A stretch of DNA of 53,640 nucleotides, filler included, from Jimgerdemannia flammicorona (lineage: Eukaryota), in NCBI GenBank assembly GCA_003990765.1. It is 2 parts of 2 records of this genome, joined end to end, with 100 filler letters (N's around TTAATTAATTAA, not from the genome) between each part and the next. Parts side by side here need not be neighbours in the genome. Positions count along the whole stretch, not along the records: positions 1 to 26,770 come from RBNJ01000696.1; 1 more part is not named here. The stretch is one strand, 5' to 3'. The first letter of the stretch is position 1. The number at the start of each line of letters is the position of its first letter. This document shows, one piece after another, positions 1 to 53,640 of this stretch. The notes below the pieces were generated by a model. The model was not told the DNA's origin, searched no databases, and was given only the letters and a program-made list of their open reading frames with translations. Position numbers and translations under genes: made by a program.

Positions 1-706
1 ACCGAACTCCTTGCACTACACCCAGCAAGTCAAGATGAAGAAGGTCTTATTGAAGCCTTCTTTACTCTTCTCAACAAGAGTTTTGTCAGCTCCACAAATC
101 CGAGCGACCTAGGACAACCAGCAGCAGTCTTTTTAGCCTTAGTTCCTCATGAAGTCCAAGCCTCTGTAGCCAAGTGGCTCAACTCTACCGACTTTCACCG
201 CACCAGGACCAAGACCGCATTATACATACTACTGATTCCAGAACAGCAAGGCCCGCCATATCCTTAAAGAAGAAGCAAGAGAAACCCTTCACCAACTACC
301 TGACCCTGAACCTGAAGCAGGCTCTGCTACAACTCTACCTGAATCTGAAACCAATACTGAACCTGAACTTGACTTTGAATTAAGTCCATCTGAAATCAGA
401 TATACAACTGATTCTGTCTACTTTGATGCCGAGCAAACCCAATTACACGGGGACTAAACTGAAGAAGAGGAGGAGTATCTCACTGAATTTGATCCCAGAT
501 ATACCACCGAAGGAGACACATATCCATCAGGACAGAATATACCTACACAGCAACAAACAGCTATCTATCAAGCCCTCACTCCAGATCCACAACTACTACT
601 CCAGCAACTTACACAGACCCAAAGAACCCCATCACACTCTGCACCAGTACCTCAAGTAGTACCAGTAACACCACTATCAGCAGTCCAACCGCCTCCAGTA
701 AACAAC

Positions 707-3142
707 ATGGCGAACCAACAGATTCTAGATCTCACAGCCCAAGTAGCTATAATGGCAGCAACTATTACTGCCTTAGCTGAACAGACCCGACCTACCAAAA
801 ATCTGAGCCTACCTACCTTCAATGGTACTGCACAAGAAGTCCAAAGCTTCATTAGTGTAGTTGACACCAACTTTGAAGCCAATCAATGAACCAATGAATG
901 AGTTACTGACCGCGTTCTGACAAACAATCAAGACCACACCCTGGAACAACTCTTTGCTACAACTACAGCCTATGTCCGCCGAGTTGTTATATTCTTCCGA
1001 GGACCTGCTGAAGAATGGTGGTGAACCCTTCCTGAAAAACCCCTCACATGGGATACTTGACCTGCAGTGATTGCTCAGAATACAGCAAATAATGCCCCAG
1101 GATATGGAGCCCATCCTGCAGCCCCTGGACTGAAACAACTCATGATTGCTCAATATCACAGCGAAACCATGATTGCCGAATCTCAAGTAAAACTCCGCAA
1201 CCTCAAATTTGATGTACATGGCAAGGAAGAATTCGAAACCTTCTGTACAAAACTTGAGTCACTCCTGAACACTATTGGCCTAGGATATATCGCCAACGAT
1301 GAAGCACGAAATGGTACAAGAGCAGACCATTTATTTGATGCACTGCCTGAATGGCTTACTAGAAAAATCCAAGAACAAGGCCGCCCAGTTGGTTGCGATC
1401 ACCAACAATGGTGCCTGGCAAGAATCAAGACCATGGTCAAGCGAATCCTAACAGCTGGACCAATTCTGCCCCGAAGGCAATTCAACAACAAGGAAAAGAC
1501 TTGGACCAAGAAAGAAGAACCCAAGCATGAAGCATCTCAAGCTCCCTCCACATCCACCTCTTGGACACTCAGAAATCCTGAACCCACCCAGCCAAGTACC
1601 TTCAAGAAACTTACTGAAGGTAAAAGGAATGAACTTCAAAGAAGCGGAGCATACTTCTATTGCCGAAAGACAGGACATATGGCCAGTGCCTGCCCCAACC
1701 GAAAACCCCGAACAGCAATACGAGCAATTGTTACCACTCTGCACCACCTCAACAACCTGACCACCAGAACACTAGACTTTGTCAAGTTAAGACAAACTGC
1801 TAAGGCCCCAACCAAAGGAAGTCAAAAAGCAGCCGGATATGACCTGTATGTAGCCGAAGAAGCTATGGTCTCCAACCGAGAAGTCAAACAAGTCTACACA
1901 GGAATCAGTATCCAAATCCCCGAAGGACATGTTGGAAGAATATGCTGTCACAGCAGCCTAGCATTGAAAGGACTCTCAGTAGAAGGAGGAGTCATTGACG
2001 AAGATTATATAGGCGAAATCATTGTTCTCATCCGAAATCACAGTTGGACACTCTTCAAGATCCCTATTGGCTTCTGCATTGCCCAGATCCTATTCGAAAA
2101 AATCGAGTCAACCCTGACAGTCAAGGAAGTCTCTGAACTACTACCCACCATCTGAGGATCCAAAGGATTTGGCTCATCAAACAAGGCCCCAGCCCAACCT
2201 ACTGTGAGCAAAGAAGAACAATTCTATAAGAAGATCGAAGATGGATATGTACCAAGTGGCCGATGCCCTCATGGTATTGGAATGTACTCTTCCCGAATGA
2301 TTGATGATTGCTTCTCTTGTATCAATGAACTGGCTCAAAGAAGAACCAACAGAAGAAAGGCTCCTACAACTGAAATCACCACTATTGGATCAGACAAACT
2401 GCTCACTCTTAAGGCTTTTGTCAATGGAGCACCTGTCAAGATTATGATAGACAGTGGTGTCTCAGGCAACTTTATCAATAAAGAGACAGCTAACAGACTC
2501 AAAGTCTTCACCTCCCCAGTACAGCAAACTCAAGCAGTTGCTACAGCTGATGGAACCTCACATGTTATTAGCAAAGAAGTCCGCAATCTACCCTTCCGAA
2601 TTGGTGACTACCGAGTACATGTTACTCTTCAAATTATACCACTTCCCGACAATGAAATCATCCTTGGGACTCCATGGTTAAAGCAAGAGAACCCCATGAT
2701 CGATTGGGTAAACCATTCGCTGACCATCAAGAAAGGACGCCACAACTTCAAACTATAAGGCAAAAAGAACCCACTCAATTCTAGTGACCCTGGACCAAAG
2801 ATCACCTATATCAACAAGTTACAACTCAAGAAATTGGCCAAGAAATGTCCTCTCTTCGCCATCTCCATCTGACCATCCAAAGGAGAACCCAAGAACTCTG
2901 TAGAAGACTTTTCCAAAGTTGACAGCCACGTCAGACCACTACTCCAGAAGGTCCGAGACATATTTCCAAACCGAACCACAGAACCACCTGCACCTGTCAT
3001 TATTAATGACCAAGAAGAATACAAAGTTGAACAAATCCTCAACAAATATAGCCACAAGAACCATCCAAATGGTACAACAACACCAGAATAAATTAGAAGG
3101 CCCCGACGAGGACGTCGAAAGCTAAGAAGGGGAGAGTTGTAA
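707..3142 (+). pseudogene. Gag-Zn knuckle-dUTPase-CPH motif-aspartic protease-partial chromodomain polyprotein, broken by C>T stops
   Basis: ORFs 707, 1067 and 2204 share one frame. Motifs: PTFNG...FFRGPAEEWW (gag), (Y)FYCRKTGHMASAC (knuckle), AAGYDL / HSSLA / GVIDEDYIGEI / IAQI / (R)GSKGFGSS (dUTPase motifs 1-5), IMIDSGVSGNFI and IILGTPWL (protease), EEYKVEQILNK (chromodomain start). Confidence 0.9.
3124..3136 (+). other. Polypurine tract of family A element
   Basis: AAGAAGGGGAGAG, separated by one base from the LTR start TGTAAG. Equivalent tract at 44153-44165 on the minus strand. Confidence 0.85.
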
Positions 3143-4633
3143 GCATACAACCTCCAAGCCACCAAAATCGCATGGTATCCTCAGAACTAATTTGGAAACC
3201 ACATGCGAGACTACAAAACAAGTTACTGAAGAGATCATCTGGTTACACAAATATGCCAGCAAGCATGAGAACCCACTGCCAAGATACAAGAATACTAGAA
3301 GAAGTACTACAACCATAAGACTGACTCTGAACCGCTATAGCTAGTTTGGTGTACCGTACTATTACAAAAGAAACTGAAAGTACCAAACTCAAATCAAGAC
3401 AAGAAGAACCCTATCTCACCCATCAAAAGGTTCACAAACTGTACTTATCAACTCAAGACCAAGATATACCGTGACTATACAAGACCTCATTATTTAGCAG
3501 AAGCAAAACGCATTTGAACAACTCTGTTCACTTTATCTGTGTCACCTCTGTTGGAGAGTGACGGACACTTCATCTGAACTCAAGAAAGCCGACAACGTCG
3601 AAACCAATCTCAAGCCATCCATGTGACAGATATTACTACTAGAAATTGCCTCAGATTATAGAAAATATCAATTCCGAGAGGTTCGAACCCCCAGCCGCGA
3701 CATTGGGAGCCCTCGCCCTAGACGAGAATGGCCAGTCCTCGCAAATGCGCCAGCAGACCAAAAAAAAAGAGAACCAAGACCTGTTATCCTTGTACAACCA
3801 CTACCACTAAGGACAGCCTTAATCTTACAAGAAATAGACGTGATGACATCTTGAAAACTGATGATGTCAGAAAAACTGCTCAGACTTTGCCAGTGATGAT
3901 GTCATCAATAGTGATGTCATCAAGGACTACCCAGATAGTGCCTAAACCTATAAATAGTCTAGCAGTCATAGTATAGATAGATTAGCCTTGTACGACATGA
4001 CTGTGAACTGACTCAGCAGTCAGACGATCTCTTGATATGTCAGATCACACTTGTACTATGTGACTGCATTCCGACTCAGCAAAGCACTTAGTGCTATATC
4101 CATATCTAGCCTAGTCCAGATAGCCCCTCACTAGTATAAATACCCCCTCCCCCAGACCTCAGAATCTCAGACAAAAACAGACTTGAACAATCCGAACACA
4201 ACTCCTGAGCACTTCCCCACAATATCCCTTCACACAAATACTCCTAGTATAGTAATATCATGAATAGCAAATAAATCTATTCCATAACCCACAAACCACT
4301 CTTAAGTAAATCTGCTCTCTGTTAGGTCCCACTCCTAACCCCATCACGAAATTTCCTAATTGGGTATTGTCTGCAGCGATATGCCAATTCAACTAAGCTG
4401 GTCTTAGTTTCTTGAACTTCCTGAAATACAGAAAATCCTGAACATCCAGAACTAGTCTGAAAAAGGACTTTGGTTGAGACATCAACCCGATCTTGAAATC
4501 AATAAGCATAGAGGATGTACTCCATACGAAATTGATCTTGACCATAAGAAAACGGTCTTTCAGAACATCCAGAATATCCAGAAAACCTTTCTAGAACTAT
4601 GTAACGGTTGCCCTAAAAAGTAACCCTCTTACA
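3138..4633 (+). repeat. 3' LTR of family A (about 1.5 kb)
   Basis: TGTAAG...CTTACA inverted ends. Homologous to 42649-44151 and 47545-48231 (minus strand). TATAAATA at 4135-4142. Confidence 0.9.
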
Positions 4634-6097
4634 CAACGCCTCTGGAACGCTGAATTTCACCTGCTGGGTTCCCAGCATCGTCACGTCCTCCCCAGGCTTG
4701 TTCCTGGAAGCCGGGCTATACCTGATTAGAGGGGAAGGGGTGGGGGAGTTCTCCCAGCCATCATCCCAAATCTCCAAGGTGCCGTCAGCATATAGGTCTC
4801 TAATCTCCACCTCCTTAGCCTTTCCAGACCCTGCCCCTTCGTTCCCACTCCTCTCACCAGCCCAGACACTCGCTCCGGCCCCTTCTGTACCCGTCCTCAT
4901 ACTCGCATCCTTCTGATGACCACCCCCCAGCTTGGCCAGCAAATCCTTCTGCCTCTTCCGCCCTTGAGCCCTTTCCCACTGCACCTTGTCCACTTGAATC
5001 CTCTTTCCATCCACCACCTCCAGGAGCGTTGACTCCTCGAAAGTCTTCCAGGCCTTAGCTCGCCATTCTACAGCCCCATCCAGCTCCTCCAGCACTTCCA
5101 ATAAATCTTCCTCCTCTTCTTCACTTCCTTTCACCCATATCACCTTGCACAGGAAAGCCCCCCAGACCAATACCAAAGACCAGTCCCTCGTCTTCCCAGT
5201 AGCCTCCTTCCCAGCCAGCCAAATCCTTACATCTACATCTCCAGTCCTGAGTGCAGTCCCTTCCCAGACCCTAAATCCGATATCCACCACCTTGCCATAC
5301 TCTGCCATAACATCCTCCACTCTCTTCCTCATCTCCATCGCCATCACCATGGGTACTCCTTTCACCAGCAGTTGGACTACCCTTGGATCCCATTTCAAAT
5401 ACCTCGCCATCGGAACATACACCTCCCCAACCACCAACCCAACCTTCAGCGCCTCCTCCAGAGGTTCCACCTCCTCAAATCCCACCTCCACCCCCTCCAG
5501 TCCCTTCAGAAACTTCACCGAAGCCGCTCCTGCCACCTGCTTAGCGATAAGCCCCAACACCATTTTTGCCATTACTGCTAAGTCCCGGAAACACAGCATG
5601 ACTACAAATGCCGAGATCGACTTCTTGAGTAACGGAGCCACCGCCAGTCCCATTACACCATCCACCAGGTCCCCAGGCCTTGTGCCCTTCCCACTGCTCG
5701 GCTCACCATCAGCAGTCCCATCTAGATTTTTTTCCAGATCACCCATCACACCCCCATCAGCAGTCCCCACCCCAGCCACTACTCCCCCAGCTCCACTCCT
5801 ATGGCCCTCCAGAGAGGCACCTCCAAGCGGTTGCTGCCTGGAAGCTACCACCGGTACCTTCCCCCCTCTCAGCCAGCTCTCCAGTCCAGCTCCCTGTCGA
5901 CCCCCCTTCACCTTCTCCGCAAAGCTCACCCTGCCAGACCCTTGACCTCCAGCTCCACCCCCTCTTCTACTACAGCCCCCCGCCAGCAGGCCCCTCATAC
6001 TTCTCCCCAAGCTGGGGCCTCTCTCCACTTGCTGCCATTCAAATACTCCAGAGCCACCCTGCTCAGTATGCACCTCTGGATGCTCATTGGTCGCCAT
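4634..6097 (-). CDS. Probable non-LTR retrotransposon (LINE) ORF1-like protein, truncated at the 3' end by the family A insertion
   Basis: 494-aa ORF with SFAEKVKG, VEVGFE..E.LEEAL..GL, LLVKGVP, MAEYGKVVDIG and RTGDVDVRIWL, an RRM-like pattern typical of fungal LINE ORF1. Its last codons (CKRVTF*) are read from the LTR. Confidence 0.6.
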
Positions 6098-6828
6098 GAT
6101 ACTAGTAGCTTTTCTCCAGAAACTGTGTCGAAAGTGTTGCCAAAGAGTTGTGTAACCTGAATGTTACCGGAGAAAGGTCTCTGCTCTCTTCTTTTATTCT
6201 TTTCTTTGTTCTTTTTCTTTGTTCTTTTTCATTGTTCTTTCCTGCCACATCATGAGCAAACAAAACAGCAGCCCTTAATTTGTATATTAGTCCAGTTTAC
6301 TCATTTTTCACTCTGCAATGATTGTCAAAAGAGGGAGTATTCGAGATGGAAATGCACTCTCTGCTGACAATGTTAGATTCTTTCTCATATGGACAGTACA
6401 CAAGCTGCTCATCAAGAGCCAAAGGGGTGACAGCAATAGTGATGGTGATGGCGATGGCGGGGATGAGGGAGAATTCCGGCAACAACTCATGGTGGCCCTT
6501 TAGACCTTGGAATTCATAGACCTCATAGCTATGTACATGGCAGCCTTTTTGGAGCAGCCGATAGTAGATGTAGGTTGCTCACTCAGCCGCCACTTGTTTA
6601 CTTGTGTTTATTTAAACTTCCCCAGCATGACCCAATTCACCTCGTACTTTTCTTAGGGTCCACAGCTCTATAGCGAGATCTGCTGACTTTATTCGCAACA
6701 TCTGGTCAAGATGAAGAAAGGCTGGTGAATGTTGTGGGGCATACCTTTGGTGGCTGAGCTGTTGAGTCAATGCATCACATGGCAGAGGTCTCAAAAGGAA
6801 CAGAAGCAAGCCTTTGTGAGCAATCTTG

Positions 6829-7170
6829 TGCAACTCATGCAACTCGTCAGCATGCAACTTGTCAGCATACAACTCGTCAGTATGCAGCTCACTCACTCAC
6901 TCACTCATGCTCTTTTTCTGAAATACCCATCTCCATATTTTATTTAATTTCATTTTTATGTGGTCTCCCCCTAAAAAACACCCACACCCGCACACAACCC
7001 ACCTGCACACAATCCGCCCACATACAACCCACCCACACACAACCTGCCCGCACACAACCTGCCTGTATGCAACCCGCCTGCAACCTGCCCATACACAACC
7101 CACCCACATGTAACCTACCCACACGCAACCTGCCTGCATACAACCCATCTGCATACAACCTATCTGCATA
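6829..7170. repeat. Two 15-bp minisatellites (ATGCAACTCGTCAGC-like x~4; ACACAACCCGCCCGC-like x~12), probably intronic
   Basis: Visible degenerate tandem units between a GTGAGC donor (about 6816) and a CCCTCAG acceptor (7188). Confidence 0.7.
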
Positions 7171-7188
7171 CTTATCTCGGTCCCTCAG

Positions 7189-8420
7189 ATCAGAGCTCAG
7201 TTCCATTGGAAAGGAGAGTTCAAAGTTACCTAAGTTCAACCATGTCCGGCATCTGATCAAATAGAGAAATTCAAGGGCAAGATATTCAGCATGAGTAGTA
7301 CCAGTATCATCATCAAGGCTTGGGGGTCTACATTCGAATCAGAGCCAATCATACTCGACCAAGGGGTCCATTGGCCAGTAGGAGTAACCAACAATGAAAA
7401 GAACCATATCTTTATTAACAAATGTAGAGAGGTAGTTACAATGGTGGTAAGGAACCTCTATGGTGATAAGCTTCGCCGCCACATCAATGAGATTTGCAAG
7501 GATTGTGTCAAATACCAGGTGGCAGGAAAGAGGGGGTGAAAAAAGCAAGGAGGGGGGGTTTGGACGGAAATTGGATATACTGTAACACTGGTGAAGAGTG
7601 GGTTCTGGAGTTCCGAAATCCCCTGCACTTATCTCCCTTTTTTTTTAACCCCTTCTCAGATAAATCACACTCTTCACCAATATACTCTTTTTGATACAAT
7701 TCTAGAGATGCACAAGATTCTATACCCCTACTGGAACTTTAGAAGTACCATTAAAGAGCAAACTGCATGTGAGCACGATACAGCCTGTGCAGCGATGGCA
7801 GCTATGATCTGGGGTTCTTTGAGCAGATTGGTAGAGCATATGGCAGGCCAGCTTGATGGTGATCTTGGTGCAGCTGTACATATATTCTTGGTGCAATTTA
7901 GTATACCGTATGAGGTGAGGAGCTCTGCTTTTTCAGAGTGCTGCAGTCTGGGGGATTTCTGCCCCCCTGTATGCAAAAAGGACTGACTGGTTGCCATCCA
8001 TTTTGGCAGGTTTCCAAGCCGGGGCTCCCAAGGCTGGACCAAGGGCAGGTGTCCACCAGCATAGCCTGGCAGTATGAGGTCCTGGGCCAAGGGTTCACCC
8101 AACTGTACACTTATGTCATATCAGGATATATCAGGCACAACCTTTTTCTGCCCACACACACAGATAACAATATCACTCTGGTAATGTTTTATGTTCCAGA
8201 AAGGAAGGGCCCAACCTGGGAGAACAGTGGCAGAATCTGGTATGATCTCACCTATGGTTTCAGGGTCCCATTTGCAGCCAACATGGCCATCCTATTCCAA
8301 CTACACAACCACCATGGCACCATCGCCTTTGAGGAGAGCTTGGATACAACAGTCATTGCACTTACAATAGATGATAGGCTCATCAAGGCCTGGGACCGGT
8401 GGGTGGAGCAGTTTTTGTGA
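7189..8420 (+). pseudogene. TET/JBP-like Fe(II)-dependent dioxygenase, spliced and probably disrupted (upstream exons may extend to about 6300)
   Basis: Last exon 8010-8420 follows a phase-0 GT-AG intron (7915-8009, branch-like GACTGAC). It encodes HNLFLPTHTD (HxD at 8157-8165), a hydrophobic strand, G.I..L.YGFRVPF..NMAILF and HHGT (His at 8313), matching the TET/JBP double-stranded beta-helix layout. There is a stop and a frameshift in the upstream exon. Confidence 0.6.
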
Positions 8421-9261
8421 GGGTTAGGCAATCTTTCATGAGGGTTAGGCAGCCATTTTGTACAGATTGGGCAGCCATTTTGTGCAGGTTGGGCAGTCTT
8501 ATGTAGGCTGGGCGCCTCTTATGTAATACTAGCTTAGCTGTTATGCAGGGCCCTACTAGCCCCTCAGCCCTGCTCTGTAGTGCTGCTGGTGCAGTACTGC
8601 AGCGTAGGGCCGAGGTGCCCATGGGATCCGAACTGGTGACTTCAACCACCAGAAACACCCTCCAACTGCCAGAAGCACCCTTCGCCCCAGACTCCTTAGC
8701 AGCTTGGGGCTGCCCCTATGCCACTGGTGGAGGGCTGCAAATTTTGCACACTCCCTCTACCTACCCTGCCTGTCTCAAATACTTGCGGCTTGGGGCTGCC
8801 CCTTGCTGCTGGTAGAGGGCTACAAATTTTGCACACTCTCTCTGCTGACTCCATGCCCGCCAACCCGCCAACTGACCCCACCCACTGACCTGGGTGCTGA
8901 CAGCTTGGAGCTGCCCCTTGCTACTGGCAGAGGGCTGCAAATTTTGCATGCTCCCTCTACCTACCCCTCCAACCTGGACACTTGTGGCTTGGGGCTGCTC
9001 CTTGCTACCAGCAGAGAGTTGCAAATTTTGTGCACTCCCTCTGCTGACCCACCGACCTACCCACTGACCTGGGCACTGGCAGCTTGGGACTGCCCCTTGC
9101 TGCTGGCTGAGGGCTGCAAATATTGTACACTCCCTCTGCCACCACTACCAACCCCACCCCACTTGGGCCGCAAACTCCAGGCCAAGTCCTTAGGTTTTTT
9201 TTTCCTTTTTTATTATTTTGAAAGGTATTAATTTGAAAGGTATTAATTTGAAAGGTATTAA
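8420..9261. repeat. Tandem repeat cluster between the convergent TET-like and hAT genes
   Basis: Units of about 20 bp (GGGTTAGGCAGCCATTTTGT-like) at 8420-8524; about five units of 70-110 bp with the core GCTTGGGGCTGCCCCTTGCT...GAGGGCTGCAAATTTTGCACACTCCCTCT at 8699-9140; TTTGAAAGGTATTAA x3 at 9217-9261. Confidence 0.8.
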
Positions 9262-9324
9262 ATATTCCACAAGGCCAACCAACTTATCCACAGACCCGCT
9301 GAATTTTAGCGACCCAAGCCCCAC

Positions 9325-10385
9325 CAAGACTTCAGACATATATATACCCAGATTGTCTCAGCATTCAGCGCACACCTCTTTGGGGCAATGAGGTCCACCC
9401 CACCTGAGAACACCTACTCGATGGGAGTGCTGGAGGTAGGAATTGCCAGGTAGTTCTGAGCCATACCACACAGGCTGAGAAAGTCTGTTTGATGCAGCTG
9501 CATACCCTGGTGGGTAGAGCAGTGGTTAGATTGGTGGGTTAAATTGGCCCAACGCCCACCTGACAATACCCACCTGATAACTCACCTTCCACCAGTTGAG
9601 CACCTCTGTACCCTCCAGCAGGATCACGTGGTCACTGGTAAGGTAAATGGTGAGTTCATCTATTGATGGTAGCCCTTCCACTGATGGCTCCCTCTTCTTC
9701 TTTCTGCTGAAGTAAATGTAGAACAGGAGGGAACTCTCAGCATATTTGTCTGAACTTCAGCCAGAACCTTATAGTGGTGCATAGTTTTTCCGGTATACTT
9801 CGATTACGGCCTGCTTGGTTCTCTCAATAAAGTGCTACTCCCAGCCCTGATCTTTATGATATTGTAGCTTTAAGCATGGATCCAGCACTGTTTGAAGAAA
9901 AGGAGAGTGAGTTTTTGCAGAGTTTCCTCTATTTTGGAAGGGGCAATGGCCACATGCCAACATTGACACACCTGTACTGATTGAGTATACAGTGGTATCT
10001 GTTTGGGAGTAGTATTTCCTGAGCTTGCTTAGAGCAACTTCCATGGTGTCTCTCTGATCCGGGTTTAACCGTAAATCACCACAACCCTCCAGCCTATCCT
10101 CGAGCTTGTCCTCTAGCTGGTCAATCAGAAGGTTATATACTGATATCACAGAGCTTATTGTCAGGGTCATTTGTTTGACTATATCCTTCGTACAATTGTT
10201 GAAACACTGGCAGTTATATATGGTGAGATGTTGCATTGTATGGAGGCAGACAAAATGAGTGTGGAGCCAGAGCAACCATCACTTACTTCCAAAACTCTGA
10301 CAATATTCCTAAGTATGTCCCACTCGCTTTCACCTAGAGCCTTGGCCCATATTTCCTTGTTGGCAGCCATCATTGGATCTATTGG

Positions 10386-10417
<32 letters not shown>

Positions 10418-11850
10418 AAATCTTCTATCATCTGAAATAGTTGCTTTAGCTGACCGAAGAAAAAAAGGATACATACTACAGCAAACTCCAGCGTGTGCTG
10501 GATCATTGCAAATATTGAGTTCTAATGTGTACAGATATCCAATATAAGCTCTTTCAGGGCTAAACTAATTGCCCTATACTGTACAGTAAATTTGTCTTGT
10601 CATTGTAGGGATGATCGGACCAATACAACCAGTTTGTGCAGCTTGGAAATTATACTCAAGGCTCCTCCTCTCTCAGATGTTTTGTCTATATGCATAAGAT
10701 AGTCCTGAACAGTGAGGTTCAGTACATGGACCTGGTATCACACACGGCAGCTTTCTATACCGAAGGCCACATTTTCCTATTTGAGGCTGGCTGCTAAAGC
10801 TTGGAAAAATGTTGAGTTATTTGTAGCATTGTCTATCGTAATGGCCAAAATCTGTACTTGAAATATTTGGTTGGTGAATTATGCGAAAATAAATAACCAA
10901 CAAAATCTGTTCTGTTTAAGGACTTCTCTCAAAATACCGACCTGACAGCAAGCCCCCCTTTTTTTATCTTGGTTGTAATTCCAAGCTCTCGGATACAACT
11001 AATAAAAGCATCTGCGATGTTGTCTCTAGAATGAGGGCCAGCAAGTTTGACAAAGTCAAGGATAAGAGATTTAAGCTGCCAATTGAGGTCAATCTAATGA
11101 CCAGTAATGCCCAGAAACGAAATTGCATTGGGGGATGTCTATGTGTTGATCATAAACGAAATTTTGTCTGCCGAATTCTGCTTATTGAATATAAGGTTAA
11201 ATTGGTGAGCTCTTTTATATAATTCAGCTTGCAAAGGTTATGGTGCTACTCTTATTTTACCTGAAGTGTCTGGTGGAGATTGTCGTACTCCTTCCTATAG
11301 GCCTCCAGGACATCTTTATGAATAGTATCGGTACTTGACAAATATAAATCATACTTGAGGAGACCAAAGATGCTATGCAATTGATCACTCTCAATAGTTG
11401 TGAATGACTGGTCTGTACACACAATCTAGTAAATGAGCTGATTTCGAAATTCTGCCAAAGAGTATGGCTAAATATTTTTGATTAAACAGCATTATTGATA
11501 TAAAAATGGTTGGACAATCGGATAAATATACCCACTACAGCTTGGATGTCGATTTTATTTGTCTCTGTGTTCTTTTTGATTTTGTTAGAGTACTTGTCTT
11601 TTATGTGTTGATTCATGTTCGAGATTGTATCACCAAGCATTTTGAACTTCTGGCTAGTGCAGTTTATGGGGGTAGATGAAATAATATCATGTGTGTGTCA
11701 AACAAGTCAATAGGTGCATCTTAATTTTTTATCTGCAATAATTACAAACAACATCATCTCCTATCTTAGTACAATATTGCCAGATTTTGGAACAAGGATT
11801 GTGTAGAAGGTATGGAACTATCAGGGATGTTTGACTTGAAGTATCATTGG
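9325..11850 (-). pseudogene. hAT-superfamily transposase, decayed and intron-containing
   Basis: Minus-strand fragments: TSPNAISFLGITGH...LILDFVKLAGPHS; AITIDNATNN; HVLNLTVQD; degraded TRWNS region; KLRKYY...VLDP.LKL; VLNWWK; MAQNYLAIPTSSTPIE*VFSGG (hAT dimerisation domain). Boundaries are approximate. Confidence 0.88.
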
Positions 11851-11984
11851 TACTGTGAACTGTTGAAGACTGATCTGTCAACATGTGTGTTTGCATATTT
11901 ACGTGTGCATGTGTATGTGTGTATGTGTATTATATATGCATGTGTGTATAATGTATTGTGGACACATCTGGTATATGAGTCATG

Positions 11985-12323
11985 TGGAGGATTTGGATTG
12001 GAGAATTCGATTGAAGGATTTGGATGAGGATTCAGATTGGAGGATTCAAATTGGAGGATTCAAATTGGAGGATTCGAATTGAAGGATTTGAATTGAGTGA
12101 TTCGGATTAAGTGATTTGGATTGAGTGATTCAGATTGAGTGATTCGGATTGAGTGATTCGGATTGGGGTGGTTCAGATGGGTGATTCAGATGGGGCGATT
12201 TGGATGGGGCAATTCAGATTAATCTGAGTTGATTTGGATGGCTTCGGATTTGAAATTTAGATCAAACTATCATGTGATGAATCGAATCCAGATTTAATTC
12301 GAATTAACTCATTCAGAGCACTA
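11985..12323 (-). repeat. Putative hAT 5' terminus: subterminal GATTCGGATT/GATTCAAATT tandem repeats and TIR-like end TAGTGCTCTGAATG
   Basis: About 15-bp tandem units lie upstream of the transposase. They end at a TAG-starting terminus, where the sequence switches abruptly to AT-rich DNA. Confidence 0.55.
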
Positions 12324-13104
12324 CTATAGAGTAAAAGAGAAATATTTATAAAGAGTAAGTTGTTTATAGAAAGTATTTACTATTTAGTATTTATAGAGAA
12401 TATATATAGTAGTTTGCAAAAGAGAAATAAAATAAAATAAAATTCAAACATGTATTTTATACTTATAAATAATAAGTTTATATCTGCAAAATATAGCTCA
12501 AGTTTGCAGTATACTTCTATGAACATACTCTGAAGTTTATAGGTCTTCAATGAACTGAATATTTTTTATAATAAAGTTTATATTATTAAAAATAATTCAA
12601 GTTACAAAGTTTGTATTTATAAAATATAATTCAAGTTTGTAATATACTCTTATGAACAGATCTCTAGAGTTCACAGATTTTTAATAAATATATCTAGAAC
12701 TATTTTTTTTTTTTTTTATGATAAAAATTACTTAATTAGCTTAATAACTTACTAATTATTGAAAATTATTTATTTCAAAATAGCTTATTACTCATCTATT
12801 AGTTTAGAGTTACATCCTCCAGTACCAATATATGATCTTATTGGTATTCTATATTCTTTATAATGAATAATTATTTGATGCATATTTTGATATAAATAAT
12901 TTTAATTGTATATTTTGATGACCTTTTCCATGCTCCAAGCATTTCATGAGCAAGAAATTGATTGATATATCAACCTGACTTAGGATATGGATTAGAGGAG
13001 GGGGTTCAAGGAGATGTATTCTCAGCCAGAAGATAGATACAATGAGGTTAATTGAATAAGTATCATATTTATTTGGTTTCAAAATCATTGTAAGAGCTAT
13101 TATC

Positions 13105-13277
13105 TAACTTAGGACGTGGTGTTTTCGCGAGACTAATTCCAACCTAGGACGTGGCGACTTCTAACCTTGGTCGTGGCAATTTCATGTTGGGAGATTGTGT
13201 TGGAGATCGTGTCGCGAGATCGTGTCGTGAGATCGTATCGCGAGATCATGTATCGCGAGATCATGTCATGTTCGCGA
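13105..13277. repeat. CpG-rich short tandem repeats (AACCTAGGACGTGG-like x3; 13-bp GATCGTGTCGCGA x5)
   Basis: Seen directly. Marks the boundary between AT-rich decayed DNA and the gene island. Confidence 0.7.
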
Positions 13278-14743
13278 GCAGGACGTATTTATTCATATGT
13301 ATTTTAAAACTTTACTTTTTATTCAAAGGTATTCTATTTATTGATAAATTTCATCTAAACGAGGCAATATGACCTCAGTTTTGGAACCCCATAGTACTAG
13401 CCGGAAAATCTCGTGAAAGGTGTTCTAACGCTAACGTGGCTTACTGCGGATCGCACAAGCTCGCAAAATGCTTACCAAAATCAACGATAATGACAGTAAA
13501 GGCCGATTAAAGTTTTCATATTTGGTTGGTATCTTTGAGCCATATCCTCTCGTTTTTACAAGGCAGCGAGTTTTGATCGAAGGCAATGAGAGATTTACAT
13601 TAAATAATCGATGTGCTTGCGGGCCTGGTTTGATCTGAGCTTTATCTGTCCATGTCAATTTAAAGCTTTGTGCCTGGCTTTTAGGCACGAACCGACCGAC
13701 GCCACCAATGCGAAGGTTGAATGCTAACTCTGTTAACTTTAATGGCAACTATGCACGACCGGGGATAGAATGTTCCATTTTTACCAGTTGCAAATCTCAC
13801 CTGATGTAGCTAATTTTGTTTCGTAAAACCCTAGATAACAAATATTGGGTGTCATCGACCAATCTGCCGTTGAGCTATAGGCGCGTGTGGGACGATCTAC
13901 AGTCATGTGATTCCGCGGCATCTTACATGGTTGGCTCATGTCCAGATATCGCTGTAGATAAACACCCTCAAATTGCACATTGGGATCACGTCAAAAATAA
14001 AAATAAAAATAAAATAATTACACCAGTGTAGCTGGACGCTCTACAGCCCTGTTTTTGGGAGGAGGGATCGGCGCGTTGAGAGTGTGGTAGCGCATCAACG
14101 GTCCCATTAAAAGCAGGTATCGTAAGCTCTAATGAGAACGCCAGCCATCCAACGACCACAGTTCGCCAGCATTACTAGCGTCACCAATACCATCATTGAC
14201 ACTTTCTGGAGACCCCCCCCAACTAGCCCAGCCGCGGTGGTCATTTACTAGATGGAGTAGGCGCTAAGCACTGCTCTCTAATCCAAACCGCCCGATAACG
14301 AAGGAAGAGTTTGGCACGCCCTGCGCTCTTGACCCTTTTCTGTCATTTTGCCAAATCGAACCTCTCAAGTTCGTGATATTTTTGCTCAATATATATTTTG
14401 GTCAAGGCCTCATTGTATTCAGTCTGTCTCAGATCGGCAGCTTCATGCATATGCATTAATATTAATTGAATGCCCTAGTATCACCATGAACAGGAAATAA
14501 ATTTCAGGTAAGTAATAAACTTGGCTACCACACCTTTTACCGAGGTTGAGCAAAAATCTCGACAGCGGAAAACCTGGCGCACACAGGAATATTCCTCTAC
14601 TGCTCTGACATTCGAGAGAATCCAATTTGCCAGCGTACTCTAATCAAGATCGACATCAATTTTACAAAAAAAACAAAAAAAAAAAAAAAAAAAAAAAAAA
14701 AACCAACCCAACTATGACAAACAAAATCATGCAACTCTGACCA

Positions 14744-17700
14744 TTACTTCCTCTCCTTGATGTTAAACGACTCCAACAGCTTAATCCACTCCCTCTCCCC
14801 CTTCGGCCCGAAATATCTAGGCTCATCAAACACGTGATAGAAATGCGTCCTCATCCCAGGTGACTTAAAGAACGCAGGGTACCTCAACCCAACAGGGATG
14901 TTCCACTCGTCAATGCGATCGTATACATTGACTCCCCAATACGCCTTTGGATCGTCCACGACCTGGAACTTCGCCGTTTGTATCTCCGTATCCGAAATCC
15001 CGCCATGACTGACCCTCGCATATGCCACGCGCTTAACCCCCCTGAATCCAACATACTGGCACCACCGATCCCAATCCTCTGCATCGACATCATTGATGCC
15101 TCCCTCTTCAAAAAGAATATTATATATACTCCCTCGTGGCTCGGTAACGACGTACCCAAGGAATACGAAGGGGTTCGTGCTCTCCCTAACGATACTCGCG
15201 ATGGTTTGGGTTTGTAGCTTTCGGTCGAGCTCGTCCTCCTCCTGGCCGTTGTGAGAAACGATGAAGTCGACGGACTGGCCGTAGACGTCGAGGGTGGCGT
15301 GGATGGCGCAGGCGAGCTCGCCAACGGGTGAAGGAAGAAGGTGGTGTGTCGAACGCAAGATCGGAAACTTGGAAAGAAGCAGGCATCCCCATGTGTGTTT
15401 CATTGTTGCGGGGCCGAAGTCGACGTAGTAGCCGAGGTCCTCGGCAATGTATTGAGCCCAGTCTCGATTGCCCATTATGATGCGTTGCGTGTCGGATTCG
15501 AGAAGACCTGGGGTTTGAGTTTAAGGGGGAGTTTCAGTTAGAGAAGCGCAAAGGAAGAAACGAATCTCAATAAAATAATCAGCACACATAATTTCCCTCT
15601 TCCCACCAAAAAATAAAATAAAATACACCTACCCACGACATCCAACTCTAAATCCCTAATAACATCCTTCATCCTCCTCTCGCTCGCCCACATATCATTA
15701 TCCAGCGCAAAATGTATGGTCCAAATCCCCGCCGTAAACGCTTTAAACTCCGGATGTGCTGGCTGTGGCGTCTTCGCATTCCTAACCCTCCATGCCGCAA
15801 CAACTGTTGCCGCCATAACCACTACTATAGCGGTCATACGTGCATACCTCCTCGTGGTTCTAATAACACTATATTGCTCCTTCACTCCACCAGCATTCTC
15901 CGCCGTCCTCGCATTCCACACGCCACCAATCACGAGCGCCATAATGGTCGCAAGCAGCCAATTTGTCCTTTCGCGGGCATACACGCCACCAGGTACGAAC
16001 GCATACGCTACGACCCACACATGGGCGAGGCACAGCACGTTGTACGTCATGGTAGCGAGGAAGAGCGTCCTTCCTGGCGGATATGGCACAACAGCGCGGA
16101 CGAGCGAGGGGACGAGTGAGACGAGGTAGGCGGCAAGGACGAGGGCCGCGCTGTAACCCTTCCACGCCGGGAGAGCGTAGAATGCGGCGCAGCTCGCGAT
16201 GCCTAGGGCCGACCAAGCGGGTGAGAGGACGAGGGCGCGGTTGGCGGAGAGGAAGAGGCCCAGTGCGAGGACGGCGATGGTCACCACGCCCCAGGGAACG
16301 GGCTCCGGGCCTGGGTTCGGGTAGCCGTCGACAACCCAGCGCATGACGGTCGAAGAGTCGGTGTACATTGAGTGCAGAGCAAAGAGGAGAGAACCTAGAC
16401 CCGTGGCGGCGAGTGGCCAGGAGCCGGTTGGGATTTTGGGCGTTGGTGAGTCCGCAGCGGTGGGTTGGCCGCGCATCATAACGTCGAGACAAGCGAGCAG
16501 GCCCATTACAAGACCCTCGATATTCTTTCCACCGTTCCCGCGGTACATGATAGGCCATATAGGGTTCTCTGTGAACCAAGCCATCTTGACGACGTTATGG
16601 ACTAACAATCCCAGGATCCATACGAGGGCCCCCCTTTCTAGCGCACCGGTACGGTCACGATCGCCGACCCATGTTGCTGTCCACGTGAGGATGCTGATAG
16701 AGACGCCGGCGGCGGTGACGGCGAGACGCGGAGCGGGATCGACAATGAGATAGGATGCGATGCCAGCGAGGGAGAGGAGATGGAAGAGACCACGATGGGC
16801 GTTGATAGTTGTGCGGATGAAGCGCGAGCTGAGGAGGACGGGTGAGACCGTGACGAGGAGGAAGGCTTCGTAGCCCGAGATGCCCATGTGCCAGAGTGGG
16901 AAATACCAGATTAGGAGGGTCAAGGAGGTCAGCATAGACCAGAAGACGAAAGCTGAGGGACGAGGGTAGAATTGTTAGTGAAATCGGTGTGGGCCTATCG
17001 TACGATGATCCCGTATGGTGCATGCATGCCACACGATTACCAGATACAAAATCACCAAAAGACGTACCGAGATACACATCCGCAACGAATGACCTCACTT
17101 CACCAAACACGCGCCACGGGCGCGATGGCGGTGCCACCTGCGCCGCTATAGGCTCGCTGCCGGTTGGATAATAATAATTGTCAATAGCAGGATCAGAGAA
17201 AGTCGTCCTCAACGGGAATGCGAACGCCACACCTCATGCCTCTGCTCACCTGACCCCAGCATCAGGCGCCAGTCTAACCACCACCCGTATGAGTTTGACA
17301 ATGCGTTCACGCGACGTAAAAAATGAAGATCATACGTAATGAATGGGCATTAGTATTTATTTTCGCGATCCATTCACGCTAAACATCCATCCCATCCAAC
17401 GGCTGAGTTTTCATCCTCGCGATCGTAGACGAGTTTCTCTCCAACAGTAACTCCAACCAACCCTATCTCCAAACAAGCCCTATCACATCATCTTCCCGAT
17501 ATGCTCCTCGCCATACCGGTCCAATCCTGCACTTGCCCCGCTCCCCCGGCCGGCGGCGGCGCCAGCGGAGCCGTCGACGACGGTGATGCTGAGGTTGCTG
17601 AACTCGAGAGCGGCGACGGCGTCGAAGGCCACGTCGTAGAGGATCAACTGCCACTCGAAGAAGGCGTAGTTTGTGTAGGCTGCGTGTGGTGAAAGTGACA

Positions 17701-18808
17701 GATTGGGTTGAAATTGCGGGTCTCGCCTACCCGTAAAACATAATCACATGACGACAATAATAATGATAATAAACACGTACCCCCAGAGACCCTATGGACC
17801 TTATGCTGCACGAAAAAATACACCATCGGTACGAGCATCAGAAAGAATGCCCCGCACAGATACCGCCTATACTTGAGTCCCTTCGATCCCTGCACGGTGC
17901 GCGGGTTCGTGGCGAGGACGCCGAACATCCATGGGATTGTGAGGACGAGGTATGATATCATGGCGATGTCGTGGACATTGTGGTCGTCCGACGATGTGAT
18001 GTATACCCAGCCGCCGCAGGACACAGTGCGGGCCAGGCCGACCCAGAGCAGGATTTGTGAGAAGAAGCGAGAGGCAGTTGGGCGCGAGGGGAGAGTGATT
18101 AGGAGGTACCAGAGATAGACCAAGGCGAAGCGTGGGCCTATGGGGAAAAGGGGGACGAAAGGTGAGTTTGGACTGGGGAATGGAAGGAGGAATTTAGGTG
18201 GCCATGTACCTGAGGTCAGAGCGATGAAAATGTGGAAGATGGCGCGGGCGGGGTACCAGTCCCCCGTAGTGGCGCTCACACTGGGAAACCATTCCTGGGA
18301 GGGTATGGGTTAGAGTAATGGATAAATGAACGGCAAATGTATTATGCGAGTCATCACTTCTAACTCGATAACGCATTCCATAACCAAACGGCCCGCATAC
18401 CTCTGGGTATCCATAGTATTCGTTCCGTACGATCTTATGATAATGGGTATAACAACCGACGATGAGCGCAAAGAAGAAGGCGCCTGGGAAGAAGGTAGTC
18501 CAAATGTAAATTTATCTTGTCGCCACGTGGCATGCAAGAGAAAAAAATTTTGAGCTCAATATTCCGATTAATCAAAAGATACTCACAGTACGCAAAGGTG
18601 GTATGCGAGTATGATATGTAGGTCGCGGGTATCTACACAAAATTCATGAACCGAACGGACCAACCGAGTCGCGACATCCCGAATGTCAGAAGTGGAAGCA
18701 AAGACGCGTTCCCTTGTAACTCGGGTCGGATAGGGGGCAGCATACCTTTGCCAGGACGGCGCCGCGGGGGGCGGGTGGGTTGTGTTGGTCCGTCTTATCC
18801 GAGGCCAT
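14744..18808 (-). CDS. CWH43: CWH43 / PGAP2-interacting GPI lipid-remodelling protein, about 989 aa, 9 exons: 18808-18746, 18632-18587, 18483-18401, 18294-18210, 18137-17781, 17679-17517, 17156-17068, 16952-15633, 15507-14744
   Basis: GT-AG introns with consistent phases join [35 protein letters not shown] (Frag1/PGAP2 domain), FVFWSMLTSL, WYFPLWHMGISGYE, AGIWTIHFALDNDMWASE, GLLESDTQRIIMGNRD, HTWGC, HNGQEED, DRWCQY and SDTEIQ (endo/exonuclease-phosphatase-like C-terminus). Confidence 0.95.
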
Positions 18809-18915
18809 TGCGGCAGCAGGGGCGATGTTCCTGATTCCTGTCGAAGAAACGCAAGTCCAATTCCCCCGTTCCCGTGCATTAGTAGAATTTCTGTCTGACC
18901 GTTTTGGGGTGCATC

Positions 18916-19022
18916 CTATCACGTGATAGATGTGCCTGTGTCACCCTCGGCTAAATCCACCACATCACCCTCGGCTAAATGCACCCACATCACGTCATGA
19001 AGGCCACATCACGTCATGAAGG
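18916..19022. promoter_or_regulatory. Candidate CWH43 promoter elements
   Basis: Perfect 14-bp palindrome CTATCACGTGATAG (E-box core), plus TCACCCTCGGCTAAAT x2 and CCACATCACGTCATGAAGG x2 (CRE-like), 110-210 bp upstream of the ATG. Confidence 0.4.
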
Positions 19023-19719
19023 GAGACGCCCACTTGCCCCACGCTTTTCGGGGGGCATCCTGTTTGGCCAGCCTCATCCTCACCTACAGGTTTTACATGT
19101 TTTATTATTGGTAGTATGAAGTACATATACGGCCCCGCGGCAAGACCCGTGGCTCGTGCGGCCGTCGGCCATAACAATCCTAATACCGTAAATTGAGTAC
19201 CATTAAGCATGTGTACACCAAGTATGCACCCTTGCACAAGTTTCTTGGTGCCAAGACGAGCAGTACGAACCAAAAATACCGCAATTGGAAGGGAGCAGGG
19301 ATTTATTTATACACAACTTCCGGAATAGCAGGAAGTTTCTTATTACAACTCACAACACCCCAAACCGGGCAACACCGAAGCCTTTCAAAGTAAGTCTATC
19401 GAGACTTTCATCACTCAGAACGGCAGGAGGGCGAAACAAAGAGTCTATAAACTTTTTTGCCGCAATTAAACATACGAACGAGGTGCCAAGAATCATGTAC
19501 ACGAGAATGTTTGCTACGCCCAATATGTGGGGTGGTGAGGGCGGGCAGGCTATTAGGTAGGAAAGGGCGAATAAAAAATAAGGGACGCGGGGATCTAAAA
19601 GAAAAAAAAGAAAGAAAGAAAGAAAGAAAAAGAAAAAGAACAAGGGGGTTTTCATTAAGGGCGGGAGGGGGCTACCTACCCACCCAAGCACATTTTCATC
19701 TTCACCACGCGCTACGCAT

Positions 19720-20829
19720 CTACTTTCTAGGTGTAACACCAACATGCCAGAACCTCCTGTGTTGATTCGACTTGCTCGGCTCTTCCGTGTGCACGCACGA
19801 CACCCTCTTATGCTTCTCGACGCTCCTAACTACGCCCTCGACACCTTTCCCTTCTGCGGAGCACCCAACCATAACCAACGAATCGCACGCCCTCAGCAGC
19901 ATCCACAGTCCCTCAACCTTAACCTCGCTCGCAAAGATAGCTCTGATCCGTGGGCACTGCTTAGCAATCAACTTAGCGAGCGCGGCATCCAGAATGTCGT
20001 ACGGGTTCAAGTACAGCACGACAAGCTCGGCGCCGTAGTTTGGCAAGATCACGTTCTGCAGCGCGAGTGGATGATGCGCATACCCCGTAACGTGTGTCAC
20101 GACGGTGTTATCGGGCGTGCGCTTCCTTCCGCCCCGAACAAAGGGCAGGAAGTTCAGTTGTTCGTCTGTGTCGTTTGGGAATGTGAGCAGCGACCCGCAG
20201 CAAGGAAGAGGGCAATCAACATATTTCCCCTCGCGGAAGCAGTCCATGCGAGGGAGAGAAGCCGGTCGTGGGTACTTTGTTCCCGCCCTACCCAAGGCGG
20301 CTTGCTGTGCGGCGTCGGTCTGGGTGAGGAGGAAAGTGGCATCCCTTGTGTTGTCAAGGAGGATCTTGACCTGAGTTTCTGAGAGGTCTGTCATTGTCTG
20401 CAGGAAAGCGACGTTCGGGCAGAGACGGAGCAGATCGAGAAAGAAGCGGTTCGACCAGTGGAAGAGCGGGGAGGAGGTGTGTGGGAGCTTGATGGTTTTA
20501 AGGGAGCGGCCGTATTTCGCGCAGAAGGCTAGGACGTCTTCTGGGGTTATAGCGTGGTCCGGGAATATGACCTTTGTATAGCAGCGCTGGGAGACAATAC
20601 GGTAGCAAGTGCGGTTGACGAGGAGAAGAGATTGCAGGTCTTCGAGAGCTGTGACATGGCTGATGATGTCGACCAGGAGCTCGGTCGGGATGAAGTAGTG
20701 GGAAGTCGACATTGCGGGCGCGGAATCTGGATAGACGGTAGAGGGGCGACGCTTCTGCATCACATAGTGGGTCTTGGGAACACTTGTCAGTGTGCCCATC
20801 ATGGAGGCGCCGCTGAGATCCAGGATCAT
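19720..20829 (-). CDS. F-box protein with degenerate LRR-like repeats, 369 aa
   Basis: IPTELLVDIISHVTALEDLQSLLLVNRTCYRIV is an F-box pattern. LLRLCPNV, IAKQCPRIR and LLRACDSL resemble cysteine-containing LRRs. The ORF is intact and CpG-rich. Confidence 0.8.
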   Translation of the reverse strand: MILDLSGASMMGTLTSVPKTHYVMQKRRPSTVYPDSAPAMSTSHYFIPTELLVDIISHVTALEDLQSLLLVNRTCYRIVSQRCYTKVIFPDHAITPEDVLAFCAKYGRSLKTIKLPHTSSPLFHWSNRFFLDLLRLCPNVAFLQTMTDLSETQVKILLDNTRDATFLLTQTDAAQQAALGRAGTKYPRPASLPRMDCFREGKYVDCPLPCCGSLLTFPNDTDEQLNFLPFVRGGRKRTPDNTVVTHVTGYAHHPLALQNVILPNYGAELVVLYLNPYDILDAALAKLIAKQCPRIRAIFASEVKVEGLWMLLRACDSLVMVGCSAEGKGVEGVVRSVEKHKRVSCVHTEEPSKSNQHRRFWHVGVTPRK

Positions 20830-21880
20830 GATGGTAGATTAAAAGGAAAGTGTGAGGTGGGCGGGAAGGAAGGGGAGAAGGGGGGAGGTGAGGGTAGGAA
20901 AAGGAGTGGATGGGCAGAAGGGAAGGTGAAGGATAAGGGGAAAGAGAATAAACTTTCTATCTAGTATATACTGCGAGCCATCTCCCACTGTCGAAAGGAA
21001 ATGTTTACGCAAAAGGCTAATTGCTAAATGTACGTGACTGTTTTTCTTAAACACTCCACCACTAAGCTCCCTTCTGGCTCGTGTATTGCACGCAGCTTCC
21101 AGAAGGCGGAGCGGAGAGAAAGACCGGCGCTGGGAAACGAAACGAACCCCATTCTATGGATCTATGGGCATAGATCGCCCAAATGGCAATCGCCCAATCG
21201 TCCAACCGGCGAATTTCAGTGCTCTGAGATCTGCACCTTCTTTCTCCCTGCTATCCTATATATCCTCAGAACCGCACATTTCCTACAAATAATTAGTATG
21301 CAATAGTCCCGTGTCCTTATCCGCTTGCGTATTTAAAGTGTCACACTGAATCTTTCATTGGCACGAAAGATTGATGATTAGTCAGTTATGACATCACAGC
21401 TCCCACACGATGGTCCGTGGCTAGGCTCACCGACCGAATTCGGAGATCGCAACAGTCAGAGCCAGCGACGATGAAGAACAGGGCCGTCGAGAGGAGGGAA
21501 CATGGCGAAAACCTCGTGTCGCATGCGAGGATGTGGGGGAGTGGATCCATTTTAGCGGTGAGACTATGTGCGGATAGCGACTAAGAGCCAAGACTTGGTC
21601 CCGTAAGTTTTGTCTGGTATCGCACTTTGAGATACTCTATGAATTAGTGACCTTTTGCTTTGTTTTCCACACATGCCATCATCGAATGCAGAGTGCCATC
21701 CATCACGTCGGAGACTGGCTCGCGACCAACGCACCAACGCCACATTTCCCGAGGGCGCTCAAGCACTGTGTCCTCTTTCTATTATTGTTTATTATTATCG
21801 ACTGGAGCCAAGCCCATTAATGGCCAATACGCATGTAATTTTACCTTGTAGTTATTGATGGAGTTCCTTCTTTCTCTTTG

Positions 21881-21881
<1 letters not shown>

Positions 21882-21976
<95 letters not shown>
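21882..21976. repeat. Poly(T) homopolymer, about 95 nt
   Basis: Seen directly. Confidence 0.95.
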
Positions 21977-21977
<1 letters not shown>

Positions 21978-23779
21978 GCACAGTTTTTTTTGATGACACA
22001 CAATGTTCCTTTGTGTTTTTGGCATCTCTTAGTTTGTTTTATGTTAAGAAATCTCTCACATCCTGCAATAACATGTATTTCGTAATCAATGTTAACATGT
22101 CATACAGCAAATCACATACTCTTTGTTATTAGATAGTTTTTTAATAATGTATCAGTTATATATTAATAAATTTCAGCTCTTCAATGTACTAGGAATCACT
22201 CGGAGATCAGCCCCTACAAAAATATTGGCTCATAAAAAACTCAATGCATCGAACCACATCTCAGGAGCTCACGATTCGCGAAATCCGATTCAAAAAAGAG
22301 GAGAATATTCCACAGAGAAAGTTGTAATCTTACACGCGCTTTTTGTCTTAACGCAAACACTCTGCTGAAGATGGCTTCTGCCTTGGGAGGGTGTGAGTAG
22401 CGAACGAGCTAGTGGTGAGCAGCAAAGTGGCAATGGCTGTAAGCGATAAGCGGCGAGCGGCGAGCGACGGCAAACAATGCGCTCGGAGGAAATTCCTCTG
22501 GGCTTACGCTTGGAACTATACATGTATGTCATGTACATAATGTAGATAGACAAACGGATTGAGAGCTAACACACTGGCAAGACCCGCGAATACGATTGTG
22601 AGATTGGGAATTACAAACTTTCACATCGGACTGTAGAAGGGAGGAACAAGGACTGCATAGAAGGAAGAGCATTGAGCGGAACGGTATTTTGTATTTTCGC
22701 CTCGTGATGAGGAACCCCAAAATTCGTCGAATGGCTTTGGTGTGTGTTTTGGGGTCTTGTGGATAGATCGCCGATCCACAGGTTGGTGTATGTGCAATTA
22801 ACGCAAAACCAGATCAAGAGAGAACAATACATGCGCTTCCTGAAACGCGTCCCTGGAGAAATCAAGTTCTGAGAGCATACGGTATTACGATTGCTCTAGG
22901 CTGTACGTCTAACGCGTAACGTCCCTACCCGAATCCCAAGTCTGAACCGGTTCCACCGTTTTCAATGGATGTGCCATAACGTAGATCGACAATCCGCACC
23001 CGTGCAGTCCCTTGGGTTGAAACCTTGTAGATGATATGTTTACGAGCTTGATAATAGATGACGATGTGAGAATTAAGTGGCACAGATGGGATTGTAACCC
23101 TTTATTCACTGTCAAAAGAAAATAAAAAAGATTTGAAGCGCAATATGGTGCGCACAAACAACGCCGTCCCGCTTTTTCGAGGGACGACACGGCGAAGTTT
23201 CCCACTATTTAACGGCTTTGTCATTCCAAAGCAGAAGAGTTGATTTCCTGGCGATGGTTGGTTGCCGAGGCTGTAGATTCTACAAAATTTGCCATATCGC
23301 CAGCGCCGTCCATATTTTATCTCTGATCTCGGCGAATTGTTAATAAATTTGCCATACAATGACATTGAGCTTATATAACGGGCAGCAGCTTGCAAGGCTT
23401 CGGTGTACAAAGTTCGACAAATAATGCAAGGTTCGAGTTTTCAGGCGCTACCTGTACTGTTTGTCTTGTGAGGCTACGCGTGGCAAGGTTGGGGCTTGTC
23501 AGGTGCGTGTAAATGCGTGAGAACGTTTCGCAGATTGTGAATGTAGGTTTCGTCAAGATTATCGACGTACTGCCAATTATTAAGGGGTTGGATCAATAGG
23601 GTGTGAAAAATAAGTAAAAACAAAACAAACGCCCATCGGCTACCGATCGTTCTACCTGGGACAACCCGTGGCCACATAATTAGGTCTGATCATCCTATGA
23701 CATTTGTGTGGACAAAGTTTGCAGAGTGGGAGGAGATTATCACATATCATACTTTCGTGTATATGGCTGATACAGTTGG

Positions 23780-23810
<31 letters not shown>

Positions 23811-25702
23811 ATTGTCTATGATACCTGGACATCCCGGTTCTCCCCCGTATAGCGCATGTAGTTGTTGCGTTGTGTACTGCTACTATTATATAACGAAGCC
23901 ATTTTCGGCTTGAGTTCAACCTGAAGCTATGAATAGGGAGTCCCAAGTCAGTATTGGCATACTGCTCTTAGCAATGCGTGGGAATAAAATGCCATTTTAA
24001 TAGGTAAATTTAAGCACCAATCACTCCAATCGTTTTAATATCGTGTTTTCATGCCACGAGATCACGGCGCTCTTAAGTCTGTCAGGGGTTCACTTCCCTC
24101 AGGTGTTCTGTGTCGCTGCAAATTCTTTTGGATAAATGTTTGTTGCCACGTGAAGAGCGCCATAATTTCGCGGGAATGTAAAGCGGAAGACATGGTATCA
24201 TGGGAATCATTCCTCATTTCCCGGTCTCAGGTGCCAAAACGTTTGTGGAACTCACATTGGCGTAAGGTCGTATTCATACAGTTTAAGAGCAATTTCTCTC
24301 CATTTTTAGCCGAAGCCGTCAATGGCACATCGGCACATCCGTGAACTATTCGCACAAATAGAAATTGGGCCAAAGATCATTTGACTTCAATTTCAATCCC
24401 GTTTCTCGCAGGCTTGCTGGAACGATGCCGATGGAAACACTCCATCCTCGATCAATGTGCTTGTGTTGCAACATCACACGGACCTGTGAGAGGTTTAACG
24501 GAAATGTGGCCTTTGTGCTCCGCTTCAAAGCTCGCGGTCTTCGCATAAAGAGGCCCGAACGGTCGGATCTACGCCACTCCACATCGGTATCGGGTTGGCT
24601 GCGCTAAGAAGAACGTCGTTGCGCCGTTGGTCATGCGTAGGCTGGCTGTTGTCGTCATGGCGCTGACGCGCCTCATGACTGGGTGGATGGGTATCGGTAT
24701 ATTGGCTGATCCGGTGAACGGAATGTGGATAATCTGTTTGATGCAATAGTAAGAGGACATTGTACCAGAGAGTGTTTTGGCTGTGCGAAGCTTATGGAAC
24801 CGAGTGAAGGTCTGAAAGCAGTAGACATAACCGGACCATCGGCTGCGATTTTTTCATGGTTCCGCGCAAGGTTGCGCTATCGATTGATAAGATGGATCAG
24901 ATTAAGGTTGATAAACAAATTGTATATTTTTCTATCTATGCTTCGAATTACAGTATTACGCATATCTTCCATGAAGACCGGGGAAATCGTTCCTATTCTG
25001 TAGCCCATCTCATGTTACGGAACACTCGTGACAGAATCGTGAGCTCTTTTTATATATAGACAAATCAAAAAATAATTCGCCAAGCAAAGCACAAAATAGC
25101 CTGCTGACCTGAGTGGTGACCACGATTTGGGCTAAGGCGCCAACGAGCACCTCGGCCGTACACGGTACGACGGACACTGGACTATGTAGGCCCACCTTCT
25201 GGTGGTTGCCGGAACACCGGGAGCGCCCGTTCGGTGCGCCAAAGCGGGGTTGCGCGCACGTTCCCCTCCCACGCCCCGTCTTGTCCCAAAACGGCGGTCG
25301 AGGTGGGACAGCAGTCGAATTAGGTGCGACATCGCACGAGGCTGGGTAGGATCTGGTAGTCGCGCTCGGTCCAGGGTTTTGTTTTAGTTTTATGTTTGGG
25401 CGATCGGAAAGAGTGAGACTGTGAGGTAGATCATGCGAATTCGGAATAAATAGGTGGGCTGGTGCGCAGCATTTTTCCTTGCTTTGCGAATCCCCCTTGT
25501 CCATCATTATTTAGAACCCTTAACTATCCCTTCCTCTCATTTATGATCTTGCACTGACCTTTTACATAATTACTGTAACGACAAACTTCCCTAAGCTCAG
25601 TAACGTTTCTTGAGCTTTCCCTTTCCCCCTTCGCTTCACTCCCAACCTCAACACTACACACACCCCCACTTCACCTTCACCTTCCCCCTTCACGCCAATT
25701 TC

Positions 25703-26476
25703 ATGACCTCCTACATTACCAACATCACCAACATCGCCAAAACCGTCATCTGGATCAACATCCGCATATTACTACAATCCATCAACCTTGCCATACATAT
25801 AGCATCCACTCCTCTCCGCCTCACCCTCCATCTCTTCCCCACCGTCACAAACCCCCTCAACCACACCCTCGATGCGCTCCTGATCCACTCCGCCCGTCTC
25901 ACCCTTCTTCCTTACCACGTCTTCGCGGGCCTCTTCTCTGTCTTCCAGCTGGTCTTCCTACAACCGGCCCTCTCCTCTTTCGCGCCGCCTAAACCCACTA
26001 GTCATGAAAATGTCCGCACCTCTCCCCCAACCAAACGCGTCATCCTCACCCCACAACTAAGCGCTTTCCGCTGCCAGCGTCCCAAATCCGACGCCCCGGC
26101 CTCCCCCACAACCTCCCCGCGTTACCCGCGCCGGCCAATCCTCCGTATCGACACCCAAGCTGCCGAGGCCGCACTGGGCATGCACGGCACGCGCCGCAAC
26201 CGTCCCGCCCCCGTCCGCGTCGAACCTACTCCGGCGCCCGTCCCGCGCCACGACGAGGGTTACAACTCGGCCGGGTCGTCCAACAACTCGGGCGAAGAGA
26301 TCGAGTTCCCCGCATACGACCACGAAGCTGCCGTGCTTGTCGCCAAGAAGAAGCGCGCCCCAAGGAACAAGAGACTCCATCCATCCAAGAAGCTGTTCGC
26401 GGGTAGGCTGCCTGTCGGAATGAGCGCCGAGCAGAAAGAGAAGCTGATCGCTAAGTCCGTCGTTGCTGCGTGCTAG
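25703..26476 (+). CDS. Hypothetical protein (257 aa), hydrophobic N-terminal half and Pro/Arg-rich disordered tail
   Basis: ATG at 25703 within the 288-codon ORF, C/G-ending codon bias like the neighbouring genes, and a pyrimidine-rich leader. Confidence 0.72.
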   Translation: MTSYITNITNIAKTVIWINIRILLQSINLAIHIASTPLRLTLHLFPTVTNPLNHTLDALLIHSARLTLLPYHVFAGLFSVFQLVFLQPALSSFAPPKPTSHENVRTSPPTKRVILTPQLSAFRCQRPKSDAPASPTTSPRYPRRPILRIDTQAAEAALGMHGTRRNRPAPVRVEPTPAPVPRHDEGYNSAGSSNNSGEEIEFPAYDHEAAVLVAKKKRAPRNKRLHPSKKLFAGRLPVGMSAEQKEKLIAKSVVAAC

Positions 26477-26770
26477 GCCGAGCAGGTGTGACGTGGTGTG
26501 ATGTGGAAGGCGCTACGGGTTTTTGTACAATACCGTCAATCCGCTCCATATACATAAATACATGTACCCTCGCATCTGTTCGTGACACACATACATTCAC
26601 ACATTATCATAGTCCGTCCTCTACTGCCCTCGCTCGTAGATAAGCGTGAGTAGAAAATATATATTTAAAATATATATTTTAAAACCATCGTGAAGGCAGC
26701 TGTGAGCTTGTTCTTTTATTTATGCGTGTTTATTTGTCGCAAGATAAAATAACAGTTTCTCGGGAAAAAA

Positions 26771-26870
26771 NNNNNNNNNNNNNNNNNNNNNNNNNNNNNN
26801 NNNNNNNNNNNNNNTTAATTAATTAANNNNNNNNNNNNNNNNNNNNNNNNNNNNNNNNNNNNNNNNNNNN
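26771..26870. other. Artificial contig linker N44-TTAATTAATTAA-N44
   Basis: A 12-mer with stops in all six frames, centred in a 100-nt gap. Sequences on either side need not be adjacent. Confidence 0.95.
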
Positions 26871-28084
26871 TTTTTTGTTTTATAGACTCAGAATCCCTAT
26901 GGATTTTTATTGGAAGGGAACCTAGACTATATAGGCCAAAACCCTCCCCCACCACCCATCAAGCACTGCCCCCTCATTAATCTAGGCTAGCTATTATTTA
27001 GCAGCTTGACCATGGCAGATACAGCAGGGCCTATAGTGGCCTGCACCTCATTCTGTATATCATACTCTTCCTACCACCAAGAGGAACTCAGCCATATACT
27101 AATAACTGAAAGCACATACCTGAAACTCCAACATATATACAAGGCCACATCTAAGCTGAATAGAATAGCCCCTGCCATTCTAAGAAGAATGACAGACAAA
27201 AAAAAAACTCCTATCAAAGTATATCATAGTAGATAGAGTCTGGTTCTCTCAAATGAGATGAGTAAAGAACTTATATATAAGGTAGGAGGAGACCCCCAAT
27301 ACCCCACTACTCAAGTCTGCAGACCTCAATTATGTTGCCATATCAGCTTCTGGTTCCAGTTGAGTGTAGCCAAGATGCCTAAAATAGGTAGCCTCAGGCC
27401 TCCTGACCCCCCTCAACAACTGGGGCCCAATCTCACATATCACCAAAAGAAGCTGAGAGTGACACTTACTATCTAACCACTCTATACTAATCAAAAGGCC
27501 CCACCAAAGCAGCACTTGTCCAAGCCCCAATAACTGCCCCCAGTCTGGTACTTTACTGGTTCATTATTATTACTCTTTCTTCTATCTATAACAGCCATCT
27601 CCTCTCTTATCCTAACAACATCTGAAAAACAATTATCTACACCAGAACTGCACTTATCAGGAAGCTCACCAAAGCCAGAGGACTCCACCACAGGTACTGA
27701 GGACCTGTAAATAACCTATACTGGGCACTTGATGCCTAAGGTTGACTGACTTCCTATATAATCTATGATATATCAAGACAATACCTTGTTAACAATGGCA
27801 AAAGAAAGAAGGTACTACACCAAAATGAGTATACTTTAAATATAGCTGAAGATACCAGAAACTATGAAAAAGTAGAGAAAATACTGATCTGATATCAATA
27901 AAAGAGCAACTCATTACTATTGTCCTCCTCTCACTATATTCTTGCAGGTATAGCAAATCAATCTAAGATAGAGAGAATAATAATAGGGGAAAGAGACTTA
28001 GAAGGTTGTCTACCAAATCTTGTGATCAGTAAGATATGTAGTAGAGAAAAGAGCTGAACCTGAATACTCTCAAGTCAAATTTCT

Positions 28085-31000
28085 ATCAACAGAACTGCTC
28101 TTAGTTCTTACACACTTATATCTATCTACAGGATGAATTCTTAAGTTCAATCAGATCTTCTGAGGATAGATGCTTGAATCAGTCTGATCTTGAGCTCATC
28201 AAATGCTTTTTGTTATCTGCCTGTCTATTAGAACTTGATATCCTTCTTATTAAGTTTATAGATTGGGTCTGCAATGTTGGAGAATTTTCTAATAAATCTA
28301 TAATAGTATATATAAAGGCAAGTCCCATAAAGGCTTGGGCTTTAGTAACAGTAGTAGGTCTTAGATATACTATTATATACTGCTTGTATCTTAAGGGGGT
28401 CTATGTGTATTCTATCTTAGTTAATAATATAGTCAAGATAGGAGATCTCAATTTCTGCAAATTTGTATTTCTTGGACTTAATGTAACATTTTAGCATAGT
28501 TTATATCTTTTCTCTGTCTTTCTTGAATATTCTATAACCTTCCAGCACTTTCCACATACTTAGAAATCCCCTTTTTGATACCAAGTATTAACTAGTACTT
28601 ATTTAGCTAGTCACGGAATATCCTGGAAACTTGTAGAACTTTATTTATCATCATTTATCATCTTTGCTAAGAACTTTCCTCTTGGCATTTTCTTTTGATT
28701 TCTCAGATCCTTCTGGATCCTTTCTTTAGATCTTGTATAAATATCCCCTTTGTTCTCATAAATAAAGTCTCAGAATATTTTCTCCTAGAAATCCTTTAAG
28801 AATACTTGAATCCTTAAGTATCTCTTTGAGCTACTTAGAACTACCAGAACTAGTTGCTTCCTTATTTAGAAATGAGAACCATTATACTTAATATATAGAT
28901 CATACTTCCTTAGCTTCTCCATCATCTGCTGGATATATTGCAGATATTTCTCTGGTGTCTGGTTATAGATAATCATATTATCTATATAAATTATTATCCA
29001 TCTTTCTATATTATAGTAGAAGATTTTGTTCATCATTTACTAGAAGTTTGCTGGTATGTATATTGTATATTTTGAATAATATTTATAGATAGATATAGAT
29101 TCTATCTAAGGTGATAAAGACTGACTTCTCACTTGCTGCTTCTATAAGACTGATTTGGTAGAATTCTGAATATAAGTCTAAGATACTATAATACTATACT
29201 TTATCTCCTAGAGTTATAAGAATATTGCTGATAAGTGGTAGTGATTAGTAATTCTTCTTAGTGATCAGATTGAGTTTTCTATAATTAGTACAGAGTCTTG
29301 AAGTAAATTTTCTAGATTTGCTTCTCTTCTTCAGAGCTAATATAACTAGTAAAGCCCAAGGACTACTGATTTTTTTTAAAGATATTAGCTTCTTTTATTT
29401 ATTTAATTTCTTCTCTAAGTCATTTATAGTAGGCTGGTGGAATTGATCTTACTTTTTAGTAAATTGATTCAGTATCTCTTATATCTATATTATAGTAATA
29501 ATGTGAAGTTTTTCTCTTAATATCTTTAAAATCTATAGCTAGAATATTCTCAAATTTATAGAGTATCTTCTTGAGTTTCTTCTTAAGTAGAAATTTATTT
29601 CTGATAGTATAGCTATACTTGTTTATAATTTTCTCCTTTTTGTGATCTAGTTTAGTAATCTTGATACTAGTGAATACTTCTCTTCTAATAGATCTAAATC
29701 CTTTTCTTTCTCTTTCTATTTTCTCCAACTTCTTAACTTCTATAATTTTTGGCTAAAAGACTGAAAAGATTAATATTTATATCAGATAGTCCTTCTTTTT
29801 GATTGGAAATAGTATTATAGACTTATAGTTTCTTATAATAAGTAATATTTCTCCAATATAGTTTAAATTGATAACTCTTCCTTTAATGGTGATTTTACTT
29901 TAAGTCAGACTGCTTTTTATTTTGAGAATTTCAATATGGTTTTTTAGAATGATCATCTCCAGATTAGTTATAAGTAAGGTGGTTGTCTGAAGCTTAAGTA
30001 TAGGTTTCTCTACTATGGTAATATCTATTTCAGCTATATTTTCTAACTTGTATTCTGATAGAACTATATCAGAGTGAATCTTTTGAATCTTAACCTTGAT
30101 TTCTTCTTCATCATTACTATCTTCTAGGAGGGCTGGTGGTTCATTATTCTCTTCTTTATTCTCTTCTTCTTTCTCCTCTCTTATCTGTTTCTCAAGGGCC
30201 TTCTGTCTTTTTTGATAGTAGATATCCTTGATTTTATTAATATACTGATAGTAATCATTAATATACTCTATATAGTATATTTTGATCTTATGGGGGCAGA
30301 CTCTTTATGGTATATATCTTTTTATAATCTTCTTATATCAGTCTTCTTCACTTATCTATCTAATCTTCTTCTTCTTTTTCTGAATAGTTACTATGTAAGC
30401 TTTCTTTTGCTCACTTTTTTCTTTCTCTATTTTAGATAGAACTCCTTTTTGATATTGATGAAAATTTACATCTTCTGTCTCTGATAGATAATTTACATTT
30501 AGATTAATTATTATTCTAACTTTATAAAGTCATTAGTTGTTGATAAGAATATCATAATTAGTTATATTGGTCATAATTATATCTACTGAGATAGTTACTC
30601 CTCCAAACTTGATAGGAATATCTTGAATCTTTTCCAGAGATATGGCTCTTATACTATCTGCTATAATAAATATTAATTTGGTTACTTCTTCAATCTCTCA
30701 ACCTAGGTGGTCTGTTGTTTTCTTACTGAGAAGATATTCTTTTGCTCTATTATCAATAATAACTTAGAAGACTCTATCTTCAATCTGATAAGTTATATAA
30801 ACAGAGGTCTTATAATTATCTTTACTTCTTTTTCAGAGTTCTCTTAAATATTATTGGTCTTAGTTAACTTTCAATCTTAATTCTTGATTATCTTGGTCAG
30901 TCTAAATCTTATTTACTATCTGGATATAGGTATTTCTACCAATTGGCCAAAGGTTATACATATTGACCTTTTGTTTGCTGAGATCTTTGAATATATTATA

Positions 31001-32951
31001 CTTAAAGATCTTAGTTTTGTGAAGTTTTCTCTTTTTTTCTCTTTTACTAACTGGGGTAGTTTCTTGAATGATATCTTAGACAGTTTATTCTAACTCTATA
31101 TCTTGATCTATTTCTTTAGTTTGACTTTTTATAGTAGTCTTTATCTATTTTTCCACTGAGTTCTTCTTAGATCTTTCTGGTAGTCTCTTGTAGGATTTCT
31201 TACAAATATCCTACTTAGTAATCTGAGCTAGATAGGTCTCTTATTCTTCTTTATCCAACTTTTCAATTTCTTCAAAGGTAATAGTATTGACCTGTTTCTT
31301 ATTTTGAGTAGTATTATTTAGCTAGACTTTATACTTGATCTCACTTATATATTTATATGAGTAGTGGCCTTCTTCTTCATAGATATAGTAGATATCTCTC
31401 TTCTTATCTAAGGTAGTAGTAAACTTTTGAACTAGACAGTAGTCTCTTCCTTTAATTTCCTTTATCATATTTTCTAGATACATAAGTAATAATTTCAGTA
31501 AACTTCTTGGTAAGTTTCTTTATAGAGTTACTATTTCTCTACTACTCAATAGCTCTTAATTGAGATATATTTTAATTGATCACTATAGTAGAGATTATGC
31601 TGATTATTCTAGTAACTCTTTTCATTATATAGTCTTATAGATATCTGGCTATCTAGTATTATTGAGTATAAGTAATTTTTTATAGTAAATCTAGAACTAC
31701 TAGTAATGAGTGGATAGCTATAGTTATCTTTAAGTAGACACTCTCTTTATAAAGGTTGTCTCAGCTAATTAGTCTTAAATAGTATTAGTATAATCTATAG
31801 AAATTATTTGATATTGGATTCTAATATAGAATATGTTTAAATTCTCACTTATTCTTTAATATATTATATTGAGCTAATTCTTTAGAGCTTGCTTAATCTC
31901 ATCTATATAGTAGGTGACTTAGAGTCAGGTCTTCTATACTATCAGTACAGTATTATTATCATTTTTTATATAAATTGTAGCTATGAATTCTGTTCTTACA
32001 GAGTCTTAAAGATTGAAGAGTATGAGAACTACTTGTTGTCTTATTATCAGAGTTCTTATAATAGTATATTGCTCAAAATAATCAATAAAGATAATGATTG
32101 ATTTATCTGAAATATATCTATAGAATACTAGTAGTCTTATATCCATCTTGTCTGGATATCTTGATTTGATTTATATAATTATTCAGATAGTAGTAGTTAT
32201 TTATTGTTTAGCTTAAAAGTGAGAGATTTGTCTTAAATTATTAGCTAATAAGTACTAAATTGTAATATAGTAGATATATAACTATATAAGTATATTAGAT
32301 TTCTATATCTTGAAAACTTGATCTTTGACTCTACAGAGTCCTTAGAATATAGTAGTGGGTAAGTTTGAAAAATATCTATTTATAGGCTTACTAGTTTTCT
32401 TATTTTCTCTTTACTTTGATCTATTTTAATTTGAGGTTTATTCACTCAAGATACTGGAGATATTTATACAAGTTTGCTAGCTATAGTGTGACTAAGTTAT
32501 AACTATATTTTCTATAAGTTACTTTTTATAAGTATTGAATCTTTTTGATATCTGCTAAGATTTTGATAATTATAAGAATTTCAATATCTATAGAATCTTT
32601 AGCAATTGTTAAAGTTTTCTATATTTGTAAAATATGACTACTATTCATAAGTCTAAGCTATATTTGGGAATCATATTTAGGTACTATAATTAAATATCTA
32701 TTTTCTTAATTCATATTACTAATTTGAATCAACTATCACAATATACTCTAAATATTAGTAAGAATATATTTTTAATAAAAAATATAATAGCTTATAAAGA
32801 TAATAAAAAGATAAATATATACTCTAAAAGTAAAATAATTTATAACTTAAGCAATAAAAAAAAGTTAATAATAGTATCAAAAAGAGAGAATTTCTATATA
32901 ATTTCTATATATTTATTTAGTATATTATATATATATAAATTTGATAACTAT
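28085..32951 (-). mobile_element. Highly decayed Gypsy element (family C, related to family B): gag-protease-CPH motif-dUTPase-RT-RNaseH relic with a probable LTR remnant from about 32498
   Basis: Minus-strand relics: AFDELKIRLIQASILRR (about 28150-28210), IYIDNMIIY (YxDD relic, about 28970-28995), KIERERKGFRS (dUTPase motif 5, about 29690-29730), VCPH motif (about 30290). GTTATA-ACT-TAGTCACAC at about 32485-32503 resembles an LTR end plus PBS. Confidence 0.75.
28482..28886. mobile_element. 405-bp solo LTR (or small LTR-type insert) inside the RT of family C
   Basis: Ends are TGTAAC...ATTATA (decayed GTTACA), flanked by the 5-bp duplication CTTAA (28477-28481 and 28887-28891). Removing it restores RT LYIK-SKKYKF. 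Confidence 0.8.
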
Positions 32952-34467
32952 TGTAATAGTGACCTCAGAATGATAACATTAGCATAGGAGACAGTCTTTC
33001 CTTATAAGTCACCAGATCAGAGTACAAGAAGATCATATGGCATATAAGATGAGCAATGATGACCAACTGTGAGTCATTGTGACCACAGTATAAGCATTCT
33101 GAAGAATATAAAAAAAGAATTAAGGAACTGCAGTAGCAGCAACCAACAAGAACTACCAATCTCAAAATAGCTCAAAGACTTACTATAAATAAAATGTCTG
33201 CTGTCTGCCAAACCTCAAGGTCAAGGAATCACCAAGGCATCTCAGTTGAGGAAAGGATATTCCAAGACATCAGAAGAGCCATGAGAACCTGCTCAAGAAG
33301 GACTCCTAGTGTCAACCTGGGTATTGCAGATCTCTACCACTTTATCCTCTACTACTGTAAAATAGAAACAAGGATCACTATTGCTACTGAATGCCTCCAA
33401 ATATGGCAGAAGTACAAAATAAGAAACCTTCTCTGTTGAGAGTTCCTACAGACCAGCCCTCAAGAGCTACAAGATGCCACTTTCATAGATATATGCAAGA
33501 CAAGAATAGCTAAGAAGATCCATCAGATCTTCAGGCATGCACCATGGTCAATCCCCAACTTGGAGTATGTTAGAGTCTCAGATTTCAGAGACCTATCATC
33601 CTACTGTATCAATGTACTAAAAACCAGAGTGGCTACAGAAGCTCAGTCCACTATCACCCTCAATAGTGATGAAGTAGAAGACTTCTAGCACTCCATCCTC
33701 CAAGACAATCCAGACCAATTCCTACAAGGATTGATCTCAGTATTCCAAGGCCCAAGTATCCAGATTAGATCTCCCCAAGATCCCATATTTGTCACCTATT
33801 TTGTGGAAGAGAACCTTATAGACTAGAGAGCCCCAGACCTCCTTCCCACTACTGAATATGATGACATCATCAGTGATGACATCATCCCACATAATATTAA
33901 AGTATATGAAAATGACGAGTTCACAGATCTCATCTCCTTCAGTGATAATGAGGATAAAGCCCCCATGATCCTGAACTTTCTGCTCTAAGTTCTTATTATA
34001 CTGAATAATGCCAGTACTAGTATTTTGATGTAATACTGGATAATACCAGCACTGATATTCTGAGGTGATGTGAAATTATTCCAGTACTGGTATTCTGATG
34101 TGACACTGAATTATACTAGCATCCTGAACCTGTACAACTATCAGTGCCAACCCTGGAACTTAGTAGTTTTAGTTATTAGAATTTATATTTAGCTTTATAT
34201 CTTAGTAACTATTGAATTATATTTTATATAAATATCCCTCTTATTTCCTCTGAAATAAAGTCAGTTCCTCTCAGTACAATATGTATACTTCCTTATAAGT
34301 AATCTAAGAGATAACAAGCCAGTTTAAAGATAAGAAGTTTGAGGACTATAAGACCTTGGGAAGATATTTCAATAAGAACTTGCTTATAACAAACTTGAGT
34401 TAGTCTAAGAGATATACCTTGAAGAGAATCTGGTATATTTGAAGAACTCAGTGACTACTATGTGACA
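32952..34467 (+). repeat. 5' LTR, family B
   Basis: Colinear with 40112-41627. Internal tandem repeats of about 35 bp (about 33998-34125), TATAAATA at 34227 and AATAAA at 34254. Confidence 0.95.
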
Positions 34468-34496
34468 ACTTAGTGCCCATTAGCTGGTGATTCAAG

Positions 34497-37400
34497 ATGA
34501 ATATCTCACTTTCAAGCTGAAAAACAAACAACCTCTACAATAACTACCCTGACTACAAGAGTCACCCCTGTAAGAATTCAAGACAAGATGGAAATATACC
34601 CCTCAACATTCTATGGATATACTACTGAAGAGTCAATCCTGACCTTCATTGAAGACTTTGAACAATTTGCTGCTGTATAAGCCTTTGGTATGGATGCTCA
34701 ATTGGCCCTTCTACCAGTCAGCCTCAGAGGACCTGCTAGAGATAAGTTCAATATAGCCACCATTGCTGATACTAGTGCAGCCAAACTTGCCAACATAAAG
34801 GTCTTCCTCAGAACAACATATTATACTGAAGAGATCAAGCAAGCTCTCAAGGATCAACTCAATACTATCTGCCAGGGACTTAGTGAAGATCCCAACTCAT
34901 TCTATACCCAAATATGCCACTAGATTGTCTTGGCTGGCTATGATGACTGCCTCAAGGAACAAATAGCAGATTCAACTTTCCTCAAAGGAATTCACCCTGA
35001 AATTGCCCTAGCAATCTGGTCTACCCTAGCTGCACTAACCCTTGATCAGAAAGTGGTCTTTGCATAGAGATATTGGACTGCCAGACACCCTATCGAACAC
35101 TCAATGGAGAAAATAACTGGCATCAAGATAGAGCCATCAAAGCTAACTAGTATCATACCTGCTACAGTGGTAAACAGATAAACAACTCCACCTACCCCCA
35201 AGATAGCCAAAGCTAACTCAGTGGAAGAACTCACCAAGTAGTTTGCTGAGATGACTGTACACCTTGGTGATGTTGTTAGAGAAGTCTAAAGTGCCAATAG
35301 GAGACCAGTACAGAGATTTGCAGCTGCTATAGAAGAATGCAATATCATATACTTTAGGTATAGAGAAGAAGGCCACTACACAAAGAGTTGCATGACTGAA
35401 ACAAGATGCAAAGCCCAACCAAGCAATGCTAGCAGAACCAGAGAACAAACCAATGCAGTAGTTATCAAGGAGATTGGTGACACTGATGATGAAGAATATT
35501 ACGAGAAGCTTGAATTCTACCCTACTACTGAAGGTACCAGAACCCAGTCCAAGCCCTATGACAAGAAGAGCAACAGCAAGCCAGTTGGAAGATCAAAGAA
35601 AACCCCAGCTATCACTATTCAAAGCAAGATCCAACCCAAAGAGATTGATCAAGACATAGAGTTAGATGAAGCCGCCTACCAAATCATTGAAGGTACTACT
35701 CCAGTCTCAAGAGAAAGTGAAAGCAAGAAGGAACAAAAGCTGTGCAAGACCAAGATTCACCAGTATGATATCTACAAAGATCTTAAGGAATAGAAGGTCA
35801 ATGCCACTTTTGGACAGCTAGCTGAAGTTCCTACCTTCAGACAGCAGTTGAGAGTAGAACTTGCAACTACTGTCAAGAATCAAGAGAACAAGATTGTAGA
35901 AGCTCACAATGTACAGAAAGAATCCAAGAACTCAGATAAAGAATCTGAAGATCAGTGCAAGACATCAGCCTATACTCTATGTCAGATTGAAGACTGTATC
36001 TTTGATACTATTATTGATACTGGTGCTGAAGGATGCCTCATAAGCAAGAAGGCAATTGACTACCTAGGTTGGGACATTGAAGAGTCTACCAAGATGGTCT
36101 ATATTATAGCAGATAGTATATGAGCTACCCCCTTTTGCAAAATCTGAGAAGTCTCCATCAAGATAGAAGGAGCTACCATTTCAGTAGATGTGATTGTCAC
36201 AAGCACCACCAACTATAACATCCTCATTGGCAATCAATGGCTTCACAAGGCCAAGGCTATTATTGACCTCAATGCCCAGAAGATGTAAATCAACTATAGA
36301 GAGAGAAAGGTATGAGTCTCTATTAATGTTCATAAAAGAGTTCTACCAGATATAGAGGAAGGAGATGAAGAGGACACAGAGGTCTTCATACACTCAGTAA
36401 ATAAGAACAAGAATAAGACACCTAAGCTCACAGATGAGCAGTGGTACAACAAGATCATTGATGGGTATGTCTCTCAAGAAAGATGCCCCCATGGTACTAG
36501 AATGTACTGCTCAGAATACCTGAATGACTGCTGGTCCTGTATCAGTGAAGTCAGGAAAATCCACCAATAGAAATATGAGCAAGAAGCCACCAAAGCAAAA
36601 AGGAAAGCCAAAGAAGATGACCAGCCCCCAGAGTTTCAGGCTGACAGCAATGATGAGGAGGACAAGAATCAGACATCACCCTCAAGGTTAAGAAGTTTCA
36701 CCCTAAAGCCAAGATTCCAGAATATAAGACTGAAGGAGCCATAGAAATAGACCTTGCCAGCATTCAAGATGTTACTGTCAAACCACAGACCACCACCCTA
36801 CTTGGTACTGGAATTGGAGTTAAGCTGCCAGAGAACCATGCCAAAATTATCAAGACCAGGAGCAGTCTGGTCAAAAGTGAAATCTCAGTTAAAGGAGGAG
36901 TAATTGACCCTGATTACACTGGCAAGATCTTCCTCATAGTCAGAAATCACAACCCCACCACCTCCTTTGAAGTCAAGAAGCATGACAGGATTGGCCAGAT
37001 GCTGATCCACAAAATCAAGAAGTCCAAGATCATAGAAGCCATCAAACTCATCAAGACCAAGAGAGGAGAACAAGACTTTGGATCTACTAGAAGAGGAGCC
37101 TATGCCACCACCAAAATTACTAAACTTGAGCACAAGAAAGACAAGGACCAGAATAAGTACATATATACTATTGGAGAAAACTTTCCACTGGAGGAACAAC
37201 TTTTCAAGATCCTGTACCAGAACAAAGAAGTACTTACTATAGACTTCAGGGATATCCACAATCAAGAACCCAAGTACTACCATGAAGTTGATACTGGTGA
37301 TATCAAGCCCATCTACCAGAAAGCCAGACCCATACCACTTGCCTACAGAGAGTGGCTACAAGCAGAACTCAAGGAAATAGAAGAAGCCGGGATCATCAAG

Positions 37401-39798
37401 CAAGCTATCAGCCCCTGGGCTTCACCCATTGTCCTTGCCCCAAAGAAAGGAAGTAAGTCTGGAGAGTTTGTGCCAAGACTCTGCATTGACTACAGGAAGC
37501 TCAATGCTATCACCAAGAAGGATAGGCAGCCCTTGCCAAATATTCAAGAAATCCTTACCACCCTTAGAAGTGAAGCCAAATACTACACTACCCTGGATCT
37601 GTTCTCAGGCTTCTATCAGATTGGTCTCACTCAAGATGCCAGTGAGAAATCAGCCTTCATCATACCTGATGCCACCTATATCTACCTGTGAATGCCATTT
37701 GGAATGTGCAATGCCCCAGCAAGTTCTTAGTGAATGATGAATAGAGTCTTCAGCAATACAGTACAGAAATATGTCAATCACATACAGCTAGCCCTCAAGA
37801 AGCTCAAGGAGCATGGCCTCTACATCAAGCCCAAGAAATGCAAGTTTGTGGCTCAGGAAATCACCTATCTAGGACACCTCATCAACCAGACCAGAATCCA
37901 TACAGACTCTATGAAGATTGAGGCTGTTGTAGTCTACCTGAGACCCAGAACAACTACAGAAGTCCATGCCTTCCTTGGACTGGCCAGCTACTACAGAAGA
38001 TTCATCAAAGGATATTCCAACATTGCAGCACCTATCTATAAGCTACTGAAGAAGGAGACCAAATTCAAATAGACCAAGAAGTACCAAGAAACCTTCAATG
38101 AACTCAAGACCAGATTGATCCAAGCACCCATCCTCAGAAGACCAGATTGGAATCTAGAATTCATCCTGCAGACAGATACAAGTACTATAGGACTTGGAAC
38201 AGTCCTAGCTCAGAAGAAAGATAGATATAAATATGTCATCTCCTATATAAGCCAAAGTACCCATGGAGCAGAACAGAACTATAAGTCATGTAAGCTCGAA
38301 TGCTTAGCAGTAGTTTGGGCAGTAGATAAGTTCCACTACTACCTAGCTGGGAAATACTTCACTATTCAAACAGACTATTCTGCTCTTGCCTGGCTATTCC
38401 ACACTCTGAACCCCAAAGGAATATATGCCAGATGGATCTACAGGCTGCAAGAGTATAACTGTACTATCAAGCACTGCTTAGGAAGAACCAACACCAATGC
38501 CGATGCACTCTCAAGGATACTCCAAAACACTCTTATCAAGACTATTCAATATGAATAAGGAGCTATACTATGGATTAATCAGCTACCTTGGGTAGTGGAA
38601 GATGCACAATCACCTCGAACTCTGGACAATCACTATCATCAACCAGACTTGGAAACAGTTTGAATTAGACAACACTATACTTAGAAAAGGAGGAAAGCTA
38701 GTAATACTCAAATATAAGAAGTATCAAGTAATGAAGAAAGTACACAAGCAAGGACACCTAGGAGGAACCAACATATATAACAAAGCTAAAAGAACTATAT
38801 GGTGGCCCAAGATGGAAGAAGACCTGTGCCAATTTGTCAAAGGATGTGACAAGTACCAAAAACAGAAACAAGATCAGTAAGACCAGACACCTGGGTCATC
38901 AAGAATTGAGCCTATTCCCTTCCACCACATCGCAATGGATATCATTGGACTACTACCAGTAACATTATTAGGAAACTGCTATATTATAATTATTGTAGAC
39001 CTCTTCACCAAATAGATAGAGGTAGGAACATTACAAGAAGCCAATGTCCTCTCTATAGCTGACTTCCTGCACTGAGAAATCATCTGCCACTACAAGACAC
39101 CAAAGCAAATCACAACAGACTGTGGTACAGAATTTATCAATAGATTTCATGAGATAATATATCAGAAATATAAGATCTAGTATATCAAGACCACTGTGTA
39201 CCACTCTCAAGGAAATGGACAGACAGAAAGAACCAATAAGACTCTCAAGAACATCTTAGCAAAGATCTCAGAGACATATGAAAATTGGGATAATTATCTT
39301 CTAACTACCCTCTCTGTCCTATAAGACATATGGTCACAGAGCATACACTTTACCCCAAGGGAGCTGCTCTTCAGAGAAGAAGATTCTGATTGAATCTCAG
39401 CCACAAATCTAGACCTAACTTGGAGATGGGTTGATGCAGAAATCCAGAAACTATACCAAATCAGGAAGAAGGCTGAAGATTACATCACCAAGTCATAAGC
39501 GCTGACAAGGAAGAATGCATAAAAGAATTATAAGGCCCTAGAACTCATCTGAATTGGAGAAAAGATTCTACTGTATTAAAATATAGTAGAAGCCTCATGG
39601 TCATGAAAACTGGAGCCCAAATGGAAAGGACTCTTCTACATCTAAGATATCAAGAAAACCACCTTCTGACTTAGAAAAATCTCAGAGACCATACTGCCTA
39701 CTATGGTACATAGGAACAGACTCAAGAGATACTACAAACCTATACAAGAGAAGCAAAATGTGATGACTGCCTATGAGGTTCTAGTCCATAAATCATAA
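34497..39798 (+). pseudogene. Gag-Zn knuckle-protease-CPH motif-dUTPase-RT-RNaseH-integrase(GPY/F) polyprotein, disrupted
   Basis: LRGPARDKF (gag), EEGHYTKSC (knuckle), IIDTGAEGCLIS (protease), GGVIDPDYTG and RGEQDFGST (dUTPase), SPWASPIV, LCIDYRKLN and TLDLFSGFYQI (RT), LQTDTS, KLECLAVVWA and NADALSR (RNase H), GHLG, AMDIIG, ITTDCG and GQTERTN (integrase). No chromodomain seen. Confidence 0.93.
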
Positions 39799-40111
39799 CA
39801 GCATGTCCTATGACCAGTAGGCTATCTGTCTGGACCATTCTCTAAGGGATATGGTACTGGCAACTACTCATCTGCGAGACTTTTAAAGTCAGAAGAGTTT
39901 GAACCATCAACTGATTGGTCAAGATCAGAATCAGGCCCTTGCTCTATATGAAGAGAGTAATCCTTCACCATTATACCAAAATACAATGAGAAGATGCCAG
40001 TCCATAAATACCACTTTTTGATCCCTTGCTAGAGGTTATGGGATCAGCAAATTTTTCAGGACTGGACTAATGAATAAGGATGCTTGAGAAGATCCTTATT
40101 CAGGAGGAAGA

Positions 40112-41627
40112 TGTAATGGTGAACCCAGAATGATGACATCAGCACAGGAGACAGTCTTTCCTTACAAGCCACCAGATTGGAGTACAAGAAGATCATATGG
40201 TATATGAGATGAGCAATGATGACCAACTGTGAGTCATTATGACCACAGTACAAGCATCCTAAAGAATATAAAAGAAGGATCAAGGAACTGCAGTAGCAGC
40301 AACCAACAAGAACCACCAATTCCAAAATAGCTCAAAGACTTACTATAAATGAAATATCTGCTGCCTGCCAAATCTCAAGGTCAAGGAATCACCAAGGCAT
40401 CTCAGTTAAGGAAAGGATGTTCCAAGACATCAGAAGAGCCATGAGAACCTGCTCAAGAAGGACTCCTAGTATTAACCTGGATACTGCAGATCCCTACTAC
40501 TTTATTCTCTACTGCTATAAAATGGAAATAAGGATCACCATTGCTACCAAATGTCTCCAAATGTAGCAGGAGTACAAAATAAGAAACCTCCTCTGCTGGG
40601 AGTTCCTACAGGCCAGCCCTCAAGAGCTACAAGATGCCACTCCCATAGATATATGTGAGACAAGAATAGCTAAGAAGATCCATCAGATCTTCAGATATAT
40701 ACCATGGTTGACCCCTAACTTAGAGTATGTTAGAGTCTCAGATTTCAGAGACCTATCATCTCACTGTATCAATGTACTAGAAGCTAGGGTGGCTACAGAA
40801 GCCCAGTCCACTATCACTCTCAATAGTGATAAAGTAGAAGACTTCTGGCACCCCATCCTCCAAGACAACCCAGACCAATTCCTACAAGGATTGATCTCAG
40901 TATTCCAAGGCTCAAGCATTTGGATTAGATCTCCCCAAGACCCCACATTTGTCCCCTATTTTGTAGAAGAGAACCTCATAGACTGGGGAGCCCCAGACCT
41001 CCTTCCTACTGCCAAATGTGATGACATCATTGGTGATGATGTCATCCCGCATAATATCGAAGTATACAAAAATGATGAGTTTGCAGATCTCATCTCCTTT
41101 AGTGATAATGAGGATGAAGCCCCCATAATCCTAAACTTTCTGCTCTAAGTTCTTGTTATACTGAATAATGCCAGCACCAGTATTTTGATGTAACACCAGA
41201 TAATGCCAGCACTGGTATTCTGAGGTGACGTGAAATTGTTCCAGCACTGGTATTCTAATGTGATACTGAATTATACCAATATTCTGAACCTGTACAACCA
41301 TCAGTGCTGACCCTGAAACTTAGTAGTTTTAGTTATTGGAATTTATATTTAGCTTTATATCTTAGCAACCATTGAATTATATTTTATATAAATACCTCTC
41401 TTATTTTCTCTGAAATAAAGTCAGTTTCTCTTAGTGCAATATACACACTTCCTTATAAGCAATCTAAGAGATAACAAGACAGTTTAAAGATAAGAAGTTT
41501 GAGGACTATAAGACCTTAGGAAGACACTCCAATAAGAACTTGCTTATAACAAACTTGAGTTAGTCTAAGAGATATATCTTAAAGAGAATCTGGCATATTT
41601 GAAGGACTCAACGACCACTATGTGACA
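40112..41627 (+). repeat. 3' LTR, family B
   Basis: Follows the PPT, has TGTAA...TGACA ends and matches the 5' LTR. Confidence 0.95.
40354..41148 (+). pseudogene. LTR-embedded ORF of unknown function (also at 33194-33988 + and 48712-49524 -)
   Basis: The same reading frame is kept in three LTR copies, with a few stops at different positions and only in-frame indels. Confidence 0.7.
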
Positions 41628-41631
41628 CTAT

Positions 41632-42447
41632 ATACTATAATAAAACTATATATTAATAGAATTAAATATTATGTATAATTAAGATAACTATCAGCTCTAA
41701 GTTCTGAGTTCTTATGAAAAAGTACTAGATTTTAATTATCTATTGCAATAGTATAGTACAAATATCACTTTTGGATTTTTATACTAGTAGAGATATCATA
41801 CTTGTATCACAAGTTAATCAGATTCAGAATTGTTAATAAGTCAGATCTGAGGGTTCTTTGATAAAAATTCTGCTTTATTCTTATATTTAGAGAAAACAGA
41901 GCTGAGATTATAATATACTCAATATAGAGGATATTTATACAGATTCAAAGCTATAATTAAATATAGTATATTAGATATATTTATATATAGTTATATTATA
42001 TATAGTATTTATAACTACTCATTGTAAATTCTAGTAGCTTGCTGATATATAATGAACTATTATATCTTTCTCTTCTTTATTAGAACCTACTCATTAAGAT
42101 CAATACTAAATTCTAGATACTTATTAAACTAGAGAACTATATACTAAACTACTTGAAAGATAATATATATCACTCTAGTATTCATTAGTCAGATTGATAA
42201 TATTCTCAGAAGATACTTTATAAAGATAATTAAGGACTTAGAGTCAAGTATAAAAAATAACATATCTCTTAGTTTATTGATATCTATAGGTAAATTTATA
42301 TACTATGTGATTTATATGATAGAATCAATCTCATTAGATAGAATTTGATGATATAATCATTATAAAATGATAAAACAAAATAACCTACTGTCAGTGCTAC
42401 TTGCTATCTGCTATATTTCACATACTGCTCAGTATATTTCTTACTAC
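41632..42447. repeat. Very AT/TpA-rich decayed repeat, probably the continuation of the sequence interrupted by family B copy 1
   Basis: Linked to 32951 by the CTAT TSD and similar in composition to 32500-32950. Confidence 0.5.
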
Positions 42448-42648
42448 TATAATGGTAACCCCAGAATGATGACATCAGTACAGGAGACAGCCTTTCCTTA
42501 CAAGCTACCAGATCAGAGCACAAGAAGATCATACAGTATATGAGATAAGCAATGATGACCAACTGTGAGTTATTGTGACCATAGTTCAGATATCTTGAGA
42601 AATATAAAAGAAGGATCAAGGAACTGCAGTAGTAACAACCAATAAGAC
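42448..42648 (+). repeat. First 200 bp of another family B LTR, interrupted by family A copy 2
   Basis: Aligns to 40112-40312 and stops exactly where the family A LTR end begins. Confidence 0.9.
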
Positions 42649-45600
42649 TGTAAGAGGGTTTACTTTTTAGAGTAACTGTTACATAGTTCTGAAAGAGTTT
42701 TCTGAAAGTTCTGGATATTCTGAAAGACCATTTTCTTAAGGTCAAGATCAATTTCATATAGAGTATGTCCTCTATACTTATTGATTTTAAGATCAAGTTG
42801 ATGTCTCAATCAAAGTTCTTTTTTGGACTAGTTCTGAATGTTCAGGATTTTCCATATTTTAGGAAGTTTAAGAAACTAAGACCAGCTTAGTTGAATTGGC
42901 ATATTGTTGCAGACAATACCCAATTAGGAAATTTCATAACAGAGATAGGAGTGGAACCTAACAGGGAGCAGATTTACTTAAGAGTGGTTTGTGGGTTATT
43001 AAATAGGTTTATTCACTATTCATAATATTGCTATACTAGGAGTAATTGTATGAAGGAATATTGTGGAGAAGTGCTCAGGAGTTGTGTTTGGATTGTTTAA
43101 GTCTTTAAGTCTGAGATTCTGAGATCTAGGAGAGGGGATATTTATACTAGTGAGGGACTATCTGAACTATGCTAAATGTGGATATAGCACTTAGTGCCTT
43201 GCTGAGTCAAAATACAGTTATGTAGTACAAATGTGATCTGATATATCAAGAGAGCATCTAACTGCTGAGTCAGTTTACAGTCACATTGTATAAGACTAAT
43301 CTAACTATACTTATAATTGCTAAGCTATTTATAGATTTAGATACTGTCTGGTTAGTCTTTGATGACATCACTATTGATGACATCATTGCTGACAAAGTCT
43401 GAGCAGTTTTCTGACTTCTGATATCATCAGTTTCAAAGGTGTTGTTACTTTTATCTCTTGCAAGATTAAGACTGTTCTTGATAGTAGTAGTTATACAAGG
43501 ATAACAGGTCTTGGTTCTCTTTTTTTTTTGGTCTGCTGGCATATTTGTAAGGACTGGCTATCCTTGTCTAGGGTGAGGGCTCTCAATATCATGGCTGGGG
43601 GTTCAAATCTCTTAGAAATGATATTTTCTATAATCCAAGACAATTTCTAGTAGTAATATCTGTCACATGGATGGCTTGAGATTGGGTTTGATAATATTGG
43701 CTTCTTGAGTTCAGATGAAGCATCTGTTACTCTCCAATAGAGGTGACACAGATAGAGTGAATGAAGTTGTTCAAATATGTTGTGCTTCTGCTAAGTAATG
43801 AGGTCTTATATAGTCATAGTATATCTTAGTCTTGAGTTCGATAAGTGCAATTCATGAACTCTTGATAGATGAGATAGGGTCCTTCTTGTCTTGGTTTGAG
43901 TTTGGTACTTTTGGTTTCTTTTTGTAATAATACAGTATACCAAATAGTTATAAAGGTTCAGAGTCAGTCTTATGGTTATAGTACTTCTTCTGATATTCTT
44001 GTATCTTGGTGGTAGGTTCTTGTATTTGCTGGTGTATTTTGTATAATCAGATGATCTCTTCAGTAACTTGTTTTGTAGTCTCACATGTGGTTTCCAAATT
44101 AGTTCTGAGGATGATATGTGATTTTAGTGGCTTGGAGATTATGTGCTTACAACTCTCCTCTTCTTAGTTTTTGACATCCTCATCAGAGTCTTCTAATTTG
44201 TTCTAGTATTGTTGTACCATTTGGATGGTTCTTGTGGCTATGTTTGTTAAGGATTTGTTTAACTTTATATTCTTCTTGGTCATTAATAATGACAGGTGCA
44301 GGTGATTCTATAGTTCAGTTCAGAAATATATCTTGGACTTTCTGGAGTAGGGGTCTAATGTGGCTATCAACTTTGGAAAAGTCTTCTTTAGAGTTTTCAG
44401 ATTCTCCTTTAGATGGACAGATGGAGATGGCAAAGAGAGGATATTTCTTGGCCAATTTCCTGAGCTGTAGCTTATTGATGTGAGTGATCTTTGGTCCAGG
44501 GTCACTAGAGTTGAGTGAGTCTTTTTTGCATTGCAGTTTGAAGTTGTGGTGTCCTTTCTTGATGGTCAGAGAATGGTTTATCCAATCGATCATGGGGTTC
44601 TCTTGTTTCAACCATAGGGTTCTAAGAATGATCTCATTGTCAGGAAGTGGTACAATTTGGAGGGTAATATATACTTGATAGTCACCAATTTGAAAGGGTA
44701 GATTGCAGACTTCCTTGCTAATGATATATGAGGTTCTATCAGCTGTGGCAACTACTTGAGTTTGTTGTACTGGAGAGGTGAAAACCTTGAGTCTGTTGGT
44801 TGTTTCTTCATTGATAAAGTTGCCTGAGGTACTACTGGCTATCATAATCTTAACAGGTGCTCAGTTGACAAAAGCTTGGAGTGTAAGCAGTTTGTCTGAT
44901 CCAATGGTAGTGATTTCAGTTATAGGAGCTTTCTTTCTGTTAGTTCTTCTTTGAGCCAATTCATTGACACAAGAGAAATAGTCATCAATTATTCAGGAAG
45001 AGTATATTCCAATGCCATGAGGGCATTGGCCACTAGGTATATATCTATTTTCGATTTTCTTATGGAATTGTTCTTCTTTGTTCATAATAGGTTGGGCTGG
45101 AGCCTTATTTGATGAGCTAAATCCTTTAGATCCTTGGATGGTAGATAGTAGTTCAGGGACTTCCTTAACTATCAGAGTTGACTCGATTTTCTCAAATAGG
45201 ATCTGGGTAATACAGAAACCAATAGGGATCTTGAAGAGTATCCAACTATGGTTTCAGATAAGGACAATAATTTCACCTGTATAATCTTCATCAATGACTC
45301 CCCCTTCTACTAAGAGTCCTTTCAATGCTAGGCTGCTGCGACAGCATATTATTCCAATATGTCCTTCAAGGATTTGGATGCTGATTCCTGTGTAGATTTG
45401 CTTGACTTCTCAGTTGGAAACTGTAGCTTCTTTGGCTATATACAGGTCATATCTAGCTGCCTTTTGACTTCCTTTGGTTGGGGCCTTAGCAGTTTGTCTT
45501 AACTTGACAAAATCCAGTATTCTGGTAGTTAGGTTATTGAGGTGGTATAGAGTAGTAACAGTTGCTCATATTGCTGTTCAGGGTTTTTGGTTGGAGCAGG

Positions 45601-48231
45601 CACTGGCCATATGTCCTGTCTTTCAGCAATAGAAATATGCTTCACTTCTTCAAAGTTCATTTCTTTCTCCTTCAGTGAGTTTCTTGAAAGCACTTAGCTG
45701 GGTGGGTTCATGATTTCTGGGTGTCTATGAGGTGGATGTTGAGGGAGCTTGGGATGCTTCATGCTTAGGTTCTTCTTTCTTAGTCTAAGTCTTTTCCTTA
45801 TTGTTGAATTGTCTTTAGAGCAGGATTGGTCCAGCTGTTAGAATTCGCTTGACCATGGTCTTGATTCTTGCTAGACATCATTGTTGGTGGTCACAACCAA
45901 CTGGGTGGCCTTGTTCTCAGATTTTTCTGGTAAGCCATTCAGATAGTGTATTGAATAGATAGTCTGCTCTTATACCATTTTGTGCTTTATCATTAGCAAT
46001 GTATCCTAGGCCAACAGTGTTTAAAAGTGACTCAAGTTTTGTACAGAAGGTTTTGAATTCTTCCTTGCCATGTATATTGAATTTGAGGTTATGGAGTTTT
46101 ACTTGAGATCTGGCAATTATGGTTTTGCTGTAGTATTGAGCAATTATGAGTTGTTTTAGTCCAGGGGCTGCAGGATGGGCTCCATATCCTGGGGCATTAT
46201 TTGCTATATTTTGAGCAACTACTGCAGGTTGGGTATCCTATATGAGGGGTTTTTCAGGAAGGGTTCACTACCATTCTTTGGCAGATCCTTAGAAGAATGT
46301 AACAACTCAGTGGATATAGGCTGTAGTGGTAGCAAAGAGTTGTTCCAGAGTATGGTCTTGATTGTTTATCAGAAGGTGGTCAGCAACTCACTCATTGGTC
46401 CATTGATTGGCCTCAAAGTTGATATCAACTATACTAATAAAGCTTTGGACTTCTTGTACAGTACTATTGAAGATAGGTAGGCTCAGATTTTTGGTAGGTC
46501 AGATCTATTCTACTAAGGCAGTAATGGTTGCTGCCATTATGGCTATCTGAGCTGTGAGGTCTAGAATCTATTAGTTTGCTATGTTGTTTACTGGAGACAG
46601 TTGGACTGCTGGTAGTAGTGTTACTGGTACTACTTGAGGTACTGGTGCAGAATATGAGGGTGTTCTTTGGGTCTGTGTAAGTTGCTAAAGTAATAGTTGT
46701 GGGTCTGGAGTAAGGGCTTGATAGATAGCTATTTGTTGCTATATCAGTGTATTCTGTCCTGATGGAGGTATATCTCCTTCAGTAGTATATCTAGGATCAA
46801 ATTCTCTAAGATACTCCTCTTTCTCTTTGGTTTGGTCCCCATGTAATTAGATTTGCTTAGTGTCAAAGTAGACAGAATTAGTTGTATATCTGATTTTGAA
46901 TAGACTTAATTCAAAGTCAAGTTCTGGTTTGGAATTGGTTTCTGGTTCAGATAGGATTGTAGCTGGGCCTACTTCTGGTTCAGAATCAGATTGTTGATGA
47001 AGAGTTTCTCTTGCTTCTTCTTTAAGAATATAGTGGGTCTTGTTATTCTGGAATCAGTAATATAATGTGGTCTTGGTCCTGATATGGTGAAAGTCAGTAG
47101 AGTTGAGCCACTTGGCTATAGAGGCTTGGGCTTCATGAGAAACTAAGGCTAAAAAGACTACTGATAGTTGTCCTAGATTGCTCAGATTTGTGGAGCTGAC
47201 AAAACTCTTATTGAGGAGAGTAAAGAAGGCTTCTATAAGACCTTCTTTGTCTTGACTTGCTGGGTGTAGAGCAAGGAGTTCAGTAAATAGAGTTTTGCCT
47301 ATTTGCTGATTTAATCAGAGTACTTCTTTCTTTGAGTGAAGTTTGTCCCACTTATTGTAGGTATGGAGGTCAAGTTGTCCTTGTATGTCAGATTCAATTC
47401 TCTCCAGATTGTCAGATAGTTCAGGATAAATTCCAGTTCAGAGGTTGGGCTTTATACCAACTTGTAGGAATTCTCAGAAAGGTTTGTAGCAGGGTGAGGA
47501 AGTATCTTGAAGTGAAATTGGATTGTAAATCACTGCTACCAAGTTGTAAGAGGGTTTACTTTTTAGAGTAACCATTATATAGTTCTGGAAGGGTTTTCTG
47601 GAAGTTCTGGATATTCTGGAAGACTGTTTTCTTAAGGTCAAGATCAATTTCATATAGAGTACATCCTCTATGCTTATTGATTTCAAGATTGGGTTGATGT
47701 CTCAACCAAAGTCTTTTTTCGGACTAGTTCTGGATGTTCAGGATTTTTTGTATTTCAGAAAGTTCAAGAAACTAAGACCAGCTTAGTTGAATTGGTGTAT
47801 TGCTGCAGACAATACCCAATTAGGAAATTTCATGATGGGGTTAGGAGTGGGACCTAATGGGGAGTGGATTTACTTAAGAGTAGTTTATGGGTTATTAAAT
47901 AGGTTTATTAGTTATTTATGATATTGCTATACTAGAAGTAGTTATATAAAGAGATATTGTGGGAAAGTATTCAGGAGTATTCTTATATTCTCAAGTCTGT
48001 TAAGTCTGAGATTCTGAGATCTGGAAGAGGGAGTATTTATACTAGTGAGGAGCTATCTGAGCTATGTTGAATATAGATATAGCACTTAGTGCCTTGCTGA
48101 GTTGGAATGCAGTCATATAGTACAAATGTGATCTGACATGTCAAGAGAGCATCTGACTGCTGAGTCAGTTTACAGTCACATCATACAAGGCTAATCTAAC
48201 TATATTTATGACTGCTAAGCTATTTATAGAT
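42649..48231 (-). mobile_element. Family A copy 2 (3' LTR 42649-44151; internal region 44152-47544; 5' LTR 47545-48231, cut by a family B insertion)
   Basis: Reverse-complement colinear with 1-4633, including the same protease-to-chromodomain junction. Confidence 0.93.
47531..47541 (-). other. Primer-binding site of family A, initiator tRNA-Met-like
   Basis: TGGTAGCAGTG begins 3 nt after the LTR end CTTACA. TGGTAGC is the usual complement of the initiator tRNA-Met 3' end. Confidence 0.7.
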
Positions 48232-51200
48232 TGTTATATAGTGGTCACTGAGTTCTTCAAATACGCCAGATTCTCTTCAAGGTGTATCTCTTAGACTAAC
48301 TCAAGTTTGTTATAAGCAAGTTCTTATTGAAGTGCCTTCCTAAGATCTTATAGTCCTCAAACTTCTTATCTTTAAACTGTCTTGTTATCTCTTAGATTGC
48401 TTGCAAGGAATTATATGTATTGTACTGAGAAGAACTAACTTTATTTCAAAGGAAATAAGAGGGGTATTTATACAAAATATAATTCAATAGTTGCTAAGAT
48501 ATAAAGCTAAATATAAATTCCAATAACTAAAACTACTAAGTTTCAGGGTCAGCACTGATGGTTGTACAGGTTCAGAATACTGGTATAATTTAGTATTACA
48601 TCAAAATACTGGTGCTGGACCAATTTTATGTCACCTCAGAATGCCAGTGCTGGCATTATCCAGTGTTACATGAGAATACCAGTGCTGGCATTATCCAGTG
48701 TAACAAGGAACTTAGAGCAGAATGTTCAGGATCATGGGGGCTTCATCATTATCATCATCATCACTGAAGGAGATGAGGTCTGCAAATTCATCATCGTGCA
48801 GTTTGCATGCTTTGATATCATATAGGATGACATCACTGCTGATGACATCATCACATTTGGTGGGGAAATTGAGAACAAGATCTGGAGCTCTCCAATCTAT
48901 GAGGTTCTCTTCCACAAAATAGGGGACAAATGTGGGGTCTTGGAGAGGTCTAACCTGAATGCTTGGGCCTTGGAATGCTGAGATCAATCCTTGTAGGAAT
49001 TGGTCTGGGTTGTTCTGAAGGATGGAGTGCCAGAAGTCTTCTACTTTTTTACTATTGAGGGTGATAGTAGACTGGGCTTCTGTAGCCACCCTGGCTTCTA
49101 GTGCATTGATACAATAGGATGACAGGTCTCTGAAATCTGAGACTCTAACATACTCTAAGTTAGAGATCAACTATGGTACATGCCTGAAGATCTGATGGAT
49201 CTTCTTAGCTGTCCTCATTTCATGTATATCTATGGGAGTGGCATCTTGTAGCTCTTGAGTGCTAGCCTGTGGGAACTTCTGGCAGAAGAGGTTTCCTATT
49301 TCATACTTCTGCCACATTTGAAGGCATTTGGTAGCAATAGTGATCCTTGTTTCCATTTTACAACAGTAGAGAATAAAGTGGTAAGGGTCTGCAGTACCCA
49401 GGTTGATACTAGGAGTCCTTCTTGAGTGAGTCCCCATGGCTCTTTTGATGTCTTGGAACATCCTTTCCTCAACTGAGATATCTTGGTAATTCCTTGACCT
49501 TGAGGTTTGGCAGGCAGCAGGCATTTCATTTGTGGTAAGTCTTTGAGCTATTTTGGGATTGGTGGGTCTTGTTGGTTGCTGCTACTGCAGTTTCTTGATC
49601 CTTCTTTTATATTCTTCAAGATACTTGTACTGTGGTCACAATGACTCACAGTTGGTCATCATTGCTTATCTCATATGTCATATAATCTTCTTGTGCTCTG
49701 ATCTAGTGACTTGCTAGGAAAGGCTGTCTCCTATGCTAATGTCATCATTTTGGGGTCACCATTACATCTTCCTCCTGAATAAGGATCTTTCTGAGCATCC
49801 TTATTCATTGGTCCAGTCCTGAAAAATTTGCTGATCCCATAACCTCTGGCAAGGGGTTGAAAAGTGGTATTTATAGGCTAGCATCTTCTCTTTGTATTTT
49901 GGCATAATAGTGAAGGATCGCTCTCTTCATATAGAGCAAGGGCCTGATTCTGATCTTTATCAATCAGTTGATGGTTCAAACTCCTCTGACTTTGAAAGTC
50001 TCATGGATGAGTAGTTGTCAGTGCCGTATCTCTTAGAGAATGGTCCAGACAGATAGCCTGCTGGTCACAGGACATGCTGTTATGATTCGTGGACTAGAAC
50101 CTCATGGGCAGTCATCATATTTTGCTTCTCTTATATAGGTTTGTAGTACTTCTTGAGTCTGTTTCTATGTACCATAGTAGGCAGTATGGTCTCTGAGAAT
50201 TTTTTAAGCCAGAAGGTGGTTCCTTTGATATTTTGCACATAGAAGGGTCCTTCCCATTTGGGCTCCAGTTTTTGTGACCATGAGACTTCTACCATATTTC
50301 AATACAGTAGAACCTTTTCTCCAATTCAGATGGGTTCTAGGGCCTTGTAATTCTTTTTCACATTCTTTCTTGTCAGTGCTTGTGACTTGGTGATATAATC
50401 TTCAGCCTTCTTCCTGATTTGGTGTAGTCTCTGGATTTCTGCATCAACCTATCTCCAAGTTAGGTCTAGATTTGTAGCTGAGGTTCCATCAGAATCTTCT
50501 TCTCCAAAGAGTAACTTCCTTGGGGTAAAGTGTGTACTCTGTAATCATATATCTTATAGGACAGAGAGAGTGGTTGGGAGATAATTATCTCAATTCTCAT
50601 ATGTCTCTGAGATCTTCACTAGAATGTTCTTGAGGGTCTTGTTGGTTCTCTCTGTCTGTCCATTTCCTTAAGGGTGGTATATGGTGGTCTTGATGTGCTG
50701 GATCTTGTATTTCTGATACATTATCTCATAGAATCTATTGACAAATTCCATACCATAGTCTGTTGTGATTTGTTTCAGTGTCTTGTAGTGGCAGATGATT
50801 TCTCAGTGCAGGAAGTCGACTATAGAGAGGGCATTGGCTTCTTGTAATGCTCCTGCCTCTATTCATTTAGTGAAGAGATCTACAATAACTATAATATAGC
50901 GGTTTTCTAATAGTGTTACTGGTAGTGGTCTAATGATATCCATTGTGATATGGTGGAAGGGGATAGGCTCAATTCTTGATGACCCAGGTATCTGGTCTTA
51001 CTGATCTTATTTCTGTTTTTGGCACTTGTCATACTCTTTGACAAATTGATGCAGGTCTTCTTTCATCTTGGGCCACCACATGGTTCTTCTTACTTTGTTG
51101 TATGTGTTTATTCCTCCTAAGTGTCCTTGCTTATATACTTCCTTCATTACTTGATACTTCTTGTGTTTAGGTATTACTAGCTTTCCTCCTTTTCTGAGTA

Positions 51201-53623
51201 TAGTATTGTCTAATTCAAACTGTTTCCAAGTCTAGTTGATGATTGTGATTGTCTAGGGTTCAAGGTGGTTAGACATCTTCTGCTACCCAAGGTAGCTGAT
51301 TAATCCATAGTATAGCTCCTTATTCATGTTGAATAGTCTTGATGGGGGTGTTTTGGGGTGTTCTTGAGAGTGTATCGGCATTGGTGTTAGTCTTTCCTGA
51401 GCAGTGCTTGATAGTACAGTCATACATACTCTTGTAGCCTGTAGATCCATCTGACATATATGTATTCCTTTGGGGTTCAGAGTGTGGAATAGCCAGGCAA
51501 GAGCAGAATAGTCTGTTTGAATAGTGAAGTGTTTTCTGGCTAGGTAGTAGTGGAACTTATCTACTGCTCAAACTACTGCTAAGCATTCAAGCTTGCATGA
51601 CTCGTAGTTCTGTTCTGCTCTGTGGGTATCTCAGCTTACATAGGAGATGACATATTTATATCCATCTTTCTTCTGAGCTAGAACTGCTCTAAGTCTTATA
51701 GCACTCATGTCTATCTGCAGGATGAATTCTAGGTTCCAGTCTGGTCTTCTGAGGATAGGTGCTTGAGTCAACCTGATCTTGAGTTCATTGAAGGTTTCTT
51801 GGCACTCCTTGATCCATTCAAATTTGGTCTCCTTCTTCAGTAGCTCATAGATAGGTACTGTAATGTTGGAGTATCCTTTGATGAATCTTCTGTAGTAGCT
51901 GGCCAGTCCAAGAAAGGCATGGACTTCTGTGGTTGTTCTGGGTCTTGGATAGACTGCAACAGCCTCAATCTTTATAGGGTCTATATAGATTCTGGTCTGG
52001 TTGATGAGGTGTCCTAGGTAGGTGATTTCCTGGGCTGCAAACTTGCATTTCTTGGGCTTGATGTAGAGGCCATATTCCTTGAGCTTCTTGAGGGCTAGCT
52101 GTATGTGATTGATATGTTCTCGTGCAGTATTGCTGAAGATGATCATATCATCAACATAGACAAAGAGCCATTTTCCAATCTCATTGCTGAAGACTCTGTT
52201 CATCATTCACTGGAAACTTGCTGGGGCATTGCACATTCCAAATGGCATTTGCAGGTAGATATAGGTGGTGTCAGATGTAATAAAGGCTGATTTCTCACTG
52301 GCATTTTAAGTGAGACCATCTGATGGAAGCCTGAGAACAGATCCAAGGTGGTATAGTATTTGGCTTCACTTCCAAGGGTGGTAAGGATTTCTTGAATATT
52401 TGGCAAGGGCTGCCTATCCTTCTTGGTGATGGCATTGAGCTTTCTGTAGTCAATGCAGAGTCTTGGTGCAAACTCTCCAGACTTGCTTCCTTTCTTTGGG
52501 GCAAGGACAATGGGTGAAGCCCAGGGGCTGATAGCTTGCTTGATGATCCCAGCTTCTTCCATTTCCTTGAGTTCTGCTCGCAGCCACTCTCTGTAGGCAA
52601 GTGGTATGGGTCTGGCTTTCTGGTAGATGGGCTTGGTATTACCAGTGTCAACTTCATGGTAGTACTTGGGTTCTTGATTGTGGATATCCCTAAAGTCTGT
52701 AGCAAGTACTTCTTCATTCTGATGGAGGATCTTGAGAAGTTGTTCCTCCAGGAGAAATTTTTCTCCAATGGTATATGTGTGCTTGTTCTGGTTCTTGTCT
52801 TTCTTGTGCTCAAGTTCAGTAATCTTGGTGGTGGCATAGACTCCTCTTCTAGTAGATCCAAAGCCTTGTTCTCCTCTCTTGATCTTGATGAGTTTGATGG
52901 CTTCAATGATCTTGGGTTTTTTGATTTCATAGATCAGCATCTGACCAATCCTGTCATGCTTCTTGACTTTGAAGGGGGTGGTGTGGTTGTGATTTCTGAC
53001 TATGAGGAAGATCTCGCCAGTGTAATCAGGGTCAGTTACTTCTCCTTCAACTGAGATTTTGCTTTTGGCCAGACTGCTCCTGGTCTTGATAATTCTGGCA
53101 TAGTTTTCTGGCAGCTTGACTTCAATTCCAGTACCAAGTAGGGTGGTGGTCTGTGGTTTGAGGGTAGTATCTTGAATGTTGGCAAGGTCCATTCCTATGG
53201 CTCCTTCAGTTTTGTATTCTGGGATCTTGGCTTTGAGGTGAAACTTCTTGACCTTGAGGGTGATGTCTGATTCTTATTCCTCCTCATCATCACTATCAGC
53301 TTGAAGCTCTGGGGGCTGGTCATCTTCTTCAGCTTTTCTTTTTGCTTCATGTTCATGTTTTTATTGGCAGATTTTCCTGACTTCACTGATATAGGACCAG
53401 CAGTCATTCAGGTGTTCTGAGCAGTACATCCTAGTACCATGGGGGCATCTTCCTTGAGGGATATAGCCATCAATGATCTTGTTATACCACTGCTCATCTG
53501 TGAGCTTAAGTGTCTTGTTCTTATTCTTGTTCACCAAGTACATGAAGACCTCTGTGTCTTCTTCATCTCCTTCCTCCATGTCTAGTAGAACTCCTTTGTG
53601 GACATTGATAGAGACTCATACCT
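48232..53623 (-). mobile_element. Family B copy 3 (3' LTR 48232-49766, PPT 49767-49776, integrase, RNase H, RT, dUTPase, CPH motif; runs off the window)
   Basis: Reverse-complement colinear with about 36305-41627. Retains RT VYVDDMIIFS (ORF 51631-52206) and the dUTPase-RT ORF 52203-53192. Confidence 0.93.
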
Positions 53624-53640
53624 TTCTTTTTTTTTTTTTT

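Follow-up and report, generated by a model that had tools for sequence, protein, structure and literature searches.

Annotation of retroelement polyproteins draws on a small set of parts (Gag/NC, PR, RT, RH, IN, chromodomain and sometimes dUTPase), and the stretches between these domains are usually dismissed as linkers. The locus analyzed here, a window of 53,640 nucleotides (filler included) from Jimgerdemannia flammicorona, raises the question of what one such stretch might be: a module of approximately 40-45 residues with the Cys/His spacing C-x-H-x12-C-x2-C, which is present in five copies in five Gypsy-type LTR elements of the window. A preliminary description of this DNA had proposed a small zinc-binding domain that accompanies the dUTPase in three Gypsy families and could not be assigned to a named retroelement domain.

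Copies of the module were searched by tblastn of the two peptides quoted in that description (A and B) against the whole window. Exactly five related places were found (Table 1), and the next match was unrelated (E 0.012). The copies described earlier are thus real, with the spacing kept in all five, and the three peptide strings given for them agree letter for letter with our translations. In tblastn, the module of A2 is 75% identical to that of A1 over 61 amino acids (E 9e-31) and the module of B2 is 86% identical to that of B1 over 50 amino acids; copy C was matched with E values of 1e-6 to 1e-8 and lies in DNA of 27-30% G+C. In B1, a TAG follows the module at 36561-36563, and the frame changes between the module and the dUTPase.

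Table 1. Module copies and accompanying features of the host elements, in coordinates of the window.
Feature	Position	Strand	Remarks
Module copy A1	2213..2332	+	Intact; ligand motif C-x-H-x12-C-x2-C at 2264-2320; tblastn and translation
Module copy A2	44957..45076	-	Decayed; in-frame stop; third ligand Cys to Tyr; tblastn
Module copy B1	36433..36552	+	All ligands intact; motif at 36484-36540
Module copy B2	53379..53498	-	Fourth ligand Cys to Tyr; tblastn
Module copy C	30230..30349	-	Relic; two in-frame stops; third and fourth ligand Cys to Tyr
Gag CCHC zinc knuckle of A1	1652..1696	+	Weak Pfam zf-CCHC match, E 0.023
dUTPase of A1	1769..2185	+	Directly upstream of module; Pfam PF00692, E 5.7e-29
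Aspartic protease of A1	2390..2740	+	D-S-G at 2441-2473; downstream of module
dUTPase of A2	45104..45517	-	tblastn with P0020
Aspartic protease of B1	35974..36285	+	D-T-G; upstream of module; translation and alignment to P0020
dUTPase of B1	36672..37100	+	Downstream of module, then RT; tblastn and translation
dUTPase of B2	52845..53258	-	tblastn with P0007
Protease of C	about 30497-30763	-	Upstream of module
dUTPase relic of C	29672..30100	-	Downstream of module; translation and P0020 alignment
LTR pair of A2	42649-43337 / 47545-48232		
LTR pair of B1	32952-34467 / 40112-41627		

All four ligands are intact in two of the five window copies, A1 and B1. The six-frame translation of the window contains two instances of the strict pattern C.H.{12}C..C, at these same places (2264-2320 and 36484-36540), compared to a mean of 0.05 and a maximum of 1 in 100 base shuffles. 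In A2, B2 and C, Tyr stands at ligand positions by change of TGC/TGT to TAC/TAT (G>A); the ligand deviations in the window are TGY>TAY transitions in decayed copies, as had been described for copy C, where they affect both the third and the fourth ligand. The modules of A1 and B1 have 23 of 40 residues in common, and 10 of these 23 are encoded by different codons, which indicates constraint on the protein and not on the RNA.

The host elements are Ty3/Gypsy LTR retrotransposons, as judged from LTR pairs, protease matches in Pfam (RVP_2 and gag-asp_proteas for A1, E 2e-12 to 6e-12), RT (PF00078, present in P0001 and P0020, which are close relatives from the database) and an integrase stretch recognized from the translation. 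The neighbor of the module in A1, as distinct from the module itself, belongs to the trimeric dUTPases (101 bits against PF00692, cut-off 22); its in-frame TGA at 2153-2155 corresponds to Arg in the 94%-identical P0001. Elements A and B retain a CCHC-type knuckle in Gag, and that of A1 is a separate, conventional knuckle distinct from the module. In element C, a single alignment to P0020 covers the whole stretch from protease through module to dUTPase. Since elements B and C are 65-70% identical at the nucleotide level and have the same domain order, they represent one lineage and not two independent families; the earlier count of three families was thus too high, and the window contains two architectures plus a heavily decayed relative of the second. 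A scan for Gypsy elements without dUTPase elsewhere in the window revealed no retroelement domain in 27 open frames, taken from 39 of at least 110 amino acids in 4634-27900 after omission of 12 that overlie a host gene.

The domain order is Gag-dUTPase-module-protease in family A and Gag-protease-module-dUTPase-RT in B and C. It is hence mirrored between the two architectures, a feature absent from the preliminary description. Among database proteins, the order dUTPase-module was seen in 12 and module-dUTPase in 3, with the protease on the far side of the module wherever the sequence was long enough, and linker lengths vary on both flanks. The constant feature is therefore the placement of the module between protease and dUTPase. 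A dUTPase adjoins the module in 5/5 window copies and was seen in 15 of 19 module-bearing database proteins, the other four being too short or truncated to tell; none of the matched proteins demonstrably lacks the enzyme. One of the module-bearing proteins, P0006 (157 amino acids), has 54 residues ahead of the module and 53 behind it; it shows no dUTPase and may be an exception or a broken copy. In the Gypsy-type proteins P0024, P0027 and P0030, the protease is directly followed by dUTPase without a module, which implies that dUTPase works in such elements without it. The earlier proposal that the module moves with the dUTPase is accordingly an oversimplification. In A, the module lies on the C-terminal side of the dUTPase, in B and C on its N-terminal side, so that no rigid cassette is involved. 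Moreover, the module stands beside the protease as constantly as beside the dUTPase, so that position alone names neither as the partner served.

A module-only profile gave 17 matches at E<=0.001 among 1.84 billion proteins. Thirteen of these were judged genuine relatives (E 4e-22 to 1e-5) and four repeat-protein artefacts. A profile of 15 sequences matched 16 proteins, 14 of which carry a precomputed PF00692 dUTPase annotation; a word-indexed search with the A1 module returned one near-identical protein as its sole match. Overall, 19 module-bearing database proteins were collected; 18 of the modules are complete, and 15 of these have the exact Cys/His spacing. The first Cys is invariant in the 15-row module alignment, the Pro, the His and the other two Cys are conserved to at least 90%, and the core spacing is free of indels across 21 aligned rows. 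Of the segments compared between families A and B, the module is conserved best, with 51% identity compared to 39% for dUTPase, 37.5% for RT and approximately 30% over 30 amino acids for the protease. These results bear out the earlier notion of a small domain, in that the stretch is a discrete conserved protein module. On visual reading of the alignments, a Lys/Arg-rich helix follows the last Cys in most members.

We found no named domain that accounts for the module in Pfam, PDB sequences, Foldseek searches of PDB and BFVD, or the ESM Atlas, in line with the preliminary description. The Pfam search of the module returned no family at E<=10. For the 15 aligned members at the same threshold, seven scattered families appeared, each in one or two members and all below cut-off; they were rejected, and PF00098 was not among them. 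Foldseek gave no match at E<=0.001 against PDB or BFVD (best PDB match E 2, TM 0.31; best BFVD match E 3.2), and the classical C2H2 fingers near the top of the list (E 2-10, TM about 0.3) were not significant. The best feature scores in the ESM Atlas, 0.79 and 0.78, were below a useful level; zinc-ribbon and Stc1 clusters surfaced there as leads only. A profile search of PDB sequences yielded only a 10-residue match, CPHG..Y, to 8h1g_A (E 2.7). It recalls the CPHGRP metal-binding motif of the MutL C-terminus, which is embedded in the MutL endonuclease domain, and was judged to be a chance match.

The module also differs from zinc modules already known in retroelements. zf-CCHC (PF00098) and the integrase HHCC finger are small, zinc-stabilized units of retroelement polyproteins, but their ligand order, spacing and position are different: the former is spaced C-x2-C-x4-H-x4-C and was not matched by the module in Pfam, and the N-terminal finger of integrase is spaced H-x3-7-H-x23-32-C-x2-C, whereas the module, placed between protease and dUTPase, is distant from the integrase. 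Descent from a duplicated Gag knuckle or integrase finger of the element itself was rejected as well, because hhalign of the module profile gave a probability of 0.4% against the Gag CCHC stretch and likewise 0.4% against the HHCC stretch of the B1 integrase. Among Gypsy polyproteins, ligands in the non-canonical order Cys-His-Cys-Cys are described for the CsRn1 clade of Ty3/Gypsy, where the signature CHCC (C-x2-H-x9-C-x3-C) lies in the C-terminal part of Gag and replaces CCHC (PMC2582038). These are animal elements without dUTPase; spacing and position differ from those of the module, and both A and B keep their CCHC-type Gag knuckle, so that the module is not of the CsRn1 type.

AlphaFold2 predicted a confident small fold for the module (pLDDT 86.6), with helices at 6-15, 33-38 and 40-51 and a hairpin at 22-23/29-30. 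In the model of the P0003 polyprotein, the module reaches a pLDDT of 83-87 and is flanked by segments below 50. This suggests that the module is a self-folding unit. In the prediction, the hairpin turn contains Cys24 and His26, and the start of a helix contains Cys39 and Cys42. In treble-clef-like fingers, a beta-hairpin knuckle supplies two ligands and the opening turn of a helix the other two; as judged from secondary structure and pLDDT, the predicted hairpin around Cys24/His26 and the helix from 40 with Cys39/Cys42 would be compatible with this arrangement. On the basis of the ligand pattern and the predicted secondary structure, the four ligands probably bind one zinc. A complex prediction of three B1 dUTPase chains with the B1 module and Zn, in which alignments were unused and the partner fold was uncertain, gave a score of 0.01 (mark 0.34) and speaks neither for nor against such binding.

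Taken together, our tentative overall reading, which we consider nearly as probable as not, is that of a zinc-stabilized accessory domain that tethers dUTPase in the replication particle. The module would be a self-folding Gag-Pol accessory domain of approximately 45 residues, restricted to a narrow group of dUTPase-bearing Ty3/Gypsy LTR retrotransposons. Its core would comprise a helix, a short hairpin with a Cys-Pro-His-Gly turn and then helices starting at Cys-x2-Cys, with the four ligands most likely holding one zinc between a zinc knuckle and a helix N-terminus in a treble-clef-like manner. Flexible linkers of variable length would connect it to the protease on one side and the dUTPase on the other, in either order. 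By binding nucleic acid or another particle protein, the module would anchor dUTPase inside the replication particle, and the anchored enzyme would keep dUTP low at the site of reverse transcription. Fused nucleocapsid knuckles are thought to tether likewise in betaretroviral NC-dUTPase. Since no sequence or structural relative of known function was found, nucleic-acid binding is argued here by analogy alone, and we regard the tethering role taken for itself as somewhat doubtful.

The NC-dUTPase fusion of Mason-Pfizer monkey virus binds oligonucleotide, according to PMC1802613. As portrayed in that source, Cys/His zinc modules are flexibly linked to a trimeric dUTPase between gag and protease, and the layout of family A, Gag(CCHC)-dUTPase-...-protease, is the same. 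The betaretroviral modules are ordinary Gag knuckles (C-x2-C-x4-H-x4-C), whereas the elements studied here have the normal Gag knuckle plus the additional C-x-H-x12-C-x2-C module, which in family A lies beyond the dUTPase and in B precedes it. A second parallel is provided by the Juno LTR retrotransposons of bdelloid rotifers, for which an "extra Zn knuckle" after the dUTPase is described (PMC5408684). In that description, Juno is likewise Gypsy-like; its dUTPase lies between protease and RT, and the additional zinc motif adjoins the enzyme in pol. In contrast to the module, the Juno motif follows the dUTPase instead of lying between dUTPase and protease, and its hosts are animals; the comparison is by description, and the account in PMC5408684, which terms the motif a Zn knuckle, describes no sequence relation to the module. 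Fungal Gypsy elements with dUTPase have been reported as well, namely PosPlaTy3-3/-4/-5 and elements of Phanerochaete and Tuber, in which the position of the dUTPase is variable (PMC2864245). These belong to the same class as the elements described here and include cases with dUTPase between protease and RT; the main text of that paper lists CCHC and HHCC motifs, with no Cys/His module beside the dUTPase and no occurrence of the word "zinc".

The tether has to be weighed against other explanations of the same data. It is very unlikely that the stretch is a mere conserved linker or cleavage-site region with an incidental Cys/His pattern and no metal site. The failure to match a named zinc-finger family in Pfam and the C-x-H spacing of the first two ligands, which is unusual for a knuckle, would fit such a linker; yet conservation is highest at the four ligand columns, no indel interrupts the core in the 21 aligned rows, and the predicted fold is compact, while the true linkers to either side vary in length and are modeled with low confidence. 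An unlikely reading in our assessment, although a better one, is a protease-side regulator, i.e., a folded spacer that times or restrains protease dimerization and self-cleavage beside the trimerizing dUTPase, in a role comparable to that of the transframe p6* peptide upstream of the HIV-1 protease. According to abstracts on p6*, a short adjacent segment can modulate how a retroviral protease is activated. The module indeed always lies between a dimeric and a trimeric enzyme, and it adjoins the protease in 5/5 window copies and in all database proteins whose flanks are long enough (the protease follows the module in P0001, P0003, P0005 and P0015 and precedes it in P0014, P0020 and P0023). However, every Gypsy element has a protease, whereas the module was found only in dUTPase-bearing ones (14/16, none demonstrably without); module-free proteins with protease and dUTPase exist, so any symmetry clash is tolerated, and the module precedes the protease in A but follows it in B, at distances that vary.

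The mirrored domain orders cannot be interconverted by a single block move, and they would be explained if the module had been exchanged as a separate block. One such reading, which we likewise consider improbable, is that of an independently mobile block, recombined or template-switched among divergent Gypsy lineages apart from dUTPase and protease, with a generic function such as binding of a host factor or chromatin protein that is unlinked to dUTPase chemistry. A related proposal, to which we give slightly more credit but which remains rather unlikely, is a new CHCC zinc-finger family that couples captured dUTPase to the reverse-transcription complex and is swapped as a block among these lineages. 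The identity of the A and B modules exceeds that of RT and dUTPase, as would be expected of a mobile block, but stronger constraint alone could explain this. In a dUTPase tree built from those 15 segments, out of 24, that reach 105 residues (the 9 shorter fragments were left out), the module-bearing rows do not form one clade, and the AU test on all 15 rows rejects a single clade (p 0.0096). After removal of the long-branch rows P0014 and P0029, a single clade was no longer rejected (p 0.078), so that the answer to the question of a single origin hangs on these two rows. Nor are the two architectures separated in the module tree, but this tree, based on 51 columns, has support for only 2 of 18 inner branches. 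Finally, so strict an association with dUTPase speaks for a function linked to it and against a block of generic use.

With its 19 database proteins, the scope of the finding is narrow; it is a modest but real addition to the catalogue of retroelement domains and changes no major concept. The module is a conserved unit, confidently folded in prediction and probably metal-binding, which has no Pfam family and is tied to a sporadically captured dUTPase. A profile of the module would improve the annotation of fungal Gypsy elements and mark this lineage. If the proposed tether is true, it would be the third independent zinc module joined to a retroelement dUTPase, after betaretroviral NC-dUTPase and the knuckle of rotifer Juno, and the three together would suggest that a retroelement gains little from a dUTPase without an anchor.

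The preliminary description had placed the C-x-H-x12-C-x2-C module at five sites, and tblastn with its peptides recovered exactly five related places at the same coordinates (nearest unrelated match in the window, E 0.012). We found the strict pattern twice in the six frames of the window, in the Gypsy-type elements A1 and B1, compared to a mean of 0.05 in 100 shuffles. In the three remaining copies, Cys is replaced by Tyr through TGY>TAY, with the register kept; the preliminary description gave this G>A change for C. Of the 23 residues common to A1 and B1, 10 are encoded by different codons. In a 15-row module alignment, the first Cys is invariant, and the Pro, the His and the two other Cys are at least 90% conserved; the Cys/His spacing is exact in all but three of the 18 complete database modules. 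Identity between families A and B is 51% in the module, 39% in the dUTPase, 37.5% in the reverse transcriptase (RT) and about 30% over 30 residues in the protease.

The module lies constantly between protease and dUTPase, and the order of these three domains is mirrored, a feature absent from the preliminary description: family A reads Gag, dUTPase, module, aspartic protease, whereas in families B and C the order is Gag, protease, module, acidic linker, dUTPase, RT, integrase. The TGA at 2153 of A1 corresponds to Arg in the 94%-identical database protein P0001, which runs on into RT; intact family A therefore forms one reading frame. The protease-module-dUTPase layout of P0020, an intact relative of B/C, is likewise in one frame. 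As to the three Gypsy families originally proposed, the A and B architectures are indeed distinct, but B and C are one lineage because they share 65–70% nucleotide identity and the same domain order.

Elements, domains and host gene located in the window
Feature	Position	Strand	Details	Basis
Element A1	1-4633	+	3' LTR 3945-4633	self-comparison
A1 Gag CCHC knuckle	1652-1696	+		
A1 dUTPase	1769-2185	+		PF00692, E 5.7e-29
A1 module	2213-2332	+		
A1 aspartic protease	2390-2740	+		RVP_2, E 6e-12
Host gene, PGAP2IP/Cwh43-like	about 14744-18309	-	Frag1 + PGAP2IP domains	E down to 2e-92
Element C	about 27800-32900	-	relic, 27-30% G+C	
Element B1	32952-41627	+	1.5 kb LTRs 32952-34467, 40112-41627	self-comparison
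B1 protease	35974-36285	+		
B1 module	36433-36552	+	acidic linker follows	
B1 dUTPase	36672-37100	+	RT, integrase follow	
Element A2	42649-48232	-	LTRs 42649-43337, 47545-48232	self-comparison
Element B2	window end to 48231	-		self-comparison

The window is eukaryotic DNA of fungal appearance, and self-comparison delimited five decayed Gypsy-type LTR elements in it. A1 (2933-3088) and the part of A2 collinear with it (42649-47284, minus strand) have an internal deletion in common, which points to a non-autonomous derivative that retained Gag-dUTPase-module-protease and was therefore copied at least twice. The alignment of A1 to P0001 ends at 2974, right where RT begins, and the frame continues into a stretch that by eye is integrase-end or chromodomain-like, and then into the 3' LTR. 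B1 is itself defective: the codon after the module that is Gln in P0020 reads TAG, and a frame change precedes the dUTPase (36561-36700). Differences between LTR copies of A and B are nearly all transitions (in the B copies, including 48231-49766, at 253 of 266 polarised sites); C>T/G>A changes are most frequent, mostly in CpA context (93/160). This bias and the low G+C of element C resemble RIP-type repeat mutation. A2 has B-family LTR sequence at both borders, a 200-bp LTR start fragment on one side (42450-42648) and the whole B2 LTR in opposite orientation on the other (48231-49766), which suggests nested insertion and rearrangement.

Outside the elements, the domains of the host gene comprise two transmembrane regions plus one nuclease-like domain; the gene spans several frames and presumably contains introns. 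Internal direct repeats (8699-9153; period about 90–200 bp, 68–77% identity) occupy sequence of about 50% G+C in which Pfam recognises no open frame. A 372-codon frame (19723-20838, minus strand) has a weak F-box-like match below the cut-off (E 0.0016), and several further long frames in 4998-9228 and 25013-26512 gave no Pfam match.

A 3-sequence, 50-position module-only profile searched against 1.84 billion representative proteins gave 17 matches at E ≤ 0.001, 13 of which (E 4e-22 to 1e-5) were judged genuine by reading the sequences; P0008, P0016, P0017 and P0018, repeat proteins matched over 13–33 positions in several stretches, were dropped. A 15-sequence profile, considering proteins of 94–2000 residues, yielded 16 proteins, 14 with a precomputed dUTPase domain. 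Local HMM searches detected the module in 19 of the 30 proteins collected, a small family. Fifteen of these 19 have a dUTPase, which precedes the module in 12 and follows it in three. The four others are uninformative or ambiguous: P0023 breaks off within the module, P0010 (a fragment) and P0009 are 63 and 82 residues long, and P0006 (157 residues, about 54 on each side of the module) is the sole possible exception. The converse association does not hold, as a dUTPase does not imply the module: seven of eight matches to the A1 dUTPase lack it. In the Gypsy-type P0024, P0027 and P0030 the protease runs directly into the dUTPase. Also module-less are P0025 and P0026, with the dUTPase in a different, by eye possibly Copia-type context, P0029, labelled vertebrate (caecilian) by its source, and P0028, without any further recognised domain. 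The proposal that the module moves with the dUTPase thus holds for co-occurrence, but not for the mirrored order or these module-less dUTPases.

In agreement with the earlier statement that no named retroelement domain is assignable, the module found no Pfam family at E ≤ 10, and 15 relatives gave scattered sub-threshold matches only. A PDB sequence profile search returned a single 10-residue CPHG match to MutL (E 2.7), Foldseek at best E 2 in PDB and 3.2 in BFVD, and ESM Atlas searches 0.78–0.79. Derivation from the Gag CCHC knuckle or the integrase HHCC finger of the same element was rejected (hhalign probability 0.4% each). Fungal Gypsy elements carry dUTPases at variable positions (PMC2864245), and the main text of that article describes no Cys/His module beside them. 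In CsRn1-clade elements, Gag contains the motif C-x2-H-x9-C-x3-C (PMC2582038). In the full texts searched, which take in few subscription journals and not the 2008 papers on Phanerochaete and Tuber, we found no description of the module. The module is a real, unnamed mini-domain that probably binds zinc.

AlphaFold2 on the module alignment (mean pLDDT 86.6) predicted a helix (6-15), a hairpin (22-23/29-30) and two helices (33-38, 40-51). The turn of the hairpin then carries Cys24 and His26, and Cys39 and Cys42 lie where the last helix starts, a predicted layout that sites combining a zinc knuckle with a helix typically show, with a putative metal site; that the module is a metal-free conserved linker appears very unlikely. 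In a model of the 320-residue P0003, dUTPase (pLDDT 75–93) and module (83–87) are both confident, whatever lies between or behind them scores under 50, and linkers on either side vary in length among relatives. The module thus forms a discrete domain with flexible tethers.

The module-bearing dUTPases do not form one clade in a tree of the 15 rows that reach 105 residues or more; the AU test rejects such a clade (p 0.0096), and gives p 0.078 after removal of two long-branch rows. The module tree gives no resolution. DUTPase-module-protease cannot be converted to protease-module-dUTPase by shifting one block, and either a single origin or modular exchange may underlie the module-bearing dUTPases. 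That the module is exchanged freely and serves a generic role in binding seems improbable. We tentatively favour, at somewhat less than an even chance, a zinc-stabilised accessory domain that would anchor the dUTPase in the replication particle, because the module occurs exclusively with dUTPase, is flexibly tethered, has a basic helix following the last Cys and has two precedents, the extra Zn knuckle after the dUTPase of rotifer Juno elements (PMC5408684) and the betaretroviral NC-dUTPase fusion that binds oligonucleotide (PMC1802613). Against such anchoring stand the module-less protease-dUTPase elements and the module's adjacency to the protease, as constant as that to the dUTPase; the latter favours a protease-side regulator, which we nevertheless consider unlikely. 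Overall, accessory Cys/His modules of retroelement polyproteins are a known kind of feature, and the module described here is a further sort.

Follow-up and report, generated by a model that had tools for sequence, protein, structure and literature searches.

A spliced gene with a conserved HxD...H pattern

The window, i.e. the whole stretch of 53,640 nt from Jimgerdemannia flammicorona that was analysed (assembly GCA_003990765.1, filler included), contains two decayed genes close to each other in its left part, a TET/JBP-like gene on the + strand and a hAT transposase on the − strand. Direct reading of the sequence revealed that the former is a spliced gene of three exons with two GT..AG introns at positions 7291–8420. 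Exon 1 (7291–7597) begins with an ATG at 7291, aligns with the N-terminal half of the homologs P0003 and L001, and is followed by the donor GTGGGT at 7598. Intron 1 (7598–7705, phase 1) interrupts the gene at the codon just before a conserved Met-His, exon 2 (7706–7914) aligns with residues ~168–227 of P0003, and intron 2 (7915–8009, GTGAGG..CAG, phase 0) lies one codon past a conserved Tyr. Exon 3 (8010–8420) ends with the stop codon TGA and contains the core that putatively binds the metal; its identity is 79% with P0001 (E 2.5e-67) and 49% with P0002. In the first-pass annotation the gene had been taken to begin at 7706; this is a true splice acceptor, but the start of the gene lies about 400 bp further left. 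A tblastn search with the 374-aa homolog P0003 covered 7375–7914 and 8025–8402 (E 1e-18).

The HTD (HxD) motif at 8157–8165 and the distal His of the HG(T/S) motif at 8313–8315, 52 residues past the first His, had both been placed exactly. The first His is invariant in an alignment of 10 sequences of the gene family (10 of 10), and the Asp is found in seven of them, with Asn in the other three. The distal His is present in all 8 sequences of this alignment that reach it, and both His residues are invariant in a 5-sequence alignment. The family thus carries what appears to be the facial-triad pattern for Fe(II), HxD/E...H, with a spacing of 52 residues. As had been claimed, the reading frame is not intact: an in-frame TGA (7537–7539) within the homolog-aligned region occupies the place of a Lys in P0003, P0006, and L001, in a conserved RG-K-R stretch. 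With this pseudogenising stop and a strong loss of CpG, the copy in the window is a pseudogene.

A homolog search among 1.84 billion representatives yielded four true relatives; a fifth match, P0005, was discarded as a bacterial Ig-repeat protein. A profile search retrieved eight proteins, five of which were new, bringing the total to nine relatives. Residues 28–367 of P0003 are covered by two metagenome loci, L001 and L002. These are 99% identical across their whole 2717-bp overlap and may represent one locus in two samples, and were not counted as evidence for multiple copies. Both introns of the window gene have the same position and phase as introns 1 and 2 of the distant homolog L001, at a protein identity of only ~27–30%. 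Among the viral contigs scanned, 28 pattern matches were found, none of which was a relative. The gene belongs to a genuine family of spliced genes in which the HxD...H pattern is conserved.

A decayed hAT transposase and its right terminus

The presence of a hAT transposase was confirmed by Pfam. The C-terminal dimerisation domain at 9309–9581 (− strand) matches Dimer_Tnp_hAT (PF05699) with an E value of 4.8e-8 and 33.1 bits (cutoff 21.4), when the in-frame TAG at 9414–9416 is read as X. The stop codon of the transposase is at 9306–9308, and the decayed gene extends over 9309–11929, with several stops, nine X in four read-through stretches, and blocks in all three frames according to a frame map. 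In-frame stops, frame breaks, and strong CpG loss characterise this copy, too, as a pseudogene. The Atlas leads for the transposase were hAT-like_RNase-H and ZBED1, and by eye we noted what we take to be BED-like and DDE-like motifs. In a search for the RNase-H-like DDE core, 13 sequences from upstream of the dimerisation domain (pieces and read-through stretches) had no Pfam match, and a weak search with the hAT core (147 aa) found no homologs.

The right terminus of the hAT element, already recognised at 12323, was supported by several features. The terminal 16-mer at 12308–12323 (− strand; TAGTGCTCTGAATGAG read inward) is unique in the window, as is the right-end 8-mer. Subterminal 14-bp repeats form tandem arrays at 11985–12220 (TRF), and a 9-base subterminal motif occurs in 15 copies at 11990–12231, all in one orientation. 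Just right of 12323 the CpG o/e climbs from <0.5 to ~1, and the metagenome cover drops in the bin that contains the terminus.

Composition and repeats around the two genes

The genes lie tail to tail, and their stop codons are separated by 886 bp, in agreement with the earlier estimate of about 0.9 kb. A 22-bp tandem repeat (8448–8496) is located just past the TET/JBP-like gene and a 15-bp tandem repeat (9211–9261) just beyond the stop of the transposase. Between them, a unit of ~55 bp is repeated five times with a period of ~100–200 bp (8699–9153); self-BLAST identities are 67–86%, and metagenome contigs show unit-sized skips.

The region had been described as CpG-poor, and the o/e values are indeed 0.10–0.20 over 7501–10000 vs 0.83–1.45 over 13001–20000. 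The values of the two genes are 0.1–0.4, and the depletion is unbroken over 1–12000. The G+C content is 0.50–0.58 over 8001–9000 vs 0.35–0.40 over 10001–12000. Further left, a LTR retrotransposon ends near 4633, and 4613–6163 is unclassified. A 516-codon frame at 4613–6163 (− strand) was rejected as a transposase: it has no Pfam family, and four other long frames overlap with it, which indicates a skewed composition. Within 7 kb of the TET/JBP-like gene there is no recognisable transposase besides that of the hAT, and an inverted-repeat scan found no terminus of any kind flanking the gene.

The stretch that ends at the hAT terminus is probably multi-copy in one soil metagenome, judging from the contigs aligned to it. 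In run X1, 1786 contigs with 80–99% identity covered all 30 bins, and 9–19 contigs are found at the listed variant positions of both genes. The cover is down to 22.5 in the last bin, i.e. the one with the 12323 terminus; summed contig depth is not equivalent to copy number. Of the 533 differences counted in the table of this run, 516 are transitions, a further sign of decay. All listed pieces are ≤224 bp long, and no contig of run X1 bridges both genes.

Is the gene a TET/JBP dioxygenase?

The first-pass annotation had proposed a match to the Tet_JBP profile as a check, and none was obtained. We queried Pfam with 12 sequences of the gene family (four window pieces, one read-through piece, P0001–P0004, and three L001 exons), and none of them matched Tet_JBP (PF12851), PF20515, or any other 2OG family at E≤1. 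Searches of PDB sequences with the profiles A3 and A1 and the sequence P0003 gave no match at E≤10. AlphaFold2 models of P0003 had mean pLDDT values of 37.3 (10-row alignment) and 40.2 (16-row alignment) and were unusable. Atlas ranks 4 and 5, both with a score of 0.90, are clusters with PF20515 (72% of members) and PF12851 (11%), a score that falls in the range graded as a lead only.

By eye, six blocks of the family agree with PE-type domains of Kojima 2025 (PMC12730594, Table S1), in the same order over ~300 residues. The shared blocks include H.(D/E) and, around the second His, GG.F(F/Y)...YG.(R/G)....N......HG(T/S). By eye, where PU and PE have the first Arg past the distal His (R.G..Q and QRG, respectively), the family has T, H, or N. 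An Arg is found by eye 20–21 residues past the distal His in the window copy, P0001, P0002, P0003, and P0006, and is absent in P0004 and L001.

These results have to be weighed against the possibility that the + strand gene is real and multi-copy but not of the TET/JBP type, its HxD...H pattern and its likeness to the PE type being coincidental or belonging to another fold. Every sequence-to-profile and sequence-to-PDB test was blank, the two fold models were unusable at these pLDDT values, the Atlas scores of 0.90 rank as a lead only, and the canonical Arg that anchors 2OG is not evident, all of which is compatible with such an origin. In contrast, the six blocks recur in identical order in the printed PE-type sequences, and the second-His and H.(D/E) blocks are among them. 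Furthermore, section 3.2.3 of the same paper reports that the PE type is barely detectable by HHpred against CMD1 (E 1.4) and that it matches CMD1, NgTET, and CcTET by structure (E<1e-5). Blank sequence searches are therefore to be expected for the gene family, because the PE type itself is barely detectable by sequence. We regard an origin outside the TET/JBP enzymes as unlikely, and the assignment of the gene to TET/JBP as probable. Of the earlier TET/JBP-like reading, the spliced family, the HxD...H pattern, and a by-eye block match to the PE type stand, but neither statistics nor structure linked the gene to TET/JBP or to the 2OG-Fe(II) fold.

One composite element or two neighbours

The window was scanned for a second hAT end with the 16-mer (≤3 mismatches), the 8-mer, the TSD+TIR word, inverted repeats, and the subterminal motif, and none was found. 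No partner of the right-terminal 16-mer with ≤3 mismatches is suitably placed. The sites 29259 (+) and 42090 (−), with three mismatches each, were rejected as left ends because this is the level of chance (three found vs 0.76 expected). Inverted copies of the subterminal motif on the left and the expected TSD+TIR word are likewise absent from the window. Thus no left TIR, inverted subterminal repeats, or TSD that would delimit the hAT element was found in the window. The scans uphold the earlier statement that there is no matching TIR or subterminal repeat between the transposase and the TET/JBP-like gene.

A weak candidate for a left end, TAGTGCTG at 8578–8585 (+ strand), was read directly in the sequence and matches the inverted right terminus in seven of eight bases; as a left end it would place the TET/JBP-like gene outside the hAT element. 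It was rejected, as the likeness ends after seven bases and the flanks, CTGCTCTG vs CTATAGAG, differ and form no TSD of 7 or 8 bp.

We propose, with a probability of about 50%, that the stretch corresponds to the right portion of a composite DNA transposon of the hAT family, in a single copy that is now dead. In addition to the transposase (9309–11929, −), this element would carry a convergent gene (7291–8420, +) whose product would be an Fe(II)-dependent DNA-base dioxygenase resembling TET/JBP, putatively of a PE-like type that has HxD and has been little sampled. The left end would lie outside the window; it may have been lost, or the nested LTR retrotransposon with its end near 4633 may have separated it from the rest. 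One element is supported by the interval between the genes, which is free of TIRs, of the 15 copies of the subterminal motif, and of inverted partners of them. Additional support comes from the continuous CpG depletion and from metagenome contigs over all bins, with the drop in cover at the terminus bin.

Two unrelated transposon remnants might also have come to lie side by side. The left hAT end would then have been lost by deletion or truncation, and the TET/JBP-like gene would stem from a different DNA transposon, e.g. of a superfamily known for PE-type genes, with its transposase and ends outside the window or destroyed. Several features are compatible with this: positions 1–12000 are a patchwork of repeats (the LTR end near 4633, the unclassified 4613–6163), there is a step in G+C content from the region of the gene to the hAT, a separate repeat array (8699–9153) lies between the genes, and the published carriers of PE-type genes exclude hAT, going by the part of Kojima 2025 (PMC12730594) used here. 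The TIR-like 7-mer at 8578 also fits, but it has no TSD, and a match of seven bases is a chance event of ~5% in its 900-bp interval. The lack of another recognisable transposase within 7 kb and of any terminus beside the gene argues against a second transposon. We rate two independent remnants as quite possible, at somewhat under even odds.

For the composite element, it is plausible that the TET/JBP-like gene is cargo. The large hAT element with such cargo, as suggested earlier, is thus retained with respect to a real hAT transposase and a real adjoining gene family, but its left end was not found in the window. In intact copies, as the literature on such enzymes would suggest, the element's own DNA would be the substrate: its methylated bases (5mC, perhaps 6mA) would be oxidised by the enzyme, which would counter silencing by methylation. 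Stops, frame breaks, and strong CpG loss indicate that the copy in the window was methylated, mutated, and inactivated. As both genes are pseudogenes, this copy cannot act against methylation silencing, and the anti-silencing role formerly suggested for it does not hold.

Comparison with known systems

A paper of December 2025 (Kojima 2025, PMC12730594) describes TET/JBP genes carried within hAT (hAT7) elements and within those of ten further DNA-transposon lineages. The earlier remark that the pairing of TET and hAT was not known as established is thus out of date, as TET+ hAT7 elements of rust fungi are in print, and the present locus is a modest extension rather than a discovery. The TET+ hAT7 elements of Puccinia, ~8–13 kb long as judged from Table S1, combine a hAT transposase and a TET/JBP-type gene in one multi-kilobase fungal DNA transposon, as is proposed for the present element, and the role suggested for them is also escape from methylation silencing. 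According to the part of that paper used here, they differ in several respects: they carry a PU-type TET rather than a PE-like gene with HxD; they start with CAACGG or CAGCGA rather than TAGTGC; and in the three described families TET is upstream in the same orientation, whereas the present gene is downstream and convergent. The published elements make 7-bp TSDs. The present copy, unlike them, is dead.

PE-type proteins (Agaricus, Laccaria, Gymnopus, Pezizales; PMC12730594) share with the present family, by eye, the conserved block order over ~300 residues; both are transposon-associated and not seen by ordinary sequence searches. In contrast, the hallmark of the PE type is HxE instead of HxD, the first Arg of its QRG...R(L/V) tail is missing by eye in the present family, and the family motifs PTHTD, HTDNN, LPRLD, and YGFR occur 0 times in Table S1.

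CMD1, the vitamin C-using TET homolog of Chlamydomonas reinhardtii, has the same 52-residue spacing of HxD...H (His345/Asp347/His397; PMC7854593) and has no functional basic residue to hold the C5-carboxylate of 2OG (PMC7854593, in the part used). It is among the solved structures nearest to the PE type (Kojima 2025, PMC12730594). However, no sequence similarity between CMD1 and the present family was detected in the PDB sequence searches (E≤10), and CMD1 is a host gene, whereas the present gene is proposed to be transposon cargo. A TET/JBP gene also travels with a DNA transposon in Basidiomycota in the case of the KDZ (Kyakuja-Dileera-Zisupton)/Plavaka-linked genes (AG type, CcTET). These belong to a transposase superfamily other than hAT, and the AG type is close to CcTET, to which the present family has no detectable similarity.

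It is conceivable, but in our opinion very improbable, that the gene stems from an as yet undescribed sister group of the PE type, with HxD and spread across distant fungal lineages, which lost the 2OG-anchoring Arg and, like CMD1, uses another co-substrate or performs a different DNA modification, and which was captured by a hAT as anti-silencing cargo.

Implications

In fungi, demethylase-like enzymes borne by transposons have recently been recognised as a counter-defence to genome methylation. What may be new here is a PE-like gene of the HxD type together with a hAT. If confirmed, the locus would add a third TET type to hAT elements, and the gene family would reach fungi beyond those surveyed. 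If the gene and the hAT are unlinked, there would be at least a new HxD clade beside the PE type. The sequence set P0001–P0010 and L001 can serve to probe the use of 2-oxoglutarate in very divergent enzymes. The copy in the window is a fossil without a function of its own, and its value is that of a pointer to intact copies.

A spliced gene family represented by a fossil copy

The first-pass annotation had placed a TET/JBP-like gene beside a hAT transposase, and this observation holds: a spliced gene that has family members and an HxD…H pattern adjoins a region with a Dimer_Tnp_hAT match. Its further reading, that a TET gene may be cargo of a hAT element, is borne out for the hAT and the HxD…H pattern, but not for a statistical match to TET/JBP or for a second hAT end.

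The gene model was read directly from the window sequence. On the + strand, exon 1 (7291–7597, with the ATG at 7291) is followed by intron 1 (7598–7705, GTGGGT…TAG, phase 1), exon 2 (7706–7914), intron 2 (7915–8009, GTGAGG…CAG, phase 0), and exon 3 (8010–8420), giving ~308 codons. Position 7706, from which the peptide had been taken to start, is a real acceptor, i.e. that of exon 2, but the gene start lies ~400 bp further left. The copy is a pseudogene because an in-frame TGA (7537–7539) interrupts the homolog-aligned stretch at a place where the homologs have Lys; the window copy is a fossil.

A phmmer search with the exon-3 peptide against 1.84 billion representatives (E≤1e-3) retrieved five proteins, P0001–P0005. 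The identities are 79% for P0001 (E 2.5e-67), 49% for P0002, and 30% for P0003 (374 aa), and P0005, a bacterial Ig-repeat protein, was dropped as spurious. A profile search gave eight proteins, five of them new, and none of the eight has a precomputed Pfam domain. With tblastn, residues 92–227 of P0003 fall on 7375–7914 and residues 238–364 on 8025–8402. Two metagenome loci, L001 and L002, span P0003 residues 28–367. L001 has both introns at the positions and phases of the window gene, i.e. intron 1 in phase 1 at the codon preceding a conserved Met-His, and intron 2 in phase 0 one codon past a conserved Tyr. Common introns at a protein identity of about 27–30% are strong evidence that the + strand gene belongs to a real, old, and spliced family.

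The two loci come from contigs of different metagenomes and are 99% identical over their entire overlap (L001 1–2716, L002 156–2870); in L002 the TET-like gene has a stop in its final exon, at a place where L001 is open. About 120 bp upstream of the window gene's ATG lies a tandem array of 15/30/45-bp units (6985–7168, CACCTGCACACAACC-like, about 12 copies), of which one metagenome contig omits 155 bp.

Catalytic pattern and likeness to PE-type proteins

The first His of HxD is present in all ten sequences, the Asp in seven (Asn in the other three), and the distal His, 52 residues downstream, in each of the eight sequences that reach that position. The triad of CMD1, His345/Asp347/His397, has the same spacing between the two His residues, according to the accessible part of PMC7854593. 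The proposed Tet_JBP profile check gave no match: at E≤1, Pfam assigned none of the 12 window-gene and homolog sequences to a TET/JBP or 2OG family. Two profiles and one sequence had no match among PDB sequences at E≤10, and two AlphaFold models of P0003 (pLDDT 37.3 and 40.2) were too low in confidence for a fold search. Atlas clusters whose members carry PF20515 (72%) or PF12851 (11%) scored 0.90 each; they serve as leads, no more.

For comparison, we used the “PE type”, a class of transposon-borne TET/JBP-like proteins defined by Kojima 2025 (PMC12730594). As section 3.2.3 of that paper describes them, PE-type proteins hardly register in sequence searches, with an HHpred E of 1.4 for CMD1, yet structural matching of their AlphaFold DB models to CMD1, NgTET, and CcTET reaches E<1e-5. 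Six blocks, identified by eye and carrying no statistic, are common to the window family and the PE-type domains seen in Table S1, in the same order: an (E/S)(I/L)V..V.R(N/D) strand; G..(S/T), which is GYT in the window family and G.SAGSRS in PE; an (A/S)..FA..(W/F)....R.L helix; (L/I)(P/A)R(L/M)D..G; F.F...E.A........H.(D/E); and GG.F(F/Y)...YG.(R/G)(I/V)....N(T/M)......HG(T/S), then A(F/L)....R(L/V). This visual likeness is the most telling evidence for a TET/JBP nature, and it is indirect. In contrast to the PE hallmark HxE, the window family has HxD, and the first Arg after the His, present in PE (QRG) and PU (R.G..Q), another TET/JBP class, is replaced by T, H, or N. The window-family motifs PTHTD, HTDNN, LPRLD, and YGFR do not occur in the accessible part of Table S1 of PMC12730594. 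We consider it rather probable that the + strand gene product is TET/JBP-like.

The hAT transposase and its right end

In the − strand transposase, we recognised by eye blocks that we take to be BED finger-, DDE core-, and C-terminal-domain-like. The transposase-like blocks run from 11929 to 9309 (−) and are spread over all three frames. With the TAG at 9414–9416 read as X, the stretch 9309–9581 (−) matches Dimer_Tnp_hAT at E 4.8e-8 (33.1 bits vs a cutoff of 21.4), compared with E 0.07 without read-through. Four read-through stretches hold nine stops in total, and the transposase is dead, like the TET-like gene. A T run of 27 bases (10387–10413) sits within this region; further long T/A runs are found at 14659–14711 and 21865–21976 (~110 bases).

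The right end was placed at 12323 because the terminal word there is unique within the window, a 9-base subterminal motif is present in 15 copies of a single orientation (11990–12231), and both the CpG o/e and the metagenome cover change at this point, the former by a step and the latter by a drop.

Setting of the locus

The window comes from a eukaryote. Its leftmost 12 kb form a CpG-poor repeat block (o/e 0.10–0.66 in each 500-bp bin of 1–12000), and host genes with a CpG o/e near 1 follow from ~13000 onward. A PGAP2IP/CWH43-like gene (14744–16974, −), in which PGAP2IP transmembrane and nuclease-like domains were matched at E 4e-100, 2e-65, and 2e-57, and a Frag1-domain ORF (17644–18309, −) are probably a single CWH43-like gene, where the CpG o/e is ~1, unlike the repeat block. 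The taxa of the nearest protein clusters in the Atlas lean weakly towards Basidiomycota.

An LTR retrotransposon fills the window as far as ~4633. Its right border follows from 135-bp matches of 4500–4633 to 47545–47679 and 42649–42783 (88–89% identity, opposite strand), which are probably the common end of an LTR element family. Three LTR-retrotransposon pol regions, 1061–2758 (+), 36657–38558 (+), and 51631–53273 (−), bear a dUTPase domain (Pfam E 6e-29 to 2e-23) that adjoins the protease or RT/RNase H. The area of 4613–6163 had been labelled LINE/LTR in the first pass. It holds a 516-codon open frame (−) that has no Pfam family and is overlapped by four long + strand frames; it is C-rich (G+C 0.52–0.59, GC skew −0.54) and CpG-poor, and its open state is probably due to composition.

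One element or two neighbours

Within the window, no TIR partner, inverted subterminal motif cluster, or TSD+TIR word marks a second hAT end. The 886 bp between the two genes contain no TIR, inverted subterminal motif, or TSD+TIR word; what they hold is two tandem repeats, of 22 bp and 15 bp, along with a ~55-bp unit that is present five times. The word TAGTGCTG at 8578 was rejected as a hAT end: seven of eight terminal bases match, nothing further does, and a TSD is lacking. Elsewhere, 29259–29274 (+) and 42090–42105 (−) match the terminal 16-mer with three mismatches, which is chance level (3 found, 0.76 expected); the pair has left-end/right-end orientation at a distance of 12.8 kb, with AT-rich sequence and an LTR element in between.

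In the soil-metagenome run X1, 1786 short contigs of 80–99% identity cover all 30 bins of 6300–12400 (157 at 99% or more, 433 at 95–99%, 812 at 90–95%, and 384 under 90%). The variant positions listed in the TET-like gene and the hAT have 9–19 contigs each, and 516 of the 533 differing places in the run table are transitions. Cover is ~200 at 6300 and 22.5 in the last bin, showing that the stretch is multi-copy and that the repeat extends left of 6300; summed contig depth is not copy number. No X1 contig spans both genes.

TET+ hAT7 elements are ~8–13 kb long, as far as the partial sequence cells of PMC12730594 show. Together with the LTR insertion to ~4633, these lengths make it reasonable that the left hAT end would lie beyond or inside that insertion. 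We give a probability of about 0.5 to the TET-like gene being cargo of the hAT element. That the two are unrelated neighbours is only somewhat less credible: the G+C contents are unequal (0.50–0.58 in the TET-like gene region, 0.35–0.40 in the hAT), the accessible part of PMC12730594 reports no PE-type gene in a hAT, and the orientation of the TET-like gene is unlike that in the three hAT7 families for which a layout is given there.

Relation to published transposon–TET pairings

The first-pass annotation did not regard a hAT–TET pairing as established. It is already in print: PMC12730594 describes TET/JBP genes in twenty TET+ hAT7 families, which come from six species of Puccinia, and in another ten transposon lineages. 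A literature search found no other papers on hAT7. The locus is a modest extension of this published pairing. What may be new is the gene type, which on its motifs would be PE-like with HxD and without the first post-His Arg, the possible link of such a PE-like gene to a TAGTGC-ended hAT, and a family that may reach an AT-rich soil fungus (L001, 34% G+C).

Follow-up and report, generated by a model that had tools for sequence, protein, structure and literature searches.

A probable accessory protein gene, represented by three pseudogenes, within the LTRs of a Ty3/gypsy retrotransposon of Jimgerdemannia flammicorona

The window analysed in this study is the whole stretch of 53,640 nucleotides (filler included) of Jimgerdemannia flammicorona DNA (GCA_003990765.1), in which parts of two records of this genome are joined end to end with filler; all positions are counted from its first letter. 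It carries a decayed LTR retrotransposon with both of its LTRs (element A) and, on the opposite strand, the 3' LTR and internal region of a second element of the same family, family B (Table 1). The two LTRs of element A are about 90% identical, have TG..CA ends and are flanked on both sides by the 4-bp target duplication CTAT. The 5' LTR is followed by a TGG-containing PBS-like sequence, to which no tRNA was matched and which recurs after the LTR end in all four of the soil-metagenome runs described below. The PPT AGGAGGAAGA abuts both 3' LTRs of the window (just before 40112 in element A) and also the LTR of the metagenome contig L001. Between the LTRs of element A, the decayed frames retain a protease DTGA motif (in the frame 35794-36123) and, in this order, the Pfam domains dUTPase (1.6e-23), RVT_1, RT_RNaseH (8e-32) and Integrase_H2C2 (3e-14); the rve integrase core is seen in the relative L001. 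The repeat-bearing element is a Ty3/gypsy (Metaviridae) LTR retrotransposon with a dUTPase between protease and RT, an arrangement described as rare in retrotransposons and reported from basidiomycetes (PMC5408684). The decay of these sequences has a signature: the observed/expected CpG ratio is 0.01-0.05 in the transposon parts of the window vs about 1.0 in the genic stretch 15000-27000, and the changes that could be polarised are enriched in C>T before A (46/91) and in G>A after T (47/69).

Table 1. Positions of the family-B elements, the LTR ORF copies and the LTR control signals in the window.
Feature	Position	Strand	Remarks
Element A 5' LTR	32952..34467	+	1516 nt, TGTAAT...GTGACA
Upstream TATA box TATAAAA	33107..33113	+	LTR nt 156, 80 nt upstream of ORF ATG; candidate ORF promoter
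LTR ORF copy 1	33194..33988	+	ATG start, 264 codons, internal stops TGA 82, TAG 165, TAG 211; pseudogene
Tandem 35-nt units, about four	33994..34133	+	Directly after ORF stop; coordinates transferred from the 3' LTR by the 7160-nt offset
TATATAAATA (TATATAA, LTR nt 1274) and AATAAA (LTR nt 1303)	34225..34259	+	Presumed genomic-RNA promoter and poly(A) signal
Element A decayed internal region	34468..40111	+	PBS-like sequence, gag remnants, protease DTGA, dUTPase, RT, RNase H, integrase zinc domain, PPT
Element A 3' LTR	40112..41627	+	1516 nt
LTR ORF copy 2	40354..41148	+	ATA replaces ATG, TAG at codon 71; pseudogene
Tandem 35-nt units, four	41154..41293	+	After copy 2 stop
Second family-B element, 3' LTR	48232..49766	-	1535 nt; internal region = 49767 to window end
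LTR ORF copy 3	48712..49524	-	ATG start, TAG at codon 118, 18 nt longer; pseudogene

A frame of about 265 codons occupies nucleotides 243-1037 of the 1516-nt LTR, i.e. 52% of its length, and recurs in the three LTRs of the window exactly where the initial annotation had placed it, interrupted by three, one and one internal stops respectively. The same annotation had attributed these stops to single C>T or G>A changes, and this is borne out: all five are one such transition away from a sense codon, and all five align with TGG/W, either in other copies or in relatives whose frame is intact (position 82 being W, R or Q). It had also noted three net 6-nt insertions in the third copy that keep the frame. 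The LTR alignment confirms that copy 3 has three separate insertions that copies 1 and 2 lack, all of them in frame (alignment columns 959-964, 1027-1032 and 1071-1076) and all in the part of the frame that encodes the acidic tail of the protein. All three ORF copies are broken by the same transition-only, CpG-erasing decay as the remaining element sequence.

The first question is whether this frame was ever a gene, or whether chance or base composition keeps a non-coding stretch of the LTR open, in which case its database relatives would be gene-caller artefacts on other copies of the repeat. Stop codons speak against the latter: over the same interval, the other five frames contain 10-28 stops, and base shuffles contain 14.5 on average, with none of 2000 shuffles reaching as few as observed, for each of the copies. 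The openness of the frame is therefore not compositional. An antisense gene is ruled out by the 10-28 stops of the reverse frames. Comparison of the three copies with each other is much less telling. The dN/dS between copies, which the initial annotation had put forward as a check, is 0.33-0.41 (Nei-Gojobori), and 97-99% of the differences are transitions; when the same changes were redistributed over the same bases in simulations, the neutral dN/dS was 0.50-0.54, and 3-20% of the simulations were as low as the observed values; the two shifted forward frames gave 0.62-0.78. The outcome of this check is thus marginal, and such a small departure from the neutral expectation of about 0.5 is what non-coding sequence could also produce. 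Moreover, the three copies of the window are all interrupted, and DNA conservation is not higher in the ORF (85.0-89.3% identity) than in the rest of the LTR (88.4-90.5%), as would again be expected of non-coding sequence. Taken alone, the window sequence argues weakly for selection, and its conservation pattern is what dead copies should look like.

The case for a gene comes from the family to which these copies belong. A word-seeded search of 5.8 billion clusters returned five metagenomic proteins with 62-79% identity, among them P0005, an uninterrupted ORF of 271 aa (67% identity, 100% coverage) whose first and last residues match those of the window frame. A family profile searched against 1.84 billion representatives (E up to 0.001) retrieved six proteins, none of them named, including P0010 (3e-52) and P0011 (1e-44, profile positions 5-269), both with about 40% identity to P0005. 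The MPxxR start is common to P0005, P0010 and P0011, and the tail of P0011 keeps the DLIxFS and VLNF motifs; the profile matches of P0012 (2e-10) and P0013 (3e-4) are weaker. In total, ten relatives were found (P0004-P0013), of which the distant ones (P0010-P0013) are known from the protein only; as protein databases hold open frames only, the intact relatives are an ascertained sample. Conservation among the intact close relatives is distributed in blocks: residues 139-215 are 82-88% identical and contain no gap column, and the tail (residues 216-271) is 47-75% identical and holds all of the protein-level indels, every one of them in frame. The C-terminal motif is reached in frame by seven of the eight sequences of this alignment (A2); the exception, P0008, leaves the family after DLISF owing to a frameshift or a chimeric contig. 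A second word-seeded search with the alignment of distant relatives as query returned two proteins, both found previously. No longer fused form (600-2000 aa) was present among 7848 candidates in a type of search that gives weak evidence on this point, and alignment-based scans of viral and genome contig collections yielded no relatives.

Full-length relatives at about 40% identity argue that the frame is coding, since a stretch of U3 that codes for nothing would, at such a distance, no longer be open or give an alignment. The fact that these relatives align from the same start to the same end with E values of 1e-44 to 3e-52, together with the blockwise conservation and the confinement of in-frame indels to the tail, is difficult to reconcile with a chance frame and its gene-caller artefacts; what such a reading would still have in its favour, beyond the state of the window copies, is the lack of any Pfam, PDB or fold match (see below). 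We consider the non-coding reading close to refuted already and barely conceivable. As far as can be judged from the sequences, the frame is a real, formerly selected accessory gene of a gypsy-type LTR, which three pseudogenes represent here. The proposal of a protein-coding ORF inside the LTR thus holds at the level of the family, through its intact relatives and those at about 40% identity, and fails for the individual copies of the window, all three of which are pseudogenes.

If the gene is real, it might still be a passenger, i.e. a host or foreign gene that was captured into the LTR and brings no benefit to the element. An orphan protein without a recognisable domain would fit such an origin, and LTR retrotransposons are described as picking up diverse extra ORFs (PMC5408684). 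However, no free-standing homologue was found: the 1.84 billion representatives gave just the six unnamed proteins (E up to 0.001), and the separate search for longer proteins gave none. A gene that persists with intact ends across lineages that have diverged to about 40% identity implies continued selection in the lineage of the element. A mere passenger is thus very unlikely.

Evidence at the DNA level, which does not depend on ORF calling, comes from metagenomes. A metagenome scan with a single protein as query retrieved at least one locus, partial, which corresponds to the undecayed contig L001. In this contig, the integrase has an ORF of its own: its ATG overlaps the stop that ends the RT-RNase H frame, and it extends to position 1420. 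A spacer of about 320 nt filled with stops, the PPT and an LTR that starts at 1738 come next. The ATG of the LTR ORF is at position 1988, seven codons downstream of an in-frame stop, so that the LTR ORF is a separate cistron. Comparison of L001 with the copies of the window shows a 14-nt and a 4-nt indel in the part of the LTR that precedes the ATG, and no indel in the first 121 nt of the ORF. We also compared the region 39700-41700 of the window with the Logan contigs of four soil-metagenome runs from three studies. The ORF-bearing element family is abundant in all four runs; the junction between the internal region and the 3' LTR is bridged, with at least 31 nt on each side, by three of the 32 records listed, and nearly all soil contigs have an ATG where copy 2 reads ATA. 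Among the 12 indels listed (of 36), one lies in the 795-nt ORF, vs 11 in the approximately 480 nt of LTR downstream of it. The single ORF indel listed is 4 nt long and comes from one low-depth contig. As the 650 nt upstream of the ORF are also free of indels among those listed, this contrast between ORF and LTR is supportive at most.

The position of the frame relative to the LTR control signals bears on how it may be expressed. That an ORF copy should be present in every LTR, as proposed initially, follows from its wholly LTR-internal position upstream of the TATATAA/AATAAA pair. Its assignment to U3, upstream of the LTR TATA box, stands in so far as the ORF does precede this pair; U3 itself is placed by the downstream position of the two motifs and not by transcript ends, and a second, conserved TATA box lies upstream of the ORF. 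This upstream box, TATAAA(A/G), is kept in all four sequences that we could align, i.e. the three LTRs of the window and L001 (TATAAAG). Between the ORF and the TATATAA/AATAAA pair are the tandem 35-nt units, which carry a CCAGCACTGG-type palindromic core and could be U3 enhancer repeats. They were missed by Tandem Repeats Finder and brought out by a separate repeat search; their copy number varies between metagenome contigs.

The presence of two TATA boxes raises the possibility of a real gene located in a very long R region, with the upstream box driving the genomic RNA and the ORF being the first cistron ahead of gag. The conservation of TATAAA(A/G) at nucleotide 156 in four of four sequences is compatible with this arrangement, and so is the distribution of start codons in the LTR of L001, which contains 10 ATGs in its first 152 nt; the 100 nt that follow, up to the start of the ORF, are free of ATGs. 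However, a second TATA box at nucleotide 1274 with an AATAAA 29 nt later, at nucleotide 1303, is the usual U3/R arrangement, and, following general retroviral logic, an R region of about 1.1 kb would place the poly(A) signal of the 5' LTR far from the cap and truncate the genomic RNA. We consider a promoter of the genomic RNA upstream of the ORF unlikely.

With the ORF in U3, the same distribution of start codons suggests that the ORF is more likely translated from a short mRNA: the ATG-dense first 152 nt would halt ribosomes scanning from upstream of the LTR, and the ATG-free stretch that follows would serve as a leader. The protein would thus be made from a short mRNA, either LTR-internal or spliced, rather than from the full-length RNA; this message would start, or be spliced in, between nucleotides 152 and 243 and end at the LTR AATAAA. 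Each LTR may then be viewed as a self-contained cassette that combines the TATA box at nucleotide 156, the ATG-free leader, the ORF, the four 35-nt repeats and the TATA/AATAAA pair. According to PMC5408684, LTR retrotransposons usually express their ORF3s as transcription units of their own, from spliced messages, which provides a precedent for either expression route.

The encoded protein is predicted to be soluble and acidic. Its pI is 4.5-6.0, and the highest Kyte-Doolittle mean over 19 residues is 0.55-1.05 in seven family members, below the usual cut-off of 1.6, which argues against any membrane segment. The charge is asymmetric: P0005 has +8 in its first 45 residues and -14 in its last 60. 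The initial annotation had considered a factor in the position of env, besides anti-silencing and regulatory roles; an env-like role is unlikely for a protein without a membrane-spanning segment, and no env family was found in the Pfam search. More generally, eight family members (the three window copies with X at the stops and five database proteins) had no Pfam match above threshold for E up to 1; ATG5_HBR (E 0.034) and Ssr4_N (E 0.2) were sub-threshold and were rejected as noise. A sequence profile search of the PDB gave no match at E up to 1. Several short motifs in the tail were also considered (clathrin box, SUMO-interaction motif, Atg8-interaction motif and PIP box), as was a Rev-like combination of an arginine-rich start and a leucine-rich end; all of them were dropped as they are not kept in the distant relatives.

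Structure prediction gave models of moderate confidence. AlphaFold2 with a 12-sequence alignment (mean pLDDT 60.6, pTM 0.56) predicts a helical core at residues 47-150 (helices 47-83, 89-95, 100-113, 117-122, 128-132 and 136-149, with block means mostly of 70-93), a small hairpin and a tail that is disordered from residue 216 onwards (pLDDT <50). A model of P0011 (mean pLDDT 55.5) has the same order of elements; it was built from an overlapping alignment and is thus not independent. For P0005, the ESM Atlas offers a model of low quality (pLDDT 0.35). In searches for structural relatives, Foldseek against PDB and BFVD gave no match (E up to 0.001), and VIA-align of two models against 48,161 chains gave best Z scores of 3.8 and 3.9, below the noise level of the tool for helical models. 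Chains of the helix-turn-helix type (VirB, SopB, ParB, KorB, TetR, sigma) recur at Z 2.7-3.8, which is within the noise and may be taken as a lead only. In the ESM Atlas, the first match (0.83) was within the range of shuffled proteins, and the structure TM was at most 0.33. No fold relative of this orphan protein was thus detected.

Taken together, it is probable that an accessory protein gene lies wholly inside the LTR of this Ty3/gypsy retrotransposon and that active relatives encode an approximately 270-aa soluble acidic protein. Reverse transcription would duplicate such a gene into both LTRs, and each solo LTR would keep a copy of it. In the active relatives, the protein would start with a short basic segment, followed by an alpha-helical core and by an acidic, disordered tail with a conserved hydrophobic motif at its end, and it would most likely act in trans in the nucleus, on the expression of the element itself or on the control that the host exerts over it. 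A nuclear regulator is favoured because of the basic start, the helical core, the acidic unstructured tail and the palindromic repeats located between the gene and the genomic promoter. Among the possible functions, we tentatively rank first a putative trans-acting nuclear activator of transcription from its own LTR, and second, as a more doubtful candidate, a putative antagonist of host silencing; the remaining probability goes to other roles.

As an alternative, the role could be defensive, for the host or for the resident copies: a protein produced from old or solo LTRs could interfere with new copies, much as endogenous Mtv sag protects mice. The layout by itself lends some plausibility to this idea, given that every LTR, solo LTRs included, would keep a potentially self-sufficient gene, and MMTV offers the precedent of a protein encoded in the LTR that serves as an antiviral factor (PMC11998498). 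However, the resident copies in the window are all inactivated, and we regard a defensive role as improbable. A bolder version of the regulator hypothesis, which we rate as rather unlikely, would make each LTR a free-standing gene: a sequence-specific regulator with a new fold would bind the 35-nt repeats and switch the neighbouring genomic promoter on or off, and solo LTRs would control the whole family in trans. If this were true, solo LTRs would be distributed regulator genes, and the transactivators of complex retroviruses, or the protective Mtv sag loci, would have a retrotransposon equivalent in an early-diverging fungus.

Annotation pipelines mask LTRs, which are regarded as control regions without coding content. 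A conserved gene located wholly inside an LTR would change how such elements, and the thousands of solo LTRs, are read: they would be potential genes and not promoters alone. An orphan protein encoded by the LTR could also represent a new type of regulator, or of host-defence antagonist, supplied by the element itself, and the abundance of the family in soil metagenomes means that intact copies are available for testing. A literature search of full texts, few of them from subscription journals, found no description of a fungal retrotransposon with a protein gene in its LTR.

Several known systems share part of these characters. HIV/SIV nef and foamy-virus tas/bet are accessory or regulatory genes at the 3' end that reach into U3, and what we propose here as the most likely function is likewise an activator whose C-terminal part is acidic. 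These genes, however, start upstream of the LTR and merely overlap it. As to a Tas-like architecture, the acidic disordered tail is predicted in the LTR protein, and the helix-turn-helix matches are within the noise, as discussed above. Plant Ty3/gypsy elements also carry extra ORFs. The ORF3s of bdelloid rotifers resemble the gene described here in being lineage-specific accessory genes, of varied or obscure function, in gypsy-like elements (PMC5408684). Rotifer and plant ORF3s, however, are found between pol and the 3' LTR, or in antisense, whereas the fungal ORF begins 242 nt into the LTR and does not extend beyond it; the terms "inside the LTR" and "within LTR" are absent from PMC5408684. 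The dUTPase-bearing fungal Ty3/gypsy elements have the same backbone of protease, dUTPase, RT, RNase H and integrase. They differ in that the descriptions consulted mention no LTR-internal gene, and the integrase forms a separate ORF in L001.

To our knowledge, MMTV sag is the sole well-studied LTR-internal gene, and it is located within U3. Like sag, the fungal frame is a complete accessory ORF of about 300 codons; it precedes the promoter of an LTR of unusual length and is therefore present in both LTRs. The likeness extends to the dUTPase, which is carried by both MMTV and the fungal element, Sag itself being described as an LTR-encoded protein (PMC11998498 for both statements on MMTV). The two proteins have no sequence relationship, however, the Pfam search having given no family for the LTR-ORF protein, and Sag is a type II membrane protein whereas the fungal protein is acidic and without a hydrophobic segment (highest value 1.05). 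The fungal host and the type of element, a Ty3/gypsy retrotransposon without env, are further differences. MMTV sag is nevertheless the closest analogue of the gene described here, by position alone.

The two LTRs of one element are expected to diverge neutrally. In element A, a Ty3/gypsy retrotransposon of family B, both LTRs carry the reading frame. Comparison of its 5' LTR copy (33194-33988) with its 3' LTR copy (40354-41148) runs counter to this expectation: codon positions 1, 2 and 3 differ 27, 18 and 40 times, an excess at the third position, and dN/dS is 0.33. This pattern may stem from context-dependent mutation, from gene conversion involving other copies, or from the element itself being a recombinant.

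The mutation spectrum of these repeats is strongly biased. Transitions make up 97-99% of the differences between LTR copies, with enrichment of C>T preceding A (46/91) and of G>A following T (47/69), and the observed/expected CpG ratio is 0.00-0.05 in the transposon-rich parts (27001-53640). CpG loss and transition bias together are a signature of decay of a repeat-directed, RIP-like or methylation-driven kind. In the genic stretch (15000-27000), the CpG ratio is ~1.0. CpG content is also normal in an intron-split host gene at 14744-18309, whose product resembles the membrane protein Cwh43/PGAP2IP; its domains are Frag1, 6TM (twice) and, at the C-terminus, one of nuclease-like type.

Features located in the window and in L001, a related, undecayed metagenome contig
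Feature	Position	Strand	Remark
Cwh43/PGAP2IP-like membrane protein gene	14744-18309	minus	Pfam E 1e-14 to 4e-100
Region with the second retrotransposon family	42449-48232 and 1-4626
Second-family LTRs	42649-43337 and 47545-48232		~690 nt
Family-B LTR start fragment	42449-42648		200 nt
Integrase ORF and RT-RNase H frame	L001 173-1420 and 1-180		window counterpart ~38558-38600
dUTPase domain	36657-37100		Pfam 1.6e-23
Four tandem 35-nt units	41154-41293 and 33994-34133		directly after ORF stop

A second retrotransposon family is also present, with 87% complementarity between its internal part and positions 226-3251. This element sits between two family-B LTR pieces, the start fragment and the minus-strand LTR, and the region is therefore a nested or rearranged transposon cluster.

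The 35-nt units have a palindromic core of the CCAGCACTGG type, and the array ends ~90 nt upstream of the LTR TATA box, the presumed promoter of the genomic RNA. Their copy number varies across metagenome contigs, whose joints at the array either skip 32-88 nt or step back 108 nt.

In L001 the integrase has an ORF of its own, in a different frame from RT-RNase H; the start codon ATG of this ORF and the RT-RNase H stop share bases (ATGAATAA). In the pol of the element, the dUTPase is placed between protease and RT, an arrangement that, as far as the account in PMC5408684 goes, has been reported only from basidiomycete retrotransposons.
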